From sequence record OR699282.2: a stretch of 64,000 nucleotides of DNA; one strand, given 5' to 3'. This document shows, one piece after another, positions 1 to 64,000 of this stretch. The notes beneath the pieces were generated by a model, which was not told the DNA's origin, ran no database searches, and worked only from the letters and a program-made list of their open reading frames with translations. Numbering within the stretch: the first letter of the stretch is position 1; the number at the start of each line of letters is the position of its first letter. Source of the stretch: Escherichia phage BAU.Micro_ELP-22. Both the position numbers and the translations under genes were made by a program.

Positions 1-23
1 ATAAAAATAAAGATCCTGAATAA

Positions 24-242
24 ATGGAAAAATACGATATAATTTACGATTATTATGGTAAGGCTTATATGAAGTGTGGGCGTTATGTTGAACTCTCTAA
101 TAGAGAATCAATAGATCCCCACACTCTTATAACAATTCATAATTCGTACTATAAAAAAGTTACAATAGCTAATTTTGCAACATACGTAAATAATCCTTTA
201 TTTCCTTACATTATTCAGTACTACTGTAGAGTTATCAAATAA
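24..242 (+). CDS. hypothetical protein (72 aa)
   Basis: Six-frame ORF, same orientation and tight spacing with neighbours; no recognisable motif. Confidence 0.4.
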   Translation: MEKYDIIYDYYGKAYMKCGRYVELSNRESIDPHTLITIHNSYYKKVTIANFATYVNNPLFPYIIQYYCRVIK

Positions 243-253
243 GGTAAAAAGAA

Positions 254-664
254 ATGTTAGCTGATGAATTTATGTCACTAAGTATCAAGATATTTGATAT
301 ACTAGGTGATGAAACAGATTTCAATCTAAGCGACAAAGATATTCCATTGGAAGATGGTGGATACTTTTTTGCGATTGGAACTACGTATAATCTGGATCTT
401 TCAAAGCCTATCAGTGATGATAGTGATTATAATGCAACAACATATTTTGATTTCCAGCTTGATGGACATAAAGAGCGTTTACTAACGTACAGACGTAAAG
501 GTAGTTTCAATAGAACCGAGATTACAATAATGGATTTTGAAAAACGCATTGAACTAGCTAAGAAACATCCATTCATCAGTACTCATACATTTAATAGACT
601 AATCGATCTATTAGATAATTATCCATATACAATCCGAGGGTCGTTACGTTTAAATGCAGAATGA
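254..664 (+). CDS. hypothetical protein (136 aa)
   Basis: ORF in compact same-strand array; no motif recognised. Confidence 0.45.
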   Translation: MLADEFMSLSIKIFDILGDETDFNLSDKDIPLEDGGYFFAIGTTYNLDLSKPISDDSDYNATTYFDFQLDGHKERLLTYRRKGSFNRTEITIMDFEKRIELAKKHPFISTHTFNRLIDLLDNYPYTIRGSLRLNAE

Positions 665-839
665 AATCTTCAAAAAAGAATACGATGGTGAAAGTCTCTA
701 TGATATTCAAAGAGACGTACATGAAGCATTCGATTCAAGATTTAACCCATTAGCTGAACAAATCCCACAAGATGAGTTTGGTTTTCAGGAAGGCACTTTC
801 ACAGTGACTATTACATGGAGTCCAGATGAGACTAGCTAA
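654..839 (+). CDS. hypothetical protein (61 aa)
   Basis: ORF overlapping the upstream stop by 11 nt, typical phage coupling; no motif. Confidence 0.35.
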   Translation: MQNEIFKKEYDGESLYDIQRDVHEAFDSRFNPLAEQIPQDEFGFQEGTFTVTITWSPDETS

Positions 840-942
840 ACTTGTAATAGGTTGTAGTGCACTTGCTGCATATATGCTTTTTTCCGCACCAACCAATGTA
901 TTACTGTTAATTTGGGCAGTTGTTATATTAGCAGTACTTTAA
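826..942 (+). CDS. small hydrophobic protein (38 aa, one predicted TM helix)
   Basis: Own translation MRLAKLVIGCSALAAYMLFSAPTNVLLLIWAVVILAVL, below the ORF-track size cutoff; followed directly by a terminator hairpin. Confidence 0.25.
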   Translation: MRLAKLVIGCSALAAYMLFSAPTNVLLLIWAVVILAVL

Positions 943-969
943 AGCACCCTAGTGGTGCTTTTTCTATTT
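943..969 (+). terminator. intrinsic terminator (agcacc-ctagt-ggtgct + T-run)
   Basis: Perfect 6-bp inverted repeat followed by TTTTCTATTT. Confidence 0.5.
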
Positions 970-1101
970 GTGCAAATAAAAACCAATGTGACTTTTCCTT
1001 GATATAGGTCAAGAGAAATAACCTGTTCTGACGCTATAATGTTGTCTGGTGATATTAAATATCTTCACCCCCAGATGATTTCAAAATACAAGGAATGTAC
1101 A

Positions 1102-2907
1102 ATGCAATTAGATAAATTATATACTGACGTAACGAATTTCCTCAATCAGAGCAATACTGATCTTACCAACGAAAATGCGAACAAAGATGCGAAATGCGTC
1201 AATACACACAGGGATTTACTTGCAGGTATCCTATCTAAGCATTATTCACAAGATGTTATTCCAAATGAGCTAATGCAGTGGCATAATGATGGTTATGGTC
1301 ATATTCATGATTTAGACTACTATATCAGCCCATTAACCAACTGTTGCTTAGTTAACTACCCAGATATGCTAAAAAATGGATTTACCATTGGTTGTGCCAA
1401 AATTGAAGAACCAAAGAGTTTTAGTGTAGCATGTACAGTACTGACACAAATTGTTCAGGCTGTTGCTAGTTCCCAGTATGGTGGACAATCGTTGGCTCAT
1501 ATTGACGTTGGTCTTGAACCTTACGTTCAAAAGTCATGGGATAAGCTGTTAGAAAAACAAAAGAAATATAATCTAAGTGATGAATTCATTGAAGAAGAAC
1601 TACGAAAAGAAGTATACGATGGCTGTCAAACATTACTTTACCAAACTAATTCAATGATTAGTACTAATGGTCAAGCTGCATTTATTTCTCTTAGTTTAGG
1701 TCTTAATACTTCTAAATTTGGTAAATTAATTACTGAACAGTACTTAAAAGTTCATGAGAATGGTTTAGGTAAAGATAAGATTACTCCAGTGTTTCCTAAA
1801 GTTATTTTCTTTCTACAAGATGGTATAAACATGAATGCAAATGATAGCAATTATGACCTCAAACAGTTAGCTATGCGTTGTGCATCAAAAAGAATCTATC
1901 CAGATTTTGTTTCAGTACCATTAAATCACAAAGTGACTGGAAGTAGTAGTACTGCTGTAACACCGATGGGCTGTCGTTCATTCTTAGGAAAATGGGAAGA
2001 TTCAAATGGAAATGAACAATATAACGGTCGTTTCAATTTAGGCGTAGTTTCTATCAATTTACCTCTAATTGCTCTTGAGAGTGCTTCTGATGGAGAGTTT
2101 TTTGATAAGATAGACGAGCACATGAATATTGCATATCGTGCTCAGATGAACCGTGTGGAGCGTTTAAAAGGCACTAAAGCGAAGCAGAATCCAATTTTGT
2201 TCATGGAAGGTGCATTAGCACGTTTAGGTGCAGAAGAAACCATTGACAAGCTATTTTACAATGGTTATGCTAGTATTAGTATTGGTTATGTTGGTCTTGT
2301 TGAATGTTCAGAAATCCTCACTGGTTCTATCAGTAAGGAGTTTTGTATGTCAGTACTGAATTATATGAAAGTAAAATGTGATGAGTTCAAAAAAGAAAGT
2401 AATATTGCTTTTAGTCTATATGGAACTCCAGCAGAGTCGCTTTGTTATAAATTTGCACGTTGCATTGAAGCAAAATATCCTTCAGTACTAAAACGTGATT
2501 ACATCACAAATTCCTTCCATCAACCAGTATGGGTAGAAAGTTCTCCATTTGATAAATGGAGTTATGAAGAAGGGTTTGCTTACCTAAGTAACGGTGGAAA
2601 CATCAGTTATGTTGAATCTCCAAACTTAGCAAACAACATTCAAGCACTTGAAACATTAGTTAACTATGCGTACACTAAGATACCATATTTTGGTATTAAC
2701 CAACCAGTTGACCATTGTTATGAATGTGGCTTCCAGGGTGAGTTCAGTGTAGATAAACATGGTTTCCACTGTCCTGTATGTGATAATCGTAATGAGAAGA
2801 CAATCTCAGTGATTCGTCGTGTTTCTGGGTACTTGGGTAATCCTTCTTCGCGTGGCTTCAATAAAGGCAAGCAACAAGAGTGTTGTGAGCGTATTCAGCA
2901 CAAATAA
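1102..2907 (+). CDS. nrdD: anaerobic ribonucleoside-triphosphate reductase, class III (glycyl-radical enzyme)
   Basis: NENANKD, QRDLLAGI, PMGCRSF, CYECGF...CPVCD zinc site and C-terminal RRVSGYLGNP glycyl-radical motif, matching E. coli/T4 NrdD from memory. ORF track starts at 1039 overlapping a TATAAT; start moved to the Met at 1102, which has an AAGGA RBS 7 nt upstream. No ATP-cone, as in T4. Confidence 0.9.
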   Translation: MQLDKLYTDVTNFLNQSNTDLTNENANKDAKCVNTHRDLLAGILSKHYSQDVIPNELMQWHNDGYGHIHDLDYYISPLTNCCLVNYPDMLKNGFTIGCAKIEEPKSFSVACTVLTQIVQAVASSQYGGQSLAHIDVGLEPYVQKSWDKLLEKQKKYNLSDEFIEEELRKEVYDGCQTLLYQTNSMISTNGQAAFISLSLGLNTSKFGKLITEQYLKVHENGLGKDKITPVFPKVIFFLQDGINMNANDSNYDLKQLAMRCASKRIYPDFVSVPLNHKVTGSSSTAVTPMGCRSFLGKWEDSNGNEQYNGRFNLGVVSINLPLIALESASDGEFFDKIDEHMNIAYRAQMNRVERLKGTKAKQNPILFMEGALARLGAEETIDKLFYNGYASISIGYVGLVECSEILTGSISKEFCMSVLNYMKVKCDEFKKESNIAFSLYGTPAESLCYKFARCIEAKYPSVLKRDYITNSFHQPVWVESSPFDKWSYEEGFAYLSNGGNISYVESPNLANNIQALETLVNYAYTKIPYFGINQPVDHCYECGFQGEFSVDKHGFHCPVCDNRNEKTISVIRRVSGYLGNPSSRGFNKGKQQECCERIQHK

Positions 2908-2915
2908 GGTAAATT

Positions 2916-3248
2916 ATGGATTTAAAGCCAATTGTGGTTAACAAATACAAAGAACCGTATGATGTGTATATTGGACGTGGGTCTAAATGGGGAAACCCAT
3001 TTACCCATATTAAAGATAAACAAACCAAAGCCGAGTTCATTGTTAGTACAAGAGAAGAATCAATTGAAAAATTCAGAGAATACATTATTGAACGTATTTC
3101 TTGTGGAGAAGTTAAGATTGATGAATTACTTGAACTCGCAGGGAAACGCCTTGGTTGTTTCTGTAAACCAAAATCATGTCACGGCGATGTTCTTGTCGAA
3201 ATAGTGAGTGCAATATTAGATGAATTACCAGACGATAATCAAGGATGA
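2916..3248 (+). CDS. conserved small protein, DUF4326-like (YDVYIGRGSKWGNPF motif)
   Basis: Motif YDVYIGRGSKWGNPF...CFCKPKSCHGDVL recalled as DUF4326-type; sits between nrdD and nrdG; 3' end overlaps the nrdG start by 29 nt. Confidence 0.45.
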   Translation: MDLKPIVVNKYKEPYDVYIGRGSKWGNPFTHIKDKQTKAEFIVSTREESIEKFREYIIERISCGEVKIDELLELAGKRLGCFCKPKSCHGDVLVEIVSAILDELPDDNQG

Positions 3249-3690
3249 TTTAGTAAATGGAGAGGGCGTTCGCTGCTCTTTATTTGTTAGTGGGTGTTCG
3301 CACGGATGTGATGGTTGCTTCAATGAAGAAGCATGGGATTACAGAAGTGGTCAATTGTTCAGTACTGAAACAGTTGAGATTATACTACAGGAACTAAAAA
3401 AACCATATGTTAGTGGTTTGTCACTTCTAGGCGGCGATCCATTAATGAAAAAGAATATAGATGAAGTTTTAAATCTATGCAAAGTAGTTAAAGAAACTTA
3501 TCCTAGTAAAACTATTTGGTGCTGGAGTGGGTATACTTTAGATGAGATTATGAAAAATCATGCTAAAGATATACTTCAGTACTTAGATGTATTAGTTGAT
3601 GGTAAGTTTATTGAGTCCGAAAAGAATTTAAAATTACCTTTCCGTGGTTCAAATAATCAAAGAATACTATATAAAAATAAAGATTTTTAG
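3220..3690 (+). CDS. nrdG: anaerobic ribonucleotide reductase activating protein (radical SAM)
   Basis: N-terminus MNYQ...VNGEGVRCSLFVSGCSHGCDGCFN with a CxxxCxxC-type cluster; 156 aa, same length and N-terminus pattern as T4 NrdG from memory. Confidence 0.85.
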   Translation: MNYQTIIKDDLVNGEGVRCSLFVSGCSHGCDGCFNEEAWDYRSGQLFSTETVEIILQELKKPYVSGLSLLGGDPLMKKNIDEVLNLCKVVKETYPSKTIWCWSGYTLDEIMKNHAKDILQYLDVLVDGKFIESEKNLKLPFRGSNNQRILYKNKDF

Positions 3691-3694
3691 CATA

Positions 3695-3718
3695 AGCACC
3701 CGTTGGGTGCTTTTTTAT
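3695..3718 (+). terminator. intrinsic terminator (agcaccc-gtt-gggtgct + TTTTTT)
   Basis: 7-bp perfect stem plus T-run immediately after the nrdG stop. Confidence 0.6.
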
Positions 3719-3724
3719 TATGTA

Positions 3725-3732
3725 TATAAATA
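3725..3732 (+). promoter_or_regulatory. T4-type late promoter box TATAAATA
   Basis: Exact TATAAATA about 35 nt upstream of the first large structural gene (3767). Confidence 0.4.
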
Positions 3733-3766
3733 CATTAACTAATATCTAATTTATAAGGGATATATA

Positions 3767-6463
3767 ATGTCAAAGAAAATATATGGTGGCTTAGATGTCA
3801 CACATAATGTGACAGTTAATGGTAAAAGAACAATTCAAGGAATAAATGAACAAGTTTTTGATTCCAACGGTAACTTGGAATTAGATACTTATTCCAGAGA
3901 TGAAGTACTAGATATAGTAAGTATGATGCCAATCTCCCATTATGGTTCACAAAACTATCTACCTGCGGGTGTTTCTGGGGATTTCAATGGTGCATCAGAA
4001 AACCAGTCACAACGTAGAAATAAAATTTTATTAGAAAACGATGGTACACTAGTACTTTTACGTAGTGGGACAAACGGTAGTGTTGAGGGATTATTTTATT
4101 CATATTTGGCTAACGCATTATCAGTTGATGACATGAGCCGTACAATTAACACCAGTCGTCAATACAAGCCTGGGTTTTTTGGTTCAAATAGAGTTGCGAT
4201 TGGTTTATACAATACTGATCCAAATATTTTACTCGGTAGATATATTGATACTTCTAACAGTACTAATGGTTTGTTCATATCAATTACCAATGGTACATTA
4301 GATGATAAATTGCATACTGGTTTTTTCGTTAACCAAGCAGATATATCACCTGAAGGTGGTATTGAATATGCTATGATGGCAGAAGATGGTTCTATATATG
4401 TTTTTAACGTACTTAATGAAAATAACCAACTACAATTAGTTGTTGTTAAAGTTGTTTATAATATAAGCAATGGTACTTATACTGCAACTCGAATTACTGG
4501 ATGGACTACTAAAACATTTTATAACACAACTTATTCTGCACAAAATAATATGGTTATTACTAATCAGGTAACATCAACAAATATTGCTGATAAACCTTAT
4601 GTGTATGTTCCACAAAATCTACGTGGTATTGGGATTTACATGACATCAATTGATTTATATGTTGCACAGCAGCCAGGAACGCAGAATTTCCGCTTTAGAA
4701 TGAACGGGGACGCTTGGTTTACAATGGCAACATATAATACACGTCCACAGCATAGTTACAGTTTTGTGTTCAATATGAGTACTAAACAATGTACATTAGA
4801 TGCAGGTAACGATATTGGTTCATATCAAGCACCATTAGTTATAACTAATACTGGTTCGGCATTAGTTCCTACTGGTAACGTTTTAAATAACGATCCATTG
4901 TATAACCATGCAAATGCAAGAAACATTTATAGTTCATATTTTTATTTGAATTCTGGTGAAGCTTTTTGTACTGCATGTCCAAACTTAGCAGAACCATTAC
5001 TTATGCAAAAAGCTAAGTTTCCTATTCAAATAGTTTATAGTATGCTGAATGTCCGTGCTGTACTTTCTACTGACTTCAAAGGTGGTATAGTTCGCCCGTC
5101 TTTTGGTTCAGCGGTTGGTTCATTTATTAATGGTGTAGAATTACTACCAGATAACAGTACTAAACAATATTCACGTGCATCAGGTAGTGGTGGATTTAGA
5201 CCATCATATGCAGTTCATAAAAGTACTCCTAATTTTACATTTAAATCATTATCTTTAGGAACAATACAAGGTTATGAACCTACAGTTGAACGTGCTAATG
5301 TTGATGATAATGCAAATAATAGAATTTTTATTAGTAGTATTTCTGGGTCAACTGTCACAACCAATGGTGGTATTTTTATGGTTGGGCAACGTTATTCACA
5401 ATCATTATCCTATGATAAAAACTTAAATGGCACAGGAATTATAAGCGTTACACAATCAGTACTGGACAATTTTAGAAATACTGAATATGCCAAAGTTCTA
5501 AGTGATTGGAATTTATCAGCACAAGCATACCGTGATATGACACTATTTGTTCCACAACAAACAGACATTCCAGCTTTTGTTATGTTGAGTACAATTACTA
5601 ATGATTATAGAAACTATATTAGAATTGCTGAAGTTAATGTCAATACTAGAGTTGGTAATATTACATCTATTACATTTAAGCGTTTAGTACTTGAGAATAC
5701 GTATGGTGATAACTTTACACCAACTGGGAATGGTTCGATTGCATCTTCTTCTGTTGGTTTGACAATATATGATGGTGGTTCATTCTACTTCATTGGTGGT
5801 TCTGACCCATTATCACATCCAACAATAGGTAATACTGCAACTCATCAATTTAGAGCATATGTAACTAAATCAACTGCACAATTTACAAGTTTTATAATTA
5901 CTGGTTCTCATGCCAGTTATGAACAAGGAAGTCAACCAGCAGCATTACCTGGTATTGGTTTTGGAATTTTTGAACCAATTGATTACTCAAATAAAATGAC
6001 ATTCAAAAAATATGGAACAACGATTGCAGACTATAATAACTGGACTGCACAAGGTAGCCCAATTAACGTAGTATCCCAGGACGTTGCTCAAGGGTTTATT
6101 GTATATTTTACAGAGGAAACACCAGTTATTCTTTCAGGTAAGTCATTTTCACTACCAGTTTCAAATATTGATTTGAGAACTATTAAGTCTAATCCAGCAA
6201 ATACAACATTTTATGTATATGTTAAATTGGAACAAGGATTGGCAAACTATTACATAACTACTGATGTTATTTCTGAAACAGGAACAACTGCATATAATAT
6301 TTTTTGGATAGGTACAATTCAAACTAATGCAATTCAAATCGAAACAATTAATATACAAAAACGTTCCCGTTTAGATATATTTGGTGCTTCACTTGAATCA
6401 GCAGGTTCATCGTTCCCAGTTAGCTACGGTCTACCATCACAAACAGGAACCATAAACTGGTAA
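3767..6463 (+). CDS. large virion fibre/adhesin-like protein, paralog 1 (898 aa)
   Basis: Long Ser/Thr/Asn/Gly-rich ORF; shares an N-terminal motif (RDEVLDIVSMMPISHYG, LRSGTNGS) and a C-terminal module (VVSQDVAQGF...KSNPANTTFY...SSFPVS.G.PS.TGT..W) with 6475 and 7079. Confidence 0.6.
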   Translation: MSKKIYGGLDVTHNVTVNGKRTIQGINEQVFDSNGNLELDTYSRDEVLDIVSMMPISHYGSQNYLPAGVSGDFNGASENQSQRRNKILLENDGTLVLLRSGTNGSVEGLFYSYLANALSVDDMSRTINTSRQYKPGFFGSNRVAIGLYNTDPNILLGRYIDTSNSTNGLFISITNGTLDDKLHTGFFVNQADISPEGGIEYAMMAEDGSIYVFNVLNENNQLQLVVVKVVYNISNGTYTATRITGWTTKTFYNTTYSAQNNMVITNQVTSTNIADKPYVYVPQNLRGIGIYMTSIDLYVAQQPGTQNFRFRMNGDAWFTMATYNTRPQHSYSFVFNMSTKQCTLDAGNDIGSYQAPLVITNTGSALVPTGNVLNNDPLYNHANARNIYSSYFYLNSGEAFCTACPNLAEPLLMQKAKFPIQIVYSMLNVRAVLSTDFKGGIVRPSFGSAVGSFINGVELLPDNSTKQYSRASGSGGFRPSYAVHKSTPNFTFKSLSLGTIQGYEPTVERANVDDNANNRIFISSISGSTVTTNGGIFMVGQRYSQSLSYDKNLNGTGIISVTQSVLDNFRNTEYAKVLSDWNLSAQAYRDMTLFVPQQTDIPAFVMLSTITNDYRNYIRIAEVNVNTRVGNITSITFKRLVLENTYGDNFTPTGNGSIASSSVGLTIYDGGSFYFIGGSDPLSHPTIGNTATHQFRAYVTKSTAQFTSFIITGSHASYEQGSQPAALPGIGFGIFEPIDYSNKMTFKKYGTTIADYNNWTAQGSPINVVSQDVAQGFIVYFTEETPVILSGKSFSLPVSNIDLRTIKSNPANTTFYVYVKLEQGLANYYITTDVISETGTTAYNIFWIGTIQTNAIQIETINIQKRSRLDIFGASLESAGSSFPVSYGLPSQTGTINW

Positions 6464-6474
6464 AGGATTACATA

Positions 6475-7062
6475 ATGGCATATAAAATAAGAGCAGACCT
6501 TAAGGCAATGCAACAAGTTACAGTTCAGGGTAAAAGTACTGGTCTTGGTGTATTAGGTAATAATATGACTTATTACCCAACAAATTCAAATGGGGAATGT
6601 ACATTCCCCTCTATTACCAAAGATGAAGTTAACTTTATTGTCAATGGATTACCACTTACACAATACGGAGAATTGTATGATGACGCTAGTCTAAATATTA
6701 CTTCATCAGGCTATAGTCTTACATTTAACAGACAGATACCATCATTTATTGGTGGTTATCTTTATAAATTTCCAGCAGTTTCTATTTTTGCTTCAACTGT
6801 TTCATCTGGAACACAAACACAATACGTATATGCAACGTTAGTTCTCGGTGAACCAATTTATAAAATATCACCAACACAAATACAAGAATCTGAAATTATA
6901 ATGTTTATTGGTACTCTGACCGTTGGTACAAGTGGTATTACAAATATAAACATTAATAAAGTATCCAGATTTAGTACATATAGACCTAGTGTTACACAAA
7001 AAGGTTCTTCATTCCCAGTCAGTACTGGAAAACCATCAGAAACTGGTACAATTGGTTGGTAA
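6475..7062 (+). CDS. short paralog (195 aa) carrying the N- and C-terminal modules of the flanking fibre-like proteins
   Basis: TKDEVNFIVNGLPLTQYG near the N-terminus and ...RPSVTQKGSSFPVSTGKPSETGTIGW at the C-terminus. Confidence 0.5.
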   Translation: MAYKIRADLKAMQQVTVQGKSTGLGVLGNNMTYYPTNSNGECTFPSITKDEVNFIVNGLPLTQYGELYDDASLNITSSGYSLTFNRQIPSFIGGYLYKFPAVSIFASTVSSGTQTQYVYATLVLGEPIYKISPTQIQESEIIMFIGTLTVGTSGITNININKVSRFSTYRPSVTQKGSSFPVSTGKPSETGTIGW

Positions 7063-7078
7063 ATTAAGGAAAAGAAAG

Positions 7079-9808
7079 ATGTCATCAAAACGAATTATAG
7101 GAAGTGCCGAGATCCTTGGGAACTTGGCAATTGGACAAAGGTACGCTATGCGTACTTTTAATGGAACCTCACCGAATGCCAATACTGGAATTGTTCAATA
7201 TCCAATATATAAGCGTTCAGAAGTTCAAAGTATTTTAGATATGTTGCCTATATCACGTGTAGGAGAAATGGATTACTTACCATTAAACGTAAGTGGGTCG
7301 TATGAAGGTGCTACACCTATGTCAAGTGACCAAGTAGTTCAGCCAACAATTATTGAAGATGATGGAACCGCCGTTGTTCTGCGTAGCGGAACCAATGGTA
7401 GTACTAAAGGTTTTTATTATTCATTTATACGAGAAATCAGAAATATAACTATGATTTCACAAGAAAGTGTTATTTCAACCAATTCAATGTATAAACCTTC
7501 AATTATGAGTAGTACTGAAAATATTAAGTATTTTATTGGCTCTAATGGTTATGAGATGCTTGGATGTTTAAGTACTGAAGATAATTATATTTTTACTATA
7601 ACCAATGGCACATTTAACGAAATATCACATATTCATGCTAAAGTGCCAAGTACTTCTTTTGGTAATGATATGCCAATATATACACATATTGTTGGGACAA
7701 AGGTTTATATTTGGTGTAAAGATAAAAGTGTTTCTAATTTAGGATTAGCACTTTCAATTTATACAGTAGAGCTAAGTGATGTGAAAGCAAGCTCAATGGC
7801 ATCATTAACAAAAGTTACTGGGTTATCAGGTCAAACTGTTCGAAACACAAGTTATTCTGCATCTAATAACATAAGAGTGTTCGATAAATTATATAGTGTT
7901 GGTACTAGCTCGGATTCATTATTCGAAGTTACATCACCAGTATCACGTGTAGAATTTTCAGACTATACAGACTTTAACATTCAAGCCAACGTTAGTCCTG
8001 ATTTATCAAAAATACGTGTAACTTTATATCCAACACATCGAATGGTTACACCTTTGTATATTTCAACAGTTTATGGTACTGGAATCAGTTTTGTTTATAA
8101 TATAAACTCAAAATCTATGTCACTAGATGGTAGTGCTCGTGCACCTGCAACTGTTTCATATAATAATGGATTTCAAGTTTCTAACCCATTTGAAATTAAT
8201 ATGGTCAACTTCACAGGGACAACTGCTGCTGGTGTATTAGGAAACGCAGGTGGTTTATGTCAAACTAAAGATGGTTTGGTATTTGCATCTAAATTTAGAT
8301 GGAGTTCAACTGAATTTTATGGTCTACAACGATATAAGGTTAGTGGTACACCGTTTGATTCATGGGTTGCCAGTACTAGAACCGCAAGTAACGTTATAAA
8401 TGCAAACGTTTTACCAGTTTTTGGTAGTGCTGTTGGTGCAAACCTTTTAGGTGTACGTTTCATCGATAATAGAAAAATATTATTAGCATGTTCTGGTACG
8501 TATGATGATGTAACATATAATTATAATAATACTGTTTTTTCTGAAATAGGTTCACAACCAACATATCAATATAACTCAGTTCAAAATAATACTACATTAA
8601 ATGGTTTTGCACCACAATCTAATCGTAAACAAATAGGCGATGATTTTACATACACTGCTATGATTTCTCTTGTTGATACCGATGGTAGTGTTAGATGCTA
8701 TGGAACATCATTCATTGAAGGTGTATATAAAACAAGTGGTGGATTATTAAATCCAGATACTTTAGAATTTGATGAAACATATACAATAGAACCAACGGTA
8801 TTAGAATCATTAAAACAAGATATTTTTGCTAATATAGGAAACTCTGGCATTGTTGGTACACTATCTGGACAAATTGTATTATATTATGTACCTGATAATA
8901 CTTTTTCTAAATCCATCGCAGTAGTTTCAGCATATAATCTTAACAATAACCAAGGTTATGCAATCTATGCCGAAGTTGATGTTGTATTATCTGGAACTAA
9001 CATAACTTCAGCTACATTGGTGAGTACTAGATATGAAACACTGAGTTCTGTTACAGGAATTATTACTGAAGCATATATGAAACGTTGTACTGGTCTAACA
9101 GTTGCAAAATATTCAGGATTTGGTTACATTGGTGTTGATGCCGTTCATCAATTTTCACAACCAGGTAATGCACAATTTAAGATGATGATAGCTAAAACAG
9201 TAGATGGTGTCATAACATCAAATCGTTTTTTATCATCTAGTTACATCCAACTTGGTGCAGCATATCAACATGGTGTTATTCCTGGTGTTGGTTTTGGATA
9301 TTACAATTTTCAAGATTCTGACTATCAAACCAAATCTGTATTCAGCGTTTTTGGTACAACATCTGCTGAAATGGATGGTTTAATTAGTGGAAATGGTAGC
9401 GTTAAAGAAAAGATTGTGGTAGTATCACAAGACGTTGCACAAGGATTCTCAGTGTACTTTACACGTGAAGTTCCGGTGTTTTTAGGTGGAATTTTCGACA
9501 GACTACCTATACAAAGTGTTGATTTAAGTACTGTAAAAAGTAACCCAGCTAATACTACGTTCTATTTGTATATACAAATGAACAGGAATACTAAGAAAGC
9601 GTCATATGTTATTAGTACTGAAACAATTGATGAATCTTTAACTAGCACTTACATTGGTAAGATAGTTACTGGAACTTCAGGAATAACTTCAATTGATACA
9701 GAAAAAGTAACTCGTTTTTTGACATATCGTCCAAGTACAACGAAACGTGGTTCAGCGATACCTGCCAGTACTGGTGTACCATCAGGTCCAGGTACACGTT
9801 GGAAATAA
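7079..9808 (+). CDS. large virion fibre/adhesin-like protein, paralog 2 (about 909 aa)
   Basis: ORF track starts at 6989 overlapping the previous gene; start moved to Met 7079 with AGGA RBS. Shares KRSEVQSILDMLPISRVG, LRSGTNGS and the C-terminal VVVSQDVAQGF...KSNPANTTFY...TGVPSGPGTRWK module. Confidence 0.6.
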   Translation: MSSKRIIGSAEILGNLAIGQRYAMRTFNGTSPNANTGIVQYPIYKRSEVQSILDMLPISRVGEMDYLPLNVSGSYEGATPMSSDQVVQPTIIEDDGTAVVLRSGTNGSTKGFYYSFIREIRNITMISQESVISTNSMYKPSIMSSTENIKYFIGSNGYEMLGCLSTEDNYIFTITNGTFNEISHIHAKVPSTSFGNDMPIYTHIVGTKVYIWCKDKSVSNLGLALSIYTVELSDVKASSMASLTKVTGLSGQTVRNTSYSASNNIRVFDKLYSVGTSSDSLFEVTSPVSRVEFSDYTDFNIQANVSPDLSKIRVTLYPTHRMVTPLYISTVYGTGISFVYNINSKSMSLDGSARAPATVSYNNGFQVSNPFEINMVNFTGTTAAGVLGNAGGLCQTKDGLVFASKFRWSSTEFYGLQRYKVSGTPFDSWVASTRTASNVINANVLPVFGSAVGANLLGVRFIDNRKILLACSGTYDDVTYNYNNTVFSEIGSQPTYQYNSVQNNTTLNGFAPQSNRKQIGDDFTYTAMISLVDTDGSVRCYGTSFIEGVYKTSGGLLNPDTLEFDETYTIEPTVLESLKQDIFANIGNSGIVGTLSGQIVLYYVPDNTFSKSIAVVSAYNLNNNQGYAIYAEVDVVLSGTNITSATLVSTRYETLSSVTGIITEAYMKRCTGLTVAKYSGFGYIGVDAVHQFSQPGNAQFKMMIAKTVDGVITSNRFLSSSYIQLGAAYQHGVIPGVGFGYYNFQDSDYQTKSVFSVFGTTSAEMDGLISGNGSVKEKIVVVSQDVAQGFSVYFTREVPVFLGGIFDRLPIQSVDLSTVKSNPANTTFYLYIQMNRNTKKASYVISTETIDESLTSTYIGKIVTGTSGITSIDTEKVTRFLTYRPSTTKRGSAIPASTGVPSGPGTRWK

Positions 9809-9813
9809 ATTTA

Positions 9814-9842
9814 AAGCTCGTCTATTGACGGGCTTTTCTTTT
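9814..9842 (+). terminator. intrinsic terminator (gctcgtc-tatt-gacgggc + T-run)
   Basis: Stem with one G-U pair followed by TTTTCTTTT after the 7079 gene. Confidence 0.45.
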
Positions 9843-9853
9843 ATGTGTATAAT
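9825..9853 (+). promoter_or_regulatory. sigma70-like promoter (TTGACG-17-TATAAT)
   Basis: -35 TTGACG embedded in the terminator stem, 17-nt spacer, -10 TATAAT; AGGAGG RBS before the 9876 ATG. Confidence 0.35.
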
Positions 9854-9875
9854 TGAATAAAAATAGGAGGAAATT

Positions 9876-10442
9876 ATGGTCAAAACTTTATTACCACCAC
9901 CAAAACGTCACAAAATCAAAGAAATGAAAGAACAACGTACATTAAAGATGTACAACAATTTAGTTAAGTTACTGTGTAAAAGTCCATCGCTCAAAGCAGA
10001 GTTTAAAACTGATGATGACCGTAAAGCACTAATTGAGATGAAATATATGCTCAGTAAAATGTCCTTTTACAAATTTGTAAAAGAATACGCATCTGACCCA
10101 TTTAGTCCTCGTTGGAGAGCCAAACCAAGAGAGTATTTTTACGGTGGTTCATATACAGATCGCATTCAAGACACAGTGATGGGAGTTGAATTTGAAATCG
10201 ATTATGAGCCGAATGGTGAGGAAATCTTGCAGATTGAGAAACGTTTACCAAGTGAAGAAGAAATTTATGTTTATGCAAGAAAACTTTCAACTTACAGTTC
10301 AAGAATTACTCTAGGCAATTTAGATTCATTAATTATTTTCTATACACGTGTTGGTGTAGATAAGATGGTAACTAAACTCAATGAACTTTCATTACAACAA
10401 AAACAGATTAATGCATACAAAGACATTACTGATTTATACTAA
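9876..10442 (+). CDS. hypothetical protein, tandem paralog family member 1
   Basis: Shares D-x-D-R-K-x-L-I-E-x-KY-x-LSK and a downstream W/Y-rich segment with 10449 and 10967. Confidence 0.5.
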   Translation: MVKTLLPPPKRHKIKEMKEQRTLKMYNNLVKLLCKSPSLKAEFKTDDDRKALIEMKYMLSKMSFYKFVKEYASDPFSPRWRAKPREYFYGGSYTDRIQDTVMGVEFEIDYEPNGEEILQIEKRLPSEEEIYVYARKLSTYSSRITLGNLDSLIIFYTRVGVDKMVTKLNELSLQQKQINAYKDITDLY

Positions 10443-10448
10443 TGAGGA

Positions 10449-10970
10449 ATGGATATGTTTTTTGGATCAGTTGGAAAACAAAACAGTACTTTAATTTGGC
10501 ATGAAATTATCTTTAAAATTATATCTAAAAGCTACTCACTAAAGGATATTATCACCACAGATAATGATAGACGTATCCTGTTAGATGCAAAATATAAATT
10601 GAGCAAACACCCTTTACTTTCTTTAATCATTGATTACGTTAATGATTATGAATCTAGTCGTTGGAAGTGGGAAGACGGCGGTTTATTTCGTGGAAAAACA
10701 TTCTACGGTGCGGAACGATATGTTTTCAGTGATGCATCAAATGGCGTTAAGTTTGTTATTAGAAACTTTAACTCCAAAGAAAATGATTATCTTGAAAGTG
10801 GAGTGAAAGTATATATCGATAATAATAGCAATGTCCTAACATATGACGAATCACTAATTATGTTACAAATAATGCGTGGTGTTGAAGGTGTAAGAAACAA
10901 CCTTACTAAATTGAAAATCCAGCAAAATGATATACATAATAGACAGAAAATTAAGGGTTTATATAAATGA
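10449..10970 (+). CDS. hypothetical protein, tandem paralog family member 2
   Basis: TDNDRRILLDAKYKLSK motif aligning with neighbours. Confidence 0.5.
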   Translation: MDMFFGSVGKQNSTLIWHEIIFKIISKSYSLKDIITTDNDRRILLDAKYKLSKHPLLSLIIDYVNDYESSRWKWEDGGLFRGKTFYGAERYVFSDASNGVKFVIRNFNSKENDYLESGVKVYIDNNSNVLTYDESLIMLQIMRGVEGVRNNLTKLKIQQNDIHNRQKIKGLYK

Positions 10971-11476
10971 TTTCATTTTTCAAAAAGAAACAAAAAGTTG
11001 ATGAAACAGGATTAGAATCGTTTCTATGGACTCTTATCATCAAAAAAAGTCCATTGATAAAAGAATATGCTATCAATGATGCTAATAGAAAAACTATCAT
11101 TGAATACAAATACGAATTATCAAAATGTGATCCAATCGTTTATCACTTTGCGAAGTACTGTTCAAAAAATTTATCGGATATCACAATAGACCATGAGTCA
11201 GTTCCAATGAGCTTTCCTTATGGTGATTGGGTAGATACTTTTGATATTTTTGATGGGTCCAATGGATTCAGTTTCTTTTACTCGTCAAATAAAGCAAATG
11301 TTCGTATTAAAACAGAGATAGGTTGGGCACAGCATAGCTCAAATAAAGAAGATTATAATTTACTAGCTGACGTATACCGAAGTGTGAAGAATTCAAAGGA
11401 TATTGATGAAAGAATTAAAAAGCAAAATCGTATTTCTTTATCACTTGAAACATACAAGTCAAAGTATGGTGGTTAA
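10967..11476 (+). CDS. hypothetical protein, tandem paralog family member 3
   Basis: NDANRKTIIEYKYELSK motif; 4-nt overlap with upstream gene. Confidence 0.5.
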   Translation: MISFFKKKQKVDETGLESFLWTLIIKKSPLIKEYAINDANRKTIIEYKYELSKCDPIVYHFAKYCSKNLSDITIDHESVPMSFPYGDWVDTFDIFDGSNGFSFFYSSNKANVRIKTEIGWAQHSSNKEDYNLLADVYRSVKNSKDIDERIKKQNRISLSLETYKSKYGG

Positions 11477-11478
11477 CG

Positions 11479-11880
11479 ATGACTACAGTTGATGATATCT
11501 ACAGCACTATACGCAATATGAGTACAGATAGAAAAGTATTTGGTGATAAAGAAAAATCTAAGTGTTATGGTATTGATTCTTTTGATATAATTTCTTATGA
11601 GTACAACACGAGTGGAAATAGTTCACTGAATATCGTCTGCCCTCGTGACCCAGAAAATAATTTTATGTATGTTGAAATTAATAATGATGGAATATTTTTT
11701 ACAAAAGTTTTTAAAGGTGGAATTAATTACGAACCAATTGAATGTATGAATGAAGAAACTTTCTTTCAAGAAGATACAATTATCAATTTAGGTTTTAGTT
11801 TTGATGATTATAAAACATTAGAACATGACTTTAATCGTTATTATAACGGTTTCTTAAAGGAGTTAACAATTTATCTATGA
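11479..11880 (+). CDS. hypothetical protein (133 aa)
   Basis: ORF in the same array; no clear motif. Confidence 0.4.
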   Translation: MTTVDDIYSTIRNMSTDRKVFGDKEKSKCYGIDSFDIISYEYNTSGNSSLNIVCPRDPENNFMYVEINNDGIFFTKVFKGGINYEPIECMNEETFFQEDTIINLGFSFDDYKTLEHDFNRYYNGFLKELTIYL

Positions 11881-13109
11881 ATAACCAATATGTTGAACAA
11901 ACAATAGTGAAACACTTGGCTGGGTCACAAGCCTACGGAACCAGTACACCTGAAAGTGATACTGATTATCGTGGTATTTTTCTTGCTAATAAAGAATTTA
12001 TTCTTACGCCATTCTATAAGGTCAAAGAAGTAGCTGATAAAAATGAAGAAGATACTAAATTCTATGAGTTAAATCAGTATTTAAAATTATACACTGAAGC
12101 CAACCCTAATATATTGGAATCACTATGGGTCGATCCAGAACACATTGTAGAAAGTACTGAGATTTATGACTATCTTCGTTCATTTAACCAAAAACTTCTT
12201 AGTTCCAAGATTGCATTTTCATACACTGGATATGCATATAATCAGATTAAGCGTATGACAAATCATCACGGTTGGATGGATAAAGAGCGTATTGCTGAAA
12301 AACGATTAAATGAGATTTTAGAAGAACACCCTGTCGATGAGGTTCTTGCGTGGATGTATGATTCATTCCCACAGTATCTTGTTGAACGTTTAGATACATC
12401 CAACTTACATCCATTTAATGCTAAAAAGATTGATTTTGAAAAATATATGCGTGATACGTCATTGCAGTTAGTTTCGAAAAATCCATTAAAGCAATATCAT
12501 TTTGTAAGATTAGTGCATAACTACACTACTGAAAAAATTCTTGATCGTGATTTCAATTTATTGAATTTTAATAATGGTTATGAACTAATTCATTACGGAG
12601 AAAACATTTTTGCGATTATTAAAAATCCGAATGAAAGCACTATCAACGGTGATGGATCATTGCGTTATTTTTCTAAAGAGCGTAGTACTGAAGAGTTGAA
12701 AACCAAACCAGAACTAATTGTCAAATTTAACGAAAAAGAATATCAGGAAAATAGTGAGAATAGGAAAAGTTATCATAAATGGAAAGAAAATCGTAATGCC
12801 AAACGTGCTATTTTAGAATCACAACACGGATACGATTGTAAACATGCTATGCACACAATCCGACTTTTGAATAGTGCAGAAGAAGCATTACAAAGTGGAA
12901 TTATTCAAGTTAAACGACCAGATGCACAAATGTTGATGGATATTCGTAATGGTAAATGGAAGTATGAAGAAGTATTAGAATATTTCGATGATAAAGTACA
13001 ATACATTCGTGATGTTCTATATAAGAAATCAGTACTTCCTAAAAAACCAAACATCAAGTTAGCATCAAAAATTATCATTGATATTAGAGAAATGCAATGG
13101 TATAAGTAA
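11877..13109 (+). CDS. Pol-beta-superfamily nucleotidyltransferase (410 aa), specificity unknown
   Basis: N-terminal HLAGSQAYGTSTPESDTDYRGIF = G-S-x9-S-D-x-D signature of minimal nucleotidyltransferases; further acidic residue in LWVDPE. Confidence 0.5.
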   Translation: MNNQYVEQTIVKHLAGSQAYGTSTPESDTDYRGIFLANKEFILTPFYKVKEVADKNEEDTKFYELNQYLKLYTEANPNILESLWVDPEHIVESTEIYDYLRSFNQKLLSSKIAFSYTGYAYNQIKRMTNHHGWMDKERIAEKRLNEILEEHPVDEVLAWMYDSFPQYLVERLDTSNLHPFNAKKIDFEKYMRDTSLQLVSKNPLKQYHFVRLVHNYTTEKILDRDFNLLNFNNGYELIHYGENIFAIIKNPNESTINGDGSLRYFSKERSTEELKTKPELIVKFNEKEYQENSENRKSYHKWKENRNAKRAILESQHGYDCKHAMHTIRLLNSAEEALQSGIIQVKRPDAQMLMDIRNGKWKYEEVLEYFDDKVQYIRDVLYKKSVLPKKPNIKLASKIIIDIREMQWYK

Positions 13110-13186
13110 CATATACAAGTGTAATGGTACTAAAAATGCCATTACACTCAATAAATACTCAATATAAATTAACACAAGGATTAAGT

Positions 13187-13315
13187 ATGGCACAACAAAT
13201 TTTCACAGATATCCACACTACCGGAGTTATTAAATTTCAAAATAATTTTTCAGGTGCAACTGGTGTAGACATTAAAAATGATGGTTTTAACATTGTCAGT
13301 ACTCGGATCTATTGA
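13187..13315 (+). CDS. small ORF (42 aa) overlapping the start of the next gene
   Basis: Start chosen at Met with AGGA RBS (ORF track 13124); ends inside ORF 13278, which is in the +1 frame. Confidence 0.25.
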   Translation: MAQQIFTDIHTTGVIKFQNNFSGATGVDIKNDGFNIVSTRIY

Positions 13316-13814
13316 TGGTGAAGATAGTTCTCTTAGTGATTCTGTGATTGCATCATTCGGAACTAATAAAAACAGTTCTTTTATTATATCTGGATGGACT
13401 GGAATGACTGATTCTGAAAATAATGTTAAGATAAAAGCTAAAGCTACTAACGAGAATCATGAAACAGAATGGGTAACATTATATGATAGTGCAAGTAATA
13501 AGTTATATAATGTATTAAGTTCTAATAATATTTTAATTAATCCACTGTCGGGTAATGCTGTTTTTAATATTAATTTATCTGATAGAAATACTACTATTTC
13601 GATTGGTGCGGCTCCTACTGAAGTTTATTCAATTACCATCCTATTAACACAACAAACAGGTTCAAACCTAGTTAATTGGGGTTCTAATGTTAAATGGTCA
13701 TATAACAGACCAGTTGTTCTTTCTTATGAAATTGGTGAAAAAGATATTATTTCATTAGAAACATATGATAAAGGAGTTACATGGTACGGTGCATTAATTA
13801 GAGCAGGAGTATGA
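13278..13814 (+). CDS. hypothetical structural-type protein (178 aa)
   Basis: Ser/Asn/Thr-rich ORF directly upstream of the large 13816 gene; start uncertain (no RBS at 13278). Confidence 0.4.
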   Translation: MMVLTLSVLGSIDGEDSSLSDSVIASFGTNKNSSFIISGWTGMTDSENNVKIKAKATNENHETEWVTLYDSASNKLYNVLSSNNILINPLSGNAVFNINLSDRNTTISIGAAPTEVYSITILLTQQTGSNLVNWGSNVKWSYNRPVVLSYEIGEKDIISLETYDKGVTWYGALIRAGV

Positions 13815-13815
13815 T

Positions 13816-16605
13816 ATGTTAAACAATAATATTGATAATATTGTACAACTTCTTTATGGGCATCACAAATTTATTGAAAGAAATACTGGTGATACAATAG
13901 ACCCAACAGTACAACATTATGTGGTGAATAATCAGGGTGTTTTGGCGAACAACCGTCATTTTATTAACTATTCTGCAATGGAAGGTCAACCAAACGGTGA
14001 CGGGACAACAGAAGGTCAAAGTCTATTAATTTTAGGATACATTTATGCGTATCTGGCAACAAATGATCCAATGTTTTTAGATAAAGCCAAATGGTACTGG
14101 GATGCATATCATCAGTACTTTTATGCTGGACGTGAATTACCAGATCCACCTACACCACTACAATGTAACTGGATAGTTAATGCCAAAGAACCTATATTGG
14201 CTAACTGGCCTTTAGCTGATGATGGATGGCCTACACATGGTGGTTTCAAGGGTGTAGAATTTACATTTACAAATGGACAATGTAAAATACCACATGGTGC
14301 ACCTTATTATGGTCAGTTCTTGGATAAAGTAACATTTGCATTCAAAGGTGCTTTAGCATGGAACCAAATAAATGCGTCAGTAAAAGCATTATTACCAGAT
14401 GGTAGTGTTGATTGGGATACACCAGGTGAACAATATGATGTTGACTGGATTATCGATTTCATGGGTAGAAAAATCGACTGGGATGGTAATATTTTAGCAG
14501 AAGGTTTTGACGAATCTGAAAAAGGAACTGTTCAATTAAAGAATACAACAATTAATGGTGTATATAAATTAAATTTTGCAAATCGTCAACCAGTAGAATA
14601 TGGTGGTGTGATAATTCAACGAAATGAAATGCAACACAACCGCCCACTTCATGTTCCAATTGATTTGGAATTTGCGGATAACGCATCAGATGCAGAATTG
14701 TGGTTTAGTGATGCTTCTTATTTGTTATATAAAATAACAAAAGAAAGAAAACATTATTTGGGTTGGAAATGTTCACTACTAACGTGTTATGCTTATGGTG
14801 ATATTGACTCCAGAGATAAATTTTTCAGACAAAGTACAATTGTAACCACACCATTCACTGATGGTATTTCCTATGAATATTTTTATCCAAGTGATGCTAT
14901 TGCTAAGTTTGGTAGAAATTCTCTAGGATATATTACTATCAGGCAAGACCAAAGTGCACAAAGTACAATGGAACAACAAGCTATTTGGTTCAGGGTCAAT
15001 GCTGATTCTAAATTACTTGTAGACTATGGTGGTGTATGTGATGATGGTAAGCCGTTATCATTTAAACCAGTACTGGAATTGTCAAAAACAAAAAATGACC
15101 ATGATGTTGTTCGTTATCGTTGTGGCTTACCGGAAAGTAAAGACCAAAATATCACACATTCATTAACACCTTTAAGTGCATTTGTTAGAGAAAAGAAAGC
15201 AGATGGTTCCCCTTATATAATTGCTGATAGTAGAATTGTTGTTCCTTATGGTGCAGCTACGTCCGAAATGATATATAGTACTGATATATTAGTTACACGC
15301 CGCGATACCATTAATCAGTTAGTTTGTGGTGAAGATGATGGTGCTGTTATTGGATTTTGGCTATTAGCAACAAATAAGTCTGAAGTTAAATCTTTTACCT
15401 ATCGTTCATATGAAGATGATTACAATATAAGAATTGTAGATGATAATGGTTGGAGATGGTGGTGGATGATTCCTGCAACACACGGGGAATGGACTACAAT
15501 CACACTAAGTCCCGATACATTACGTTTATCTGGGTATCAGCCAAATCATCCAAGTTCTGACCCAAGACCAGATGCACCAGTTTATAGTGAACTAGAAGAT
15601 ATTACTATTTTACCTGATACAACCCCAGTAGATGGTGTTACTGCAATAATTGATTGGTATTGTATTAATGACATTCCAGAATTATACACGGATGCTGACG
15701 GTGATGACTATACTATGACATTTTCAATAACAATTGCAGGTGAATCACCATATACTGCACAGTTAGGGGATTGTGTAATCAAAGATTATTTGTTAAACTC
15801 ATTGCATTACACACCAGGAACAATACCATTTTCTAACATCACTGACCCGTATGCGAACCAGTATTCAGGATGGCGTGGTTTACCGTATCCAGGTTATCAA
15901 TATCCTGTGATATATTGTTTTAAAGACCAGCCAGTAGATAACACACGCTTAGGAAACATGTTAAGCTTTATGAAAGATTCCCAAACATGGTTTACTCAAC
16001 AATTCGGTACTGTTGGTCCGTGTGCACAAGCATATGTTTGGAACCGCTGGGATAACTTAAAATATGGTGAACCAGATACATTTACTATGCTACATTGGGG
16101 TGATCAAGCATGGAGTGGGTATGAACCACGTGCGTTCTTTGGGGCTGCCAGAGCATGGCAAGAACTCGCAGAGAGAGGAATTGAACCACCAGCAGATCTT
16201 GTTGAATTTTGTGAGAATTGGATTCACTTTTTAATTCAATTTCAAAAAGATAATGATGGTCGTTCACCAACAATCTTCAATAAAGATGGCACAGTTGAAG
16301 GTCCAGATTGGGACTTTACAGGTCATATGTGTGGGTTGTGGTTAGCTGGGGCTTGTGCTGCTGGATTGGCTGGATGTAAAATAGAAGGTCTAACAACACT
16401 CGCTGATAACTTAGTTCTCGAACTTCAAAAGAATTATGTTATTGTAAATCCAGGTTCACCAATGAATGGTTCATGGAGTCCAGCAGTTAGAGAAGGTACT
16501 GATAATGGTATGTTTTTTGGTTTCTGGGCAGGTGAGATTATGCGTGGATTGGGATTATACTCAATGTACCGCTTAAACACACCAAATCGTTTCCGTGATT
16601 TATAA
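13816..16605 (+). CDS. large W/Y-rich protein (929 aa), putative tail-associated glycan-degrading enzyme
   Basis: Aromatic-rich composition (WYWDAYHQYFYAG, WRWWWMIP, GLWLAGACAAGLAG) reminiscent of alpha/alpha-toroid glycoside hydrolases; by impression only. Confidence 0.3.
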   Translation: MLNNNIDNIVQLLYGHHKFIERNTGDTIDPTVQHYVVNNQGVLANNRHFINYSAMEGQPNGDGTTEGQSLLILGYIYAYLATNDPMFLDKAKWYWDAYHQYFYAGRELPDPPTPLQCNWIVNAKEPILANWPLADDGWPTHGGFKGVEFTFTNGQCKIPHGAPYYGQFLDKVTFAFKGALAWNQINASVKALLPDGSVDWDTPGEQYDVDWIIDFMGRKIDWDGNILAEGFDESEKGTVQLKNTTINGVYKLNFANRQPVEYGGVIIQRNEMQHNRPLHVPIDLEFADNASDAELWFSDASYLLYKITKERKHYLGWKCSLLTCYAYGDIDSRDKFFRQSTIVTTPFTDGISYEYFYPSDAIAKFGRNSLGYITIRQDQSAQSTMEQQAIWFRVNADSKLLVDYGGVCDDGKPLSFKPVLELSKTKNDHDVVRYRCGLPESKDQNITHSLTPLSAFVREKKADGSPYIIADSRIVVPYGAATSEMIYSTDILVTRRDTINQLVCGEDDGAVIGFWLLATNKSEVKSFTYRSYEDDYNIRIVDDNGWRWWWMIPATHGEWTTITLSPDTLRLSGYQPNHPSSDPRPDAPVYSELEDITILPDTTPVDGVTAIIDWYCINDIPELYTDADGDDYTMTFSITIAGESPYTAQLGDCVIKDYLLNSLHYTPGTIPFSNITDPYANQYSGWRGLPYPGYQYPVIYCFKDQPVDNTRLGNMLSFMKDSQTWFTQQFGTVGPCAQAYVWNRWDNLKYGEPDTFTMLHWGDQAWSGYEPRAFFGAARAWQELAERGIEPPADLVEFCENWIHFLIQFQKDNDGRSPTIFNKDGTVEGPDWDFTGHMCGLWLAGACAAGLAGCKIEGLTTLADNLVLELQKNYVIVNPGSPMNGSWSPAVREGTDNGMFFGFWAGEIMRGLGLYSMYRLNTPNRFRDL

Positions 16606-16606
16606 C

Positions 16607-16635
16607 TTGACATAGAAAAAGTAATTATGTATAAT
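16607..16635 (+). promoter_or_regulatory. consensus sigma70-type promoter (TTGACA-17-TATAAT)
   Basis: Exact -35 and -10 hexamers with 17-nt spacer immediately after the 13816 stop. Confidence 0.5.
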
Positions 16636-16636
16636 C

Positions 16637-16667
16637 AGAGAACTTCATATGGAGTTCTCTTTTTTTA
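16637..16667 (+). terminator. intrinsic terminator (agagaact-8 nt loop-agttctct + TTTTTTT)
   Basis: 8-bp perfect stem and T-run; overlaps the predicted transcript start of the promoter above. Confidence 0.5.
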
Positions 16668-16679
16668 TAAGGTGATAAA

Positions 16680-17099
16680 ATGTTAAATGAACGTATTAAA
16701 AATGCACTACATGTATTGAACCAAGAAGTAAATTCTATTGATAAAAGTACTGACCGTTATAAAGTAATGCATGAAATCAAACAAGAATTGGAATCTATTA
16801 ATAAGGGAGAATGGTGGTATCTTCAGCCCGAATATCAAACTCGTGAATTAAACGATGTTGAAAAAGAAATTGTCAAATTCATCACTACTCGTTACTGTGA
16901 TACATCAGAGAATGATGTATCAGCGAACTTCAATCTTACTAAATTGGAAGTCGAAGAAAAATTCAATTTTGATTGGCTTGATTGGCTTGAAATGGTCATG
17001 GAACTAGAAGAAAAATTCAATGTTGAAGTTGATGAAAAGTTCGAGAATAATGAAACTAAGCTGTATGAACTAGCAGAACATATTCAAAAAATGCTGTAA
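16680..17099 (+). CDS. hypothetical acidic protein (139 aa)
   Basis: ORF with GGTG RBS-like sequence upstream; no motif. Confidence 0.45.
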   Translation: MLNERIKNALHVLNQEVNSIDKSTDRYKVMHEIKQELESINKGEWWYLQPEYQTRELNDVEKEIVKFITTRYCDTSENDVSANFNLTKLEVEEKFNFDWLDWLEMVMELEEKFNVEVDEKFENNETKLYELAEHIQKML

Positions 17100-17152
17100 A
17101 CCTATACAATTGTATACTCTAAATAATATCATCAACTATAGGAGATATTATT

Positions 17153-17527
17153 ATGAGTATGTTAGAAATAATTGTTTCAAAAATTCTGATTCCATTTTGG
17201 AAACCAATTTCTTTTGTATTATTGATTGGCGGTTCAGCTTATGCTGGTTGGGAAGCTAATACTTATTACAGTGGCTATCAACAAAGCATAGAGCAACAAA
17301 TAGCTAAAAAAGTTGATACCGCCTTGGATAAAATGCAACAAGAAAATGCAAAAAATTACCTTGAAACGAAAAAAATCATGGAAGATAATGCTAAAGTTAT
17401 TGAAACAAAGGTTCCTTTTATTGTAGAACGTGAAGTTTATAAGAATGTATGTTTAGATGAAGATGGTGTAAAAGTACTGAATGAACTAAAACAAAATTCT
17501 CAAGCTGCGAGGAATAAATTCAAATGA
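17153..17527 (+). CDS. i-spanin-like (inner-membrane spanin component)
   Basis: N-terminal TM helix (ILIPFWKPISFVLLIGGSAYAGW) followed by a charged coiled-coil-like region; 4-nt overlap with the lipoprotein gene. Confidence 0.5.
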   Translation: MSMLEIIVSKILIPFWKPISFVLLIGGSAYAGWEANTYYSGYQQSIEQQIAKKVDTALDKMQQENAKNYLETKKIMEDNAKVIETKVPFIVEREVYKNVCLDEDGVKVLNELKQNSQAARNKFK

Positions 17528-17832
17528 AAAAATTATTAGTTCCGTTTATTTCTTTTTTAATTATAAGTGGATGTGCCGAACAAGTAAAACTACAATCCCC
17601 TGCACCAATTAAACAAGAAATTCTGTTAGAAAGATGTGATGATGATACACCTCTACCACAAAAAATTATGATTGACAAAAATGGTTTTAAAGGTTATGAT
17701 GGTGCAGAAATTCTTAAAGTACTTACTCGTTGGGATGCAGTCTACAATGAATGTGCTTTAAAACACGACGCATTGATTAAAACTATTCGTGATTTACAAG
17801 GTAAAGATATTAAAATCAATATCAAGGAATAA
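17524..17832 (+). CDS. o-spanin-like outer-membrane lipoprotein
   Basis: Signal peptide with lipobox LIISGC; small size; immediately follows the i-spanin candidate. Confidence 0.55.
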   Translation: MKKLLVPFISFLIISGCAEQVKLQSPAPIKQEILLERCDDDTPLPQKIMIDKNGFKGYDGAEILKVLTRWDAVYNECALKHDALIKTIRDLQGKDIKINIKE

Positions 17833-17833
17833 A

Positions 17834-18445
17834 ATGAACAAATATCATGTTTACTATACGACAAAATTATCACTTCTTGAAGAATTAAATCAACGAAGTA
17901 CTAAGATGAAACGCTACACTTTAAATGGTATTACTTTTCGATATTTCCCACAAAAAGTTCTTACTTTTGTTAAGAATCCAAAATGCGTGGCATGTGGGAT
18001 TGAAGCTACTGAAGTACGCATTGAACGTTCATTATGTTCTGATCCAGTATATGGTAAACCACATTTAAATGTATATGCTGTATGTGGTCTTTATGAAGTT
18101 TTAATGACAGTTGACCATAATCATCTGGCATCTAAGGGTGGACCTGATTTAGAGTCAAACTTTAATACTATGTGCTCCAGATGTAATCAACTACGTTCGA
18201 ATAAAACTGAAACAGTTGATGAGTTTCTTGAGAAAGTTAAAGGTCGTAATCTTCTCCAAGAACATATGAATAATTTCTTTAATGTACAAAAAAAGAAAAA
18301 TAACATTGACAAGTCGAAACTACTAGAAGAACGTAGGTTACGTCAAGAATTATGGGAAACTGATCATCTATGGCATGTTCGAGAGTTTGGTCGTCATATG
18401 AAAGCTTTGAAAAAAGAACAGAAGAAATTGAATAAACATGATTGA
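17834..18445 (+). CDS. HNH endonuclease (free-standing, homing-endonuclease-like)
   Basis: CVACG...VDHNHLASKGG...N...CSRCNQLRSNK = HNH/zinc motif; start moved from 17789 to Met 17834 with AGGA RBS. Confidence 0.65.
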   Translation: MNKYHVYYTTKLSLLEELNQRSTKMKRYTLNGITFRYFPQKVLTFVKNPKCVACGIEATEVRIERSLCSDPVYGKPHLNVYAVCGLYEVLMTVDHNHLASKGGPDLESNFNTMCSRCNQLRSNKTETVDEFLEKVKGRNLLQEHMNNFFNVQKKKNNIDKSKLLEERRLRQELWETDHLWHVREFGRHMKALKKEQKKLNKHD

Positions 18446-18457
18446 TATGATATTATA

Positions 18458-18487
18458 GGGACTTGAGTATTCAAGTCCTTTTTTTTG
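18458..18487 (+). terminator. intrinsic terminator (gggacttga-gtat-tcaagtcc + TTTTTTTT)
   Basis: 8-bp perfect stem and T8 after the HNH gene. Confidence 0.6.
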
Positions 18488-18497
18488 GAGAAAATAA

Positions 18498-18854
18498 ATG
18501 AAATCTAAAATCTTTTTACCACAATTAATGTGGCATCTAGCAGAGTTAGATGAAAATGATGAATATACGGACTATGGTGCATGGGATGACAGTACTGAAA
18601 CTTTTAAACCAGATGTAAAATATAAAATCATCTGCAATGAAAGCAAAGGACACAAAAGGTGGACTGAAGAATTTGATCTCGTATTTCTTGACATGAGCAC
18701 AAATAAGTTTTATCATTGTAATTATGAACGAGGTTTAACAGAAGATAGACCAGTACAACCATTCAGTACTGAAACTGATGGTATTAAGTGCAATGAAGTT
18801 TCTGTTACCAGAGAAGAAATTATCACTTATCGAACTTTGTGGAAATATTTGTAA
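18498..18854 (+). CDS. hypothetical protein (118 aa)
   Basis: ORF with GGAG RBS-like sequence; no motif. Confidence 0.45.
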   Translation: MKSKIFLPQLMWHLAELDENDEYTDYGAWDDSTETFKPDVKYKIICNESKGHKRWTEEFDLVFLDMSTNKFYHCNYERGLTEDRPVQPFSTETDGIKCNEVSVTREEIITYRTLWKYL

Positions 18855-18855
18855 A

Positions 18856-19254
18856 ATGCTTAAAGAATTAGATTTTTCAAACTTAGAAATTATCAGTGCT
18901 GTAAAAAACATTTCCGATATGGGAGATGAGAAAGCAGTTCTTGTTACTATTACTTTTGTAAAAGAAAAAGATAGCTATAGCCATTTAACTGGTATTGAAG
19001 AACTAATTCATAAAACCAATCTTGAGAATGATGGTAAACTCATCAAGCTTCAGGCTTCCTACACGCAAAAAACGTCAAATTTTATAGACCTAAATAATGT
19101 AGTCAAGGTGGTATACAATCATCCTGAACACACATATAGGAACACGACAAGAAATGAAAATGTTGCTAACGATTCGAATATTATCGAAGATGTTGAATTC
19201 ATAAACACAATTTTTGATCGTTGTTCTAAGGATTTAAAAAAAGTATACATGTAA
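18856..19254 (+). CDS. hypothetical protein (about 132 aa)
   Basis: Start moved to the Met just after the upstream stop (ORF track 18778). Confidence 0.4.
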   Translation: MLKELDFSNLEIISAVKNISDMGDEKAVLVTITFVKEKDSYSHLTGIEELIHKTNLENDGKLIKLQASYTQKTSNFIDLNNVVKVVYNHPEHTYRNTTRNENVANDSNIIEDVEFINTIFDRCSKDLKKVYM

Positions 19255-19255
19255 T

Positions 19256-19283
19256 GGGACATTATATGTTCCAATGATATAAT
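19256..19283 (+). promoter_or_regulatory. promoter, GGGACA -35-like box, 16-nt spacer, TGATATAAT extended -10
   Basis: atGGGACA-n16-TATAAT; same architecture recurs at 30352 and 49365. Confidence 0.4.
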
Positions 19284-19289
19284 GTATAT

Positions 19290-19806
19290 AGAAAATGACA
19301 ACGGACATTGAAAAATGGACACTGAGAACCTACTTCTCTTGAAAATGTAAAGGATAGATGAGCTTTACCGTTGTAGCGAACAGCAGAAGAAACCTGTTAG
19401 AGTACTGGCATTCAAACAAACACGATGTAAGACCACGAATCACGGCGACACGGCTGTATAAAGAACTCCGATAAGCATACAGAGAGTTCCTAGATAGATG
19501 TATAAGGTTCGCACCTTACCAGATTTGCTAAGGGAGTTCAAGAATAGCGGACGCAATTTTTACAAGAAAGTTGCGTCCAAAATTTGAGAACAAGTACTAC
19601 TTTGATCGAATAGAGTTAGTACTGAGTGCTGTTGATGAAAAGACCAGCGACCGTTGCATATGACTGCGATAGAGAGAAACCGAGCAACCCGCTTTCGCTC
19701 TCTAAATTTTGGTACAAGAAAGATCCGTCCAAAATTTGAGAAATTCGCAATTCGATAATATCCGATGCCATCATCGTCAAGAGAGACTTAATTGTCTCTT
19801 TTTTAT
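19290..19806 (+). ncRNA. putative structured non-coding RNA locus (about 520 nt), no ORF over 15 codons
   Basis: Bounded by the promoter above and the terminator at 19781; visibly GC-richer than flanks; 30-nt direct repeat at 19561-19590 and 19723-19752; hairpins ggacgcaa/ttgcgtcc, aaggt-tcgc-acctt, cccc-tgc-gggg. Confidence 0.35.
19781..19806 (+). terminator. intrinsic terminator (agagac-ttaatt-gtctct + TTTTTTATT)
   Basis: Perfect 6-7 bp stem followed by a T-run at the 3' end of the non-coding locus. Confidence 0.5.
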
Positions 19807-19944
19807 TACCTTCATTCCCCTGCGGGGGGATGTAATAGTCCTCAACAAATCCCGTCAAGTTTTTAAAGTACATTATCATTTTCAGAAGGAACTAGTTTAC
19901 GAAGTAAACGCAGTGACTTCTTGAGTTACGAGAGAACGAAGTGA

Positions 19945-20373
19945 ATGAGTAACACAACGAAAATATCCGATAAATCCGAATTAACACAAATGTTATTCAA
20001 AGAATATTTTGAGTTTCAGATAAAAGACGAACAACAATTACCACAGCAATATTTGAAAAGAATTAAAGATCCGTCAGTAATTACTAAAGAAACTAATTTT
20101 TATAATAGTATTTTGGATTTCGTTAAATCAGTTCATACAACAAGACCTATTGTAGTTTTGTTTTTTGATAAATCTATTCCTTTAGTAGTTCCTGAAAATG
20201 TATTTTTTATTTCAGAAACTGATTTAAATAATCAAAGTACTGTAAGTAGATTAAGAAATTGCTTACTTGTAGTATGTGATTCTTCTTTGTATAATAACAG
20301 AATACTATGGGATAGAAGTAAACGCAATGCAGTTTCTGAAATGAATCCTGAAATTACCTTTATTATTAACTAA
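19945..20373 (+). CDS. hypothetical protein (142 aa)
   Basis: ORF downstream of the non-coding locus; no motif. Confidence 0.45.
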   Translation: MSNTTKISDKSELTQMLFKEYFEFQIKDEQQLPQQYLKRIKDPSVITKETNFYNSILDFVKSVHTTRPIVVLFFDKSIPLVVPENVFFISETDLNNQSTVSRLRNCLLVVCDSSLYNNRILWDRSKRNAVSEMNPEITFIIN

Positions 20374-20405
20374 ATAATAAGAGAATAACTCTAAGGAGAG
20401 ATATT

Positions 20406-20846
20406 ATGGAAGATATTAATGATTTACGACACGTAATGGACTTTATCGGAAGTACTGAAGAAGATAATTCGTATGATGAAGTACTATTAACTTTTATTGA
20501 AAATAGTTTGTTTTTAAGTTCTGCTGCACATAACTGGCACTTACAATGTCATTTTTATACAAAGCATTTACAATTAGATGAACTATATAAAGAATTACCA
20601 GAATATGTAGACGCATTTGTTGAAGGTATCATGAATAATCGTGGTGCTTTACAAGTTGGAACTGGTAATAGTTATCGTTTTACACCAATTGAAGATTGTG
20701 TACCAATTCTTGAAGAATATGTAGAGCAATGTAGAGCAATTCATGATATGCTTGAAGAATCAGGTGATTACGGCAGTGTAAACACATTAGAAGATATTAT
20801 GAGTTTTGTTGAAGGAACACTTTACAAACTTAAAGTTTTACAATAA
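20406..20846 (+). CDS. ferritin-like / Dps-like four-helix-bundle protein (146 aa)
   Basis: AAHNWHLQCHFYTKHLQLDELYKELPEYVDAFVEGI resembles the Dps ferroxidase-centre region, with His, His, Asp and Glu at the expected spacing. Confidence 0.35.
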   Translation: MEDINDLRHVMDFIGSTEEDNSYDEVLLTFIENSLFLSSAAHNWHLQCHFYTKHLQLDELYKELPEYVDAFVEGIMNNRGALQVGTGNSYRFTPIEDCVPILEEYVEQCRAIHDMLEESGDYGSVNTLEDIMSFVEGTLYKLKVLQ

Positions 20847-20853
20847 AATATAT

Positions 20854-20884
20854 GGAGAGTCATTGTGACTCTCCTTTTCTTTTG
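20854..20884 (+). terminator. intrinsic terminator (ggagagtca-ttg-tgactctcc + T-run)
   Basis: 9-bp perfect stem and TTTTCTTTT. Confidence 0.6.
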
Positions 20885-20894
20885 GACAAATAAA

Positions 20895-21512
20895 ATGAAA
20901 TCTCATGATTTAGCAAAATTACTACTATCTCAACCAAATCTAGAAATTTATCATTATGATGCAGAGAGTGACTTGCATTATCAGAATTTTGATAATAAAT
21001 TAATGGTCACCCCATCTGGCATTTTCACAACGGTAAAACCCACATCAGTTTCTGAAAATGTACTTACACCATACGAAACCCCGCTCTTGGGTCATGTACA
21101 AATTTTCTTTAAGGATGGTACTATTACTCCAAAATTGGAGGGTTCATCTATTCAAACTGTTCTTAACTTAGAATCTGGGTTGATATTTAACATTCCTTAT
21201 GAAAAGCCAATTGTTTTATTAGGTAAAAATCAATCAGCACCATCAGGGAATCAAAATGCTGTTTGGTATACACCCGATGATATTGATTTCATTTCTGTAC
21301 TGACAGAATATGAACCTAATACTTGGCATGGAACATGGGAAACTATGTCGTATGATGAAGCAATTGAATGTGGTAAAAATTTAGTTAAAATGTTATTTCC
21401 ACAAAAAGAAGAACTTTCACAAGAACAAATTGATTCATTTTCTAAAGATTTTCCTGATTCTGAATTCAATGTAAAAGTATCACCTTCTATGATTGATAAA
21501 ATTAAAAAATAA
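20895..21512 (+). CDS. hypothetical protein, paralog of 22248
   Basis: Start moved to the Met after the terminator (ORF track 20865). Shares DLAKLLLSQPNLEIYHYD, TPSGIF and YTPDDIDF...TWHGTWETMSYDEA with the 22248 product. Confidence 0.5.
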   Translation: MKSHDLAKLLLSQPNLEIYHYDAESDLHYQNFDNKLMVTPSGIFTTVKPTSVSENVLTPYETPLLGHVQIFFKDGTITPKLEGSSIQTVLNLESGLIFNIPYEKPIVLLGKNQSAPSGNQNAVWYTPDDIDFISVLTEYEPNTWHGTWETMSYDEAIECGKNLVKMLFPQKEELSQEQIDSFSKDFPDSEFNVKVSPSMIDKIKK

Positions 21513-21518
21513 AAGAGG

Positions 21519-21878
21519 TTGAACATGAGTGATTACCGCGTAACATCTGGACTAATGGCACGTCTTATTGAAGCAGTTCCTGAAGATGATTATGAAGCTA
21601 TTTCAGATCGTCTTTTTGACGCAGATTCTAAACTCCATATTACATATGATGGTGCATTGATTTACAGTACTGATATTGATATGTCTAGTTATGAATTTGA
21701 GATTTCTTTTGGTAACAAACTAACTACTGAAGAATTCGCTCGAAAATGTGAGCGTGAAGGATTCTGTATTGATATTAGTTCAGTTCAGCCATACACATCA
21801 CTGTGGTATGATGGTGCTGATAGTCCAATGTCTACTACATCTTTACAGGATTTTCTAAATGCAAATCAAAAAGATTAA
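21519..21878 (+). CDS. hypothetical acidic protein (119 aa)
   Basis: ORF with AGAGG RBS; no motif. Confidence 0.45.
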   Translation: MNMSDYRVTSGLMARLIEAVPEDDYEAISDRLFDADSKLHITYDGALIYSTDIDMSSYEFEISFGNKLTTEEFARKCEREGFCIDISSVQPYTSLWYDGADSPMSTTSLQDFLNANQKD

Positions 21879-22251
21879 ATTCCACCAGCATTGTTCTATA
21901 CATGAATGTGATGATTGTGGTATACAAATGAGTGACATTTATACAGTTTCCTGTAAAGGTTTCAAATTCACTCACGGTGAACCTGCTTATTGTTATGGTA
22001 CAGAAGAAGGTGATATCGAAGTAGTACTGAAAGAATTGTTCCAGTACTTGCAAAGTGTAGGTCATGATGTTACAATACCCACATATTATGAAGATGATTA
22101 TGATGCACATGTAGAAGAAAATACATATTATAATCAATTCGTTTATGGTAATGGTTTTATCACATACCTACATGAGAATGGTATTGAGGTAAAAACTAAG
22201 TACACCAGTGATGATTATGATGATGATAATTCTATGGAGATTGAAGATTGA
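21859..22251 (+). CDS. hypothetical Cys-rich acidic protein (130 aa; start uncertain)
   Basis: HQHCSIHECDDCG...SCKGF suggests a small metal-binding N-terminus; alternative start at Met 21928. Confidence 0.35.
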   Translation: MQIKKIKFHQHCSIHECDDCGIQMSDIYTVSCKGFKFTHGEPAYCYGTEEGDIEVVLKELFQYLQSVGHDVTIPTYYEDDYDAHVEENTYYNQFVYGNGFITYLHENGIEVKTKYTSDDYDDDNSMEIED

Positions 22252-22832
22252 AAGCAAAAGACTTAGCAGCACTGTTGTTGCAGAATCCTGAAATGGAAGT
22301 GTATCATGAGCACATGCACATTGATGACATGTGTGACGCTTATTATTCACCAGAAAATGTGTCTGGTATTGAAATTACCCCTAGTGGAGTATTCATCAGT
22401 ACTGAACGTATTGATTATAATTCTCAGCAAGAAATCAAAACTCCACATAATAAACCTCGCATTGGTGCTATTGACCTAGTATTTCATCAGGACCGTTTGG
22501 TGGAATATGATGAAGACGATGGTACTACCCGAACTGATGTTGAGAATGTTGTTTTTCGTTTTTATAATGCATACGAAGACCCAACTACTGGAGAAGATTT
22601 CTTCCGTGAGCTATTAGAGGATGGAGAAGTTTATGGTCAGGATGGTACGGTTTTTGTACTGGACCCTAACTATGAGCCAGATCACAATACATGGCAATTC
22701 TATACACCAGAAGATGTAATGGAAGTTAAAGTACTTACTGATCTTGACGATAATTGGAATCCTATGTATACTTCAATGACATATGAAGAAGCCAAAGAAT
22801 ACTTCGTTTCTAAACTAAACATTACAAAATAA
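22248..22832 (+). CDS. hypothetical protein, paralog of 20895
   Basis: DLAALLLQNPEMEVYHEH, TPSGVF and YTPEDVMEV...NWNPMYTSMTYEEA align with the 20895 product. Confidence 0.5.
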   Translation: MKAKDLAALLLQNPEMEVYHEHMHIDDMCDAYYSPENVSGIEITPSGVFISTERIDYNSQQEIKTPHNKPRIGAIDLVFHQDRLVEYDEDDGTTRTDVENVVFRFYNAYEDPTTGEDFFRELLEDGEVYGQDGTVFVLDPNYEPDHNTWQFYTPEDVMEVKVLTDLDDNWNPMYTSMTYEEAKEYFVSKLNITK

Positions 22833-22849
22833 TAAGGATTCACAAATTT

Positions 22850-23131
22850 ATGAAAATTGTTGCAAGTGCATGGATGAAACTACCAGATGGTACAACTGCG
22901 TTTGAAGAATATGGCTTTGTTGAAAGTGTCGATGAATTAAAGCGTTTCAAGTGTGAAAATGATGATGATGTTTTTGATATTGTATTTGTATATCATCATA
23001 TTCCTAATGATACTGATTATGAACATTATTATTATCATCCTGATTTGTTGGAAACACTTGTATGCGACAACTATCATGAAATTGATGAAAATACAGCTTT
23101 ACTAATGTTGAGTACCGTATCTCCGGTATAA
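22850..23131 (+). CDS. hypothetical acidic protein (93 aa)
   Basis: ORF; no motif. Confidence 0.4.
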   Translation: MKIVASAWMKLPDGTTAFEEYGFVESVDELKRFKCENDDDVFDIVFVYHHIPNDTDYEHYYYHPDLLETLVCDNYHEIDENTALLMLSTVSPV

Positions 23132-23139
23132 GGAGTAAT

Positions 23140-23619
23140 ATGTATAATCTTATAATTATCCGCGAACCATATGAATCTGACAACAGTTCAACTGATGGTG
23201 AGGTTTTAGTATATCAAAGTTATGAACAAAGTGGCATTGAACATGAATTAAAAGATTATTTACGTCAACATATATATCTATATCGTACTGAACCACGTGA
23301 ACAGTATGGAGATATAATGTTTATCGTAACTCATAATGGTGCAGTAATTGAACATGTAAATATGACAAATAACATGTATTTTCATAATTACACTGACACG
23401 TCTAAAGAATTAGGAAACGATTTCAAGTCTGTTTTCGATGCATTGCGTATCAATTTTTTTAAAAATGACAAATTCTGTACTGATATTAGATTAGAAGAAG
23501 CAAATACAAAAAAGAAACTTTCTCGAAAATACGAGAGTGATAGAAAAAAAGAACAAGAGATTCAGCGTTTACACGAATTGATGAAAAAATACCCTAATGA
23601 GGTACAACATGGCTCTTAG
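23140..23619 (+). CDS. hypothetical protein (159 aa)
   Basis: ORF; basic C-terminal tail. Confidence 0.4.
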   Translation: MYNLIIIREPYESDNSSTDGEVLVYQSYEQSGIEHELKDYLRQHIYLYRTEPREQYGDIMFIVTHNGAVIEHVNMTNNMYFHNYTDTSKELGNDFKSVFDALRINFFKNDKFCTDIRLEEANTKKKLSRKYESDRKKEQEIQRLHELMKKYPNEVQHGS

Positions 23620-23947
23620 AGGTTCAAATCAATATAAATGTATTGCAGAGATCAGGAAGAAAGATGGAACACTTGTAGACCGAGCATTGAAGCAAGAATA
23701 TAAAGAATTACGTGATGTGGTACATAATGATAGTTATGGTGGGATGCGTCGTCAAAAAATTTATGAATATCTAAAGAAAGGTTTAGAAATTCAGGTTAAT
23801 GGTCTTCATTGCATTCAAACAAAAAACGATCCTGATATTCTACGTTTGTTGAAAGAAGATAAGATTGAAATGTTTAATGTTCCTATTTCATTCTATGGTA
23901 ATAAACTAAAATGTAAGCATACTTTCTTGAGGATTAAAAATGGTTGA
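23597..23947 (+). CDS. hypothetical basic protein (116 aa)
   Basis: ORF overlapping upstream gene; no motif. Confidence 0.4.
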   Translation: MRYNMALRGSNQYKCIAEIRKKDGTLVDRALKQEYKELRDVVHNDSYGGMRRQKIYEYLKKGLEIQVNGLHCIQTKNDPDILRLLKEDKIEMFNVPISFYGNKLKCKHTFLRIKNG

Positions 23948-24164
23948 TTCATTTATGAAAAAAATCTTTAAAAAATTACTATCTGGATTTGAAAAAGCAG
24001 TAAGTCTTATTTTCAGTTCAGTTGTAATGGTTATTACAGTACTGGCGTTTTCTCTAGTACTGCATTTTGTACCATTCTGGTTAATCTTTATTGTACTTAT
24101 TGCTCTGCTAGGTGCACATGTTTATTATGTTTACCGTGACGCATTGGATGATGATAACGATTAA
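23940..24164 (+). CDS. small membrane protein (74 aa, two predicted TM helices)
   Basis: Two hydrophobic stretches (AVSLIFSSVVMVITVLAFSLVL and FWLIFIVLIALLGAHVYYVY) and an acidic C-terminus. Confidence 0.45.
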   Translation: MVDSFMKKIFKKLLSGFEKAVSLIFSSVVMVITVLAFSLVLHFVPFWLIFIVLIALLGAHVYYVYRDALDDDND

Positions 24165-24172
24165 ATGTATTT

Positions 24173-24198
24173 GACCTCACTATGTGGGGTCTTTTTTT
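24173..24198 (+). terminator. intrinsic terminator (gacctcac-tat-gtggggtc + TTTTTTT)
   Basis: Stem with one G-U pair plus T7. Confidence 0.5.
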
Positions 24199-24210
24199 AA
24201 GGAAAATTAT

Positions 24211-24663
24211 ATGCTTATAGAAACAGAAACATTTAAGCGTTTTATTGACGTATGTCGTGATACGTGTTTTTGTTATCTTTCATCACAAGAACAGTTCGAT
24301 GCAATGAGTGATGTGTTAGGATATCGCCGTTCGGTATTGATGTATTTTGATGGTCCTTTGATTGAAGTTCATGATGATGTGTATTCCCTACAATATGTAT
24401 CAATTAACAATGCGTTCATTTTTATTGCTGACTCGTACTCAATTGTAGTTGAGGAACGTGGTAAAGGTATACCAACAACACACTATATTGATTGTCAAAG
24501 AACTGATTGTGTTTATAGTTCTGGACTAATACAAACACCAATTCCATATCCTAGCATTTATATAAACACACTCCATCAAGAAATTATTGAGTACTGTAAT
24601 AGTATTTCTGATACAGATACACAGTATTTTCCTATTGTATTATTGAAAGGAGTTAGAACATGA
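24211..24663 (+). CDS. hypothetical protein (about 150 aa)
   Basis: Start moved to the Met after the terminator with AAGGA RBS (ORF track used a GTG inside the terminator). Confidence 0.45.
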   Translation: MLIETETFKRFIDVCRDTCFCYLSSQEQFDAMSDVLGYRRSVLMYFDGPLIEVHDDVYSLQYVSINNAFIFIADSYSIVVEERGKGIPTTHYIDCQRTDCVYSSGLIQTPIPYPSIYINTLHQEIIEYCNSISDTDTQYFPIVLLKGVRT

Positions 24664-25049
24664 GATGGCGTAAACGACACGTAAAAAGATTTGATAAAAT
24701 AATCAAAAAATATTACTCACATAAGTTAGATCCAATCATACTTCAACTAAGAAGTAGTATGTTTGATAGACGTTTTCCACAGTGTTTAGAATCGTACAGT
24801 CGTAAACGTTACAAGAATGAATACCTGGTATATCGTTATGATTTATCAGAATTCTTTTTGAATACTCGTGTATCTGTACCCATCAGACTGTACTCAAGGG
24901 TAAAACGAAGTAGGGTTCAAGATATTACATATGGATATCTTATGATTGAAATCGACGACCTCAATGAAAAAACTGGCAGAAATTACAGTACTTTATGTCT
25001 GGAAAACCATGATTCAATAAAAAGAATCATAGAAGAGTTGGGAAAGTGA
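24660..25049 (+). CDS. hypothetical basic protein (129 aa)
   Basis: ORF with 4-nt overlap; Arg/Lys-rich. Confidence 0.4.
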   Translation: MRWRKRHVKRFDKIIKKYYSHKLDPIILQLRSSMFDRRFPQCLESYSRKRYKNEYLVYRYDLSEFFLNTRVSVPIRLYSRVKRSRVQDITYGYLMIEIDDLNEKTGRNYSTLCLENHDSIKRIIEELGK

Positions 25050-25066
25050 GATTTTTAGTGCTATAA

Positions 25067-25423
25067 TTGGAGATGAGTATGAAATACATCGATAAAGGTA
25101 CAGTGGAGACACAGTACTGGAATATCCATATTGCTGGTGATATTCAAACAGCAAGAGAATACACAAGAAAATTTGCGTTTAAGCATGGCTTTTGTGTACA
25201 ATTAATTCCCTGTGAATATATCTACACTGGTGGTCTTGAAAGTGGGATGTGTGCTCGTATTATTCAGTACCCACGCTTTCCAAAAGAAGAAGTATATCTC
25301 AACCGAGATGTATTAAACTATGCAAAGGGTTTAGCTGAAGAGTTGTGTCAAAAGAGCTTTACTATAGAGCGAAATAATGATACAATTTATTATGAAAGTG
25401 ATGAACCTTTACACAAGAAATAA
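25067..25423 (+). CDS. hypothetical protein (118 aa)
   Basis: ORF with GGAG RBS. Confidence 0.4.
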   Translation: MEMSMKYIDKGTVETQYWNIHIAGDIQTAREYTRKFAFKHGFCVQLIPCEYIYTGGLESGMCARIIQYPRFPKEEVYLNRDVLNYAKGLAEELCQKSFTIERNNDTIYYESDEPLHKK

Positions 25424-25434
25424 AAGGAAAATAT

Positions 25435-25566
25435 ATGAATGGACTAAAGAAATTTGGTAAAGATTTTCTAAAATGTATACGCTATACATATGATGCAAAC
25501 CCAGAAATGACTGCTATTGTGGGTGTGTTTATTACACTTGTTGTATTAAGTTTTATTGTGGTGTAA
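25435..25566 (+). CDS. small membrane protein (43 aa)
   Basis: Own translation MNGLKKFGKDFLKCIRYTYDANPEMTAIVGVFITLVVLSFIVV with AAGGAAA RBS; below ORF-track cutoff. Confidence 0.3.
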   Translation: MNGLKKFGKDFLKCIRYTYDANPEMTAIVGVFITLVVLSFIVV

Positions 25567-25570
25567 AAGT

Positions 25571-25774
25571 ATGATTGAAATCAATGCTGATATCTATTGT
25601 AGTGCAGCACCAAATTACTTCATTTATGCTTTGAGTACATTTGGTGAAACTGACGGTGAAACTTTTGTTTTAGTAGATAATACGACATGGTACAAAACAA
25701 GTAATAAAATTCCTAAAGACGTTTTGGAAACATATGTTCGTATTGAAAATAAAAACATATATGTAAATTTATAG
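25571..25774 (+). CDS. hypothetical protein (about 67 aa)
   Basis: Start moved to Met 25571 (ORF track 25556 overlaps the small ORF). Confidence 0.35.
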   Translation: MIEINADIYCSAAPNYFIYALSTFGETDGETFVLVDNTTWYKTSNKIPKDVLETYVRIENKNIYVNL

Positions 25775-25781
25775 GTAAAAT

Positions 25782-26192
25782 ATGATTGAAATGGAAGGAA
25801 CTCTGGTGTATGATCCAGACCGTGGCACTATGAAAAAGAAGAAGGACTTCTGGTTAGTACTACAACTTCCATTACAGTTGGTTCGATACTACCAGTACTT
25901 CATCAGAACTGACTTACATATTGATATTAAAGACCCACAATGGGGAGCACATGTCAGTATCGTTCGTGGTGAAGTGCCACCAAATCCAGAGTACTGGAAA
26001 AAGTACGATGGAATGAAAGTAAAGATAAAGTTCAATCCTTGTATTGAGATAGTAAAAGATAAAAAGAATCCAGGTTCATTCTTTATCATTGAATTTGAAG
26101 ATGATTTCATCACACATATTAGAAATGAACTAGGACTACCAACCAAGTACTTTAAATATCACATCACTGTAGGTAGAACCTACTACGATTAA
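25782..26192 (+). CDS. 2H-phosphoesterase family protein (LigT / cyclic phosphodiesterase / Acb1-like), 136 aa
   Basis: Two H-h-[ST]-h motifs (AHVSIV near residue 57 and YHITVG near residue 127) about 70 residues apart, the hallmark of the 2H fold. Confidence 0.5.
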   Translation: MIEMEGTLVYDPDRGTMKKKKDFWLVLQLPLQLVRYYQYFIRTDLHIDIKDPQWGAHVSIVRGEVPPNPEYWKKYDGMKVKIKFNPCIEIVKDKKNPGSFFIIEFEDDFITHIRNELGLPTKYFKYHITVGRTYYD

Positions 26193-26360
26193 TGTGGTTT
26201 TTATGGTAAATATATCTTGTAATAAAATAAAAATATGCTATACTACTTAAACATTTGAAAAGAACGTTTTTGTACTGTAGAAAGTCCGATGAGGCTTTTG
26301 CAAATGGCCTCTTTGCCATCTTTGTGATTGCCCATCTTAACAATCAACAAAGGAGGCGTT

Positions 26361-27287
26361 TTGAAACAAGCGAAAAAAGCACTGAAAACTAAGACTACTT
26401 ATGGTGTTCTAGTTTGCACAGTACTTGTCGCTGCGATTGGATTTTATGGTTTTTCTCAAAATGATCGTGTATCATCATCGGACGAAAGTCAGGTACACAA
26501 TTTAAAACCACAAGTTACGCAAATTCAAAAGCAGGAATTACCAAAGGTAGAAATATCAAAGGATGTTCCACGCGGCGAGAAGCATTATACGGTTCAACCT
26601 GGTGATAGTTATTATTCTATTGCTAAAAAGTTTAAACCTAAAAATGTACAACTTGAAGAGTATGTTATTTTGTTGAAAAATATCAATTTAAATGCTACTC
26701 TTCATACTTCTCAGGGTATCTTTATCCCAACAAAAGAGGATTTGAAGAACGTATTGTTACCAGATGTGACTGTACTGTTTGATTATAATGATCCAGAAAT
26801 TGTCAATCACATCAAAGAAGCTGAAGGTTCAATTGAATTTCAGTCCAAGAACAAACGCCGTTTACTTGGTGGGAAAGTCGGAGTTCCTTTCCACAATTCT
26901 AAATTTCATCCTTACAAGGACATGAAAGGTAATTATACAATAGGTTATGGGCATTATTTGGGTAGAAAAGAATCTGATGCGATTAAGTACAGAAACGGTA
27001 TTACCAAAGCTCAAGCCAATAAACTTTTAATGCAAGATATGAAAAGAACATATAATGACTTTTTATTATTGATGCAGAAAAAAGAAGCAGTAAATCTGAC
27101 CAAAGAACAACAACGTATTCTTTATGAAATGTCCTATACAATGGGTGTTGATAAATTAGCAACGTTTAATAAACTTTGGAAAAGTGTGAAAAATGATAAC
27201 CCTAAGAAATTTAAAAAAGAAATTATGAATTCCTTATGGTATCGTCAAGTTACAAACCGAGCAGATTTGTTGTTAAGTTCACTCTAA
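26361..27287 (+). CDS. membrane-anchored LysM-domain lysozyme (GH24, T4 lysozyme-like catalytic region)
   Basis: N-terminal hydrophobic segment (YGVLVCTVLVAAIGFYGF), LysM-like HYTVQPGDSYYSIAKKF, then YKDMKGNYTIGYGH and WYRQVTNRADLL matching T4 lysozyme motifs from memory. Start set at TTG 26361 after AGGAGG; ORF track 26328 is also TTG. Confidence 0.6.
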   Translation: MKQAKKALKTKTTYGVLVCTVLVAAIGFYGFSQNDRVSSSDESQVHNLKPQVTQIQKQELPKVEISKDVPRGEKHYTVQPGDSYYSIAKKFKPKNVQLEEYVILLKNINLNATLHTSQGIFIPTKEDLKNVLLPDVTVLFDYNDPEIVNHIKEAEGSIEFQSKNKRRLLGGKVGVPFHNSKFHPYKDMKGNYTIGYGHYLGRKESDAIKYRNGITKAQANKLLMQDMKRTYNDFLLLMQKKEAVNLTKEQQRILYEMSYTMGVDKLATFNKLWKSVKNDNPKKFKKEIMNSLWYRQVTNRADLLLSSL

Positions 27288-27303
27288 AAAAGGAAGGTGA
27301 AGT

Positions 27304-35016: not shown

Positions 35017-37680
35017 ATGGCAGGAGATCTACTCTCACCTGGCGTTTCCATTTCAGTAACTGATGAAAGTATGAGTACCGCTGCTGCTCCTGGCACTGTA
35101 CCACTATTTGTAATCGCTACTGCTGAAGACAAACTTGTCCCAGGAAGCAGTGCAATAGCTGCGGGAACTACTAAAGCAAACGCTGGAAAACTACAGCTTC
35201 TAACATCACAAAAAAGCTCACTTGATACCTATGGTACACCAATTTTTCAAATGAATAACGGTTCTGTTGTTCAAGGTGATGAACTAAACGAATATGGCCT
35301 ACATGCAGTATATTCTTATCTAGGCATTACTAACCGTGCATATGTAATTCGTGCTGATATCGATCTAGCACAACTAGCACCAAGTGCTGAAGCACCAACT
35401 GGCCCAGTATCCAATGGTACTTTGTGGTTTGATACCGCACAATCACAAGTAGAAGCGTATGTAGCGAAGAAAGATAGTCCAAGCAGTTTTTATGATTGGC
35501 AACTTAAGCCAGTAACTATTGTAAGTGCTGAAGAAGTTGAAGATGTAAGTCTAGTAGGTTTAAATGTTGATGATTTAGTTCTACGTTACAAACCAAGCAA
35601 TGGTCAGATGCTAATGTATAAACGTTCTGCTTCTGGGCTAGTGCAAATGGAAACTTATCTATCACCAATTAACAAAGTTCCAGTTGGCTCAACTGTAGAA
35701 AAAGGTAACATTTGGATTCGTGATGGTTACACCCAAAATGGTTCAAACTATTTTGGTACTCGTTTTGTTATTAAACGTTATGCATCCCTAACTCAAGTTT
35801 GGAATATTGTACCAGCATATACTGGTAATTCATTCCAAGAAATTGAAGCGAAAAGTGGTGTACTAAACAATAGTTATATCGCATCTCGTTTTGATGAAGA
35901 TAGTAAGAGTTTCTCTTTCTATATTCAAAGTGCAAAACTAACAACAATTAGTGCTCCTGCTTTGCCACTTGGTGAAACTATTATTGAACAAGCAGGTGCT
36001 GATAGTTATATGACTTTTGTTTATTTGAATAAATCAGTTAAAGTACTAGCAGTTCCACAAGGCGGTGTTATTAATACCCAAACTATCATCAATAATCTAA
36101 ATGCAAATGCTGAAATTATTAACGATGGTTTTAAATTTAAACGTGAAACTAATGGTGGTTTAGTTGTTTCCAATACAAAAGGTTACAGTTTCAAAATCAC
36201 ACAAAGTGGTGATGATATTTTTGCTGAATCTGAACTACAAAAACTAACAGTAGATAGTAACAACTACTCTCTAATTAACGTGAATAACTTCCGTGTTAGT
36301 TATTCAGTACCACGTAGTGTAGCAAAAGAAGGAACTCTCTGGTATGATTTCGGGAACTCCGATAATCTAACTGTAACTATGTATGTTGCTGATGTTGCTA
36401 ATGATGAATGGGATCTAGTACAAGAAGAAAACAAATATGTACAAGTTGATGAACCAGCGGCTGACCGTTTAATTTGGGTTTGTCCTTTGTCTCAAGGCAT
36501 TGATGGTTATGATTTCTATCGTAACGTTGATGGTGAATGGGTTAAACTTGACAGTACTGATCAAAGTACACTAAATGGTATGATTTTCCAAGACTTTAAT
36601 TTCCCAAGCCAAGTTCCTGCTGCGGCATTGTATCAAAATGGTATGCTTGCAGTTGACCTAGGTAACACTGAAGGTGTTGTTAAGAAAATGGTTAATGGTC
36701 AATGGGAAGTTGTTAGTGGTGTAAGTCTTGATGGTGCTGGCCTATTTGGTCGTGCTGCACAACGTCAACTAGTAGTTGAAGCACTAGCTGCTGTTATTAT
36801 TGGTAATGATGACATTCGTTCTGAATTTATTGATTTTAACCTAATTTGTGTACCTGGTTACGTTGAAACACTTGATGAATGTGTAACTTTAAACACTGAT
36901 CGTAAAGAAACTGCATTTATTGTTACTGACGTTCCAGCACGTTTGAATCCAACTGGAAACGGTAGTGCTGTACAACAATGGGCTACTAATGCTAACAATG
37001 CACCAAGCAACGGTTCAGTTGGTCGTACAACTGCTTATGATTATGCTGCTCAGTATATGGGTTGGTGTCTAAGTACTAACGTTGATGGTGAAGAAGTTGC
37101 AGTTCCTGGTAGTACTATTGCAATGCGTACATATGCATACAGTGATAGTGTTAGTTATGTATGGTATCCACCTGCTGGTACAACTCGTGGTGTTGTAACA
37201 AACGCTGCAAGTACTGGTTTTATCAACAGCGAAGGTGAATATCAACCAGTAGTATACAACCAAGGTCAACGTGACGTTATGTATACTAACAACATTAACC
37301 CAATTGCAATGCGTCCTAACCGTGGTTTGCTTGTTTATGGAGATAAAACTCTATCTGCTAATCAAACTTCTGCACTAAGTCGTGTTAACGTTGCTCGTTT
37401 AGTTGTTTATATTCGTCGTCAACTAGAAATTATTTCCGAACCATTCCTATTCCGTTTGAATACTCCAAGTACTCGTCAGGAATTTAGTGGTGTAGTTAAT
37501 AGCTTCTTGGCTGAAATTGTTCAACAACAGGGTCTTTATAACTTCGCAGTGGTTTGTGATGAAAGTAACAACACCGCAGAGCGTATTGACCGTAATGAAC
37601 TTTGGATGGATATTGCAATTCAACCAACTAAGAGTATTAACTTCATTTACGTACCAATCCGTATCGAGAAAACTCAATAA
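35017..37680 (+). CDS. contractile tail sheath protein (T4 gp18-like), 887 aa
   Basis: N-terminal LLSPG and C-terminal YGDKT...FAVVCDESNNTAERIDRNELW...IQPTKSINFIYV match the T4 gp18 terminal domains from memory; GGAGGA RBS. Confidence 0.85.
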   Translation: MAGDLLSPGVSISVTDESMSTAAAPGTVPLFVIATAEDKLVPGSSAIAAGTTKANAGKLQLLTSQKSSLDTYGTPIFQMNNGSVVQGDELNEYGLHAVYSYLGITNRAYVIRADIDLAQLAPSAEAPTGPVSNGTLWFDTAQSQVEAYVAKKDSPSSFYDWQLKPVTIVSAEEVEDVSLVGLNVDDLVLRYKPSNGQMLMYKRSASGLVQMETYLSPINKVPVGSTVEKGNIWIRDGYTQNGSNYFGTRFVIKRYASLTQVWNIVPAYTGNSFQEIEAKSGVLNNSYIASRFDEDSKSFSFYIQSAKLTTISAPALPLGETIIEQAGADSYMTFVYLNKSVKVLAVPQGGVINTQTIINNLNANAEIINDGFKFKRETNGGLVVSNTKGYSFKITQSGDDIFAESELQKLTVDSNNYSLINVNNFRVSYSVPRSVAKEGTLWYDFGNSDNLTVTMYVADVANDEWDLVQEENKYVQVDEPAADRLIWVCPLSQGIDGYDFYRNVDGEWVKLDSTDQSTLNGMIFQDFNFPSQVPAAALYQNGMLAVDLGNTEGVVKKMVNGQWEVVSGVSLDGAGLFGRAAQRQLVVEALAAVIIGNDDIRSEFIDFNLICVPGYVETLDECVTLNTDRKETAFIVTDVPARLNPTGNGSAVQQWATNANNAPSNGSVGRTTAYDYAAQYMGWCLSTNVDGEEVAVPGSTIAMRTYAYSDSVSYVWYPPAGTTRGVVTNAASTGFINSEGEYQPVVYNQGQRDVMYTNNINPIAMRPNRGLLVYGDKTLSANQTSALSRVNVARLVVYIRRQLEIISEPFLFRLNTPSTRQEFSGVVNSFLAEIVQQQGLYNFAVVCDESNNTAERIDRNELWMDIAIQPTKSINFIYVPIRIEKTQ

Positions 37681-37686
37681 AACACT

Positions 37687-37714
37687 AAGGGAACCTTTTG
37701 GTTCCCTTTTTTAT
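37687..37714 (+). terminator. intrinsic terminator (aagggaacc-tttt-ggttccctt + TTTTTT)
   Basis: 9-bp perfect stem and T-run after the sheath gene. Confidence 0.7.
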
Positions 37715-37759
37715 TGATTAAAATTAAATACCTTTATATTGATGTTATAAAGGAACATT

Positions 37760-37885
37760 ATGGATATGGAAGAAATACTAAAAAAAACAATACAAGATGT
37801 CAGTAAAATAGTTTTAACTCAGTTGGAATCAGTACACATACTAAATATATTTTTAAAAAATTTGGAAGATTGTCGGTATAATTGA
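37760..37885 (+). CDS. small ORF (41 aa) in the sheath-tube intergenic region
   Basis: Own translation MDMEEILKKTIQDVSKIVLTQLESVHILNIFLKNLEDCRYN with AAAGGA RBS; speculative. Confidence 0.2.
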   Translation: MDMEEILKKTIQDVSKIVLTQLESVHILNIFLKNLEDCRYN

Positions 37886-38075
37886 AAAATACGAAGTATA
37901 CACAAATGGAAAATGGTCTATATCAGTAAACTATATTGACCACACTAAACGAAAAAGATACTTATATTGTGTTAATATTAATTGGTTCCCTGTTGATGAC
38001 ACTTTAGTTAATTAAAAATATACTTCCAGATAGATAAATAATATAAAGATGTCATTCCATAATAGGAGAATATAA

Positions 38076-38762
38076 ATGGCTACAATGCTTGATCGATATG
38101 GCGTACCGCTCGCTGGCGGTGGTCGTATCTCTATGAAACAACCAAAAGCAAAATACAAATTTCGTGTTATTTTCTTTGGTTTTGGTACTAATGATGATGG
38201 TAATATGATTACACTAGACACCAATACAGTTGGGGCAGTATCTGTATCACATGAAAATGTCACTGTTCATAGTTACAACAGTTCTGCACACTATAAAGGT
38301 AAGTACACTTGGGATACAATTGATGTTGCTTTCCGTGACTCAGTAGGTAATGCTTCTGCTAAAGCACTATACAACCAAATGCGTAAAGAATTCAACTACT
38401 ACAGTCAAGAATCTCGCATGACTGATTCACAATTTAAATTCGAAATGTGGATTCAAGAACTTGATGGTTCTAATAGTGAAAATACAACAAACTTGTTTGA
38501 AGGAACATTGAGTACTTGGGTATGTCAAGGTTGCTTTATTGAATCCAGCAACTTTGGTGATTGGGATTATTCCTCAAGTGAAGCACAAGTTATTTCAATG
38601 ACTGTTCAACCAGATGGTTGTGCTAAATTGGGTCCAAATGGCGAAGCGTTCGGTGATGAAGTTAGTGGCTTCGGTAATCCATCAACTGCTACCTCTATTT
38701 CTGGTGCACAAACTAATATTAGTAGTACTACTCTACCAGATAGTAACTTCTACGAAAATTAA
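38076..38762 (+). CDS. tail tube protein (gp19 family), paralog 1
   Basis: KAKYKFRVIFFGFG and YTWDTIDVAFRDSVGNASAKALYNQM fit the gp19-family pattern; AGGAGA RBS; directly downstream of the sheath. Confidence 0.6.
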   Translation: MATMLDRYGVPLAGGGRISMKQPKAKYKFRVIFFGFGTNDDGNMITLDTNTVGAVSVSHENVTVHSYNSSAHYKGKYTWDTIDVAFRDSVGNASAKALYNQMRKEFNYYSQESRMTDSQFKFEMWIQELDGSNSENTTNLFEGTLSTWVCQGCFIESSNFGDWDYSSSEAQVISMTVQPDGCAKLGPNGEAFGDEVSGFGNPSTATSISGAQTNISSTTLPDSNFYEN

Positions 38763-38783
38763 TTTTATTTAAACTTAATATAT

Positions 38784-38812
38784 AGCCTCGAATCTATTCG
38801 GGGCTTTTTTTA
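38784..38812 (+). terminator. intrinsic terminator (agcctcgaa-tcta-ttcggggct + TTTTTTT)
   Basis: 9-bp stem with one mismatch plus T7. Confidence 0.5.
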
Positions 38813-38857
38813 TGCTAAATAAAGTATAATGCCTTATAAAATAAAAAAGAGGTTGCT

Positions 38858-39634
38858 ATGGCAAATAACATGATTAATAAATATGGCGTTCCTTTACCAT
38901 CGGGGCGTAATCGTTCAATGCTACAACCGAAAGCAAAATACAAGTTTCGTGTTATTGTGTATAATTTCGGTACTGATATAGATGAACGTGATCACATCGC
39001 ATTAGATGTTGATAAAATTGATAGACCTACTGTAACATTTAGTACTCATAAACTATATCAATTTACTACTAATACTTCCTATATAGGTAGTCATGATTGG
39101 GAACCAATTACAATATCTATCCGTGATTCAGTTGGTAATGCATCAGCAAAAGCATTATCACGCCAATTACAAAAACAACTTGACTTTCAACGCAGAATAA
39201 CTTCAAGAAGTGACCAAGATTATGGTTCTTATAAATTTGGTTTGGTTATACAGATGTTGAGTGGACGTAACTCAGATGATACACTAGGAAATCTAGGAAG
39301 AGATACTCTAGTAGATGCTGCAACTGCTGCAACAAATAATTCTGGCTTAGTAAATGCAGTAGATCAATTTATTGGTGGTTCTTCATATAACAGTGCTGGT
39401 GTTATGGAATACTTTGTTTTAACCGGATGTGTTATTCAAAACATATCATACGATTCATTAGATTATAGCTCAAGTTCTCCAGTTGAAATGGTAGTGACTA
39501 TCAAACCAGATAATTGTATACAATTTGATAATATTGAAGAAATGTATAGTACCAGAATTAATTCACTTTTACCTGAAAATGTCAATCAAGGTTTAGATAT
39601 CATTGATCGTGTTTTTGGTAGTGTAGGATTTTAA
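38858..39634 (+). CDS. tail tube protein (gp19 family), paralog 2
   Basis: N-terminus MANNMINKYGVPLPSGRNRSMLQPKAKYKFRVIVYNFG and WEPITISIRDSVGNASAKAL nearly duplicate the 38076 product. Confidence 0.6.
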   Translation: MANNMINKYGVPLPSGRNRSMLQPKAKYKFRVIVYNFGTDIDERDHIALDVDKIDRPTVTFSTHKLYQFTTNTSYIGSHDWEPITISIRDSVGNASAKALSRQLQKQLDFQRRITSRSDQDYGSYKFGLVIQMLSGRNSDDTLGNLGRDTLVDAATAATNNSGLVNAVDQFIGGSSYNSAGVMEYFVLTGCVIQNISYDSLDYSSSSPVEMVVTIKPDNCIQFDNIEEMYSTRINSLLPENVNQGLDIIDRVFGSVGF

Positions 39635-39645
39635 GGAGATAATGA

Positions 39646-41753
<2,108 letters not shown>

Positions 41754-41780
41754 CTTAAACGACCTTATGGAGTTATTAAA

Positions 41781-42317
41781 ATGAATAGATTACAACAAAT
41801 CCTAACTGAAAAGAAACCAGTTTATGAATACCGAGTTAAGTTTGCAGTTGAACCAACACCTGAACAACTTAGTAAAGTAACACAGCGACTAATGGATCGC
41901 TATGATGCGTTTGAAATTGGAGCACTAAAGAAAACAATTTTTATGGAAAAACCATTAGATTTCTATGAATTAGATTGTGGTGAAATTTGGATGTTTGACT
42001 TTAAATGTCATCGTGGCGTTCAATCAAATGTACTAATGTATGAAATTGGCAATTTACTAAGCATGACAGAAGCATTGATTCGTGTTCGTAGTAAAGATGA
42101 ACCTCGTCAAATTGAAATGACTGATTTGGAAGATGATATCGATTTTGATGATGTTGATGAACCAGTTATTGGAGTGGATTTTGGCAAACCAGAAGACAGT
42201 TATGACTTAGCTGGACAACAACGTGCAGACACTGCCGTTGATGATGCAATTGAAGCATCGAAAAAAGACAATAAATACTCTCAATATATGAGTGCTGGTT
42301 TTGGTAAAAAGGATTAA
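41781..42317 (+). CDS. hypothetical acidic protein (178 aa)
   Basis: ORF with GGAG RBS; acidic C-terminal half. Confidence 0.45.
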   Translation: MNRLQQILTEKKPVYEYRVKFAVEPTPEQLSKVTQRLMDRYDAFEIGALKKTIFMEKPLDFYELDCGEIWMFDFKCHRGVQSNVLMYEIGNLLSMTEALIRVRSKDEPRQIEMTDLEDDIDFDDVDEPVIGVDFGKPEDSYDLAGQQRADTAVDDAIEASKKDNKYSQYMSAGFGKKD

Positions 42318-42320
42318 CAC

Positions 42321-42863
42321 ATGAGTATACTTAATGAAATGTTAGATTATGAAGACAATGAGTTAAATGAAGCTCGTCCTTATAGTCGTTCACAAAGTGC
42401 AGTTGATAGTGCAAAAGGAAAAGTAAAAGGCTTTTTTGGTAGTGGACAGATTGAACAAGGTGCACAAGAAGTTGGTGCTGAAGCCAACCGCTTATGGGCA
42501 GAGTTTAAACGTTATGTTGGACGTAAATATGGTAAAGCTCAACCATCAGTACCTTACGCTGATGTGGCACAGTTTTTTAAAGGTAACAATCTTGATATTA
42601 AACATTTAGGGAACAATCCTCGTCGTTCTTTTACACCAAAAGATGTAGGTACTGCTCTATTAAATGCTGCTCGTGATATAATGAATGACTACCGTGACCA
42701 ACAAGGTGGCGAAGAAAGTTCAGAATCACAACCATCACAATCGACCTCAACTGAGCAACCAGCACAACAAGAACAACCAAAAGCACAAGGTTCCAGTATC
42801 CCTGATGCTCTACAAAAATTAAGTCCAGAGCAACGCGACCAACTGTTACGTATGCTTTCTTAA
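42321..42863 (+). CDS. hypothetical protein with low-complexity Gln/Ser/Glu-rich C-terminus
   Basis: ORF; no motif. Confidence 0.45.
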   Translation: MSILNEMLDYEDNELNEARPYSRSQSAVDSAKGKVKGFFGSGQIEQGAQEVGAEANRLWAEFKRYVGRKYGKAQPSVPYADVAQFFKGNNLDIKHLGNNPRRSFTPKDVGTALLNAARDIMNDYRDQQGGEESSESQPSQSTSTEQPAQQEQPKAQGSSIPDALQKLSPEQRDQLLRMLS

Positions 42864-42876
42864 GGAGAATCAACAC

Positions 42877-44394
42877 ATGGATAATTTTTTCAGTACTGAA
42901 ACTACCACAGTTCCTAATGGATATGTATATACGTCACATACTGGTGCAAAATATGTATTTCTTGAAGGATTCTGGTTCAATGACAATAATATGTTAATGG
43001 TAGACCCTAGAAAATACCCATCCATGTACGCAAGTGCTCGACAACAGATTGTCGAGCACAATCTAGCTTCAAATGAATATAAGATTGGTAACAAATATAT
43101 TGTTGAAGGTAAAGAGTGTACATTTATTGGTGAAAACCGTTTCAATTCAAAAGATGGAATTCTATTAACTGAAAGTGAATTCATCACTGAATTAATGGCA
43201 GATGATCATCGAGTATATAATGTTTCTAAAGAAACACTACAAAAAGAATGGAATGCATTAAAATTTTACATTCTTCCACCATATGCTGATGATATATCAA
43301 TTCCAGCAGGTATGGAAGTAAGTGGTTTTAAATTTGTTCCAAAGAATCACCGTTTTGTTGATATGAAATCAGGCCGAGCAGTTGATCCAGCAATGACCCG
43401 TAAACTATCAGATGAAGGTATGCGTATTGCTCGTCAGTTAGCTTCTAAAAATAAACTAATTCCAATCAAATCAACCTTAGTACAAGGCAATACACGTTGT
43501 GAGTGGAATGGTAAAGAATTTTGTGATAATGATGGTAATGTAGTAATTCCAGAACAAAATGCACATGCAATTATTAATGCATATCAGCAATTTGTTAAGA
43601 ATAACCCAAGTGATTTTCCAACATTAACTGGTGAACAAGAACATAGTGAGCAACGTTTTGGTTCAGGTGAAAAGCCACAACAAGCTTCACAACCTGCTAA
43701 ACAGCCAGTATTTGCAACTAAAGAATCAATTAATGAAGCAGATGAAGAAATTGAAGAATTTGAAAGCATTACTGTTCCTGACGGTTATAGAATGACTTCT
43801 TCTAAAGGAAAAACATACGCTAAGAAAAATAACTTGTGGTATGATATCGAAAGTAAAAAGCAACTTAACACAAGTGCTTCTAAAAGTGTTGAACGAGCAG
43901 CACAGCGTGATATTTTCCGTCATAACAATTCCGGTGCTATGAAAATCGGTACAAAAGTTAAATCCAAACAAGGCAAAGAATATTCGTATGTTGGTGGTGA
44001 CAGATTCATTAGTGCTGATGGTAAGTTTATACCAAAAGCAACTGCTGCTAAATTACTTGCCAAATATGAACAAGATAAAGAAGTTAAAAGTGATGAAACA
44101 CCTGAAGTAGACTCTGGTACTGAGCAAATTCAATCAAAAGAAGAACCTAAGAAAGAACCAGAATCTGAACAAAAACCAGACGAAGTTTCTGAACCAGAAA
44201 CTAAATCTGAAACAATTGCTGGTGATGATGTACAATCATTAGCTTCTAAAATTAAAGAGTCACCTTATGCTAAAAAAATCACAGTACTACTAACTCGTGG
44301 TGATGAGGTTTCTCTACTTGCTGCTGACATTTTACTTTCAGGTAAAAAGGATGAAACAGTGCAAATTTTAAAATCATTAAATAATAATGATTGA
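42877..44394 (+). CDS. repeat-containing protein (505 aa)
   Basis: Internal duplication (TVPNGYVYTSHTGAKYVF vs ITVPDGYRMTSSKGKTYAK; NRFNSKDGILLTESEF vs DRFISADGKFIPKATA); Lys/Glu-rich linker. Confidence 0.5.
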   Translation: MDNFFSTETTTVPNGYVYTSHTGAKYVFLEGFWFNDNNMLMVDPRKYPSMYASARQQIVEHNLASNEYKIGNKYIVEGKECTFIGENRFNSKDGILLTESEFITELMADDHRVYNVSKETLQKEWNALKFYILPPYADDISIPAGMEVSGFKFVPKNHRFVDMKSGRAVDPAMTRKLSDEGMRIARQLASKNKLIPIKSTLVQGNTRCEWNGKEFCDNDGNVVIPEQNAHAIINAYQQFVKNNPSDFPTLTGEQEHSEQRFGSGEKPQQASQPAKQPVFATKESINEADEEIEEFESITVPDGYRMTSSKGKTYAKKNNLWYDIESKKQLNTSASKSVERAAQRDIFRHNNSGAMKIGTKVKSKQGKEYSYVGGDRFISADGKFIPKATAAKLLAKYEQDKEVKSDETPEVDSGTEQIQSKEEPKKEPESEQKPDEVSEPETKSETIAGDDVQSLASKIKESPYAKKITVLLTRGDEVSLLAADILLSGKKDETVQILKSLNNND

Positions 44395-44416
44395 TAACTA
44401 AAAGGATTTATTTAAA

Positions 44417-45397
44417 ATGGCTAAAAAAATTAATGAAGCACAAGTTAAAATCGATATCGCAGGTTTAGAATCTGATGATTTGGAAACTCTATCACGTATG
44501 TTAGCTCTTGCTGGTCAAGCTGAACGTCAAGACCCAGTAGTTGCTGCTCCAGTACCATCTATGGGGTCTATGACTCCATCTCTTCCACCTATTGCTCCAC
44601 TAGATCTCGATTCTATTGGTGCTGAAGAAGAAATTGGTGGAATTGAAACTTCAGTTGAAGACCCACTAGCAGCGGCAGTTGATGATCTTTCCGCTGATGT
44701 TGGTGATTTTGGTGCTGACACAGATGAAGTTAGTATGGATGCTGAATTTTCAGAACCAGGTGTAGAAGGTGAAGAAGATTTTTCTCTTGACCTTAGTGGT
44801 CAACCTCAACTAGAATCAGTTGAAGAAGACGATGAGGAAGAAGAGGAAATTATTGAAGAAGAATTCGATTTTAGTCGTATGCTATCCCTTGCTGGTATTA
44901 ACGAAGAAGAAGACGAAGATTTTTCCGTAGAGGGTAATCCTGCTACCGATAAAGAAATGAAAGATACCCAATTTCTACCAGATCTAAGTATCTCTGAAGA
45001 TGAAGAACCATCTAACAGTACTGATTATGGTCCATATGAAACAGAAGCTGATGCCGTTCGTGATGGTCAACTAAAGACTAATGGTGTTGAAGGTGACCAT
45101 TTTGTTGTAATTGCAAAAGGCAATCAATTTTATTGGAGACGTGTTGTAGATGAAGATCTTGACAATCGTCCAGAACCTGAGTATTATGATAATGAAGGGA
45201 ACGAAAATCGTGTTCATAAATTTGAACCAAAATTCCCAGGCACTGCATTAGGAGATAACCCACTAAATGTTAATGAAAGTGAAGAAGATGATTCACCTGA
45301 AGGTAACATTGACTTGGAAGATGATTCTGATGAAGAAGTAGAAGATATTTTTGAAAGTCTCCAAGAAAAATACAAGAAATTTTTAGGAGACAAATAA
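44417..45397 (+). CDS. highly acidic protein (326 aa) with internal repeat
   Basis: Asp/Glu runs (EEDDEEEEEIIEEEFDF) and a repeated LSRMLALAGQAERQD / FSRMLSLAGINEEED motif. Confidence 0.5.
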   Translation: MAKKINEAQVKIDIAGLESDDLETLSRMLALAGQAERQDPVVAAPVPSMGSMTPSLPPIAPLDLDSIGAEEEIGGIETSVEDPLAAAVDDLSADVGDFGADTDEVSMDAEFSEPGVEGEEDFSLDLSGQPQLESVEEDDEEEEEIIEEEFDFSRMLSLAGINEEEDEDFSVEGNPATDKEMKDTQFLPDLSISEDEEPSNSTDYGPYETEADAVRDGQLKTNGVEGDHFVVIAKGNQFYWRRVVDEDLDNRPEPEYYDNEGNENRVHKFEPKFPGTALGDNPLNVNESEEDDSPEGNIDLEDDSDEEVEDIFESLQEKYKKFLGDK

Positions 45398-45398
45398 T

Positions 45399-45794
45399 AT
45401 GCAATATAATTATCGTGAACTAGTTGAAGCGTTAGACGAAATTACCGGAAGAGATGAAGACGAAAGTTTTTCAGTTGAAGTTGAATCCGATGTTGTAGCA
45501 GTTGATGTTCTTAAGGATATTACCAAATGTCTTATTGATATTGTTGATAAGATTAAATCTGGTGAAGACCAAAAAGAAATTGTAGATAAACTACAAAAAG
45601 CCTGTGACATTTTGTCTGACATTCGATATAATGATGAAAGTACTGAAGTTGCTGATGAAGAAGTGTTGGAAGCCATTGCAGGTTGTTTTGGAACTGAAGG
45701 TATGGGACCAACAATTGACAAAGAAGGCGTACAACACTATAATGAGCCTGGTGCACCATCTTATGCTGCACGTCAAGGTTTTGTTGGAGACTAA
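45399..45794 (+). CDS. hypothetical acidic protein (131 aa)
   Basis: ORF coupled to upstream stop. Confidence 0.45.
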   Translation: MQYNYRELVEALDEITGRDEDESFSVEVESDVVAVDVLKDITKCLIDIVDKIKSGEDQKEIVDKLQKACDILSDIRYNDESTEVADEEVLEAIAGCFGTEGMGPTIDKEGVQHYNEPGAPSYAARQGFVGD

Positions 45795-45797
45795 TAT

Positions 45798-46178
45798 ATG
45801 TTTCCAGAACCATCACATAACAGTACTGAATATCAAAATAATGTACTTTCCAAAGTTAGGGAAGTACATGAATCAGATTCAGAAATAACAGACCGTATGC
45901 TTCTGATGTCAATTTTTGAAAATTTCAGAACTGGCGGTGGTTTACGTCTTAGCAAGTTTGGGTATGGAATTTGTAAAGAAAATAATCTTTATGAATTTAC
46001 AAAAATCCCCTTGCAAAGAGAATTTAAAAGTTCTATAATGTTTACATCACTTGACAGAATATGTACTTCACCTTATTATGTTGAAGGTCAGTACATATAT
46101 CTGACAGATGCAATGATAATAACTGAATTAACATTGTGTTGTGATGATTTTAAACAGTTATTTTCTATTCATATGTAA
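45798..46178 (+). CDS. hypothetical protein (126 aa)
   Basis: ORF; no motif. Confidence 0.4.
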   Translation: MFPEPSHNSTEYQNNVLSKVREVHESDSEITDRMLLMSIFENFRTGGGLRLSKFGYGICKENNLYEFTKIPLQREFKSSIMFTSLDRICTSPYYVEGQYIYLTDAMIITELTLCCDDFKQLFSIHM

Positions 46179-46201
46179 GAAAAATGAATTAAAAATAAAT
46201 G

Positions 46202-46229
46202 TTGACAAGATAGAATGATGTGATACAAT
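46202..46229 (+). promoter_or_regulatory. consensus sigma70-type promoter P1 (TTGACA-16-TGaTACAAT)
   Basis: Exact -35, 16-nt spacer, TACAAT with upstream TG. Confidence 0.55.
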
Positions 46230-46295
46230 AAGCATCAGACATAAAGTTTTCAAGCGACACAAGATGTGAGTTTGAAAAAAAAAGAAAAAAAGTGA

Positions 46296-46323
46296 TTGAC
46301 AAGTTGAAACGATGTGATATAAT
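46296..46323 (+). promoter_or_regulatory. consensus sigma70-type promoter P2 (TTGACA-16-TGaTATAAT)
   Basis: Near-duplicate of P1 (TTGACAAG...GATGTGATATAAT) 94 nt downstream. Confidence 0.55.
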
Positions 46324-46492
46324 GTTCACATCAAGACAGCAAAGAGATTTACCTTTTAAACACACGGATGATTCATGAAGTAACAAAGGAACTGATAAGT
46401 TAAATTATTTTAACACAGTTCCTTTACTTTTGCCCACGGATTGGCTATAATAGAAACTTAAACGATTTTATCCAACAAAAGGAAATATATAC

Positions 46493-47818
46493 ATGACTAC
46501 TCAAAACGATATCCTGAACGTTAAACTGACTCCAAAGAAAGCTAAAGAAGCAATGGCACTAGCTGACATGATTCAAGATAGCCTGATGATTTGGGGTAGC
46601 CCAGGTATCGGTAAGTCTGCAATCGCTCGTCAATACGCTGATGAAAATTACCCACTGCGTAAAGATAACGTAGCTAAAATCGAGTTCATGAAACAACAAA
46701 TCGAAGCTGACCCTGAAAATGCTGATCAGCTACGTCGTGAACTGGCTGCATTTGAAGCAAAACTAATCGACCAAGATACTAACTTTATCGATTTCCGTTT
46801 GTCTCAAATCGAACCAAGTGACCTTCGCGGTATTCCAGTACCAGAGAAGCTTTTCCGTAAAACTGACGGTTCTCTTCTGAAAGAATCTGAGCTTGCCGAA
46901 GCAAAAGATTATGTAGCTGAAACTGCGGTAGTATGGGCTGCACCTAAAGTTCTGAAATTGTCCGAAGATTGGAAAGGTGTTATTCTGTTTGACGAAATTA
47001 ACTCTGCAATGCCTATTGTTCAGGCAGCGTCTTATCAGCTAATCCTCGACCGTTGTGTTGGTGAGATGAAGCTACCTAAGACTGCACTGATTCTTGCAGC
47101 AGGTAACCGTGAAACTGATGGCGGTGTAACTTTCTCTCTTGCTACACCACTGCGTGACCGTATGACTCACATTGAGATGATTCCTTATCATCAAGATTGG
47201 ATTAACGATTATGCGATTGCAAAACGTTTGAACCCAGCAACTGTTGCGTTCATCAACAACACTGGTTCTAAGTACTTTAACACACTTAGTCCACAAGATC
47301 CTTCTCACAGTGGTGGTACTTCTCCACGTTCATGGGAAGCAGTAGCACGCTACGAAGATCTCAAGAAAACTAAGACAATTGATAAAGAAGTGTTCCGTGC
47401 AATGATTGCTGGTCGTGTTGGTGAAGGTGTTGCAACTGAATACATTGAGTACGTTGAGAACGTTGCTAAACTACCAGATACTATGTCTATTCTGTCTGGT
47501 GAAATCAAAGAAATCGACGCAACGCTGGATATTTCTGCGAACTACTTTATCACTCTGAACTTGGTTTATAAAATTATCGACCTGTTCAATGAGAAGCAAG
47601 AACAACGTCTACCAGTGGAAGAATGGGGTAAACTGTGTAACAACTTCATCACCTTCCTAGACCATAACTTCTCTGCAACTCAAGCAGAACTGGCAGTACT
47701 GGCAATTCGTACCATCACGCTTCATAAGGTTGCGATTTCCATTAAAGATGTACCAGCGTTTAAAGATTTCATCGCTAAGTACTCTGATCTTGTACGTAAA
47801 GCACGCTCTCTTGGCTAA
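46493..47818 (+). CDS. AAA+ ATPase, MoxR/CobS-like (441 aa)
   Basis: Walker A MIWGSPGIGKSAIARQY and Walker B VILFDEINSA; codon choice (ctg, cgt, ggt, atc, ttc, aaa) differs visibly from neighbours. Confidence 0.7.
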   Translation: MTTQNDILNVKLTPKKAKEAMALADMIQDSLMIWGSPGIGKSAIARQYADENYPLRKDNVAKIEFMKQQIEADPENADQLRRELAAFEAKLIDQDTNFIDFRLSQIEPSDLRGIPVPEKLFRKTDGSLLKESELAEAKDYVAETAVVWAAPKVLKLSEDWKGVILFDEINSAMPIVQAASYQLILDRCVGEMKLPKTALILAAGNRETDGGVTFSLATPLRDRMTHIEMIPYHQDWINDYAIAKRLNPATVAFINNTGSKYFNTLSPQDPSHSGGTSPRSWEAVARYEDLKKTKTIDKEVFRAMIAGRVGEGVATEYIEYVENVAKLPDTMSILSGEIKEIDATLDISANYFITLNLVYKIIDLFNEKQEQRLPVEEWGKLCNNFITFLDHNFSATQAELAVLAIRTITLHKVAISIKDVPAFKDFIAKYSDLVRKARSLG

Positions 47819-47839
47819 TTAACAAAGAGTTGTTGACAA

Positions 47840-47868
47840 GAAGGATGCCTAATGGTATCCTTCTTTTA
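47840..47868 (+). terminator. intrinsic terminator (gaaggatgcc-taat-ggtatccttc + T-run)
   Basis: 10-bp stem with one G-U pair plus TTTTATC. Confidence 0.5.
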
Positions 47869-47892
47869 TCTTAACTAAACGAGGAAATATAC

Positions 47893-49317
47893 ATGTCAGA
47901 TAACAAATCTACTTCAAGATTCAATGAAGTATCTCCGGCACTCCAGAAAGAATGTCAAGAACGTCTGGTTCTGGCTCGTACATCTTTGATGTTAACTGCA
48001 CCATTCTTTGGTGTACTCGCTTCACGTTTACGTCCAGTTCCTAATAATACATGGTGTCGTACTCTAGCAGTGGATGGTAAACATCTATTCTACAACGTAG
48101 AATTTGTAATGGGCATTCAAGACCCATCTAAAAAGAAAGAATATGAAGAAGCTATTCGTGAAAAGCACCCTGAAGTTACAGACGAACAATTAAAAGAAAT
48201 GACTGAAGGTTTGACTGATGAAAACCTTGTTGCTGTAATTTGTCATGAAATTCTACACTGTGCTTACGATCACTTCCTTCGTCGTGGTATGCGTGATCCG
48301 CAACGTTATAACCGTGCAGCGGATTATGCCATTAACCAAATCATCGTTCGTGAGAAAATTGGAAAAATCCAAAGTTCATGGTTGTATGATAAAAAATATG
48401 AAGGTATGACCGCAGAAGAGATTTACATTCTTCTTGAAGAAGAAGAACAAAAAGAAGATGGTGAAGGTGAAGGTCAACCACAAAGTGGTGGTGGCGAAGG
48501 TGAAGGTAAAAATCGCGGTACTTTTGGCGATATTAAAGATGGTAAGGGTAAACCAAAAGGTACTACCATTGACCAGCATGACGTTCCACAAGAAGGTCAA
48601 GAGGGTGGTTCAAGTGAACAGCAAAAACGTGATTACATGGATGATTTCAAAACAGCAATGATGAATGCTGCTCGTGCAGGTGGTACACCAGCAGAAATCG
48701 CTCGTATGATTAACAACTTTAAAGAACCAAAGATTGACTGGCGTTCAAAACTTCAACGTACACTTCGTAGTTGGTTGAAGTCTGATGCAACATATCAAAA
48801 TCCGAATCGTCGTTCTTGGGGTGCAGGTTTTGGTTCTAATGGTTCATTCTATGGTAATCCAATTTACCCAGGGATGAAACCAGATGATGATATTGATATT
48901 GCGATTGCACTAGATGCTTCTGGGTCTATTTCTGAAGATATGCTTCGTGATTTCATTAGTGAAGTTCTTGGCATCACTAAACAATTCAAACAGTTTAAGA
49001 TTCGTATCATGACTTTTGATACTGAAGTTTATACTGTAAAGGATTACAAAACTGGCGAAGAACGTAAGATTCTGGAATATCCAGTAAAAGGTGGTGGTGG
49101 TACTGACTTTGAAGCAGTATGGGTTCATATGAAGAACGACAACTACAAGCCTAAACAGCTTGTAATGTTTACTGATGGTGAACCGTGGCAGTCATGGGGT
49201 GATCCAAACTACTGTAAAACACTGTTCGTGATTCACAGTAACCCAAATAAAGTTGCACCATTTGGTGAGACTGTACACTACGAATATGAAGCTGATAAAA
49301 AGCGTCAACGTAGTTAA
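47893..49317 (+). CDS. vWA-domain protein with N-terminal HExxH putative metallopeptidase-like domain (DUF2201-type partner of MoxR ATPases)
   Basis: ICHEILHCAYDH (HExxH) in the N-terminal half, Gly/Glu-rich linker, then vWA MIDAS-like DIAIALDASGSIS and ...MFTDGEP. Confidence 0.6.
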   Translation: MSDNKSTSRFNEVSPALQKECQERLVLARTSLMLTAPFFGVLASRLRPVPNNTWCRTLAVDGKHLFYNVEFVMGIQDPSKKKEYEEAIREKHPEVTDEQLKEMTEGLTDENLVAVICHEILHCAYDHFLRRGMRDPQRYNRAADYAINQIIVREKIGKIQSSWLYDKKYEGMTAEEIYILLEEEEQKEDGEGEGQPQSGGGEGEGKNRGTFGDIKDGKGKPKGTTIDQHDVPQEGQEGGSSEQQKRDYMDDFKTAMMNAARAGGTPAEIARMINNFKEPKIDWRSKLQRTLRSWLKSDATYQNPNRRSWGAGFGSNGSFYGNPIYPGMKPDDDIDIAIALDASGSISEDMLRDFISEVLGITKQFKQFKIRIMTFDTEVYTVKDYKTGEERKILEYPVKGGGGTDFEAVWVHMKNDNYKPKQLVMFTDGEPWQSWGDPNYCKTLFVIHSNPNKVAPFGETVHYEYEADKKRQRS

Positions 49318-49330
49318 GTACTAAATAATG

Positions 49331-49358
49331 AGAACGGAATTTTCCGTTCTCTTCTTTT
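49331..49358 (+). terminator. intrinsic terminator (agaacgg-aatttt-ccgttct + T-rich)
   Basis: 7-bp perfect stem plus CTTCTTTTAT. Confidence 0.55.
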
Positions 49359-49364
49359 ATAAGT

Positions 49365-49392
49365 GGGACAACTTATAAAAATATGATATAAT
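49365..49392 (+). promoter_or_regulatory. promoter, gtGGGACA-n16-TGATATAAT class
   Basis: Same architecture as the sites at 19256 and 30352. Confidence 0.4.
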
Positions 49393-49426
49393 AGTTAATG
49401 TACCAATATACATGGAGAGTATTAAA

Positions 49427-49672
49427 ATGGAACAAGAAAATAATCAAATTCAACTAACCCTTCTAGACCTAATCAATGCTGCAAAAATCATGGAAGCTGC
49501 TGTTGCACGAAACACCTTTAAAGTTGAAGAACTTGTCGAGGTTGCTCCAGTTGTATCTAAATTTGTTTCTTTTGCAAATGTCGCTCTTGAAGATATTAAA
49601 GCACAAGAAGATGCAGCTAAAGAAGAAGCTGAATCACAAGATAGTGAAACTCAAGAAGATAAAGGAGAATAA
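49427..49672 (+). CDS. small acidic protein (about 81 aa)
   Basis: Start moved to the Met with GGAGAG RBS (ORF track 49412). Confidence 0.45.
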   Translation: MEQENNQIQLTLLDLINAAKIMEAAVARNTFKVEELVEVAPVVSKFVSFANVALEDIKAQEDAAKEEAESQDSETQEDKGE

Positions 49673-49674
49673 TT

Positions 49675-50331
49675 ATGGCAGCTATTCGTCATGTTGGTGT
49701 AATGCGTAATACAGGTTCTCGTGTTTTTGTTGTTTGGCGTTCACTACCAGATGATCCTGAACACTGCCTTATCGTTTATCGTGATTCACTACCAGAAGCA
49801 TATGTTCACGCAGTAACTGATATTGTTATGGGTCATGGTCAATCTAATATTGATTTGTGGGAAGTAATGCATAAAATTGGTTATCTCGATGGACGCAAAA
49901 TGCTAGATGTTCTACACAACATGCAGCATCTACGTCGCGTTCGTACTTGTGACATTGATATGCACACTGGTGGTAATAATAAAATTTCTCTTGATGTTCT
50001 AAACAAAGCATTAGATGAGAATCAAGCGAAAGTACAAGAAGATGGTAAAGTAAAAGACTTTAACCCATTCAATCCACAAGAAGCAGACACTAAAGTAGAA
50101 GAAGCTACTATTGTAGAAAAACTTCTCTCTGATGCACAAAAATTTGAACAACTGGCTAAAGAACATTATGAACGTGCATACAATTTAGAGCCAAGCTTGC
50201 GTCCGCAAACACAAGTTGTTGAACAACCGAAAGATAGTAAAACAATTTATCTAGAAATTCCAGAAGGTATTTCACAGACTAAAGCTATTGAGAAAGTAAA
50301 ACAACTATTTGCAGAACGTAAAGCAAAATAA
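49675..50331 (+). CDS. hypothetical protein (218 aa)
   Basis: ORF coupled to upstream stop; no motif. Confidence 0.45.
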   Translation: MAAIRHVGVMRNTGSRVFVVWRSLPDDPEHCLIVYRDSLPEAYVHAVTDIVMGHGQSNIDLWEVMHKIGYLDGRKMLDVLHNMQHLRRVRTCDIDMHTGGNNKISLDVLNKALDENQAKVQEDGKVKDFNPFNPQEADTKVEEATIVEKLLSDAQKFEQLAKEHYERAYNLEPSLRPQTQVVEQPKDSKTIYLEIPEGISQTKAIEKVKQLFAERKAK

Positions 50332-50334
50332 AAT

Positions 50335-50928
50335 ATGAAAAAGAATGAATTAGATGAAGCAATTAAAGGTTTATCTAATGTATGTTTTAGTGGCGGGGCA
50401 GCAGGTGCTGACCGCCTTTTTTCTATCTATGCAAAAAATAATGGATTTGAAGTTATTAATTTTTCATTCAAAGGTCATGAGCATAGTGTAGATGAAAGTA
50501 CTATATTAGAAATACCATCCAATATTCTATCTGATATTTCTATATTAAATCAACTAAACATTGCATGTTACTCGTTGCAGCGAAAAGTGCCAAAGCCTGG
50601 TTCTTATGTTTACAACTTACTTGCAAGGAATAGTTATCAGATACTTAATACAGAAAGAATATATTGTATTGCAAATATCACATCACCAACTAAGGTAAGT
50701 GGTGGTACTGCATGGGCAGTACAGATGTATATGGATTCAGTTGAAAATCCTGAAATTTATTGTTATGATATGAATTCACGTTCAGTATTTTATTTCGATA
50801 CAGTACTGAAAGAGTTCACACAAACATTCGTCGTTCCAGCACCACATGGTAACTGGACTGGTATTGGTTCACGCAATGCCACAGAAAAACATATGGAACA
50901 TTTTATTACATTTTTCAAGGAAGAATAA
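50335..50928 (+). CDS. Rossmann-like protein with glycine-rich loop (SLOG/LOG/DprA-like)
   Basis: VCFSGGAAGADRLFS near the N-terminus resembles the phosphate-binding loop of SLOG-type domains; weak. Confidence 0.25.
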   Translation: MKKNELDEAIKGLSNVCFSGGAAGADRLFSIYAKNNGFEVINFSFKGHEHSVDESTILEIPSNILSDISILNQLNIACYSLQRKVPKPGSYVYNLLARNSYQILNTERIYCIANITSPTKVSGGTAWAVQMYMDSVENPEIYCYDMNSRSVFYFDTVLKEFTQTFVVPAPHGNWTGIGSRNATEKHMEHFITFFKEE

Positions 50929-51857
50929 TGAAACAACTACAAGAACTATATCAAAAAATTCTAGATGAAGGCGTAGAAAGCGTTGACCGTACTGGTGTTG
51001 GAACAATCAAACTTATCGGTCAACAAATGCGTTTTGACCTTAAAGATGGTTTCCCAGCAGTGACGACAAAACGTCTAGCTTGGAAAGCAATGACTTCAGA
51101 ATTACTATGGTTTATTGAAGGTTCCCATGATGAGCGTCGCCTTTGTGAAATTTTGCATGGAACTCGTGATACAGAAAAGAAAACTATTTGGACAGATAAT
51201 TACCTAAATCAAGGCGTTGCTCTTGGTTATACTGATGGTGAGTTAGGTCCAGTGTATGGTAAGCAATGGCGTGAATGGGAAGATTATAAATTTAGTTCCA
51301 GTACTGAAGAAATTCAAGAATTAAAAGATAAAGGATACAAAGTTATCGATTATACTGGTTCACATGGTGTTGTTATGAAACGTACAACTGACCAATTACA
51401 GGAACTAATCAATGGTATAAATTCCGATCCATATGGTCGTCGCCATATTCTAAGTGCATGGAACGTTGGTGAGCTTGATGATATGACGTTGCCACCTTGT
51501 CATAGCTTTGTACAATTTTGTGTAGTACAAGGGAAACTAAGCTGCATTCTACATCAAAGATCCGCTGATCTATTTTTGGGAGTTCCATTTAATATCAGTA
51601 GTTATTCACTACTAACTCATATGATTGCACAAATTACGGGTTTAGATGTTGGTGAATTTATTTGGAATGGTGGTGATTGCCACATTTATAAAAACCACGT
51701 TGAACAAGTAAAAGAACAACTACAGAGAAAACCTCGTGAATTACCTGAATTATGGCTTGATCCTACAATTACTAATATTGAAGATTTCACAATGGATTCT
51801 TTCAAATTAATGAATTACAATCCAATGCCAACAATTAAAGCACCGATGGCTGTATAA
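50928..51857 (+). CDS. td: thymidylate synthase (ThyA family), uninterrupted
   Basis: DRTGVGT, LPPCHSFVQF (catalytic Cys), HQRSADLFLGVPFNISSY and GGDCHIY match ThyA along its length; contains a 30-40 aa insertion relative to E. coli ThyA; 1-nt overlap with upstream stop. Confidence 0.9.
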   Translation: MKQLQELYQKILDEGVESVDRTGVGTIKLIGQQMRFDLKDGFPAVTTKRLAWKAMTSELLWFIEGSHDERRLCEILHGTRDTEKKTIWTDNYLNQGVALGYTDGELGPVYGKQWREWEDYKFSSSTEEIQELKDKGYKVIDYTGSHGVVMKRTTDQLQELINGINSDPYGRRHILSAWNVGELDDMTLPPCHSFVQFCVVQGKLSCILHQRSADLFLGVPFNISSYSLLTHMIAQITGLDVGEFIWNGGDCHIYKNHVEQVKEQLQRKPRELPELWLDPTITNIEDFTMDSFKLMNYNPMPTIKAPMAV

Positions 51858-51860
51858 AAG

Positions 51861-51891
51861 AAAAGGGAGAACTGATGTTCTCCCTTTTTTA
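51861..51891. terminator. bidirectional intrinsic terminator at the convergent gene junction
   Basis: gggagaac-tgat-gttctccc flanked by an A-run on one side and a T-run on the other; lies between the td stop (51857) and the minus-strand fibre gene stop (51892). Confidence 0.6.
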
Positions 51892-53856
51892 TTATCTAAT
51901 TGTTACCAATGTTCTTCCGTCGAAACGTACATCAGGTGTTGAAGGTATACTGAACACTACGTTAGTGCCGTTAAACGTCACGCTATCGACCTCAACACGA
52001 GTATAGACACCAGGACTAACCTGTTCCTGTATCTCTGCTGTGACGATGTTTGAGGCTGTTACAGTAAGGGTGTAGTAGTTACCACTTAAGACCCAAGATG
52101 AAATGGTAAAAGCATCGGTTCTCACTGAACCTGAACCAATTGGAACCCATTGACCTTGAACTTTTTGCATTGAAGTACGCTCGGTATTGGAGTATGCAAT
52201 CATACCATCAACGCCAACAGAGTTATCAATAGTAGCTAGTACTGGTAATTGGATACCATATCTATTAAAACGTGTTCTTATAGTTCCATTATCATAGATA
52301 CTTACATCAGCATAATTACCCATTGATAGTTTTAAATCAGAACTAACTAATTGGATTGTACTTTGATTAGTAGCACTTTCTAATGTAATTATACCATTAG
52401 CTAATAGATTTATATTTTTAAATTTATTAGTTGTTCCATTAAAATTAGTATTAGCTGTAAAAGTACTAACACCATTAACTGTAATGGTATCTGATGCAGC
52501 ATCACCTAATGTGGTATTACCTTGAATGTTCAAATTACCACTAGCAGTTATATTACTAGCTGATGTATCCCCAGTTAATGTACTTGTACCATCAACAACA
52601 ATATTACCATGAAACGCACTTTCGCCATTTTTAAATTCAACTTGAACTTTATTCATTGAACTAAATGAAATAATATTACTACTAGCACTTAATCCCACAT
52701 TAGTATTAGTTGCATTATCAAATCTTAGTACTGGCGTTGATGCAGGTGTTGATGTTGATTGATATAATGTTAGTGTTGAATTATTAATTCGAACACGTTC
52801 TGTACCAGCAGTACTGAACCCAATTGCGTCATCGGCTGGATGAAATATACCAGTATTAGCATCGGACCACTTAGTTGGGTCATTACCTGGGTTATTCGTT
52901 GGGTCAAACGGATTATTGTTAAATGTCAATGCTGGTGCTGCTGCACTTCCATACACCACCCCAAAACGCCCAGAGCCGTCTGTTCCATCATTATACATGG
53001 AATCACCAGTTCTACGTAAACACTCAATCACAACGTTATCTATGGATGTTTGAACGGTCCCTGCGTTTGTCCTAAATTGACGATGATTTGCAATCATTAC
53101 AGTATTGTCATATAATACTGAAGCAGCGGAAATGCTTGTTCTTGACTGGCGTAGACGTATGTTTTTATCTTCAGTTATAATAATCCAATCACCATCTGAT
53201 AGTGCGGTTTGGTTCATTGGAACACCTGAAGCAAATGGTTTGGTTAAGTCAGCATCTGTTGCTAAATTTTTAAGACCATCATGACCAGTACTCGGAATAG
53301 ATGCAGGAATAATTCTAGCGAAAGCGTATGTTACTAGTTTAGCACCAGATATATTTGGATTAGAGTCAACATAATATAAAATTTCAATCCAATTACCTTG
53401 TCCAGTTGGATTTGTAGGAGTAAATGTAACAGGACTTGTTTGTGGATTATTTGCTTCATAATGGGCTTGTGCGGCATCCATAATACCACGAACAACATAA
53501 TAATCACCATTTAGTGATGCTGCTGGTGCTGGTAGTGGAGTTTGTGCTAAAGGTGGATCAATATCATCTGGAATAGGATTATATGTACCAACAAATTGTA
53601 AACCACTAGTTACTGAATCTGGTAATTGGGAAGTAAGAAGTTTACCATTTGCATCTAAGTTTGCAAAACGGCGATATGCCATCGTACCATCTTCAAAATC
53701 CAGAACACCTTCAAACGATTTCCATTCCTTATTGTATCTAATCATCCCTGATCTTATTACATCAGCGGTTTCTTTTGATGGTGCTTTCGGTAACTCTAAA
53801 AAAGATTTACTATCAATAATTACACCACCATCACCTCTAATTCGATTTATACTCAT
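51892..53856 (-). CDS. tail fibre protein (654 aa)
   Basis: Thr/Ser/Asn/Gly-rich with beta-helix-like repeats (TLTGDTSASNITASGNLNIQGNTTLGDAASDTITVNGVSTF); ATG with GAGGAAA RBS; TATAAAT late-like box about 25 nt upstream. Confidence 0.6.
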   Translation of the reverse strand: MSINRIRGDGGVIIDSKSFLELPKAPSKETADVIRSGMIRYNKEWKSFEGVLDFEDGTMAYRRFANLDANGKLLTSQLPDSVTSGLQFVGTYNPIPDDIDPPLAQTPLPAPAASLNGDYYVVRGIMDAAQAHYEANNPQTSPVTFTPTNPTGQGNWIEILYYVDSNPNISGAKLVTYAFARIIPASIPSTGHDGLKNLATDADLTKPFASGVPMNQTALSDGDWIIITEDKNIRLRQSRTSISAASVLYDNTVMIANHRQFRTNAGTVQTSIDNVVIECLRRTGDSMYNDGTDGSGRFGVVYGSAAAPALTFNNNPFDPTNNPGNDPTKWSDANTGIFHPADDAIGFSTAGTERVRINNSTLTLYQSTSTPASTPVLRFDNATNTNVGLSASSNIISFSSMNKVQVEFKNGESAFHGNIVVDGTSTLTGDTSASNITASGNLNIQGNTTLGDAASDTITVNGVSTFTANTNFNGTTNKFKNINLLANGIITLESATNQSTIQLVSSDLKLSMGNYADVSIYDNGTIRTRFNRYGIQLPVLATIDNSVGVDGMIAYSNTERTSMQKVQGQWVPIGSGSVRTDAFTISSWVLSGNYYTLTVTASNIVTAEIQEQVSPGVYTRVEVDSVTFNGTNVVFSIPSTPDVRFDGRTLVTIR

Positions 53857-53901
53857 TTAAATATTTCCTCAGAATAGATTTATATGATGTATTTATTTTA
53901 G

Positions 53902-53934
53902 TTAAAAGAAAAGGCCAAGCATAGACTTGACCTT
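53902..53934 (-). terminator. intrinsic terminator on minus strand
   Basis: Minus-strand hairpin aaggtcaag/cttggcctt (one mismatch) followed by TTTTCTTTT after the 53944 gene. Confidence 0.45.
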
Positions 53935-53943
53935 AATATGTTA

Positions 53944-55680
53944 TTAAACTACAGAAACTCCACTCATTGAAGGTGGAACGATTTGTTCAGCAATTAATAA
54001 TAAATTAGTTACTGTAAACTTACCACCATGTGACATTAACGTAATAGGTGTTCCATTAGTTACTAGGTTACCATTTTCATCAACACTTAAAAATGTATTA
54101 AATGAAATAGTATCAACCGTGATAGTTGGTGTTCTAACTTGATTGATATTATTAAATTGAGTATTTGTAAAATTAATAGCAAAACTCATATTAGACGAAC
54201 TAGTAGTCCATGTACCGTATATATTTAATTTGAAATTTAGAGAGGAATTGAAATTATAAACATTTAACTTATTACTTGTTGTATTGAAGAAACTATCTAG
54301 TGTTCCACTAGTGGGTGTGAATGATTTAAGTATTTGAATTAAATTTTGTTCAATTCCATCAGTGAATTGTATATTTAAGTTTGAATAATATAATTCTCTT
54401 TTTCGACGAATTAGGTTAGTAGTATTATTACCATTAACAAATAATCCAGTACTATCTGATGTTAATATATTACCAGAGGTATTACTGATTTTAGATGAAA
54501 TTACATTAGCGTCAATAGATATACCATTTCCCGCAGTATATGAGGATGGCCCAGATGGAACATACAACCCATTTACGTCAGTTGTTAACGTATTTCCTGG
54601 CGTTGTGCTTATTTTAGTTGAAATTGTTTCAGAACTAATAGATATACCAGTACCACCAACGTAATTTATTCTTGTATTAGGTACAAATAATCCAGTACTG
54701 TCAGTAGATAGTATATTACCAGAAGTAGAACTAATTTTAGTACTGATTACTTCACCACTGATAGAAACACCGGAACCAGCACTATAAGATACTGAATTAT
54801 CAGGCACAAATAAACCATTACTTGTAGAAGATAGTATGTTTTCTGATGTCGGGTCAACCTTCACACTTATTACATCATCACTAATTGAAATTCCATTTCC
54901 TCCATTATAAGTAATTGAGCTATTAGGTACGAATAATCCATTAATATCTGATGTTAGTATATTACCAACAGTAGAACTAATTTTAGTACTTATTTGGTCA
55001 TCACTAATAGTAATGCCAGTACCAGCATTATAAGTTATCGAATTATCCGGCACGAATAGACCAGTACTATCAGTTGTAAGGATATTTCCTAAAGATGTGC
55101 TTATTTTTGATGATATAATATTATTATCTATTTTAATACTTTCACTACCTGTATATGTTACGGTATTATCAGGTACATATAAACCATCTTCGGCAATCGT
55201 GAGGATGTTACTAGGTGATGTACTGATTTTAGTTGAGATAGTATTATCACTTATTGATACACCCGTGCCACCAGAATACACAATTGAGGTATTAGGTACA
55301 TATAAACCATTAGCATCAGATATCAGAATATTTCCAGAATTTAAACTCACTTTAGCAGATATAACATTTGTATTAACATCTATACCATTTCCAGCTACAT
55401 AACTTACAGTATTATCAGGAACATACAAACCATTAGAATCATTACTAAGAATATTGCCTTGTGTTGAACTTATTTTTGTGGATATTAAATTAGAAGATAT
55501 TGATATACCAGTTCCACCTTGATAGTTAATAGTATTATCTGGAACATATAAACCATCACTTTCATGAATTAAAATATTTTTATTTTTAGTACTAATATCA
55601 GGCACTGGTATCTTGCCTATTAGTTCGCCGTCATAACTGATATCACCATTTACAATAATATCTGTTCTTATATTATACAT
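53944..55680 (-). CDS. tail fibre protein built from about 12 tandem 33-aa repeats
   Basis: Repeats of the form GNILT.DSTGLFVPDNS.TY.AGTGI.IS...ISTKIS.T.; start moved to ATG (55680) with AGGAAA RBS (ORF track used TTG at 55704). Confidence 0.6.
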   Translation of the reverse strand: MYNIRTDIIVNGDISYDGELIGKIPVPDISTKNKNILIHESDGLYVPDNTINYQGGTGISISSNLISTKISSTQGNILSNDSNGLYVPDNTVSYVAGNGIDVNTNVISAKVSLNSGNILISDANGLYVPNTSIVYSGGTGVSISDNTISTKISTSPSNILTIAEDGLYVPDNTVTYTGSESIKIDNNIISSKISTSLGNILTTDSTGLFVPDNSITYNAGTGITISDDQISTKISSTVGNILTSDINGLFVPNSSITYNGGNGISISDDVISVKVDPTSENILSSTSNGLFVPDNSVSYSAGSGVSISGEVISTKISSTSGNILSTDSTGLFVPNTRINYVGGTGISISSETISTKISTTPGNTLTTDVNGLYVPSGPSSYTAGNGISIDANVISSKISNTSGNILTSDSTGLFVNGNNTTNLIRRKRELYYSNLNIQFTDGIEQNLIQILKSFTPTSGTLDSFFNTTSNKLNVYNFNSSLNFKLNIYGTWTTSSSNMSFAINFTNTQFNNINQVRTPTITVDTISFNTFLSVDENGNLVTNGTPITLMSHGGKFTVTNLLLIAEQIVPPSMSGVSVV

Positions 55681-55702
55681 ATATTTTTCCTTATAATGAA
55701 AC

Positions 55703-55729
55703 AAAAAAAGGTCAACTATTGTTGACCTT
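55703..55729 (-). terminator. intrinsic terminator on minus strand
   Basis: Minus-strand hairpin aaggtcaac-aatag-ttgacctt followed by TTTTTTT after the 55736 gene. Confidence 0.55.
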
Positions 55730-55735
55730 TATTAA

Positions 55736-56515
55736 TTAACGTATACGTTCAGGAATATCAATACCTTCATATACCCAAATTGCAGCTTGTTGTGCTTTAT
55801 AAATTGCATCAGGATCTAAATCATCAACCGCATCAATTGCAGAACACTGTTTATCACATTCGGTAAACAATTGCTCAATCATTGCAAATGCTTCAGTATA
55901 TAGTTGTGTCATTTCAGCAGCAGATAATTTAACAATTGCATCATCAAGAAAAATAGAAACACTTTCAGAGCCTGAAGTGACTTGTGTATAATAATTAAGA
56001 AGCATTTGACGACCAGACATATCAGTACTGTAACGATGACCATTGAACATATAACCAGAATTCATACGATTTGTACGTTCTGATATAGTTCTTGCTTTTA
56101 AATCAGCTTTAACATCTGCTATTGGCATATCAATATAATGATATGTTTTAAGAACAGTTAGTGCTTTATATTCTTCGGTAGCGTCTTCTAAAAATTCAAC
56201 AATAGGTTGATTTTCATCTTTTAATTTAATAAACTCCAACGGTTGTTCAATAGCATTAACATTTCCAACATTTTTATACACTAACCACCAAAAACCTTCT
56301 TCTTTTCTAACAGCATCATTAGGTTCTACTGGGGAACCATCTTTACTTGAAATACCATAAAGAGTTCTAATATCACTATAAAGATAACGATAGGTTTGTG
56401 GATCTTCTGGTGTTGCACCAGGACGTTCTTTAAGTCCTTTTACACCAATTGGATTGGAAATAATGTTTCCCAATTCATAATTTTCTTTTGAATTTCCTTT
56501 CACATATGTGAACAT
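55736..56515 (-). CDS. hypothetical protein (259 aa), possible fibre assembly/chaperone by position
   Basis: ORF immediately downstream of the giant fibre gene; no motif. Confidence 0.45.
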   Translation of the reverse strand: MFTYVKGNSKENYELGNIISNPIGVKGLKERPGATPEDPQTYRYLYSDIRTLYGISSKDGSPVEPNDAVRKEEGFWWLVYKNVGNVNAIEQPLEFIKLKDENQPIVEFLEDATEEYKALTVLKTYHYIDMPIADVKADLKARTISERTNRMNSGYMFNGHRYSTDMSGRQMLLNYYTQVTSGSESVSIFLDDAIVKLSAAEMTQLYTEAFAMIEQLFTECDKQCSAIDAVDDLDPDAIYKAQQAAIWVYEGIDIPERIR

Positions 56516-56579
56516 ATAACTACCTCACTTGTTATGATGGTGTCACCCAAAATGAGTGACACCTTTATTATTATAATTA

Positions 56580-59500
56580 TTAAGCTGTACGTTGTGCAAT
56601 AAACATATCTGCTACTGGACTCACACCGTCATAAATGACTTGGTAAATGGTCACACTACCAGCAGTTTTGTTTAGAGTTCCATCAACAACCGCATAAGTA
56701 CCGTCAGTAGTAAAGTTTCTATTACCTGTTGCATCTTGTTTTACATAAATGTATACTGAAGATGCTTTACCACCACCAATTAGACCAGTGATTGGTGCTA
56801 GAGTTGTATCTTGATCTAGAGTGATAAAGTATACGTTGCTAGTACCGTCTGGGGTCCAAGTACCAGTTGGTGCGATAACAGAAGAAGTTACTTGATTAGG
56901 AATAACATCATATTTTTTAGTAGTTACTGTTGTAGTAGTTAGGTCAGCATTAGTAGTTGTTAATTGACCAGTTACAGTTACATCTTTATCAAATACCGCA
57001 TTTTCTTTGAAAGAAGATGTTGCATTGACAGTTAATGTATCAGCAGCAGCGTCACCTAAAACAACACTACCATTTGCAGTCATTAAACCAGTAACAGTTA
57101 AAGTACCACCGATGGTTGCTGCTCCAGTAACAGATGCACTAGCAAGTGTTGCTGCACCAGAAGTAGTAATGGTAGTTACTGAAGTTGCTGCTAGGGTTGC
57201 AGTACCTGTTGCAGAAATATCACCACCAACAGTTAGGTTACCAGAAGTAATTCCAACGGTTCCAGTAATGTTAGCACCACTTGACATTGTTACTGCACCA
57301 CCAAATGAACCAGTAGTAGTTACTTCAAGGGTGTTCCCTTTTAGTAGACCAGTTGCAGTAATACTTGTACCTGCGGTAATGCTAGTACCAGCAGCAACAC
57401 TGTTGGTTGCAGTTAATGATTTAACAGCTACATCAGAGTTTGCTTGGTTTAGTGTTGCGTTTAGAAGACCAGTTACTGTAAAGTTACCGTTGTTAACTAC
57501 GTTACCATTGATTGTTAAGTTGTTGTTTTGTGAACCAACATCACCAATAGTTGCTGATTTGGAAATCAACTCTGCACCAGAAGTAATGTTACCCGCTGCA
57601 CTAATAGTGTCAGCCGCAACAACTGCATAAGGTTCAATTGTTTGACCACTAACGTCAATATCAGCGTTGATACCACCATCTACACGCAAGGAGCCTGCAA
57701 TGTAAGTATTAGGGAAAATCTGAACTGTCTCTGGTTGATCACCAATTTTAGTACCAATAATAACATCAGAACCAGTTTTAACTGCACCAGAGGTTGTTAG
57801 AGAACCTAAAGTTGTAGCACCAGTTACGCCTAATGTTCCACCAATTGTTGCGTTATTGGTAACTGCTAATGCAGCACCTTCACCATTAAGAGCGATTGAT
57901 GGAGCAGATACTGCACCAGTTACGCCTAATGTTCCACCAATTGTTGCGTTGCCATCTGAATGTAGAGTTGTAGCTACAGAAAGACTGTTAGCAACTACAT
58001 CAGTACTAGCTAAATCCAATGCACCTGGGGTTAATGTACCAGTAATGTTAACATTATTACCAAAGGTTGCTGCACCAGTCACATCTAGTGTAGTACTAAA
58101 TGTACCAGAGGTTGCAGAGATTGCACCTGAATCTAGTGATCCAACAGTTGCTTTACCAGTTACACCTAAAGTTCCACCAACAGTTCCATTTGTGGTTACA
58201 TCCAATGTACCAGTACTTAGTTCTTGTGCGGTTACCTTACCGGATGCAGTAACAGTTGAAGTGGAAACGCCACCAGTTAGAGTACTAGCACCAGTAACAC
58301 TTAATGTGGTTGCAGCAGTTACGCTATTTACGCTAAGATCAGCACCGGATAAGTCCAAACCACCTTCAGGAACAAATACACCCTTAACAGTTAGTTTTTG
58401 TACTGTACTATCACCTGTTACATCCAAGGTAGAAGCAGTTAAACCACCATTCATACTTGCTGCACCAGTAACACCTAGTGTAGTGGTTACAGTAGCACTA
58501 TTAAGTGTTGAACTACCAGAAATATTAGCACTAGGAGCAGTAATAGTTCCAGAATCAACTTGTATACCACCTGCAACAACCTGAATTCCACCAGCATTAA
58601 CTGTTAGTTTACCAGCAGTATTCAATGTATTTGAAACTGTTGTTGCACCAGTTAAAGTTGTAGTACCAGTTACACCTAAGTTACCAGAAATAGATGGACT
58701 ACCTGTAATATTACCAGTAGTTAGTATCAAATCAGTACCTACGGTAGTGGAGCCAGTACTTTCTAGTGTTACACCAACGATGTTTGCAGAACTTAGGTTA
58801 ATAGTACCATCAACAGTTAAGTTACCTTGAACGGTTGCATCACCTAGAGAAGTTAATGTCTTCACAGACACATCAGTTGTGCTAAGATCAATAACACCCG
58901 CAGTTAGTGTTCCAGATACTGCTAAATTACCAGTAATCGCGGTATTTTTAGTAATGGATACATTTTCTGCCGCTGAAGTAATAGAACCAACAGTAAGTAC
59001 ACCACCAACAGTTGCGTTATTAGTTACATTTAGAGCAGTTCCAACACCAGATAGTGTTGCTGACCCACCAGTAATTGCACCTGAGATTGAAGCTGTTGCT
59101 GCTGAAACATCACCAGAAACTACTGCATTTGTTGCATTTAGAGCAGACACTGTTACTTCAGTACTTTGAACTTTAGGTAGAACGTTGATACCTTCTGCAC
59201 TACTAACTGTAATAATACCAGTACTTGTTATAGATTTAACAGATACATCAGCACCACTTAAATCAACTGTACCAGAAACAACAAGATCTCCACCAATATT
59301 TGCTCCAGCGGTAGTAGTAATGGATTTTGCACTTACATCAGTTGTGCTCAAATCAATTGCACCTGGTGTTACTGTACCAGAAACTGTTAGGTCACCAGTA
59401 ATAGATGTATTATTGGAAATAGATACACCATCAACGTTACTAATTGTTGGGGTTTCTACAGAAACTGCTTTAACTTTACCTGAAGAAGTTACGTCAGCTA

Positions 59501-62105
59501 CGGTAGATGCACCAGTAACATTCAAATTAGTAATATTTGCAGTTGTTGAACCAAGGGTTGCAATAGTTGCATCAGTACTTTGAAGTTTAGGTAGAACACT
59601 ACTAATTGTGGATTCATTACTAACAATTGCACCAGTACTAGTTAAAGATTTGACAGTAACATCAGCCGTAGTAAGATCTACTGTACCATTAACAGTTAGG
59701 TTACCACCAATAGTTGCACCAGCAGTAGTAGTAATGGATTTAGCATTAACATCAGTTGTTGCTAGATCGATAGAGCCTGGAATAACTGCACCAGTAACGG
59801 TTAGGTCACCAGTTACATTTGTATTATTGGAAATAGTGACACCACTTGCATTTGAAATGGTTGGGGTAACCAACGATGCAGTTGTAGTTTCACCAGTTAC
59901 AGTTAAAGTTGACCCAACTAGAACAGATGAGCTTGAGTAAATTGTACCCAAATTAGCAGATCCGGAAACAGTTATATCATCAGCATTAACAGTAGTTGCC
60001 GTTATGGTAGTACTATTAAGTACTGGAAGTACGTTAGCATTAACAAGATCATTACTTTTAACAATACCAGAAGTAGTTAATGATTTAACATTAAGGTCGG
60101 CTGCTGATAAATCAAAAGAGCCTTGAACTACTAAATCACCACCAATAGTTGCACCAGCAGTAGTAGTGATTGATTTAGCATTAATATCGGTAGTGCTCAA
60201 GTCTAGAGAACCAACAGTTAAGCTACCAGTAATATCAACATTTTCTGTAAAGTTAGTATTACCACTAATAGTTGGTGCAGTCAGAGTTGTTGCACTAATA
60301 TTAGTACCGTTAATTGTTTGCCCACTTACAGTTCCACTCGCAGTGATAGTAGGAGCCGTTACTTCAGTAGATGCACTAATTGTTGGTGCAGATACAGAAG
60401 TTGTACCAGTAATAGAACCAGAACTTACTGAACCAGCGGATAATGCACCAGAAAGAGTTGCAGTTGTACCAGCAATATCACCAGTAACAGTTAGTTTAGC
60501 ACCCACGGTAGTGTTACCAGTACTTTCAAGTGTTGCACCTTTAATATTTGCTGCCGCGACAACAGAATTAGGTGTTAGATCCTGACCACTAACATCAACA
60601 GTTAGTCCAGTTACTGTTCCAGTAAATTCAACATCATTAAGAATTGCTTTACCACCAACTTGTAGGAATGGTGTACCTGGAGCTTGTGTTTCGTTACCAG
60701 TAATAGTTAGGTAATCTAGTTTGTTTAGACCGTTACCAGTAATACCATAAGTGGAAAGAGAAGCGTTACCGAAAGTTGCTGTTTTAAGAACGTTCAATGT
60801 AGAAGGAGAAACAACTTCTGATTGAACTTCGTTAGGTAGAATAACTGTTGGGCGTTGACCTGGTGCAGTATATCCAAAACCTAGTTTCACTGCCGCATCT
60901 TGACTATTTTGACCTAAGCTGATAGCTTTAAAGGATGCAGTACTGTTATAACCAGTAATATTAGAACCAAGAGTAACACCACCAACTAATGAAGTTACAC
61001 CAGTAACGTTCAAAGATACTGCATTGATATCGTCTAGTTGGAACGTTCCACCAAGAAGTCCAGAAACATTAATGTTATTAAAATTAGCAGTACCAGTACT
61101 TTCGATATTTGGAATAGTTGCAGTTCCGGTTACTTCAAAGTCCGCAACTTTAGTTTTGCCTTTTTGAACTTCTAATAGTGGTGTGTCTGGTGATTGTGTA
61201 TTGTTACCAGAAACTGTTAGATAATCTAATTTGTTTAGACCATTACCAGTAATACCATAAGAAGATAATGACGCATTACCAAAAGAAGCAGAGGTCAATA
61301 CTGTCAAGTTTGCAGGTGACATTAGCTCGGACTGAATTTCGTTTTGTAGAATAACAGTTGGGCGTTTACCAGGAGCAGTGTAAGGGAAGCTTAATCTGAA
61401 GGTTTGTGATTCAGAGTTAGAACCAATACGAATGTCTTTAAAAGTAGCAGTACTGTTAATACCAGTTACGTTAGCACCGAAAGTTACTGCACCTTGTTGG
61501 TTAGATGCACCAGTAACGTTCAATGTTACTGCATTTAAGTCAGATAGATTAAACTCACCACCAAGTGTACCACTAATTGTCACATCTTTAAATGTAGCAG
61601 TACCAGTACTACTAATATCTGTTGTACTTACATTAGTAATTTCTGCGGTATTAGCAGTAATTTTATCAAATGCAGCAGTAGTCCCAACATCAGCAGTAAT
61701 ATTACCTTTAAATGCTGTTGTTTCAGCAACTTCTAAGTTTTTAACTTTAGTTGCTTGTAGAGTGGTTGTACCAGCAGTTTGTGTAAAATCAGAACCAACT
61801 GATACAGTACCGTTAAAGGTAGCGTTTGAATTAATTGTTGCTGTATCAGACCCGACAACTGCACTACCGATTGTAGTATTACCCTCAACACCAAGACCAC
61901 CAGAAAGTGTTGCTTTGCCACCTACATCTAAAGTAGATGTAATATTGGCAGTTGATGATTCAATGGCAGTAAAAGTTGCATTTGCAAAAGTTACAGTACC
62001 ATTTACAGTTAGGTTATTATTGAAAACAGCATTTCCTTTGACTAAAAGATCCTTACCAACCGTACCAGCACCAGTAATATCTAAGTCAGTTTTTATTGAG
62101 TACAT
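56580..62105 (-). CDS. giant repeat-rich tail fibre / adhesin (1841 aa)
   Basis: Continuous minus-strand ORF, extremely Thr/Gly/Ser/Val/Asn-rich; ATG with GGAGGG RBS; two about 180-aa tandem repeats and four or more about 140-aa repeats (TTDVNAKSITTTAGATIGGDLVV.G..DLS.ADLNVKSLT.SG). Confidence 0.7.
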   Translation of the reverse strand: MYSIKTDLDITGAGTVGKDLLVKGNAVFNNNLTVNGTVTFANATFTAIESSTANITSTLDVGGKATLSGGLGVEGNTTIGSAVVGSDTATINSNATFNGTVSVGSDFTQTAGTTTLQATKVKNLEVAETTAFKGNITADVGTTAAFDKITANTAEITNVSTTDISSTGTATFKDVTISGTLGGEFNLSDLNAVTLNVTGASNQQGAVTFGANVTGINSTATFKDIRIGSNSESQTFRLSFPYTAPGKRPTVILQNEIQSELMSPANLTVLTSASFGNASLSSYGITGNGLNKLDYLTVSGNNTQSPDTPLLEVQKGKTKVADFEVTGTATIPNIESTGTANFNNINVSGLLGGTFQLDDINAVSLNVTGVTSLVGGVTLGSNITGYNSTASFKAISLGQNSQDAAVKLGFGYTAPGQRPTVILPNEVQSEVVSPSTLNVLKTATFGNASLSTYGITGNGLNKLDYLTITGNETQAPGTPFLQVGGKAILNDVEFTGTVTGLTVDVSGQDLTPNSVVAAANIKGATLESTGNTTVGAKLTVTGDIAGTTATLSGALSAGSVSSGSITGTTSVSAPTISASTEVTAPTITASGTVSGQTINGTNISATTLTAPTISGNTNFTENVDITGSLTVGSLDLSTTDINAKSITTTAGATIGGDLVVQGSFDLSAADLNVKSLTTSGIVKSNDLVNANVLPVLNSTTITATTVNADDITVSGSANLGTIYSSSSVLVGSTLTVTGETTTASLVTPTISNASGVTISNNTNVTGDLTVTGAVIPGSIDLATTDVNAKSITTTAGATIGGNLTVNGTVDLTTADVTVKSLTSTGAIVSNESTISSVLPKLQSTDATIATLGSTTANITNLNVTGASTVADVTSSGKVKAVSVETPTISNVDGVSISNNTSITGDLTVSGTVTPGAIDLSTTDVSAKSITTTAGANIGGDLVVSGTVDLSGADVSVKSITSTGIITVSSAEGINVLPKVQSTEVTVSALNATNAVVSGDVSAATASISGAITGGSATLSGVGTALNVTNNATVGGVLTVGSITSAAENVSITKNTAITGNLAVSGTLTAGVIDLSTTDVSVKTLTSLGDATVQGNLTVDGTINLSSANIVGVTLESTGSTTVGTDLILTTGNITGSPSISGNLGVTGTTTLTGATTVSNTLNTAGKLTVNAGGIQVVAGGIQVDSGTITAPSANISGSSTLNSATVTTTLGVTGAASMNGGLTASTLDVTGDSTVQKLTVKGVFVPEGGLDLSGADLSVNSVTAATTLSVTGASTLTGGVSTSTVTASGKVTAQELSTGTLDVTTNGTVGGTLGVTGKATVGSLDSGAISATSGTFSTTLDVTGAATFGNNVNITGTLTPGALDLASTDVVANSLSVATTLHSDGNATIGGTLGVTGAVSAPSIALNGEGAALAVTNNATIGGTLGVTGATTLGSLTTSGAVKTGSDVIIGTKIGDQPETVQIFPNTYIAGSLRVDGGINADIDVSGQTIEPYAVVAADTISAAGNITSGAELISKSATIGDVGSQNNNLTINGNVVNNGNFTVTGLLNATLNQANSDVAVKSLTATNSVAAGTSITAGTSITATGLLKGNTLEVTTTGSFGGAVTMSSGANITGTVGITSGNLTVGGDISATGTATLAATSVTTITTSGAATLASASVTGAATIGGTLTVTGLMTANGSVVLGDAAADTLTVNATSSFKENAVFDKDVTVTGQLTTTNADLTTTTVTTKKYDVIPNQVTSSVIAPTGTWTPDGTSNVYFITLDQDTTLAPITGLIGGGKASSVYIYVKQDATGNRNFTTDGTYAVVDGTLNKTAGSVTIYQVIYDGVSPVADMFIAQRTA
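57817..57950. repeat. 38-bp exact direct repeat pair inside the giant fibre gene
   Basis: gcaccagttacgcctaatgttccaccaattgttgcgtt at about 57817-57854 and 57913-57950. Confidence 0.6.
58780..60300. repeat. four or more tandem copies of an about 420-bp coding repeat unit
   Basis: Recurring acatcagttgtgct(c/a)a(a/g)atc...accagtaat... blocks at about 58.85, 59.3, 59.7 and 60.15 kb. Confidence 0.5.
60640..61720. repeat. two tandem about 540-bp coding repeats (about 75-80% identical by eye)
   Basis: Blocks beginning at about 60640 and 61180 share long collinear stretches (ttgtttagacc(g/a)ttaccagtaataccataag...gttgggcgtt...). Confidence 0.55.
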
Positions 62106-62202
62106 TTATACCCTCCATTATAACCTTGTTAATATGTATATATTTAGTTTTATTATGCTGTTATCCAACAATTAATATGTTATTTGACAAAAGCAAATAT
62201 AA

Positions 62203-62236
62203 TAAAAAACCAGACTTATTTAGAACAAGTCTGGTT
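62203..62236 (-). terminator. intrinsic terminator on minus strand
   Basis: 10-bp perfect stem aaccagactt/aagtctggtt with T-runs on both strands, after the 62244 gene. Confidence 0.6.
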
Positions 62237-62243
62237 AATTTTT

Positions 62244-63140
62244 TTACTTACCAGAGATTACAATCTTACCACTGAAAGAAATATCAGAAGTGAAGATTAC
62301 ATCACCAGTACTACTAATTTGTGTATCAGTCACTACCAATTCAAATGGAGATGACGCAACACTCCCAGGTGTTTTATTTGCATAAATTGAAATATACAAA
62401 TTATCTGGTGTTTGATTGTGTTCAGATGCAGGAATAGTGATTGTAAAATCACCAGCACTAGAAACCCAATCTGCTTGGTTTACCAATTTACTATAAGGTA
62501 CTGTCATTGTTGTTGCTCCTATAATGTTTACTTTAACACTTGCATAATCTGTGATTTGACCAATCACATCAATTGTTATATCCCCAATACCACTAACTGT
62601 TACTGTGGTTTGGAATACTGATTCCAATGCAACATTACCTGGGTCACCTTGTAGTTGGATCATAATATCAGAACCTCTACCATGAACTGATTCTGGTAGT
62701 GTGTAAGTATAATGATCAGTAGTATCTGGTACTAATGTAAATGCAGAAACAGGAACTATTTCAGTAGTTACATATGAACTATCAGTCCCAGGTGAGCTAC
62801 CTTTAAATGGTTTCCAAATACCAAGATCTTTAATATAAATTTGAAGAACATTAGTACTATCAACCAAAAAGTAAACGTCACCATCTAGACCGATTGAATC
62901 GGATGGTGCTGTTGTTCCACGTAAGATACCAGAACTACCACCACCACTGTGTGCGTTTAAATATCCCAATGTAACCAAGTGTGTGTTTGCAGTTGGTTCA
63001 CCTGCTGAAATTGGAAGAAGTTGTGTTCCTGAGTAGTTTTGAATTTGCACAACACTACCATTTGTGGTAATCTGTGCACCATTCTTCCCAAGAATGAAGG
63101 ACTTCTTCATGGTTCCTTCTAAATTAGAAAAAACTGCCAT
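62244..63140 (-). CDS. tail fibre / receptor-binding-like protein (298 aa)
   Basis: Ser/Thr/Gly-rich; ATG with AAGGAGA RBS. Confidence 0.5.
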   Translation of the reverse strand: MAVFSNLEGTMKKSFILGKNGAQITTNGSVVQIQNYSGTQLLPISAGEPTANTHLVTLGYLNAHSGGGSSGILRGTTAPSDSIGLDGDVYFLVDSTNVLQIYIKDLGIWKPFKGSSPGTDSSYVTTEIVPVSAFTLVPDTTDHYTYTLPESVHGRGSDIMIQLQGDPGNVALESVFQTTVTVSGIGDITIDVIGQITDYASVKVNIIGATTMTVPYSKLVNQADWVSSAGDFTITIPASEHNQTPDNLYISIYANKTPGSVASSPFELVVTDTQISSTGDVIFTSDISFSGKIVISGK

Positions 63141-63156
63141 TTTAATATAATCTCCT

Positions 63157-64000
63157 TTATGGTAGGGTTATGTAAGTTACGGGTTGGGCAGCTTTTAATG
63201 CTGCACCAGCGGCAGTTGCTGTTATGATAGGATCTGCAATATCAATTCTATATACGTTGTTTACAACATACACTGCACGAGTTATATACGTTCTCAAATC
63301 ACCACCATTTTCACCAGCACCGGATATAATGATCTCAGTACCAGCAGCTTTTGCATATTGGTTTTCACCCCATGACACACCCAATGCTTCTATGTATGTT
63401 TGTCCTACTACCGTTTGTCTAATTGTGTCATATTTTCCGAAAAAAGAACCACCAACAGTTACAATATATTTTCCACCCGATTGTTTATGAATAATCGTGC
63501 CTTCAGAGAAATAGCGTCCCCCAGGAAAAGTATCGTATGGAATATAATATTGCTCAACTACAGGTATCAGTACTGGGCCACGGTGACCTGTACCATCGAT
63601 TGCAGTTGTAACTTTAAAGTTATTAGATGATTGGTCTATTCTGTCTACATACATTTTAGAAAAACTATATTTTGAAACATTACAATCATCTTGAACAACA
63701 CAGTTAGTCCAATTAGTATAAGTATATTTAGAGCGAGTATAGATACCACCACCTTCGCCTTCGGTAGAGAGGTGTTGACCAATTACATCTAATTCTTTAG
63801 TTCTAATATCACTAAATTTAGATGATGATGGCAAACCACGCCAAAGGATTTTAGAACAGGTGATATTGCTCAATTCTGTATTATTTAACCAATTATCAGA
63901 ACCGGAAGTATAAACAAGTATAGAAGACTCTGGAATATAGAGATTAGAAATTTTAAAGTTTCTAGGTGGTCCAGCAAAACGACCAGAAGTTACACCCCAG
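63157..64000 (-). CDS. structural protein, 5'-partial (runs off the window end)
   Basis: Minus-strand frame is open from 63157 to the window edge; the ORF-track start at 63873 is an internal TTG. Confidence 0.45.
   Translation of the reverse strand, partial: WGVTSGRFAGPPRNFKISNLYIPESSILVYTSGSDNWLNNTELSNITCSKILWRGLPSSSKFSDIRTKELDVIGQHLSTEGEGGGIYTRSKYTYTNWTNCVVQDDCNVSKYSFSKMYVDRIDQSSNNFKVTTAIDGTGHRGPVLIPVVEQYYIPYDTFPGGRYFSEGTIIHKQSGGKYIVTVGGSFFGKYDTIRQTVVGQTYIEALGVSWGENQYAKAAGTEIIISGAGENGGDLRTYITRAVYVVNNVYRIDIADPIITATAAGAALKAAQPVTYITLP

Follow-up and report, generated by a model that had tools for sequence, protein, structure and literature searches.

What do three consecutive genes of related sequence, one of them much shorter than the other two, contribute to a jumbo coliphage? 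The question is raised by positions 3,767 to 9,808 of the window, a stretch of 64,000 nucleotides from Escherichia phage BAU.Micro_ELP-22 (OR699282.2), which is an Asteriusvirus (PBECO4/121Q/phAPEC6-like) and a jumbo myovirus. Phages of this genus, such as PBECO4, 121Q, phAPEC6 and JP4, are under study as agents against Salmonella and pathogenic E. coli. Their adsorption apparatus is essentially unannotated. The three genes, here termed P1, P2 and P3 (Table 1), appear as 'hypothetical protein' in all close records, P2 and P3 are not called in the phAPEC6 record, and the Asteriusvirus genome papers (Sharanji, fEgEco12) hold nothing on them. We propose that this late-type unit of three anciently diverged paralogues probably encodes host-recognition proteins of the jumbo-phage tail, situated at the peripheral baseplate or fibre tip.

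A putative late transcription unit beside nrdD and nrdG

The array adjoins the nucleotide-metabolism genes nrdD and nrdG, and the main tail module is located far off. Based on its sequence signals, it is a single unit of late type in which a terminator is followed by TATAAATA, the genes P1, P2 and P3 with gaps of 11 nt (P1-P2) and 16 nt (P2-P3), and a second terminator. The upstream hairpin AAGCACCCGTTGGGTGCTT is conserved in front of the array in phages UE-S1, 7t3, Hallingskeid and CBB. Another terminator-like hairpin within P2 (6738-6756) is ascribed to chance, having only three GC pairs and lying in conserved coding sequence. The start positions initially listed for the three ORFs (3767, 6475 and 7079) match the ORF list. 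In the case of P3, the upstream GTG at 6989, which would extend the gene into an overlap with P2, was rejected; the ATG at 7079 is favored because the N-termini of the orthologues read MSKKIIG.

The late-type transcription assumed in the initial annotation is supported by the succession of a terminator and TATAAATA. This octamer, identical to that of T4-type late promoters, is present once in the 64 kb against 11.1 copies expected. Its core ATAAATA occurs nine times against 38.7 expected, and seven of these nine copies sit 35-57 nt upstream of gene starts. Genome-wide, the motif is avoided apart from sites ahead of late or structural genes, and the position of TATAAATA is conserved in the diverged relatives UE-S1, EJP2, 7t3, Hallingskeid and CBB. 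In two relatives, GAP32 and CBB, ATAAATA has been described as a late motif; it precedes structural genes in CBB, which has a gp55-like sigma factor (PMC5259590). A difference from T4 is that a search for homologues of gp33 and gp45 in CBB found none (PMC5259590).

Table 1. Features of the late unit and of the encoded proteins (positions in the window)
Feature	Position	Strand	Description	Basis
Upstream terminator	3694..3712	+	intrinsic terminator at the end of the nrdD-nrdG unit; hairpin AAGCACCCGTTGGGTGCTT, then a T-run	terminator scan; annotated as terminator in G17
Late-promoter-like motif	3725..3732	+	T4-type, TATAAATA, ends 35 nt before the P1 ATG	
P1	3767..6463	+	898 aa, large paralogue; phAPEC6 gp323c, 121Q gp499	ORF list
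P1 N-terminal module	3767..3976	+	aa 1-70; short strands, helix with Y-S/T-K/R-x-E-V, then P-I-S-x-Y-G	
P1 beta-propeller-like region	4019..5026	+	about aa 85-420, approximate limits; begins at the LE.DGT..LR.GTNGS motif	
P1 C-terminal beta-sandwich module	6077..6376	+	aa 771-870; also in P2 and P3	BLASTP, alignment
P1 C-terminal tail	6377..6460	+	aa 871-898, ending in RLDIFGASLESAGSSFPVSYGLPSQTGTINW; position-1-specific signature	
P2	6475..7062	+	195 aa, headless paralogue	ORF list
P2 parts			N-module aa 1-68; shoulder-like beta-sandwich aa ~69-160; conserved tail aa 161-195	
P3	7079..9808	+	909 aa from ATG 7079, second large paralogue	ORF list
P3 N-module			aa 1-72	
P3 C-terminal module	9428-9805	+	aa 784-909	
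Closing terminator	9813..9836	+	intrinsic terminator of the three-gene unit, 10-bp stem and T-run	terminator scan; annotated as terminator in G17

Old paralogues with conserved ends

Pairwise protein comparison identifies P1, P2 and P3 as true paralogues and old duplicates. P1 and P3 align over their full length with 28% identity (945 columns, E 2e-63). Residues 77-195 of P2 match the C-termini of P1 (BLASTP, E 9e-17) and P3 (E 7e-24), and its residues 1-85 match the N-terminus of P1 (E 4e-7). The paralogy that the initial annotation had deduced from shared motifs is therefore far above chance. The N-proximal motifs it quoted (YSRDEVLDIVSMMPISHYG, ITKDEVNFIVNGLPLTQYG and YKRSEVQSILDMLPISRVG) are present, as are the C-terminal ends of the type GS(S/A)(F/I)P(V/A)S.G.PS..GT..W. 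The sequence LRSGTNGS, however, is shared by the two large proteins and not by P2. Likewise, the central regions, said to differ, are more diverged than the ends, also when compared across related phages, but those of P1 and P3 are homologous along their whole length.

A full-length member consists of five parts: an N-module, a beta-propeller, extra beta domains (up to about residue 770 in P1), a C-terminal beta-sandwich and a conserved tail of some 30 residues. P2 aligns as the large form without about 700 central residues, joining an N-terminal segment of about 68 aa to a C-terminal one of about 120 aa. It had been described as a minimal version, and indeed it is a genuine gene under selection: a dN/dS of 0.05-0.12 and its conservation in other genera, where identity falls to 40-44%, rule out a pseudogene remnant.

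The designation 'fibre-like' does not hold at the level of predicted structure, which is that of globular all-beta proteins built from a propeller and sandwich domains. The AlphaFold model of P1 (pLDDT 85.4, pTM 0.79) is compact, and its closest structural neighbors are globular propellers. An elongated, repetitive fibrous fold (a shaft of trimeric beta-helix, coiled-coil or collagen-like type) was found neither in this model nor as fibre repeats in Pfam, where P1, P2 and P3 have no family at E<=1, catalytic families included. The structural matches of the propeller, glycosidases among them, are generic (5-10% identity) and do not tell lectin, enzyme and scaffold apart. The N-terminal module common to the three proteins is modeled with low confidence in the P1 monomer, and the C-terminal tail has a low pLDDT. 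In the P2 model, of moderate confidence (overall pLDDT 64), the C-terminal beta-sandwich matches the shoulder fold of the phage p2 RBP and TssK, at fold level only (6-14% identity).

As judged from the sequences of seven phages, the triplication is older than the genera Asteriusvirus, Mimasvirus and Eneladusvirus. The proteins fall into three position-specific clades, and the C-terminal tail is peculiar to the position of the gene; e.g., the P1 tail signature is kept in the position-1 genes of CBB, GAP32, BF and Hallingskeid. The order of long (L) and short (S) members varies, with L-L-L arrays in CBB, GAP32, BF and Yen9-04, L-S-L in Asteriusvirus and Hallingskeid, and S-S-L in XaC1. Headless forms recur in other lineages, as indicated by about 45 short sequences among the best 150 cluster representatives and a long-short gene pair on one metagenomic contig. 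P3 is the fastest-evolving member, with 67% identity to UE-S1 versus 94-99% for the flanking genes, and a dS of 1.40 versus 0.11 for the neighboring nucleotidyltransferase gene; dN/dS in the array ranges from 0.04 to 0.33. The jumps in dS indicate allele exchange which, together with a divergence faster than that of the flanks, is as expected for host-range genes.

A modular family of jumbo-phage tail paralogues

Homology over the protein body makes the array a new member of a modular tail paralogue family present throughout jumbo phages. P1 and P3 match PHROG 3573 (E 2e-274 and 3e-267, respectively), and the set has further matches to PHROGs 26864 (E 4e-115) and 7449 (E 7.5e-38) and, by BLASTP, to RAY gp20 (E 3e-75) and pEa_SNUABM_37 gp21 (E 8e-53). 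The whole of P2 can be aligned with the C-terminal 200 aa of the latter, yet this is a low-identity extension that lends no support to an ancestral short form. Residues 544-1409 of SPN3US gp168 are aligned by hhalign with a probability of 98.9% (E 2.4e-17, 768 columns), and the homology of its body to P1-P3 begins at the P-I-S-x-Y-G motif, takes in the propeller and includes the C-terminal module. This body comparison covered gp168; the link noted for gp169 is a domain resembling the N-terminal domain of phiKZ gp131 (gp131-N). SPN3US gp168, gp169 and gp170 have been grouped as 'paralog family C' and 'baseplate/tail fiber candidate', with a tail location shown for gp168 only, and are near-equimolar (1.08, 1.41 and 1.00) (PMC5105663, PMC5694885). 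Two or three tandem paralogues transcribed in one direction are found in the window and in CBB, GAP32, BF, Yen9-04, Hallingskeid, XaC1, EL, RAY, pEa_SNUABM_37 and Proteus phage 10.

In most phiKZ-like members, the protein is longer at its N-terminus by a part of 120-540 residues that includes a gp131-N-like docking domain; the Asteriusvirus proteins lack this part. The P1-like body stands behind this domain in RAY gp19, EL gp114/gp115, Proteus phage 10 (QMP24011) and pEa_SNUABM_37 gp20 (E 1e-7 to 1e-21), and the domain also occurs in SPN3US gp168/gp169. It is absent from P1-P3 and from the entire window. Nor is it universal in the family, since Goslar gp26 lacks it as well; in that phage, the long gp26 and the short gp28 are flanked by gp25 and gp29, both of them gp131-like fibre genes, and no copy numbers for gp26-28 are given in the Goslar paper and its supplements. 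The genomic setting differs too: the array lies beside nrdG in Rak2-like phages and in the baseplate module in their phiKZ-like relatives.

Homology of P1-P3 to phiKZ gp131, gp132 and gp133 was rejected, as these three proteins, compared singly, gave hhalign E values of 0.3-0.7. The P1/P3 profile matched gp131 over just 18 residues (E 0.31) and gp133 with an E value of 0.55. When the N-module profile was compared with a joint gp131/133/134/135 profile, an 18-residue Y-T-K-x-x-V-D match was obtained (E 0.043, probability 1.2%). At E values of 0.04-0.3, this short motif gives a weak hint that the N-module may resemble the junction helix of gp131. The likeness of SPN3US gp168 to gp131 is confined to the initial ~150 residues of gp168, a domain missing from P1-P3. 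A profile search of PDB sequences (hmmsearch) gave no matches.

The supposed occurrence in the virion is supported, by a weak signal, for the P1 orthologue: four peptides of gp323c (5.6% coverage) were detected in CsCl-purified phAPEC6, a result that applies to the virion as a whole (PMC7247149). In the CBB virion proteome table (55 proteins), CBB_147-149 are not listed. The 'structural protein' labels of CBB_148/149 do not stem from CBB's own mass spectrometry and were discarded as evidence.

Proposed role and comparison with known tail systems

The same end pieces are kept by all three proteins, which therefore probably help in host recognition. We infer the tail location in this phage, the receptor binding and the oligomeric state from these comparisons. 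Both end modules would drive oligomerization and docking onto the tail, and the propeller-containing middle would bind, and possibly cleave, a glycan of the host surface. With such a division of labor, the array may contribute to adsorption and host range. P2 would be a selected headless subunit that retains the assembly modules only and most plausibly co-assembles with, or adapts, its headed paralogues.

Alternatively, P1, P2 and P3 may each form a separate homo-oligomer, P1 and P3 being independent RBPs of different specificity and P2 serving by itself as a plug or adaptor in the manner of SPP1 gp22. We consider this possible but doubtful: different genera retain the C-terminal tail that is specific to each position, and strict co-transcription, the near-equimolar SPN3US paralogues and the co-assembly in phiKZ fit a joint complex at least equally well. 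The specific joint complex we can envisage is, in turn, tentative and rather unlikely in its full form. Here, a single pseudo-threefold hetero-oligomer would be built from P1, P2 and P3 as chains that cannot replace one another, joined through their shoulder-like domains and terminal peptides, with P2 as an obligatory headless chain. If true, it would constitute an asymmetric receptor-binding unit, on which Asteriusvirus would have two different propeller heads, CBB three and XaC1 one. The long/short dimorphism that recurs across jumbo phages would then be a general way to tune the number and specificity of heads without disturbing assembly, and the principle of phiKZ gp131/133/134/135 would apply also to another and far larger family of proteins.

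It is improbable that P1-P3 are decoration proteins of the virion or anchors of 'hairy' whiskers or capsid fibres, with the three paralogues serving three attachment rings or sites. Phage phAPEC6 does carry hair-like filaments at three annular positions of its sheath and on its capsid (PMC7247149), CBB likewise has whiskers, the P1 orthologue is of low abundance in the phAPEC6 virion, and the gp131-N domain that docks on the baseplate is missing from the Rak2-like proteins. The models, however, are compact propeller and sandwich structures rather than filaments of ~120 nm, and the array also occurs in many phiKZ-like phages and in GAP32, a phage not reported to have whiskers. Moreover, the SPN3US gp168-170 homologues are regarded as baseplate/fibre candidates and phiKZ-like phages fuse the P1-like body to a fibre-anchoring domain. 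A non-structural role as late glycan-acting enzymes or lectins, which might for instance degrade or bind polymers of the host envelope in lysis or superinfection exclusion, with P2 as a decaying remnant, would suit the location beside nrdD/nrdG and away from the main tail module, the glycosidase-like propeller and the absence from the CBB table, but is highly improbable given the P1 orthologue in CsCl-purified phAPEC6, the SPN3US homologues that are tail proteins, the predicted RBP/baseplate shoulder fold of the shared module, the lack of a catalytic family in Pfam and the strong purifying selection and deep conservation of P2.

The preferred reading as tail host-recognition proteins turns the array, by its tie to the SPN3US gp168/EL gp115 tail family, into a set of concrete candidate host-range determinants. 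The module boundaries are useful for engineering, since one could exchange the propeller middle and leave the ends in place. The headless variants and the series of L-L-L, L-S-L and S-S-L arrays provide a natural experiment on which parts serve assembly and which recognition. This finding is relevant, too, to the peripheral baseplate/fibre density that is unresolved in the cryo-EM maps of Goslar and phiKZ.

Compared to known systems, the likeness to the lactococcal phage p2 RBP (ORF18), the N-terminal domain of the T6SS protein TssK and SPP1 gp22 is confined to the predicted fold of the shoulder beta-sandwich, which is C-terminal in P1-P3 and N-terminal in p2 RBP and TssK. SPN3US gp168-170, EL gp114-116, RAY gp19-gp20 and the Goslar proteins are likewise tandem paralogues and, as P1-P3 probably are, virion proteins, and long and short forms coexist among them. 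In phiKZ, cryo-EM shows the gp131-N domain to anchor twelve peripheral fibres, in which the paralogues gp131 (three copies), gp133, gp134 and gp135 co-assemble as a hetero-hexamer (PMC13250141), and the C-terminal domain of gp131 is a seven-bladed propeller (Sycheva 2012). The design logic is the same: tandem paralogues share an assembly module, one or more have a distal propeller as the putative host-binding part, and others are shorter and lack it. The propeller-less gp133-135, which join gp131 in one fibre base, would be the analogue of P2, and in sister phages a single protein joins the gp131-N domain directly to the P1-like body. Whereas the module shared in phiKZ is N-terminal only, P1-P3 share both ends.

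Organization and transcription of the array

The best-supported reading of the array formed by the genes P1, P2 and P3 is that of a late operon of tail-associated, modular host-recognition proteins. Window positions 3000-10500 share 95-99.9% DNA identity with the Asteriusvirus jumbo coliphages UB, JP4, PBECO4, phAPEC6, 121Q and G17, in whose records P1-P3 are labelled 'hypothetical protein' throughout, apart from ORFs left uncalled in phAPEC6. There, positions 11476-14809 (MK817115) match window 6475-9808 with 99.5% DNA identity, yet have no CDS for P2 or P3; the sole CDS in this stretch is a 114-nt 'gp322c' inside P3. In some records (Salmonella phage 7t3, 10515-13364) P3 starts further upstream, at an in-frame codon that corresponds to GTG 6989 of the window, so that its 5' end overlaps the 3' end of P2. 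Orthologue N-termini and an AAGGA Shine-Dalgarno sequence favour ATG 7079 as the likely start.

Features of the array and its surroundings (window positions)
Feature	Position	Strand	Details
DUF4326-type small gene	2916-3248		between nrdD and nrdG; 29-nt overlap with nrdG start
nrdG end	3690		upstream of array
Hairpin terminator	3694-3712		strong; after nrdG
TATAAATA	3725-3732		late-promoter-like motif between terminator and P1 start (3767)
ATAAATA sites listed	3726, 13151, 34960, 38034, 41746, 42271, 53896		
P1	3767-6463	+	898 aa, ORF list
P2	6475-7062	+	195 aa, ORF list
P3	7079-9808	+	909 aa, ORF list
Terminator	9813-9836		10-bp stem; 3' of P3
Sigma70-type promoter	9825-9853		near-consensus, TTGACG-17-TATAAT
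Second tandem paralogue set	9876-11476		188, 173 and 169 aa
Tail-fibre cassette	13278-16605		178 aa + 929 aa; after nucleotidyltransferase gene
Tail, array position 1			...KRSRLD(I/V)FGASLE(S/A)AGSSFPVSYGLPS..G.INW
Tail, array position 2			...KVSRF..YRPS.TQ.GS.FPVS.G.P...G.IGW
Tail, array position 3			...KVTRF..YR.S.TKRGSAIP.STGVPSG.GTRW

The three genes are separated by 11 nt (P1-P2) and 16 nt (P2-P3), with a Shine-Dalgarno sequence in each gap. The 64-kb window contains a single copy of the motif TATAAATA versus 11.1 expected, and nine copies of the core ATAAATA versus 38.7, an approximately four-fold depletion of the core. Seven of these nine cores sit 35-57 nt 5' of gene starts, among them that of the tail-sheath gene at 35017. 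UE-S1, EJP2, 7t3, Hallingskeid and CBB retain this layout before the array, a terminator plus (T)ATAAATA some 35-41 nt 5' of the ATG, amid diverged sequence. For CBB and GAP32, ATAAATA had earlier been proposed to act as late promoter for structural genes, and CBB encodes a T4 gp55-like sigma factor (PMC5259590). Given the rarity and placement of the motif, its conservation in relatives and this precedent, the claim of the initial annotation that the array is late-promoter-driven appears well supported. The ATAAATA sites could give a genome-wide late-promoter map of Asteriusvirus.

The promoter 5' of the second paralogue set overlaps the array terminator, placing the late unit directly next to one of early or middle type. 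Within this set, ORF 9876 is 30% identical to ORF 10449 (E 2e-14) and more weakly related to ORF 10967 (E 4e-4). The tail-fibre cassette, equivalent to the MS-detected gp314c of phAPEC6, is missing from the same place in UE-S1 (16641-16776), which points to a second variable host-range locus near the array. DUF4326 genes share the array neighbourhood in XaC1, GAP32 and CBB as well.

Paralogy and evolution of the modules

Pairwise alignment bears out three paralogous proteins with common ends. The alignment of P1 with P3 covers both proteins in full (28% identity, E 2e-63). P2 resembles the two large proteins in its residues 77-195, which correspond to the C-terminal ~120 residues of P1 (E 9e-17) and P3 (E 7e-24), and its first ~70 residues resemble the P1 N-terminus (E 4e-7). 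In a joint alignment, P2 equals a large protein minus exactly its central ~700 residues, confirming it as a minimal version devoid of the central domain. Of the shared N-proximal motifs, LRSGTNGS is present in P1 and P3 and absent from P2, and the middles of P1 and P3 turned out to be diverged homologues rather than different domains.

nrdG precedes the array in Asteriusvirus, Hallingskeid, CBB, GAP32, BF and fHe-Yen9-04, and across those genera each array position keeps its own conserved C-terminal tail (Table). In a neighbour-joining tree built from the C-terminal 125 residues, three position clades emerge, each with all seven phages, which indicates an ancient triplication whose copies cannot replace one another. 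The array is long-long-long in CBB, GAP32, BF and fHe-Yen9-04, long-short-long in Asteriusvirus and Hallingskeid, and short-short-long in Xanthomonas phage XaC1. These differences imply that P2 descended from a full-length position-2 gene, with an independent loss of the central region (the 'head') at position 1 in XaC1. An end-module profile retrieved 558 proteins (E<=1e-3) from 1.84 billion cluster representatives; of the top 150, about 45 are complete short-form proteins (117-251 aa), and in a metagenomic contig one short form adjoins a long member. Headless members are thus a stable, recurrent class.

Purifying selection acts across P1-P3 (dN/dS 0.04-0.33; P2 0.05-0.12). Identity to UE-S1 is 94-99% for flanking genes, 83% for P1, 86% for P2 and 67% for P3, with the ends at 80-89% and the middle at 60-63%, in agreement with the proposed conserved ends and diversified middles. 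Synonymous divergence jumps tenfold between adjacent genes (dS versus UE-S1, 1.40 for P3 and 0.11 for the nucleotidyltransferase; versus G17, 0.49 for P1 and 0.05 for P2), which indicates that individual alleles have been exchanged by recombination, as is typical of host-range genes.

Predicted structure and presence in the virion

The AlphaFold model of P1, built from a 32-sequence alignment (pLDDT 85.4, pTM 0.79), is entirely beta and unreliable only at residues 1-53 and 871-898. The label 'fibre-like' does not fit this predicted globular protein, and on this prediction P1-P3 are not fibres. In P2, a beta-sandwich is modelled confidently (residues 70-160), with uncertainty over the N-terminal 63 and C-terminal 33 residues. 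It matches the cyanophage A-1(L) tail fibre (7.5), phage 1358 RBP (6.7), SPP1 gp22 (5.8), TssK (5.6, 5.1), HFTV1 fibre (5.2) and a phi812 baseplate protein (5.2), and on these matches the module common to the three paralogues is predicted to have the 'shoulder' fold. In the matched systems this fold trimerises and anchors RBPs to baseplates, whereas for P1-P3 the likeness concerns the predicted fold only. The termini are strongly conserved and disordered in the monomer models; they may fold only inside an assembly.

The P1 orthologue phAPEC6 gp323c was found in purified virions (4 peptides, 5.6% coverage; PMC7247149), P2 and P3 were undetectable in that proteome because they are unannotated in the phAPEC6 record, and CBB_147-149 are absent from the CBB MS table. 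Presence in the particle is thus supported for P1 only, at low abundance.

Relatives and assembly

No Pfam family and no match in a profile search of PDB sequences was found for P1-P3, and PHROGs assigns them to families 3573, 26864 and 7449, all function-unknown. By tblastn, 96 phage records contain the C-terminal module and 170 a P1 homologue, nearly all jumbo phages among the matches listed: Rak2-like (CBB, GAP32, BF, fHe-Yen9-04, Erwinia pEa_SNUABM_12/47/50) and phiKZ-like or other (EL, RAY/Ea35-70, SPN3US, Proteus and Aeromonas phages). Homology spans the whole P1 body in RAY gp20 (E 3e-75) and pEa_SNUABM_37 gp21 (E 8e-53), and the body aligns with residues 544-1409 of SPN3US gp168 (hhalign 98.9%). 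SPN3US gp168/gp169/gp170 are a recognised paralogue family, in which gp168 has been placed in the tail (PMC5105663). Each of the three carries the label 'baseplate/tail fiber candidate', and their normalised abundances are close (1.08, 1.41 and 1.00; PMC5694885).

In phiKZ, the gp131 N-domain anchors twelve peripheral fibres under gp130, and the paralogues gp131x3, gp133, gp134 and gp135 co-assemble via this domain with the gp131 propeller distal (2026 atlas; PMC13250141). A homologous domain directly precedes a P1-like body in RAY gp19 and EL gp114/115, and also in Proteus phage 10 (QMP24011) and pEa_SNUABM_37 gp20 (E 1e-7 to 1e-21 for the whole set). Unlike these relatives, P1-P3 lack the docking domain, which was not found across the 64-kb window, and show no similarity to gp131; they belong to the SPN3US gp168/EL gp115 family, not that of gp131. 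In the Goslar tail-fibre locus (MK327938, 6463-14351), gp131-N-type fibres are mixed with gp26 and two ~165-aa genes. Here gp26 (867 aa, a long P1-family member without docking domain) and gp28 (169 aa, a short P1-family member) are flanked by the gp131-like fibre genes gp25, which has a Peptidase_S74 chaperone, and gp29; gp27 holds the N-terminal fibre motif only. In the Goslar cryo-EM study the peripheral baseplate and the fibres were not resolved, and products of this locus may make up part of the peripheral baseplate density left unassigned there.

Both ends of P1-P3 would be assembly or docking modules, composed of the shoulder-type sandwich and terminal peptides, while the propeller-containing middle would be the diversifying, ligand-binding and possibly glycan-cleaving part; P2 would be a headless subunit with assembly parts only. 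The chains may assemble into a single hetero-oligomer or into separate homo-oligomers; the position-specific tails, co-transcription, equimolar SPN3US paralogues and phiKZ precedent suggest the former. A role as whisker or decoration proteins is less likely, since P1-P3 are predicted globular and the array also occurs in phages without reported whiskers. Modular arrays of RBP/tail-fibre paralogues are already known from jumbo phages, and P1-P3, read as modular host-recognition proteins, are a better-defined instance, whose structural dissection, like the long/short series, provides useful leads.

Follow-up and report, generated by a model that had tools for sequence, protein, structure and literature searches.

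Three paralogous small proteins in a sigma-70-type operon between virion-protein units of an Asteriusvirus jumbo coliphage

The closest described groups are phrog_18641 and phrog_7868, of which the proteins studied here are direct members. Neither group carries an annotation of function, structure or expression, and a literature search found no paper naming either of them. Known members are 121Q gp502-504, phAPEC6 gp321c-319c, RaK2 ORF001/002 and GAP32_146/148/150/151, all entered in GenBank as "hypothetical proteins". The papers on Sharanji, RaK2 and phAPEC6 do not discuss the cassette genes, the fEgEco12 paper does not mention g242 and g245-g247, and no Asteriusvirus transcriptome paper was found in the literature search. 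Among characterized proteins, tail-fibre chaperones (T4 gp38/gp57A and the Mu/P2/lambda Tfa type) are likewise small, undetected in virions and encoded directly after fibre genes. However, the paralogs have no sequence similarity to them, have a terminator between them and the fibre genes, use another promoter class, share their operon with an RNA-repair enzyme, and vary in copy number and sequence independently of the fibres. Early anti-defence proteins (Acr, Ocr, Tad and Acb types) resemble the paralogs in being small, undetected in virions and preceded by a sigma-70 early-type promoter. They also resemble them in occupying variable "accessory" slots with extreme divergence, modular exchange and counter-defence neighbours (RlaP, Thg1 and a DNA methyltransferase), and no sequence or fold similarity was found between the paralogs and characterized anti-defence inhibitors. 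The "head plus stalk" proteins XRCC4, PAXX and SAS-6 are also counted among the closest known systems.

Gene content and paralogy

The analysed stretch of 64 kb (hereafter the window) contains a locus of an Asteriusvirus jumbo coliphage with 100% identity to phage UB/JP4, whose counterparts in 121Q are genes 502-506. A sequence-only reading had placed a tandem gene family between a fibre array, here virion "fibre-like" proteins, and a nucleotidyltransferase, which is correct, and its open reading frames were all recovered (9876-10442, 188 aa; 10449-10970, 173 aa; 10967-11476, 169 aa; 11479-11880, 133 aa). The true start of A2 is probably ATG 10455 rather than 10449, because an RBS (GAGGA) occupies 10444-10448, homologues open with MFF, and the JP4 annotation agrees. 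A1, A2 and B open a compact operon of five genes that continues with ORF4 and RlaP (Table 1). Its intergenic gaps are +12 (or +6), -4, +2 and -4 nt, RBSs are present, and the starts of B and RlaP overlap the stops of A2 and ORF4, respectively, in the sequence ATGA. A1 is orthologous to 121Q gene 502 and phAPEC6 gp321c, and B to RaK2 ORF002.

Table 1. Coordinates of the cassette, its signals and its neighbours in the window
Feature	Coordinates	Strand	Description
T4-late-type promoter motif TATAAATA	3725..3732	+	After a terminator; heads upstream virion-protein unit
Intrinsic terminator hairpin	9813..9836	+	10-bp stem, loop TATT, then T-run; terminator scan
Sigma-70-type promoter	9825..9853	+	TTGACG 9825-9830, 17 nt, TATAAT 9848-9853
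RBS AGGAGG	9865..9870	+	5 nt before ATG 9876; read from sequence
Paralog A1	9876..10442	+	188 aa, pI 9.1, subfamily A (phrog_18641)
Paralog A2	10455..10970	+	171 aa, pI 9.2, subfamily A; 173 aa if start is 10449
Paralog B	10967..11476	+	169 aa, pI 8.7, subfamily B (phrog_7868)
ORF4, acidic protein	11479..11880	+	133 aa, pI 4.4, phrog_22376; operon member, non-paralog
RlaP-family (PF10127) Pol-beta nucleotidyltransferase	11877..13109	+	Pfam E = 3.1e-16, phrog_388 E = 9.8e-77; last gene of operon
ATAAATA late-type motif	13151..13157	+	Heads downstream virion-protein unit

The proposed paralogy was borne out, with pairwise similarities far above chance in BLASTP, PHROG profile and family HMM comparisons, and the motif described as common to the three proteins is present in each (DDDRKALIEMKYMLSK, DNDRRILLDAKYKLSK and DANRKTIIEYKYELSK). 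A1 and A2 align over their full length (BLASTP E = 5e-15, 30% identity, with the 10449 reading of A2), and B matches A1 (E = 1e-4) and A2 (E = 4e-4) over the N-terminal 40 residues only. Searches against PHROG profiles place A1 (4e-79) and A2 (3e-85) in phrog_18641 and B (7e-58) in phrog_7868. The two groups also cross-match: A2 matches the family of B, phrog_7868, end to end at 2e-11, B matches phrog_18641 at 4e-5, and a further cross-match stands at 6.5e-6. An HMM of the whole family matched A1, A2 and B alone in the window (5e-44, 1e-51 and 1e-47), and all 31 collected members match phrog_7868, 26 of them also phrog_18641. These similarities mark A1, A2 and B as ancient paralogs (two in subfamily A, one in subfamily B) and phrog_18641 and phrog_7868 as a single family with two old subfamilies, which the PHROG database keeps apart.

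The number of paralogs, given as three to four in the sequence-only reading, is three. ORF4 is unrelated (hhalign probability 0.07%, E = 0.7), has no match to the family HMM, belongs to a different PHROG (22376), and has a pI of 4.4 versus about 9 for the paralog family. The extra ORF004-type gene of RaK2 and JNE01 was likewise rejected as a family member (hhalign probability 0.8%), and P0032 (1934 aa, a eukaryote-like CAP-domain repeat protein) and P0041 (1302 aa) were judged to be spurious motif matches on reading their sequences. The "aromatic-rich segment" reported downstream of the shared motif does exist in each protein, but as a matter of position and not as a conserved motif: aromatic residues make up 11.7-14.2% of the whole paralogs, and the segment falls within residues 71-90, where conservation and the confidence of the structural model are lowest.

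The AlphaFold model of A2, computed on the 173-aa reading from 10449 (pLDDT 88.9, pTM 0.79), predicts an N-terminal group of four helices (17-65) followed by a small antiparallel sheet (72-123) and, at the C-terminus, a helix of 40 residues (132-171). The family is one of small, mostly basic alpha/beta proteins. The pI is about 9 in most members and the N-terminal tails are Lys/Pro-rich. Ten polar residues are kept in close relatives (K27, S28, D38, R41, K48, Y49, S52, K53, D95 and Y172); an alignment of 31 sequences shows Y172 as invariant, with S28, L31, R41, K48, S52 and D95 nearly so. In the model the conserved residues lie at helix ends and on one helix of the N-terminal bundle, and could therefore serve structure only. 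Pfam, NCBIfam, PADLOC and PDB sequence searches with single proteins and with the 31 members scanned separately returned nothing consistent. Searches of Pfam, NCBIfam and PDB revealed no signature of an enzyme family, and there was no Pfam, PHROG-annotated or NCBIfam match to tail-fibre chaperone families (Tfa, gp38, gp57-type). A fold search of BFVD returned uncharacterized relatives from Yersinia phages only.

Transcription signals and flanking virion-protein units

The own promoter and strong RBS attributed to the cassette were both confirmed in the sequence. The promoter fits 11 of 12 consensus positions, a score of 11/12 or better being reached at just 13 sites in the window. Its -35 element sits within the loop and 3' arm of the terminator hairpin (-14.4 kcal/mol, z = -7.0), which closes the upstream late virion-protein unit (3767-9808); read-through of this terminator could also yield late expression of the cassette. 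TTGAC and a -10 element at 16-17 nt are kept in 10/10 related loci examined, and the promoter overlaps the terminator in eight of these (fEgEco12, JNE01, A4, three metagenome contigs, GAP32 and the Yersinia phage), the two being separate in Muenster. The equivalent hairpins of A4, the three metagenome loci, GAP32 and Yersinia phage fHe-Yen9-03 have folding energies between -13.5 and -16.5 kcal/mol, and their stems differ in sequence with compensating changes, as seen from copies folded one by one, since differing loop lengths preclude a register-exact DNA alignment for stem-pair counts.

The motif TATAAATA is found once in the 64 kb versus 11 occurrences expected, and its location at the head of the upstream unit assigns this neighbour to a different promoter class from the cassette. 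The three fibre-like Asteriusvirus proteins encoded upstream share a C-terminal tail, GS[SA][FI]P[VA]S[YT]G.PS..GT..W. Downstream, the unit headed by ATAAATA (nine sites in the window versus 39 expected) comprises a small protein from 13187, followed by genes at 13278 and 13816. CBB, a related phage, has ATAAATA ahead of structural genes and RpoD-like promoters ahead of genes presumed to be early (PMC5259590). The list of 62 virion proteins identified by mass spectrometry (MS) in phAPEC6 includes gp323c as well as gp315c and gp314c, the last two belonging to the downstream unit, and none of gp318c-gp321c, which is negative evidence only (PMC7247149). Similarly, gp001 and gp002 are not among the RaK2 structural proteins in the main text of the RaK2 paper. 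Low-copy components are often missed in virion proteomes, which weakens such absences.

Divergence and distribution among phages

Comparisons with related phages delimit a segment (9809-11450) that departs from its surroundings in opposite directions. Its DNA is 89-97% identical to that of fEgEco12 versus 63-81% in the flanks, and 44-54% identical to that of JNE01 versus 56-82% in the flanks, the coding DNA falling to this level beyond the promoter/terminator element. At the protein level, the paralogs are 27-36% identical to those of JNE01 versus 61-87% for flanking proteins and 75% for RlaP. The module ends at the B/ORF4 boundary, leaving RlaP outside. This pattern of identities indicates that A1, A2 and B are swapped among phages as one three-gene recombination module. 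Three divergent cassette types occur in coliphages (the 121Q, JNE01 and A4 types), and the A1/A2 duplication is older than the split of the Asteriusvirus lineages, the gene order being positionally orthologous. The earlier description of a "rapidly evolving accessory" family thus holds in part: divergence between lineages is far above that of the neighbours and the module is exchanged, but the paralogs are under purifying selection (dN/dS 0.04-0.44) and do not form a fluid, recently expanding array.

As found, the family is confined to Rak2-like jumbo phages and jumbo-phage-sized metagenome contigs, and an IMG/VR search with a 10-sequence family alignment returned 121Q itself as its sole match. 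At least one A-type and at least one B-type copy are present at every Rak2-like locus examined. In every genus examined the cassette lies directly 3' of fibre or spike genes, although these differ in kind: podovirus-like spikes in RaK2 and Muenster, EL-gp115-like proteins of 900 aa in Asteriusvirus and GAP32. This adjacency, kept across genera, leaves room for a morphogenetic role.

Possible functions of the paralogs

The reading that we favour, with a probability of about 0.4, is that the paralogs are early intracellular binding proteins engaged in phage-host conflict and not fibre chaperones. Host sigma-70 RNA polymerase would transcribe the cassette early, as the promoter class alone suggests, and the proteins would remain inside the infected cell, acting as binding proteins and not as catalysts, probably in the form of A/B hetero-oligomers joined via the long C-terminal helix of the model. 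Their targets would be host or defence components, in a counter-defence or host-takeover programme shared with the RNA/tRNA repair enzymes of the operon, and they would have no role as tail-fibre parts or fibre-specific chaperones. The preference for binding over catalysis is insecure, since the conserved polar residues could form a catalytic or ligand-binding site. A more specific form of this proposal, put forward only tentatively, is that the family has a new fold and acts as a hetero-oligomeric, early counter-defence or host-takeover factor traded among Rak2-like phages as a self-contained three-gene specificity cassette; in a possible variant it would inhibit tRNA-targeting or other abortive-infection systems, complementing repair by RlaP and Thg1.

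RlaP enzymes add 1-2 NMP at the damaged 3' end of RNA, with damaged tRNA as a substrate (PMC12776372), and have been predicted to act in RNA repair in jumbo phages (PMC7824862). The paralogs may alternatively be RNA- or tRNA-binding accessory factors that present or select damaged tRNAs for RlaP and, in other genera, for Thg1. Consistent with this, the proteins are basic, their tails are rich in Lys, and overlapping start and stop codons link their genes to RlaP in one operon. Genes of the family precede RlaP, in the same orientation, in Asteriusvirus, RaK2, Muenster, GAP32, the Yersinia phage and two metagenome loci (L014 and L015). The synteny extends to JNE01 and A4, with no RlaP match recorded at metagenome locus L006. 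In GAP32 and Yersinia phage fHe-Yen9-03, Thg1 lies among the paralogs, and a DNA methyltransferase and RlaP come after them. Such a role is nevertheless unlikely, because RlaP homologues are present in 199 phage records (Vequintavirinae, Vibrio phages and Bacillus phage G among them) versus about 45 for the paralog family, and a scan with the family HMM of the surroundings of RlaP in Raoultella phage Ro1 and Vibrio jumbo phage 2.275.O detected no member. Moreover, the recombination module excludes RlaP, and a paralog identity so far below that of RlaP would be unexpected for partners of a conserved enzyme whose substrates are conserved tRNAs. Small enzymes, or binders of small molecules such as nucleotide signals, would use the K-S / D..R / KY..SK residues, D95 and the invariant C-terminal tyrosine as a site; the retention of this polar set in a family otherwise about 20% identical, the compact and confident model, and the early operon with nucleotide-handling enzymes all fit, but no enzyme or sponge family is resembled in sequence or fold and the residues may be purely structural (caps, salt bridges), making this reading improbable.

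Marginally less probable still is a role as non-virion chaperones or adaptors in the assembly of the adjacent fibre-like virion proteins. The location behind fibre or spike genes, seen in each genus examined, agrees with such a function, as does absence from virions, which is typical of chaperones and fits the phAPEC6 MS data, and Asteriusvirus has three paralogs for three upstream proteins with a common tail. On the other hand, between the cassette and the fibre unit lie a terminator that is conserved and a promoter of another class, no known tail-fibre-assembly family is matched, and the predicted assembly protein of phAPEC6, Gp220, is encoded elsewhere. Nor do the numbers agree: paralog copies (two to four per locus) do not track the upstream fibre genes, with two paralogs behind three fibre-like proteins in metagenome loci, four with two large proteins in GAP32 and the Yersinia phage, and two with about ten unrelated spikes in RaK2, and the paralogs diverge independently of the fibre genes beside them. 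That the paralogs are low-copy virion components overlooked by proteomics is very improbable. The cassette does sit between two virion-protein units, and jumbo-phage MS misses low-abundance proteins, four predicted structural proteins having been missed in RaK2; yet the phAPEC6 analysis caught the 4.7-kDa neighbour gp315c and not the paralogs, the promoter is of sigma-70 and not of late type, and an RNA-repair enzyme is part of the same operon.

The cluster is now defined as a single family of two old subfamilies, with a predicted structure that is confident and has no solved relative, and with a transcription unit and a recombination module; it adjoins enzymes thought to reverse host attacks on tRNA. 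If the counter-defence proposal is true, the 121Q, JNE01 and A4 cassette types would be natural allelic variants for mapping targets, and the cassette would bear on the host range of phages now proposed for therapy; if these are merely lineage-specific accessory proteins, the finding is an ordinary one.

Finally, the remaining gene of the operon, ORF4, is 60-62% identical to its counterparts in RaK2, Muenster and JNE01 and is much better conserved than the paralogs. A PDB sequence search with ORF4 gave no match, and its homologues form 17 clusters, none with a Pfam domain and all from metagenome assemblies, the longest contigs being about 350 kb.

Three paralogs and an unrelated fourth ORF

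Between 9500 and 12200, the window shares 100% identity with Escherichia phages UB and JP4, and 97-99% with three ~350-kb jumbo myoviruses of the Asteriusvirus ('Rak2-like') group, 121Q, PBECO4 and phAPEC6. All ORFs listed by the sequence-only reading are found in this window: A1, A2, B and a fourth one, ORF4, correspond to genes 502-505 of 121Q and gp321c-gp318c of phAPEC6, and are labelled 'hypothetical protein' in all records examined. The similarity proposed among the tandem ORFs is recovered by formal alignment for A1 and A2 over their full length (30% identity, BLASTP E=5e-15) and for B with both in the motif region only (E=1e-4 and 4e-4). At the profile level, where A1 and A2 fall in phrog_18641 and B falls in phrog_7868, the gap between A1/A2 and B is closed by cross-matches: A2 also hits phrog_7868 over the entire length (2e-11), and B hits phrog_18641 (4e-5). 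A family HMM run across the whole 64-kb window matches A1, A2 and B only. The shared motif is real, and conservation within the family is highest there (KS..L, D..R..I..KY.LSK), with further conserved positions at D95 and at an invariant tyrosine close to the C-terminal end. The aromatic-rich segment noted downstream is indeed present in each of the three proteins, but lies within their most variable, lowest-confidence stretch.

ORF4, which had been counted as a possible further copy, does not belong to the family (hhalign probability 0.07%, a separate PHROG, and an acidic pI of 4.4 versus about 9 in the basic paralogs). It is a conserved, strongly acidic protein (133 aa, net charge -11) encoded between the paralogs and the RlaP gene, and is far better conserved than the paralogs with respect to RaK2, Muenster and JNE01 (60-62% versus about 20-37% identity). 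Its 17 homologue clusters, in which no Pfam domain was found, all come from metagenome assemblies.

Searching 1.84 billion representative proteins with a profile gave 36 matches at E < 1e-3, about 31 of which are true family members, all single-domain and 148-197 aa long; two long matches were judged spurious. The ten divergent clusters sampled come from metagenome assemblies only, with longest contigs from <1 kb to about 350 kb. By tblastn, the family is present in 36-44 of 50,697 phage records, all from Escherichia, Salmonella or Klebsiella jumbo phages, and the HMM further places it in Cronobacter phage GAP32 and Yersinia phage fHe-Yen9-03. The copies are in tandem in Asteriusvirus (three), in RaK2, Muenster and metagenome contigs L006 and L014 (two each) and in contig L015 (two, the second weak, E=8e-6), while GAP32 and the Yersinia phage harbor four each, with a DUF4326 gene and Thg1 lying among them and a DNA methyltransferase following. 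At least one A-like and at least one B-like copy are present in every genome examined.

Coordinates of the features (in the window unless another record is named)
Feature	Coordinates	Remarks
A1	9876-10442	
A2	10449-10970	start most likely 10455, not 10449
B	10967-11476	
ORF4	11479-11880	
RlaP gene	11877-13109	
TATAAATA	3725-3732	
Upstream virion-protein block	3767-9808	
195-aa and 909-aa genes	6475-9808	equivalent to 3964-6771 in phAPEC6
C-terminal motif regions	6400-6463, 6960-7062, 9700-9808	Yersinia phage: 5460-5561
Hairpin plus T-run	9813-9836	10 bp; within 67-nt gap upstream of A1; -14.4 kcal/mol, z = -7
Promoter		TTGACG in hairpin's loop and 3' arm, 17 nt, TATAAT, then AGGAGG
Terminator/promoter overlap	9813-9853	
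Overlap, JNE01	6325-6365	
Overlap, L009	7318-7360	
Overlap, contig L006	7450-7490	
Overlap, L010	4485-4530	
Overlap, Yersinia phage	5560-5600	
Overlap, contigs L014 and L015		upstream of first paralog
Inverted repeat	13117-13148	GTGTAATGG ... CCATTACAC, without T-run
ATAAATA	13151-13157	
Promoter, then hairpin	16607-16660	perfect TTGACA-17-TATAAT; hairpin 16637-16660
Promoter-like sites	45159-46296	six in 1.1 kb, two of them in 46179-46492 gap

A putative early operon between late units

The five genes from A1 to RlaP are tightly packed (gaps of +12 or +6, -4, +2 and -4 nt), the final one coding for an RlaP-family (PF10127) nucleotidyltransferase. Upstream of A1, the TTGAC of a sigma-70-type -35 element lies within the loop and 3' arm of an intrinsic terminator, an arrangement conserved across genera. 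The same overlap is present in fEgEco12, JNE01, A4, three metagenome contigs, GAP32 and the Yersinia phage; between related loci the stem sequences vary with compensation, and TTGAC and the -10 element are conserved. In Muenster, terminator and promoter are adjacent, not overlapped. An additional promoter-like site is found downstream of the overlapped element in GAP32 and the Yersinia phage.

A terminator and TATAAATA, present once in the 64-kb window versus 11 expected, lie ahead of the upstream virion-protein block, and ATAAATA, present 9 times versus 39 expected, lies ahead of the downstream one. This late-type motif is strongly avoided except right before virion-protein genes, as would suit a T4-late-type promoter. 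In CBB, a related phage, RpoD-like promoters are associated with presumed early genes and ATAAATA with structural genes (PMC5259590). As no Asteriusvirus transcriptome was found in our literature search, it is from such signals that we infer the paralog operon to be an early, host-sigma-70-dependent unit placed between two late units. The inverted repeat between the RlaP gene and the late-type motif may represent the operon 3' end or a processing site.

The phAPEC6 virion proteome (62 proteins) includes the neighbours gp323c, gp315c (4.7 kDa) and gp314c and none of gp316c-gp322c, and gp001 and gp002 are not listed among the RaK2 structural proteins in the main text of that paper. The phAPEC6 region equivalent to the 195-aa and 909-aa genes is almost devoid of annotation, so this proteome could not score the two proteins. 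Together with the 898-aa protein, these upstream virion/fibre-like proteins share a C-terminal motif, GS[SA][FI]P[VA]S[YT]G.PS..GT..W, also carried by their Yersinia phage homologue.

Divergence and exchange of the cassette

With respect to JNE01, the paralogs show 27-36% protein identity, whereas all flanking genes show 61-87%. The opposite pattern is observed with fEgEco12 (paralogs 91-93%, dS 0.14-0.39; flanks 72-88%, dS >1 or saturated). In a sliding-window profile, the boundaries fall near 9.8 kb, at the terminator/promoter, and near 11.45 kb, where B meets ORF4; over 9809-11450 the cassette shows 89-97% identity to fEgEco12, with sharp mosaic boundaries to flanks at 63-81%, and 44-54% identity to JNE01, with flanks at 56-82%. 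These contrasts and boundaries indicate that A1, A2 and B were swapped as one module, apart from ORF4 and RlaP. Within Asteriusvirus, the cassette occurs in at least three types that differ very strongly (121Q, JNE01/Turkey5 and A4 types). The paralogs show positional orthology in a neighbour-joining tree, so that the A1/A2 duplication is older than the divergence of the Asteriusvirus lineages. Their dN/dS (0.04-0.44) shows that they are functional genes, A1 and A2 being somewhat more relaxed than the neighbouring genes.

Possible roles and further observations

The best-supported reading, with a probability of about 40%, is that the paralogs are binding proteins of a phage conflict or host-takeover programme: they would be expressed early from a host-sigma-70 promoter, act inside the cell by binding, and possibly pair, A with B, as hetero-oligomers. 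It is based on the promoter class, the absence from the virion proteome, the basic charge, the extreme divergence, the modular exchange and the RlaP/Thg1 neighbourhood. Enzymes of the RlaP family extend damaged RNA 3' ends by one or two nucleotides and are required to restore heavily damaged tRNAs (PMC12776372); for jumbo phages, a role against host anticodon nucleases is predicted, which RlaP would share with RNA ligases, CCA-adding enzyme and Thg1 (PMC7824862). The sharing of one operon with RlaP and the interleaving with Thg1 in GAP32 and the Yersinia phage could also point to RlaP-accessory or RNA-binding proteins; this is unlikely, since RlaP is present in 199 phage records, many from groups where the paralog family was not found, and the exchange module leaves it out.

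A role as fibre chaperones is quite improbable, given the regulatory boundary between the fibre unit and the paralogs, the lack of any match with known chaperones, paralog and fibre numbers that do not agree, and a divergence uncoupled from that of the fibres. Several polar residues conserved family-wide would suit a small enzyme or ligand binder, which we regard as improbable. Pfam, NCBIfam, PADLOC and PDB sequence searches with the family gave no matches, and Foldseek against viral predicted structures retrieved uncharacterised family members only. The AlphaFold model of A2, built on a 31-sequence alignment, is confident (pLDDT 88.9, pTM 0.79) and predicts four helices at the N-terminus, a small antiparallel sheet and, at the C-terminus, one helix of 40 residues.

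Databases already contain the paralog genes, grouped into families with no assigned function, and phages of this kind are known to carry paralogous gene families commonly (PMC3622015). In the searched literature we found no prior account of the two PHROGs forming one family, of ORF4 lying outside it, of a predicted fold with no solved relatives, of an overlapped terminator/promoter that is conserved, or of a three-gene recombination module. None of these points is surprising in kind, and their significance is modest; only the demonstration of a counter-defence activity would raise it.

Elsewhere in the window, the end of the 929-aa tail-protein gene carries a promoter immediately followed by a terminator-like hairpin, the order being opposite to that upstream of A1. 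Finally, six of the 13 near-consensus sigma-70 promoter-like sites of the whole window (at least 11/12 positions) are clustered around 45-46 kb, several of them within ORFs.

Follow-up and report, generated by a model that had tools for sequence, protein, structure and literature searches.

An RlaP-family nucleotidyltransferase of an Escherichia phage with a probable role in the repair of tRNA

The stretch of DNA analysed here (the window, 64,000 nt of Escherichia phage BAU.Micro_ELP-22) carries a nucleotidyltransferase (NTase) gene surrounded by genes for virion proteins (Table 1). The ORF runs from an ATG start to a TAA stop, and its strand, its length and its GS-x10-DxD motif are as described in the initial annotation. 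An AAGGAG Shine-Dalgarno-like box occurs about 14 nt 5' of the start codon, which overlaps the stop codon of the preceding ORF as ATGA. The gene closes a cassette of five co-oriented and tightly packed genes (9876-13109), the other four being small ORFs. A terminator-like hairpin overlaps a candidate promoter, and both lie between the upstream virion gene and the cassette. The four small ORFs received no Pfam assignment, and when one small paralog was used as the query for homologues, those returned all came from close relatives and bore neither names nor domains. PADLOC gave no match for the NTase or its cassette partners, DUF2290 at E 0.005 for one of the small paralogs being judged noise.

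Table 1. Features of the NTase locus and of the CCA-adding enzyme gene, with positions in the window
Feature	Position	Strand	Details and basis
~900-aa paralogs	3767-6463, 7079-9808	+	PHROG 3573
195-aa mini-paralog of the ~900-aa proteins	6475-7062	+	
Terminator-like hairpin and T-run	9813-9836	+	sequence read directly
Candidate near-consensus sigma-70 promoter, TTGACG-17-TATAAT	9825-9853	+	pattern scan, 11/12 matches; consensus match only
Three ~170-190-aa paralogs	9876-10442, 10449-10970, 10967-11476	+	PHROGs 18641 and 7868
133-aa ORF, stop overlapping the NTase start	11479-11880	+	PHROG 22376
RlaP-family (PF10127) Pol-beta nucleotidyltransferase gene	11877-13109	+	410 aa, 48.9 kDa; ORF, Pfam, PHROG, AF2 model
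N-terminal NTase catalytic domain, aa 1-130	11877-12266	+	conserved residues, Pfam match aa 12-131
Insertion of ~175 aa between the two canonical RlaP domains, aa 131-308	12267-12800	+	
C-terminal basic helical domain, aa ~309-410	12801-13109 (stop codon included)	+	
42-aa virion protein	13187-13315	+	
178-aa tail fibre protein	13278-13814	+	PHROG tail family
929-aa tail protein	13816-16605	+	PHROG tail family
Class II CCA-adding tRNA nucleotidyltransferase	29232-30344	+	Pfam PolyA_pol E=9e-18 and PolyA_pol_RNAbd; annotated in JP4

The region upstream of the cassette (3767-9808) encodes virion-associated proteins, namely the ~900-aa paralogs, which have no Pfam match, and their mini-paralog; phAPEC6 gp323c, the equivalent of the first of them, is present in virions. 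The same is true of phAPEC6 gp315c and gp314c, the equivalents of genes downstream of the NTase. The initial annotation had placed the gene between arrays of structural paralogs, a description that holds for the ~900-aa paralogs on one side and the tail proteins on the other but not for the three ~170-aa paralogs directly upstream, none of the four small cassette ORFs having been detected among the phAPEC6 virion proteins. Packaging of the NTase itself in virions, raised in the same place, found no support either, as its equivalent gp316c is not among the 62 published virion proteins of phAPEC6, although absence from MS data is no proof.

Besides phAPEC6 gp316c, equivalents of the NTase gene are 121Q gp506 and JP4 CDS0593. 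Escherichia phages UB and JP4, members of the 121Q group of jumbo phages (Asteriusvirus), showed 100% identity to window positions 9800-14000 (the 4.2-kb stretch compared); identity was 98% for 121Q, and 98% for phAPEC6 across the 4.2-kb query surrounding the gene. The GenBank records of 121Q, JP4 and others already label the gene "nucleotidyltransferase", as does the annotation of UB.

The bare GS-x(9-13)-D-x-D motif is weak evidence for such an activity, because it occurs five times in the window ORFs of at least 100 aa, once in a neighbouring tail protein. The assignment to the Pol-beta superfamily made in the initial annotation was confirmed by profile searches and fold prediction. The protein matched the Pfam family RlaP (PF10127) with E=3e-16 and 60.3 bits, against a gathering cut-off of 23 bits, aa 12-131 being aligned on profile positions 23-144, and PHROG 388 'nucleotidyltransferase' matched its full length with E=1e-76. 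This profile evidence is far beyond chance, and the 410-aa protein belongs to the Pol-beta NTase superfamily, its named family being RlaP. PF10127, whose model aligns to the N-terminal domain only, was the sole Pfam match, which argues against membership of the class II CCA-adding enzymes and poly(A) polymerases (PF01743). A homologue search returned 10,510 cluster representatives at E<=1e-3, and all homologues listed carry PF10127. NCBIfam gave no meaningful match, and nothing relevant emerged from the PDB when it was searched by sequence, either with the single protein or with a 43-sequence profile.

The AlphaFold (AF2) model of the protein (pLDDT 91.5) yields a Pol-beta-like fold, and its structural matches are only Pol-beta-fold NTases. 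The best Foldseek matches were kanamycin nucleotidyltransferase (KNTase) and MNT antitoxins, with E 0.015, TM 0.19-0.27 and about 12% identity. KNTase/ANT(4') and HalB (Hailong), which figure among the best structural matches, have in common with the phage protein the NTase core and a helical C-domain; the values above indicate a shared fold and no closer similarity to KNTase/ANT(4').

The catalytic domain contains the stretch GSQAYGTSTPESDTDYRGIF (residues 16-35, nt 11922-11981), in which G16-S17 (nt 11922-11927) is separated by ten residues from D28-x-D30 (nt 11958-11966). The third catalytic aspartate, D59 (nt 12051-12053), and an N76-P77-N78 motif follow within the same domain. In a broad homologue sample G16, S17 and D30 were invariant, and D28 and D59 were kept in at least 90% of the sequences. 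D59, but not E64, has an Asp as its aligned counterpart both in T4-type NrdC.11 and in a 262-aa Bacillus phage RlaP, and judging from these alignments the acidic triad D28/D30/D59 is conserved as far as T4 NrdC.11. Conserved residues on the C-terminal side include W302, R306, N307, R310, E314, D320-x-K322, H326, R329, E336, R347 and R357. Residues 309-405 align with the C-domain of the 262-aa phage RlaP with 99.2% probability; the C-terminal region is predicted to be helical in the AF2 model, aa 291-410 have a pI of 9.5, and the domain is a putative NTP/RNA-binding face. A HEPN-type R-x(4-6)-H nuclease motif in this domain was considered and rejected: R310-x6-H317 is present, but H317 is not conserved among the homologues.

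The insertion, which folds confidently in the AF2 model, is the only feature of the protein not already described, and no solved structural counterpart of it was found. Its helical part (about aa 137-205) was seen in our alignment (A1) for the most part in ~410-aa homologues from the Rak2-like clade, although at least one ~400-aa homologue that is not Rak2-like (P0104) partly fills the ~65-aa helical segment. The small beta-rich part (about aa 206-290) is common to the ~350-aa phage homologues. The ~350-aa members of PHROG 388 from Vequintavirinae and many uncultivated viral contigs match the full length of the protein including the beta-rich part, while differing in the mainly Rak2-like helical segment and in their gene neighbours. 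[quoted passage not shown] The compared sequence, RB14 NrdC.11, has 336 aa, however, and its middle region could not be aligned convincingly with the insertion; its gene is located between nrdC and mobD and has no virion genes around it. T4 encodes PNKP and Rnl1, like the phage studied here.

Gene neighbourhoods were surveyed at 80 RlaP loci, 13 of them Rak2-like, the 42-aa ORF being outside the survey. All 13 Rak2-like loci have the small-paralog family upstream of RlaP, while homologues of the 178-aa tail fibre protein and the 929-aa tail protein adjoin RlaP only in the 121Q locus. A conserved functional link between RlaP and tail genes was rejected, the adjacency being confined to Asteriusvirus; in other phage lineages the homologues occupy quite different gene modules. 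The location, considered unexpected in the initial annotation, is no functional anomaly, as neighbours differ between lineages and RlaP has been described as the NTase found most often in jumbo phages (PMC7824862). Some other phages have PNKP or a CCA enzyme as the neighbour of RlaP, the CCA enzyme lying at most 2 kb upstream of the homologue in cases that include Vequintavirinae.

The initial annotation also held that the substrate could not be deduced. This is not so, because the protein is a member of RlaP, a family biochemically characterised in bacteria and named for its gene association with RNA ligase. The RlaP proteins of Pseudomonas fluorescens and P. aeruginosa, characterised by Carruthers, Fatma and Huang (bioRxiv 2025; PMC12776372), catalyze the Mn2+-dependent addition of one or two NMPs to RNA 3'-OH ends and prefer cleaved-tRNA mimics, at the anticodon-side end, while genomic DNA, synthetic DNA and E. 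coli proteins were left unmodified. The phage protein belongs to the same Pfam family and shares with these enzymes the succession of an N-terminal Pol-beta NTase domain, with its GS motif and three Asp, and a basic helical domain at the C terminus; by analogy, the same activity is predicted for it. It differs in size, 410 aa against about 250 aa (the family model has 249 positions), owing to the insertion, and in that its gene lies outside any RtcB/ligase operon, its likely partner being Rnl1, a 5'-phosphate ligase, and not RtcB.

Potential partner enzymes are encoded in the same genome. T4-type Rnl1 and PNKP genes lie about 36 kb upstream of RlaP, outside its neighbourhood, the Rnl1 of JP4 being annotated as 'RNA ligase and tail fiber protein attachment catalyst'. 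The class II CCA-adding enzyme, 16 kb downstream of RlaP, is the second Pol-beta NTase of the window and a likely companion in the RlaP pathway. It has in common with RlaP the superfamily, untemplated addition to RNA 3' ends and a link to tRNA upkeep, but it is the product of a separate gene of a different family. What the analysis shows for the 410-aa protein is its family, its predicted fold, the conservation of the triad, the layout of its domains and that these enzymes are encoded in the same genome; its RNA substrate, pathway and biological target are inferred.

Since bacterial RlaPs extend RNA 3'-OH ends and the genome has Rnl1, PNKP and the CCA enzyme of the window, we consider it fairly probable that the phage RlaP is a non-virion, cytoplasmic RNA 3'-end NTase that restores nucleotides in phage tRNA repair against anticodon nucleases. 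D28, D30 and D59 would bind the NTP and a pair of divalent metal ions (probably Mn2+), the basic C-terminal helical domain would bind the RNA, and one or two NMPs would be moved, untemplated, onto the 3'-OH of a broken molecule. In the infected cell the enzyme would most likely partner the phage PNKP and Rnl1. PNKP takes off the 2',3'-cyclic phosphate and phosphorylates the 5' end, the ligase requires a 3'-OH and a 5'-phosphate, and RlaP would act between the two, refilling the anticodon-loop nucleotides excised by RloC-type host nucleases; ligation could then give a functional tRNA, while the CCA-adding enzyme would tend the tRNA 3' end in parallel.

Several observations weigh against tRNA repair. 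The characterised enzymes are bacterial proteins that lack the insertion, the phage gene is not adjacent to its RNA ligase, NrdC.11 is deletable in the laboratory, and neither the window nor the ~128 kb of JP4 examined yielded any tRNA gene; moreover, the physiological model of the preprint is unproven, and the unspecific nucleotide choice would make most repair products wrong (PMC12776372). The protein could instead be an RlaP-type RNA 3'-end transferase with a purpose other than tRNA repair, involved in tailing host or phage RNAs for decay, in blocking 3' exonucleases or in end modification of phage tRNAs or small RNAs. The distance from ligase and PNKP agrees with this, as does an insertion that could redirect substrate choice, and in total E. 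coli RNA the Pseudomonas enzymes labelled species of both rRNA and tRNA size, with little NTP specificity (PMC12776372). We nevertheless hold such tailing to be unlikely, given that addition stops at one or two nucleotides with the end preference described above, that RlaP co-occurs with ligases in jumbo phages (PMC7824862), and that some phages have it in a cluster with PNKP and the CCA enzyme. Action on DNA ends or primers in phage recombination or replication was suggested by about 46 viral loci of IMG/VR, which also speak against tRNA repair and in which the homologue has gp32/UvsX(RecA) immediately on one side and the UvsW helicase on the other, by the frequent proximity of homologues to ribonucleotide reductase or redoxin genes, and by the efficient use of dATP by Pseudomonas RlaP (PMC12776372). 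These loci, however, are close relatives from one lineage and amount to roughly one observation, neighbourhoods vary by lineage, and DNA was no substrate for the bacterial enzymes, all of which makes this role quite improbable.

The position of the gene, with virion-protein genes on both sides, would suggest a role in the structure or assembly of tail fibres. T4 RNA ligase 1 (gp63) also promotes tail-fibre attachment, a function included in the JP4 Rnl1 annotation too, and on a divergent jumbo-phage contig ~990-aa fibre-like proteins are encoded 2 kb downstream of RlaP. Such a role seems extremely improbable, in view of the virion proteome of phAPEC6, of a cassette with its own terminator and sigma-70-like candidate promoter, and of the unrelated neighbourhoods in other lineages. 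It is very unlikely that the protein synthesizes a nucleotide signal or oligonucleotide in defence or counter-defence, as CD-NTase, OAS and HalB do: apart from the PADLOC result, no effector gene occurs among the neighbours, and kinship with CD-NTases, OAS and cGAS found no support in Foldseek, which gave E>1 and TM of about 0.1 for CdnD/CdnC and no OAS or cGAS among the 50 matches listed. We give just as little credit to the nucleotidylation of a small molecule or protein, in the manner of KNTase/ANT or AMPylating MNT enzymes. The identity of the best Foldseek matches and the resemblance of the C-domain to HEPN and KNTase C-terminal domains favour it, but the matches are weak, no HEPN toxin gene is adjacent, H317 varies, and E. 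coli proteins were not labelled by Pseudomonas RlaP (PMC12776372).

As for the insertion, it might be a substrate-selection or docking module, with the small paralogs, always adjacent and co-transcribed with the gene, as accessory factors in an early counter-defence cassette, an idea we regard as rather doubtful. If it were true, the module would provide a specificity that the bacterial ~250-aa RlaPs lack, for example for one cleaved tRNA, or a hand-over of the product to PNKP/Rnl1. The insertion and the conserved small-paralog cassette are modest leads, not surprises, and the annotation of the gene is correct but routine, being already known from the GenBank labels, the jumbo-phage survey and the 2025 biochemistry. 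The useful outcome is that an open list of substrates is narrowed to the restoration of nucleotides at RNA 3' ends ahead of ligation by Rnl1. A phage with the full set of PNKP, Rnl1, CCA enzyme and RlaP would therefore be a reasonable system in which to challenge a phage RlaP for the first time with anticodon nucleases that excise nucleotides.

The 410-aa open reading frame and the G-S-x(9-13)-D-x-D signature reported in the initial annotation were both found as described (Table). The bare motif is not diagnostic, as window ORFs of at least 100 aa contain this pattern five times, once in the adjoining tail protein, and the assignment was decided by profile evidence. The Pfam profile PF10127 (RlaP, RNA repair pathway DNA polymerase beta family) matched the protein with an E-value of 3e-16 and a score of 60.3 bits (curated cut-off 23), the phage family PHROG 388 (nucleotidyltransferase) matched its whole length (E=1e-76), and a library of 1.84 billion proteins returned 10,510 cluster representatives (E<=1e-3). 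The nucleotidyltransferase (NTase) is thus almost certainly a member of the RlaP family. Over window positions 9800-14000, identity is 100% with Escherichia phages UB and JP4 and 98% with 121Q, phAPEC6 and PBECO4; 121Q and phAPEC6 are filed in Asteriusvirus, a genus of jumbo phages of about 350 kb. The equivalent genes are 121Q gp506, JP4 CDS0593 and phAPEC6 gp316c. Several records already carry the label nucleotidyltransferase, and the literature covers the RlaP family, how prevalent it is in jumbo phages and what its members do biochemically; the sole undescribed feature found is an insertion between the NTase and C-terminal domains.

Coordinates of the NTase gene and associated features in the window
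Feature	Position	Strand	Remarks
nrdD/nrdG	1039-3690		
Two ~900-aa paralogs (27% identical, PHROG 3573) and 195-aa mini-paralog	3767-9808		Upstream of NTase
Terminator-like hairpin and T-run overlapping near-consensus sigma-70 promoter	9813-9853		Followed by AGGAGG box
Three tandem ~170-190-aa paralogs (PHROGs 18641, 7868) and 133-aa ORF (PHROG 22376)	9876-11880		
NTase gene	11877-13109	+	ATG at 11877, TAA at 13109, 410 aa
GS/DxD peptide (residues 16-35)	11922-11981	+	G16-S17, ten residues, D28-x-D30
AT-rich inverted repeat	13120-13150		Just 3' of RlaP stop codon
42-aa ORF (121Q gp507, phAPEC6 gp315c, 4.66 kDa)	13187-13315		Between RlaP and tail fibre gene
178-aa tail fibre and 929-aa tail proteins			Downstream of NTase and 42-aa ORF
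Class II CCA-adding enzyme	29232-30344		

Conservation was evaluated on 43 homologues with 38-96% identity. G16, S17, Y20, G21, D28, D30, D59, E64 and N76-P77-N78 were invariant in the N-terminal part, as was a C-terminal cluster comprising W302, R306, N307, R310, E314, D320, K322, H326, R329, E336, R347, D349 and R357. In a broader sample including ~230-aa members, T4-type NrdC.11 and a 262-aa Bacillus phage RlaP, G16, S17, Y20 and D30 were still invariant, and D28, D59, K322, H326, R329, E336 and R347 were at least 90% conserved. Since profile alignments placed D59, not E64, opposite an Asp of NrdC.11 and of the Bacillus phage protein, D28, D30 and D59 are the predicted catalytic triad, and the conservation on which the initial annotation had staked its proposal extends out to NrdC.11. 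The 262-aa protein aligned with residues 5-130 and 309-405 (99.2% probability) and skipped the middle. This alignment identifies the window protein as a canonical RlaP that has NTase and C-terminal helical domains and carries an insertion of ~175 aa. A helical stretch of ~65 aa in the insertion (~137-205) occurs, in the homologue alignment, mainly in the ~410-aa proteins of the Rak2-like clade, while the remainder is a small beta-rich unit common to the ~350-aa PHROG 388 proteins. Less conserved than both flanking domains, the insertion is slightly acidic, in contrast to the C-domain with its basic pI of 9.5.

An AlphaFold2 model calculated with the alignment showed a pLDDT of 91.5 and a pTM of 0.80. 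Its top Foldseek matches in the PDB were exclusively Pol-beta-fold NTases (KNTase/ANT(4'), HalB, MNT antitoxins, LinB, AAD(9)), all weak (best E 0.015), in agreement with the fold originally proposed. Two metagenomic homologues, P0121 (744 aa) and P0122 (682 aa), carry an intein of the form Cys ... Gly-Asn, in one case with a LAGLIDADG_3 domain, exactly between D320 and residue 321, within the invariant GYD(T/C)KH motif of the C-terminal domain. Because intein homing tends to target functionally critical positions, the insertion point marks this motif as important. In two further metagenomic homologues (P0147, P0165) the RlaP C-terminus is fused to an RNase_T-type DEDD 3'-5' exonuclease (PF00929), which would join 3'-trimming and 3'-adding activities in one polypeptide and suggests work on 3' ends.

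Upstream, nrdD and nrdG are followed towards the NTase gene by the ~900-aa paralogs and mini-paralog, the hairpin/promoter, the three small paralogs and the 133-aa ORF. The 195-aa ORF resembles a miniature of the 898-aa paralog, matching its first ~85 and last ~120 residues; of the two large paralogs, one is associated with phAPEC6 virions and the other is missing from the phAPEC6 annotation. The hairpin (AAAGCTCGTC-TATT-GACGGGCTTT plus T-run) directly follows the stop of the 939-aa virion-gene paralog and contains, within its 3' arm, the -35 box of the promoter TTGACG-17-TATAAT. This overlap of a sigma-70-like promoter with a terminator-like hairpin suggests a host-polymerase (early) unit set between virion genes. 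The small paralogs, whose homologues are limited to close relatives, the 133-aa ORF and the NTase gene are closely spaced, stops overlapping starts, and the NTase probably lies in its own transcription unit. The inverted repeat beyond it (GTGTAATGGTA ... TGCCATTACAC) lacks a T-run and may act in the stability or processing of RNA. The 42-aa ORF overlaps the start of the 178-aa ORF. Peptides from phAPEC6 virions covered 69% of the 42-aa product, which is exceptionally short for a structural protein. Because the phAPEC6 virion proteome includes equivalents of the 898-, 42- and 929-aa proteins, the initial description of the flanking genes as structural was right for these; the small paralogs were not detected in it.

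Eighty related viral loci were surveyed, and the position of the gene, initially regarded as unexpected, proved lineage-specific. Each of the 13 Rak2-like loci has the small-paralog family immediately upstream of RlaP, with the ~900-aa family further upstream in the 12 uncut by a contig end, and both tail genes adjoin RlaP solely in the 121Q locus. About 46 IMG/VR uncultivated contigs of another lineage (L030-L096) share the fixed, Pfam-verified order gp32, UvsX(RecA), RlaP, 160-aa ORF, UvsW helicase, which places RlaP inside a T4-like recombination module. RlaP is found in the nrdC-mobD region of a T4-like phage, near nrdA, nrdB, nrdI and nrdH in a Bacillus phage and, on a 330-kb contig (L013), after nrdD, nrdG and two ORFs and before a GrcA-like glycyl-radical gene and ~990-aa fibre-like proteins. 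Ribonucleotide-reductase or redoxin genes thus lie nearby in several lineages (the window, L006, L007, L013), which may reflect either a functional link or just shared early-gene placement. As neighbours vary among lineages, position says little about function. In 11 loci a CCA enzyme is encoded no more than 2 kb upstream of RlaP, and in two Vequintavirinae phages this upstream distance is 2-3 kb. PNKP lies within 10 kb in five loci, and L015 holds all three genes within 5 kb; this recurrent link to tRNA-end enzymes modestly supports a role in repair.

A 2021 survey described RlaP as the most prevalent NTase of jumbo phages, distributed in parallel with RNA ligases; its predicted task was to restore nucleotides missing from RNA ends prior to ligation (PMC7824862). 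Two Pseudomonas RlaPs, characterised in a December 2025 preprint, add one or two NMPs to RNA 3'-OH ends from any NTP and also dATP, with Mn2+ as preferred metal; with a mimic of cleaved tRNA they prefer the anticodon-side end, and they partly rescue aminoacylation of a tRNA lacking one anticodon-loop nucleotide (PMC12776372). The crystal structure of RlaP comprises NTase and helical domains with a basic cleft; three of its Asp residues are essential, and T4 NrdC.11 was assigned to the family (PMC12776372). The window protein shares both domains and the three Asp, and differs by its insertion. The substrate, initially considered not deducible from sequence alone, is inferred here to be RNA 3'-OH. 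Substrate and pathway are drawn from the bacterial enzymes and from co-occurrence, whereas the family membership, predicted fold, triad, domain layout and presence of partner genes were established in this analysis.

Other functions were also considered. RNA tailing for another purpose is a minor possibility. A role at DNA ends, suggested by the UvsX/UvsW and nrd neighbourhoods, is improbable, and nucleotidylation of a small molecule or protein very unlikely; the Pseudomonas RlaPs are inactive on DNA and protein (PMC12776372). Equally little weight is given to the production of signals or oligonucleotides in the manner of HalB or CD-NTases, as PADLOC returned no match and the likeness to these enzymes is at fold level only. 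The NTase itself was absent from the phAPEC6 virion proteome and appears non-structural, and a role in tail fibre assembly is the least credible.

We consider tRNA repair the probable function. JP4 encodes, ~36 kb upstream of the NTase gene, both PNKP (kinase and HAD phosphatase) and a T4-type RNA ligase 1 (Rnl1; PF09511 and T4_Rnl1_C domains), a 5'-phosphate ligase, and a class II CCA-adding enzyme is encoded in the window as a further partner. 5'-phosphate ligases take the 3'-OH product of RlaP directly (PMC12776372). In the proposed order, PNKP would heal the ends of tRNA cleaved by a host anticodon nuclease, RlaP would replace nucleotides excised by an RloC-type enzyme and Rnl1 would seal the break. 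In the model, D28, D30 and D59 would hold two metal ions and the NTP, while the basic C-domain would bind the RNA, one or two NMPs being added to its 3'-OH. The phAPEC6 authors proposed that the phage may counteract the Prr anticodon-nuclease system, and T4 nrdC.11 is dispensable under laboratory conditions, which fits an accessory counter-defence role.

Follow-up and report, generated by a model that had tools for sequence, protein, structure and literature searches.

A 929-aa protein of Escherichia phage BAU.Micro_ELP-22 is best read, with a probability of roughly 55%, as a glycoside-hydrolase-like virion protein of the tail periphery that belongs to an uncurated six-hairpin family. It is encoded in the window, the whole 64,000-nucleotide stretch of DNA analysed here (OR699282.2). 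The fold, orthology, conservation pattern and gene linkage on which this reading draws were established in the present analysis, and presence in the virion is taken from the literature.

Gene, orthologues and presence in the virion

The source phage of the window is an Asteriusvirus jumbo coliphage of the 121Q/PBECO4/JP4 type. The DNA of the 929-aa ORF (Table 1) is 100% identical to that of phage JP4 and about 99% identical to 121Q/PBECO4, homologues are found in 530 phage records (519 of them covering at least 80% of the query), and orthologues have been detected in virions; thus, the ORF is a true gene. By sequence comparison the protein is a member of the PHROG 2871 / phi92 gp141 family. 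PHROG 2871 ("tail protein") matches residues 2-926 (E=0, 1512 bits), and phi92 gp141 is 57% identical over 927 residues, that is, over the full length. Like the full-length orthologues phi92 gp141, PVP-SE1 gp049 and rV5 gp42, the 929-aa ORF directly follows a small partner gene (phi92 gp140 / rV5 gp43 family) whose product has a conserved C-terminal domain, a trait of the PHROG 2871 family.

A preliminary description of this DNA had proposed that the protein is virion-associated, and mass spectrometry bears this out for two orthologues. In phAPEC6, gp314c (99% DNA identity) was detected in the virion with 8 peptides and 13% coverage (PMC7247149), and rV5 gp42 and gp43 were both found in the virion proteome (PMC3606486). 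The gene is ordinary in kind, being the counterpart of phi92 gp141, for which a glycosidase prediction is years old; a review citing Schwarzer et al. 2012 lists gp141 as "glycosidase" (PMC5380687). No biochemical work on any member of the phi92-gp141 family was found in the literature searched, gp141 is not placed in the map of the 2026 phi92 cryo-EM paper, no counterpart appears in the Bas63 (Felixounavirus) baseplate paper, and the JP4 paper contains nothing specific to the gene.

The aromatic richness pointed out in the preliminary description is real and is mainly due to tryptophan: the 31 Trp residues amount to 3.34%, compared with 0.05-2.8% in 17 other long ORFs of the window, and W+Y+F (13.6%) is the top of this set. 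The motif singled out there, GLWLAGACAAGLAG, occurs at residues 840-853, within the predicted helix 836-851.

Table 1. Features of the 929-aa ORF and its surroundings, in window coordinates
Feature	Position	Strand	Basis or remark
Adaptor gene ("tail fiber", phi92 gp140 / rV5 gp43 family)	13187..13814	+	Two frames
Candidate +1 frameshift site ACT CGG ATC TAT TGA	13301..13315	+	Intact-homologue comparison
GGAG Shine-Dalgarno of the 929-aa ORF	13805..13808	+	Direct sequence reading
929-aa ORF, ATG start	13816..16605	+	Orthologue of phi92 gp141 / PVP-SE1 gp049 / rV5 gp42 (PHROG 2871)
First three barrel helices (6-22, 65-82, 85-102)	13816..14169	+	Residues 1-118; AF2 secondary structure
Putative catalytic acid Glu66, in TTEGQS	codon 14011-14013	+	Conservation, BcsZ motif comparison
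Beta-sandwich insertion A, between barrel helices 3 and 4	14170..14619	+	Residues ~119-268; all-beta 120-274 in model
HNRP loop and barrel helices 291-308, 311-328, NASDAELWF motif	14620..14850	+	Residues ~269-345
Invariant Asp292	codon 14689-14691	+	Conserved in 77 homologues
Two CBM-like beta-sandwich domains	14851..15795	+	Residues ~346-660; all-beta in model
Conserved loop PFSN...PYPGYQYP and remaining barrel helices	15796..16602	+	Residues 661-929
Sigma-70 consensus TTGACA-17-TATAAT, perfect	16607..16635	+	Consensus scan only
10-bp hairpin and T-run (T7)	16637..16660 plus T7	+	Directly after the sigma-70 consensus

Genomic setting and the adaptor gene

The gene had been described as lying in the structural region; this does not hold, since it is outside the main tail block and its neighbours are of metabolism and lysis type (NrdD/NrdG, a nucleotidyltransferase, an ACP-like protein and an Rz-like spanin). 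Genes for the tail sheath and tube appear only some 18 kb further downstream, with starts at 35017 and 39646. The sole tail-related neighbour is the small gene directly upstream, here called the adaptor gene. Its TGA stop (13812-13814) is followed after one base by the ATG of the 929-aa ORF, and as read from the DNA the two genes are translationally coupled. The stretch 16607..16670 likely marks the end of the adaptor-enzyme transcription unit and the start of the next.

The adaptor matches PHROG 32568 "tail fiber protein" (E=8.5e-120) and shares 38% identity with phi92 gp140 over the C-terminal 108 aa. Adaptor homologues are present in 507 phage records and homologues of the large protein in 530, and the last ~100 aa of the adaptor, which are conserved, are always encoded immediately 5' of the large gene. 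The same adjacency is seen in phi92, PVP-SE1 and rV5, and in a siphovirus-type prophage the adaptor C-terminal domain ends a 560-aa protein encoded upstream of a homologue of the large gene. A BLAST search of the collected relatives gave no convincing adaptor-enzyme fusion, the only match being a 293-aa fragment (P0292). AF2, given six aligned sequences, produced no usable model of the adaptor (pLDDT 42).

Compared with intact homologues of 207-209 aa, the adaptor gene is interrupted at a conserved ACT-CGG-A site, which separates it into a frame at 13187-13303, encoding the N-terminal 39 aa, and a second frame at 13305-13814; skipping C13304 restores the reading frame of the intact homologues. 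The 9-mer ACTCGGATC at this site is identical in two diverged relatives, L010 and JNE01, and CGG is used at none of the 12,879 codons in 27 ORFs of the window. The site is thus a candidate for programmed +1 frameshifting. The product of the first adaptor frame, phAPEC6 gp315c, was detected in the virion with 69% coverage (PMC7247149). A +1 shift in the adaptor would yield the trans-frame tryptic peptide NDGFNIVSTGSIDGEDSSLSDSVIASFGTNK. Few programmed +1 frameshifts are known in phages, and the adaptor split, if programmed, would be another case.

In Vequintavirinae and phi92 the adaptor/large-gene pair lies between spike and wedge genes, beside the tailspikes. In 121Q-type jumbo phages, by contrast, the pair stands apart from the baseplate/tailspike cluster, among nucleotide-metabolism and lysis genes, and the partner gene, unlike phi92 gp140 / rV5 gp43, is split by one extra base. 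The position of the gene directly before tailspike or fibre genes in phi92, PVP-SE1 and rV5 could suggest a mainly structural role at the edge of the baseplate, as an adaptor or branching hub (such as the phi92 fibre I arm or fibre II) that would bear tailspikes and keep the glycosidase fold as a relic. Consistent with such a hub, fibre II and the fibre I arm of phi92 have no assigned protein, part of the homologues form fusions with the wedge protein P2 gpI (TIGR01634, E 3e-59), and in JNE01 the annotation is "tail formation protein GpI". Against it, the module occurs with differing anchors, in myovirus genomes and in a prophage whose tail-tip gene is of siphovirus (lambda-J) type; a more distant occurrence, at 13% identity, is in a "long tail fiber" protein from an Alteromonas phage that its vB_AmeP name marks as a podovirus; the gene lies away from other fibre genes in 121Q-type phages; the PVP-SE1 tailspike N-terminus resembles the small adaptor and not the large protein; and a scaffold role leaves pocket-type conservation (see below) unexplained. 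The hub is therefore considered quite unlikely. The gpI fusions also tie the family to a tail module, as do homologues joined to a Phage Tail Collar domain or to domains of non-contractile tail sheaths, and in BFVD the architecture of the 929-aa protein recurs in "tail fiber" proteins of diverse phages.

Fold and domain architecture

In the AF2 model the protein is predicted to form a six-hairpin (alpha/alpha)6 barrel of about 12 helices that is superposable on known members of the fold. The barrel is assembled from three segments (residues 1-118, 269-345 and 661-929), the last of which contributes helices 709-730, 770-787, 793-812, 836-851, 859-872 and 904-919, and it is interrupted by beta-sandwich insertions of about 460 residues in all. 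Insertion A is apparently missing in a compact 447-aa relative (P0367), which has a SESQ motif at 55 and AGDSLHWF at 150, and the most distant relatives match only the residues 661-929 half. In the CBM-like region, the invariant D542 is followed by an aromatic cluster, W546-R-W-W-W550. Foldseek matched the CBM-like domains to EngBF (GH101) accessory domains, tandem CBM22, neuropilin b1b2 and CBM11, and PHROG 23426 "tail protein" matches residues 478-622.

The preliminary description had expected an alpha/alpha-toroid hydrolase or lyase domain and no fibrous beta-helix. The predicted six-hairpin barrel agrees with the toroid, and structural similarity to polysaccharide lyase toroids of the PL5/PL8/PL15/PL21 type was sought and not found. 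A beta-helix tailspike depolymerase, with a trimeric right-handed parallel beta-helix catalytic domain, was likewise rejected, as anticipated there. The six-hairpin fold is also home to epimerases, isomerases and terpene cyclases, which counts against a hydrolase. A different chemistry on the same scaffold, namely a polysaccharide lyase, an epimerase or isomerase, or an unsaturated-uronide hydrolase (GH88/GH105-like), is regarded as very unlikely.

Conservation and the putative active site

Residues H274/N275/R276/P277, N289, D292, E294 and W296 are invariant across 77 close homologues, and E66 and Q68 are each present in 76 of the 77. Among 44 sequences reaching down to 21% identity, which include the apparently barrel-only 447-aa relative, E66, Q68 and D292 are each at least 90% conserved; E294 and D746 are lost in some of the distant family members. 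The invariant and near-invariant residues cluster in the loops before helices 65-82, 291-308, 770-787, 836-851 and 904-919, and E66 and D292 are placed by the AF2 secondary structure at the N-termini of helices 65-82 and 291-308.

Two motifs parallel those of the GH8 enzyme BcsZ of E. coli. TTEGQS (64-69) corresponds to TTSEGQS, containing E55, the catalytic acid of BcsZ, and so presents the [ST]-E-G-Q catalytic-acid motif of GH8; ASDAELW corresponds to ASDGDVW (D116), in SASDGDVWMAW. Both patterns occurred together in none of 200,000 shuffles, a figure to be read with the post hoc choice of the motifs in mind. Against the GH8 signature A-[ST]-D-[AG]-D-x2-[IM]-A-x-[SA]-[LIVM]-[LIVMG]-x-A-x3-[FW], the 929-aa protein has ASDAELWFSDASYLLYKIT and fails at several positions; BcsZ matches at 114-132. 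No conserved Asp was found at the candidate equivalent of the GH8a base (BcsZ D243, in YDAIR), where the protein has Y769-(Q/E)770-P-R772, or G776 by hhalign.

In hhalign, the barrel-only profile against a BcsZ profile of low diversity (orthologues of at least 60% identity only) gave a probability of 1.3% and E 0.04, which is no statistical support for GH8 homology; the alignment nevertheless pairs exactly the TTEGQS/TTSEGQS and ASDAELW/ASDGDVW motifs. The full alignment against the single BcsZ sequence was uninformative because of the insertions. Neither the full protein nor, at E<=10, the barrel-only construct matched PF01270 or any other Pfam model, PF01270 did not match in 44 family members, and no GH domain was found by Pfam in distant and compact relatives; no NCBIfam family and no PADLOC entry matched the protein. 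The family HMM matched only GH76 structures in the PDB, through the generic hairpin repeat Y-x-AT-x-D-x-x-YL-x-x-A and not through catalytic residues. GH76 (alpha-1,6-mannanases) was rejected as the family of the protein, the likeness being confined to this repeat and PF03663 giving only sub-threshold matches, in 2 of the 44 members (best E 0.0049). The sole phmmer match among PDB sequences, the Hia adhesin (E 0.7), was attributed to chance. The preliminary description was to be abandoned if there were no CAZy family match and a fold unrelated to glycosidases; the first was found as far as Pfam and NCBIfam reach, the Pfam GH models being a partial proxy for CAZy families, and the second was not, the predicted fold being glycosidase-like. 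On the whole, the preliminary description is partly supported.

The lack of the full GH8 catalytic set, with no conserved Asp at the base position, and of any match to a curated GH family could also be explained by a non-catalytic, lectin-like receptor-binding protein, in which the pocket and the CBM-like domains would bind a conserved surface glycan and the Glu and Asp would serve binding. The many Trp residues and CBM-like domains fit such a protein, as do the annotators' names for the family, tail fibre or tail protein. On the other hand, two acidic residues retained at helix N-termini down to 21% identity point more to catalysis than to binding, and known phage receptor-binding proteins differ strongly between hosts, whereas the 929-aa protein retains 45-57% identity across host genera. 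Binding without catalysis is judged unlikely.

Proposed mechanism and relation to known systems

In the glycoside hydrolase that we infer from these data, the active site would lie on the barrel face carrying the long conserved loops that precede alternate helices. Glu66, at the N-terminus of helix 65-82, may act as general acid, and Asp292, at the N-terminus of helix 291-308, may hold or distort the -1 sugar, as in GH8; invariant Asp746, Glu294, Glu907 and Asp62 are candidates for the general base. Polysaccharide binding would fall to the three beta-sandwich insertions and their exposed tryptophan clusters. The adaptor may dock on the virion by its variable N-terminus and hold the enzyme by its conserved C-terminal domain, a contact proposed from gene linkage. 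On adsorption, the enzyme would attach to a glycan of the surface or matrix and cut it, which would give the baseplate access to the outer membrane. Since the family is highly conserved among phages infecting many Gram-negative genera, its target is probably a conserved glycan and less likely a capsule or O-antigen that varies with serotype.

From GH8 enzymes (E. coli BcsZ, C. thermocellum CelA 1cem, CPF_2247 3ren), which are secreted or periplasmic, the 929-aa protein differs in its virion location and in the insertions that interrupt its barrel. Classical tailspike depolymerases (P22 gp9, K1F endosialidase, phi92 gp143/gp150) are likewise virion-attached, carbohydrate-directed and located at the tail periphery, and they share a modular N-terminal anchor with the present system, in which a second polypeptide carries the anchor. 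rV5 gp43 and the P22 tailspike have similar N-termini (PMC3606486). The 929-aa protein differs from the classical tailspikes in having no beta-helix or beta-propeller, its catalytic-type domain being an alpha/alpha toroid, and in being highly conserved between hosts and not serotype-specific. The tail protein VP4 (7xdi_F) of the spindle-shaped archaeal virus SSV19 has 10% sequence identity to the 929-aa protein.

A more specific proposal is advanced tentatively. The phi92-gp141 family may be a new, CAZy-unclassified glycoside hydrolase with GH8-like Glu66/Asp292 and a relocated base, carried on myo-, sipho- and podophage virions by interchangeable anchors and directed at a conserved glycan of Gram-negative envelopes or biofilm matrices (e.g. 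ECA, cellulose, PNAG, LPS core), with the 121Q-type adaptor made via a programmed +1 frameshift at ACU-CGG-A.

Significance

With a fold assigned and two residues put forward as catalytic, the hypothesis is directly testable. Phage therapy and biocontrol make use of Vequintavirinae, phi92-like phages, Asteriusvirus and other myoviruses with a broad host range, and such an enzyme could be a broadly active anti-biofilm or anti-envelope agent, unlike serotype-specific depolymerases. A virion enzyme conserved across host genera would indicate a conserved glycan barrier or receptor.

Fold of the 929-aa protein

From an alignment of 77 sequences, AlphaFold2 produced a model of the 929-aa protein with a pLDDT of 91.2 and a pTM of 0.86. 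Long helices are arranged in this model as hairpin pairs (6-22, 65-82/85-102, 291-308/311-328) and resume after a long all-beta stretch (709-730, 770-787/793-812, 836-851/859-872, 904-919); the all-beta segments span residues of about 120-274 and about 350-657. Fold-search matches further down the list included GH88 enzymes, AGE-type epimerases, terpene cyclases and GH15, and the beta parts were matched by Foldseek to EngBF accessory domains, tandem CBM22, neuropilin b1b2 and CBM11. The helix-hairpin layout and the fold matches therefore give a confident prediction: an (alpha/alpha)6 six-hairpin barrel built from three sequence segments, with carbohydrate-binding-type (CBM-like) beta-sandwiches interposed. 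The preliminary description had proposed an alpha/alpha-toroid hydrolase or lyase; the toroid is present in the model, whereas no polysaccharide lyase was among the 60 fold-search matches listed. The GLWLAG motif singled out there corresponds to barrel helix 836-851, which is rich in small residues. Neither PDB search (Foldseek copy to April 2026) returned a full-length structural match, so no solved structure of the family was found.

The gene and its surroundings

The ORF, which begins with ATG, appears in the ORF listing exactly as first described, and the motif GLWLAGACAAGLAG is located at residues 840-853. Aromatic richness was confirmed by comparison with 17 other long ORFs of the window: the 929-aa protein contains 31 Trp (3.34%, against 0.05-2.8% in the others) and has the highest W+Y+F fraction (13.6%). 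It is also acidic (D+E 118, K+R 73). One base separates its ATG from the stop of the upstream adaptor gene.

Coordinates of features in and around the 929-aa gene
Feature	Position	Strand	Remarks
PHROG 3573 paralogue	3767-6463	+	898 aa
PHROG 3573 paralogue	6989-9808	+	939 aa
Adaptor, N-terminal piece, other frame	ATG 13187, stop 13313-13315	+	MAQQIFTDIHTTGVIKFQNNFSGATGVDIKNDGFNIVSTRIY, 42-aa ORF1
Adaptor, remainder	frame of ORF 13278..13814	+
Adaptor junction	13301-13309	+	within split region 13187-13315; corresponding regions in relatives: L010:3925-4085, L012:255-415, L011:4001-4160
Ribosome-binding site GGAG of 929-aa ORF	13805-13808	+
929-aa ORF	13816..16605	+
Promoter-like and terminator-like elements	16607-16670
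Acyl-carrier-protein (ACP)-like gene and Rz-like spanin gene	16680-17099 and 17153-17527	+	ACP-like gene: PHROG 18343, weaker ACP PHROGs
Tail sheath	35017-37680
Tail tube	39646-40740
Large fibre gene	56580-62105	-	1841 aa

Placement of the gene in the structural region, as originally suggested, does not hold. Its neighbours encode NrdD/NrdG, a nucleotidyltransferase, an ACP-like protein, an Rz-like spanin and an HNH endonuclease, and the tail sheath, tube and large fibre genes lie at least 18 kb downstream. The ACP-like and spanin genes directly 3' of the 929-aa gene are an odd setting for two genes that encode virion proteins. In the interval before the ACP-like gene, a consensus scan found a perfect sigma-70 sequence (TTGACA-17 nt-TATAAT, 12/12); two bases further on come a 10-bp hairpin and a run of seven T, so that putative promoter and terminator are almost superimposed.

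Other large ORFs of the window were also observed. PHROG 3573, of unknown function, matches each of two paralogues (E about 1e-270), neither of which had a match in PADLOC; a 98.6-kDa hypothetical protein, gp323c, seen by mass spectrometry of phAPEC6 virions, may be the counterpart of one of them. In the 1841-aa fibre ORF aromatics are extremely scarce (W 0.05%, W+Y+F 2.9%), and 8 separate segments of it are matched by PHROG 4549 'tail fiber protein', suggesting that the sequence is internally repetitive. The ORF may encode one of the fibrous or 'hairy' appendages that phAPEC6 has been described to carry.

Family, distribution and presence in virions

PHROG 2871 "tail protein" covers residues 2-926 of the 929-aa protein with E=0; in Pfam and NCBIfam the protein matched no curated family. 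The DNA of the gene is identical (100%) to that of Escherichia phage JP4 and about 99% identical to that of 121Q, PBECO4, phAPEC6 and other Asteriusvirus members, jumbo myoviruses of 320-380 kb. In 121Q the counterpart, gp509, is annotated "tail protein"; ahead of it lie the 42-aa gp507 and gp508, a "tail fiber protein". Among phages, tblastn detected 530 records, 519 of them with at least 80% query coverage: Vequintavirinae and phi92/PVP-SE1-like phages at 31-57% identity, Erwinia phiEa21-4-like phages, Rosemountvirus-size Salmonella phages, SPN3US-like jumbo phages, and phages of Vibrio, Aeromonas, Klebsiella and Cronobacter. Orthologues include phi92 gp141 (57% identity over 927 residues), PVP-SE1 gp049 and rV5 gp42. 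Prophage copies were found by protein-space search in Enterobacter, E. coli, Pseudomonas, Shewanella, Spongiibacter and Gluconobacter. When 1.84 billion representatives were searched exhaustively with phmmer, only 233 clusters were obtained at E<=1e-3, the most distant matching mainly within the C-terminal half; this is therefore a genuine family, though not a large one.

Purified phAPEC6 virions yielded gp314c (8 peptides, 13% coverage; PMC7247149), the orthologue at 99% DNA identity, and the rV5 virion proteome includes gp42 and gp43 (PMC3606486). An entry in a review citing Schwarzer et al. 2012 gives phi92 gp141 as "glycosidase" (PMC5380687); gp141 is not mentioned in a 2026 cryo-EM study of phi92, in which neither fibre II nor the fibre I arm is assigned to a protein (PMC13450770). 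The gene, the family, the virion location and even the "glycosidase" label are already in the literature and databases.

Candidate catalytic residues and comparison with GH8

Residues invariant in 77 homologues cluster in long loops ahead of alternate helices, a pocket-like conservation: before helix 65-82 (N38, R47, H48, D62, TTEGQ), 291-308 (HNRP, N289/D292/E294/W296), 770-787 (W742/R744/D746/Y750, W766/G768/Y769/R772) and 904-919 (M883/G885/W887). Across 44 sequences, reaching down to 21% identity, the only polar barrel residues still at least 90% conserved are E66, Q68, D292 and, in the C-terminal barrel segment, Y665, Q695 and Q723; R367 and D542, in the beta-sandwich region, are likewise at least 90% conserved. 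Even where phmmer aligns a relative over the C-terminal half alone, an [ST]-E-x-Q motif near residues 45-75 is kept. The 447-aa relative P0367, which appears to be barrel-only, has SESQ at 55 and AGDSLHWF at 150.

GH8 enzymes carry their catalytic Glu within "SEGQ" and have the signature "A-[ST]-D-[AG]-D". In E. coli BcsZ, a GH8 enzyme, the corresponding sequences are TTSEGQSYG (E55) and SASDGDVWMAW (D116), with the base D243 in SSYDAIRVY. In the 929-aa protein, helices 65-82 and 291-308 carry at their N-termini the motifs TTEGQSLL (E66) and NASDAELWF (D292). These parallel the first two, and hhalign of the barrel-only family profile against the BcsZ profile pairs exactly these motifs, yet with a probability of 1.3% and E 0.04. 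The signature pattern fits BcsZ and fails on the 929-aa protein, in which the GH8a base position is occupied by Gln/Glu770 or Gly776 and not by Asp. Membership of GH8 was rejected. The best description is an uncurated family within the six-hairpin clan, and the protein plausibly acts as an inverting hydrolase in the manner of GH8, its base having moved elsewhere.

A split adaptor gene

A small gene is always directly 5' of the large gene; 507 phage records contain the small gene and 530 the large one. The conserved portion of the small gene product is the C-terminal ~100 residues. Its counterparts are phi92 gp140 (38% identity across 108 residues) and rV5 gp43, the N-terminus of which was reported to be similar to the one through which the P22 tailspike binds the particle (PMC3606486). 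The AlphaFold2 model of the adaptor (pLDDT 42) was too poor for use, and we infer its contact with the putative enzyme solely from strict gene adjacency and translational coupling.

Intact homologues of 207-209 aa start MAKQFFTDIQTTGVIQFKNN...FNILTTGEIEG; in the window, one extra base, C13304, splits the gene. If C13304 is skipped after ACT (13301-13303) and reading continues at GGA, the product is 208 aa long and aligns colinearly with those homologues. The extra base recurs in the identical 9-mer ACTCGGATC in isolate JNE01 (~80% DNA identity), which was sequenced independently, and in the metagenomic relative L010, whose adaptor shares 71% identity; it is absent from a third relative in which synteny is the same. 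Sequencing error is unlikely because the split is found in three independently obtained sequences of two diverged lineages, and because 121Q and phAPEC6 annotate the 42-aa ORF separately. Both lineages share the site ACT-CGG-ATC-nAT-TGA. CGG, its 0-frame codon, accounts for none of 12,879 codons (409 for Arg) in 27 ORFs of the window, and UGA follows three codons later. The 42-aa ORF1 product (phAPEC6 gp315c) was detected in virions with 69% coverage (PMC7247149). The most economical explanation is a candidate programmed +1 ribosomal frameshift at this "hungry" CGG. Alternatively, the adaptor may function as two pieces.

Likely target and a portable module

Serotype-specific depolymerases are hypervariable. 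The 929-aa protein, by contrast, retains 45-57% identity between phages of different host genera, with constant putative active-site residues; therefore a conserved envelope or matrix glycan (ECA, LPS core, cellulose, PNAG etc.) is a better guess for the target than capsule or O-antigen. This fits the view of the BASEL authors, who considered much of the Vequintavirinae fibre locus to be conserved and probably aimed at conserved glycans (PMC8594841).

Some other homologues have no partner gene. In an Enterobacter/E. coli prophage with a siphovirus-type (lambda-J) tail-tip gene, the adaptor C-terminal domain ends a 560-aa protein directly 5' of the homologue. BFVD contains "tail fiber" proteins with the same architecture, among them those of a Klebsiella phage and of an Alteromonas phage whose name, vB_AmeP, marks it by convention as a podovirus. 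The barrel module is joined to many anchors (relatives L006:8001-11294 and L007:8319-12823; proteins P0263, P0371 and P0244). In a P2-like prophage the anchor is the N-terminal domain of P2 gpI, and in a siphovirus-type prophage that is common among Enterobacter and E. coli it is the 560-aa upstream protein. Further anchors are a Phage Tail Collar domain, RCC1 repeats, and the N-terminal and TIM-barrel domains of non-contractile tail sheaths.

The current work adds a confident fold assignment, two superfamily-wide candidate catalytic residues within GH8-like motifs, a position outside GH8 and every Pfam GH family, and a modular-anchor picture of the family. The surprise is moderate to low, and the experimental path is clear. 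Because different virions anchor it differently, the barrel-plus-CBM unit behaves as a portable functional module, which favours an intrinsic role, enzymatic or binding, over a lineage-specific scaffold role.
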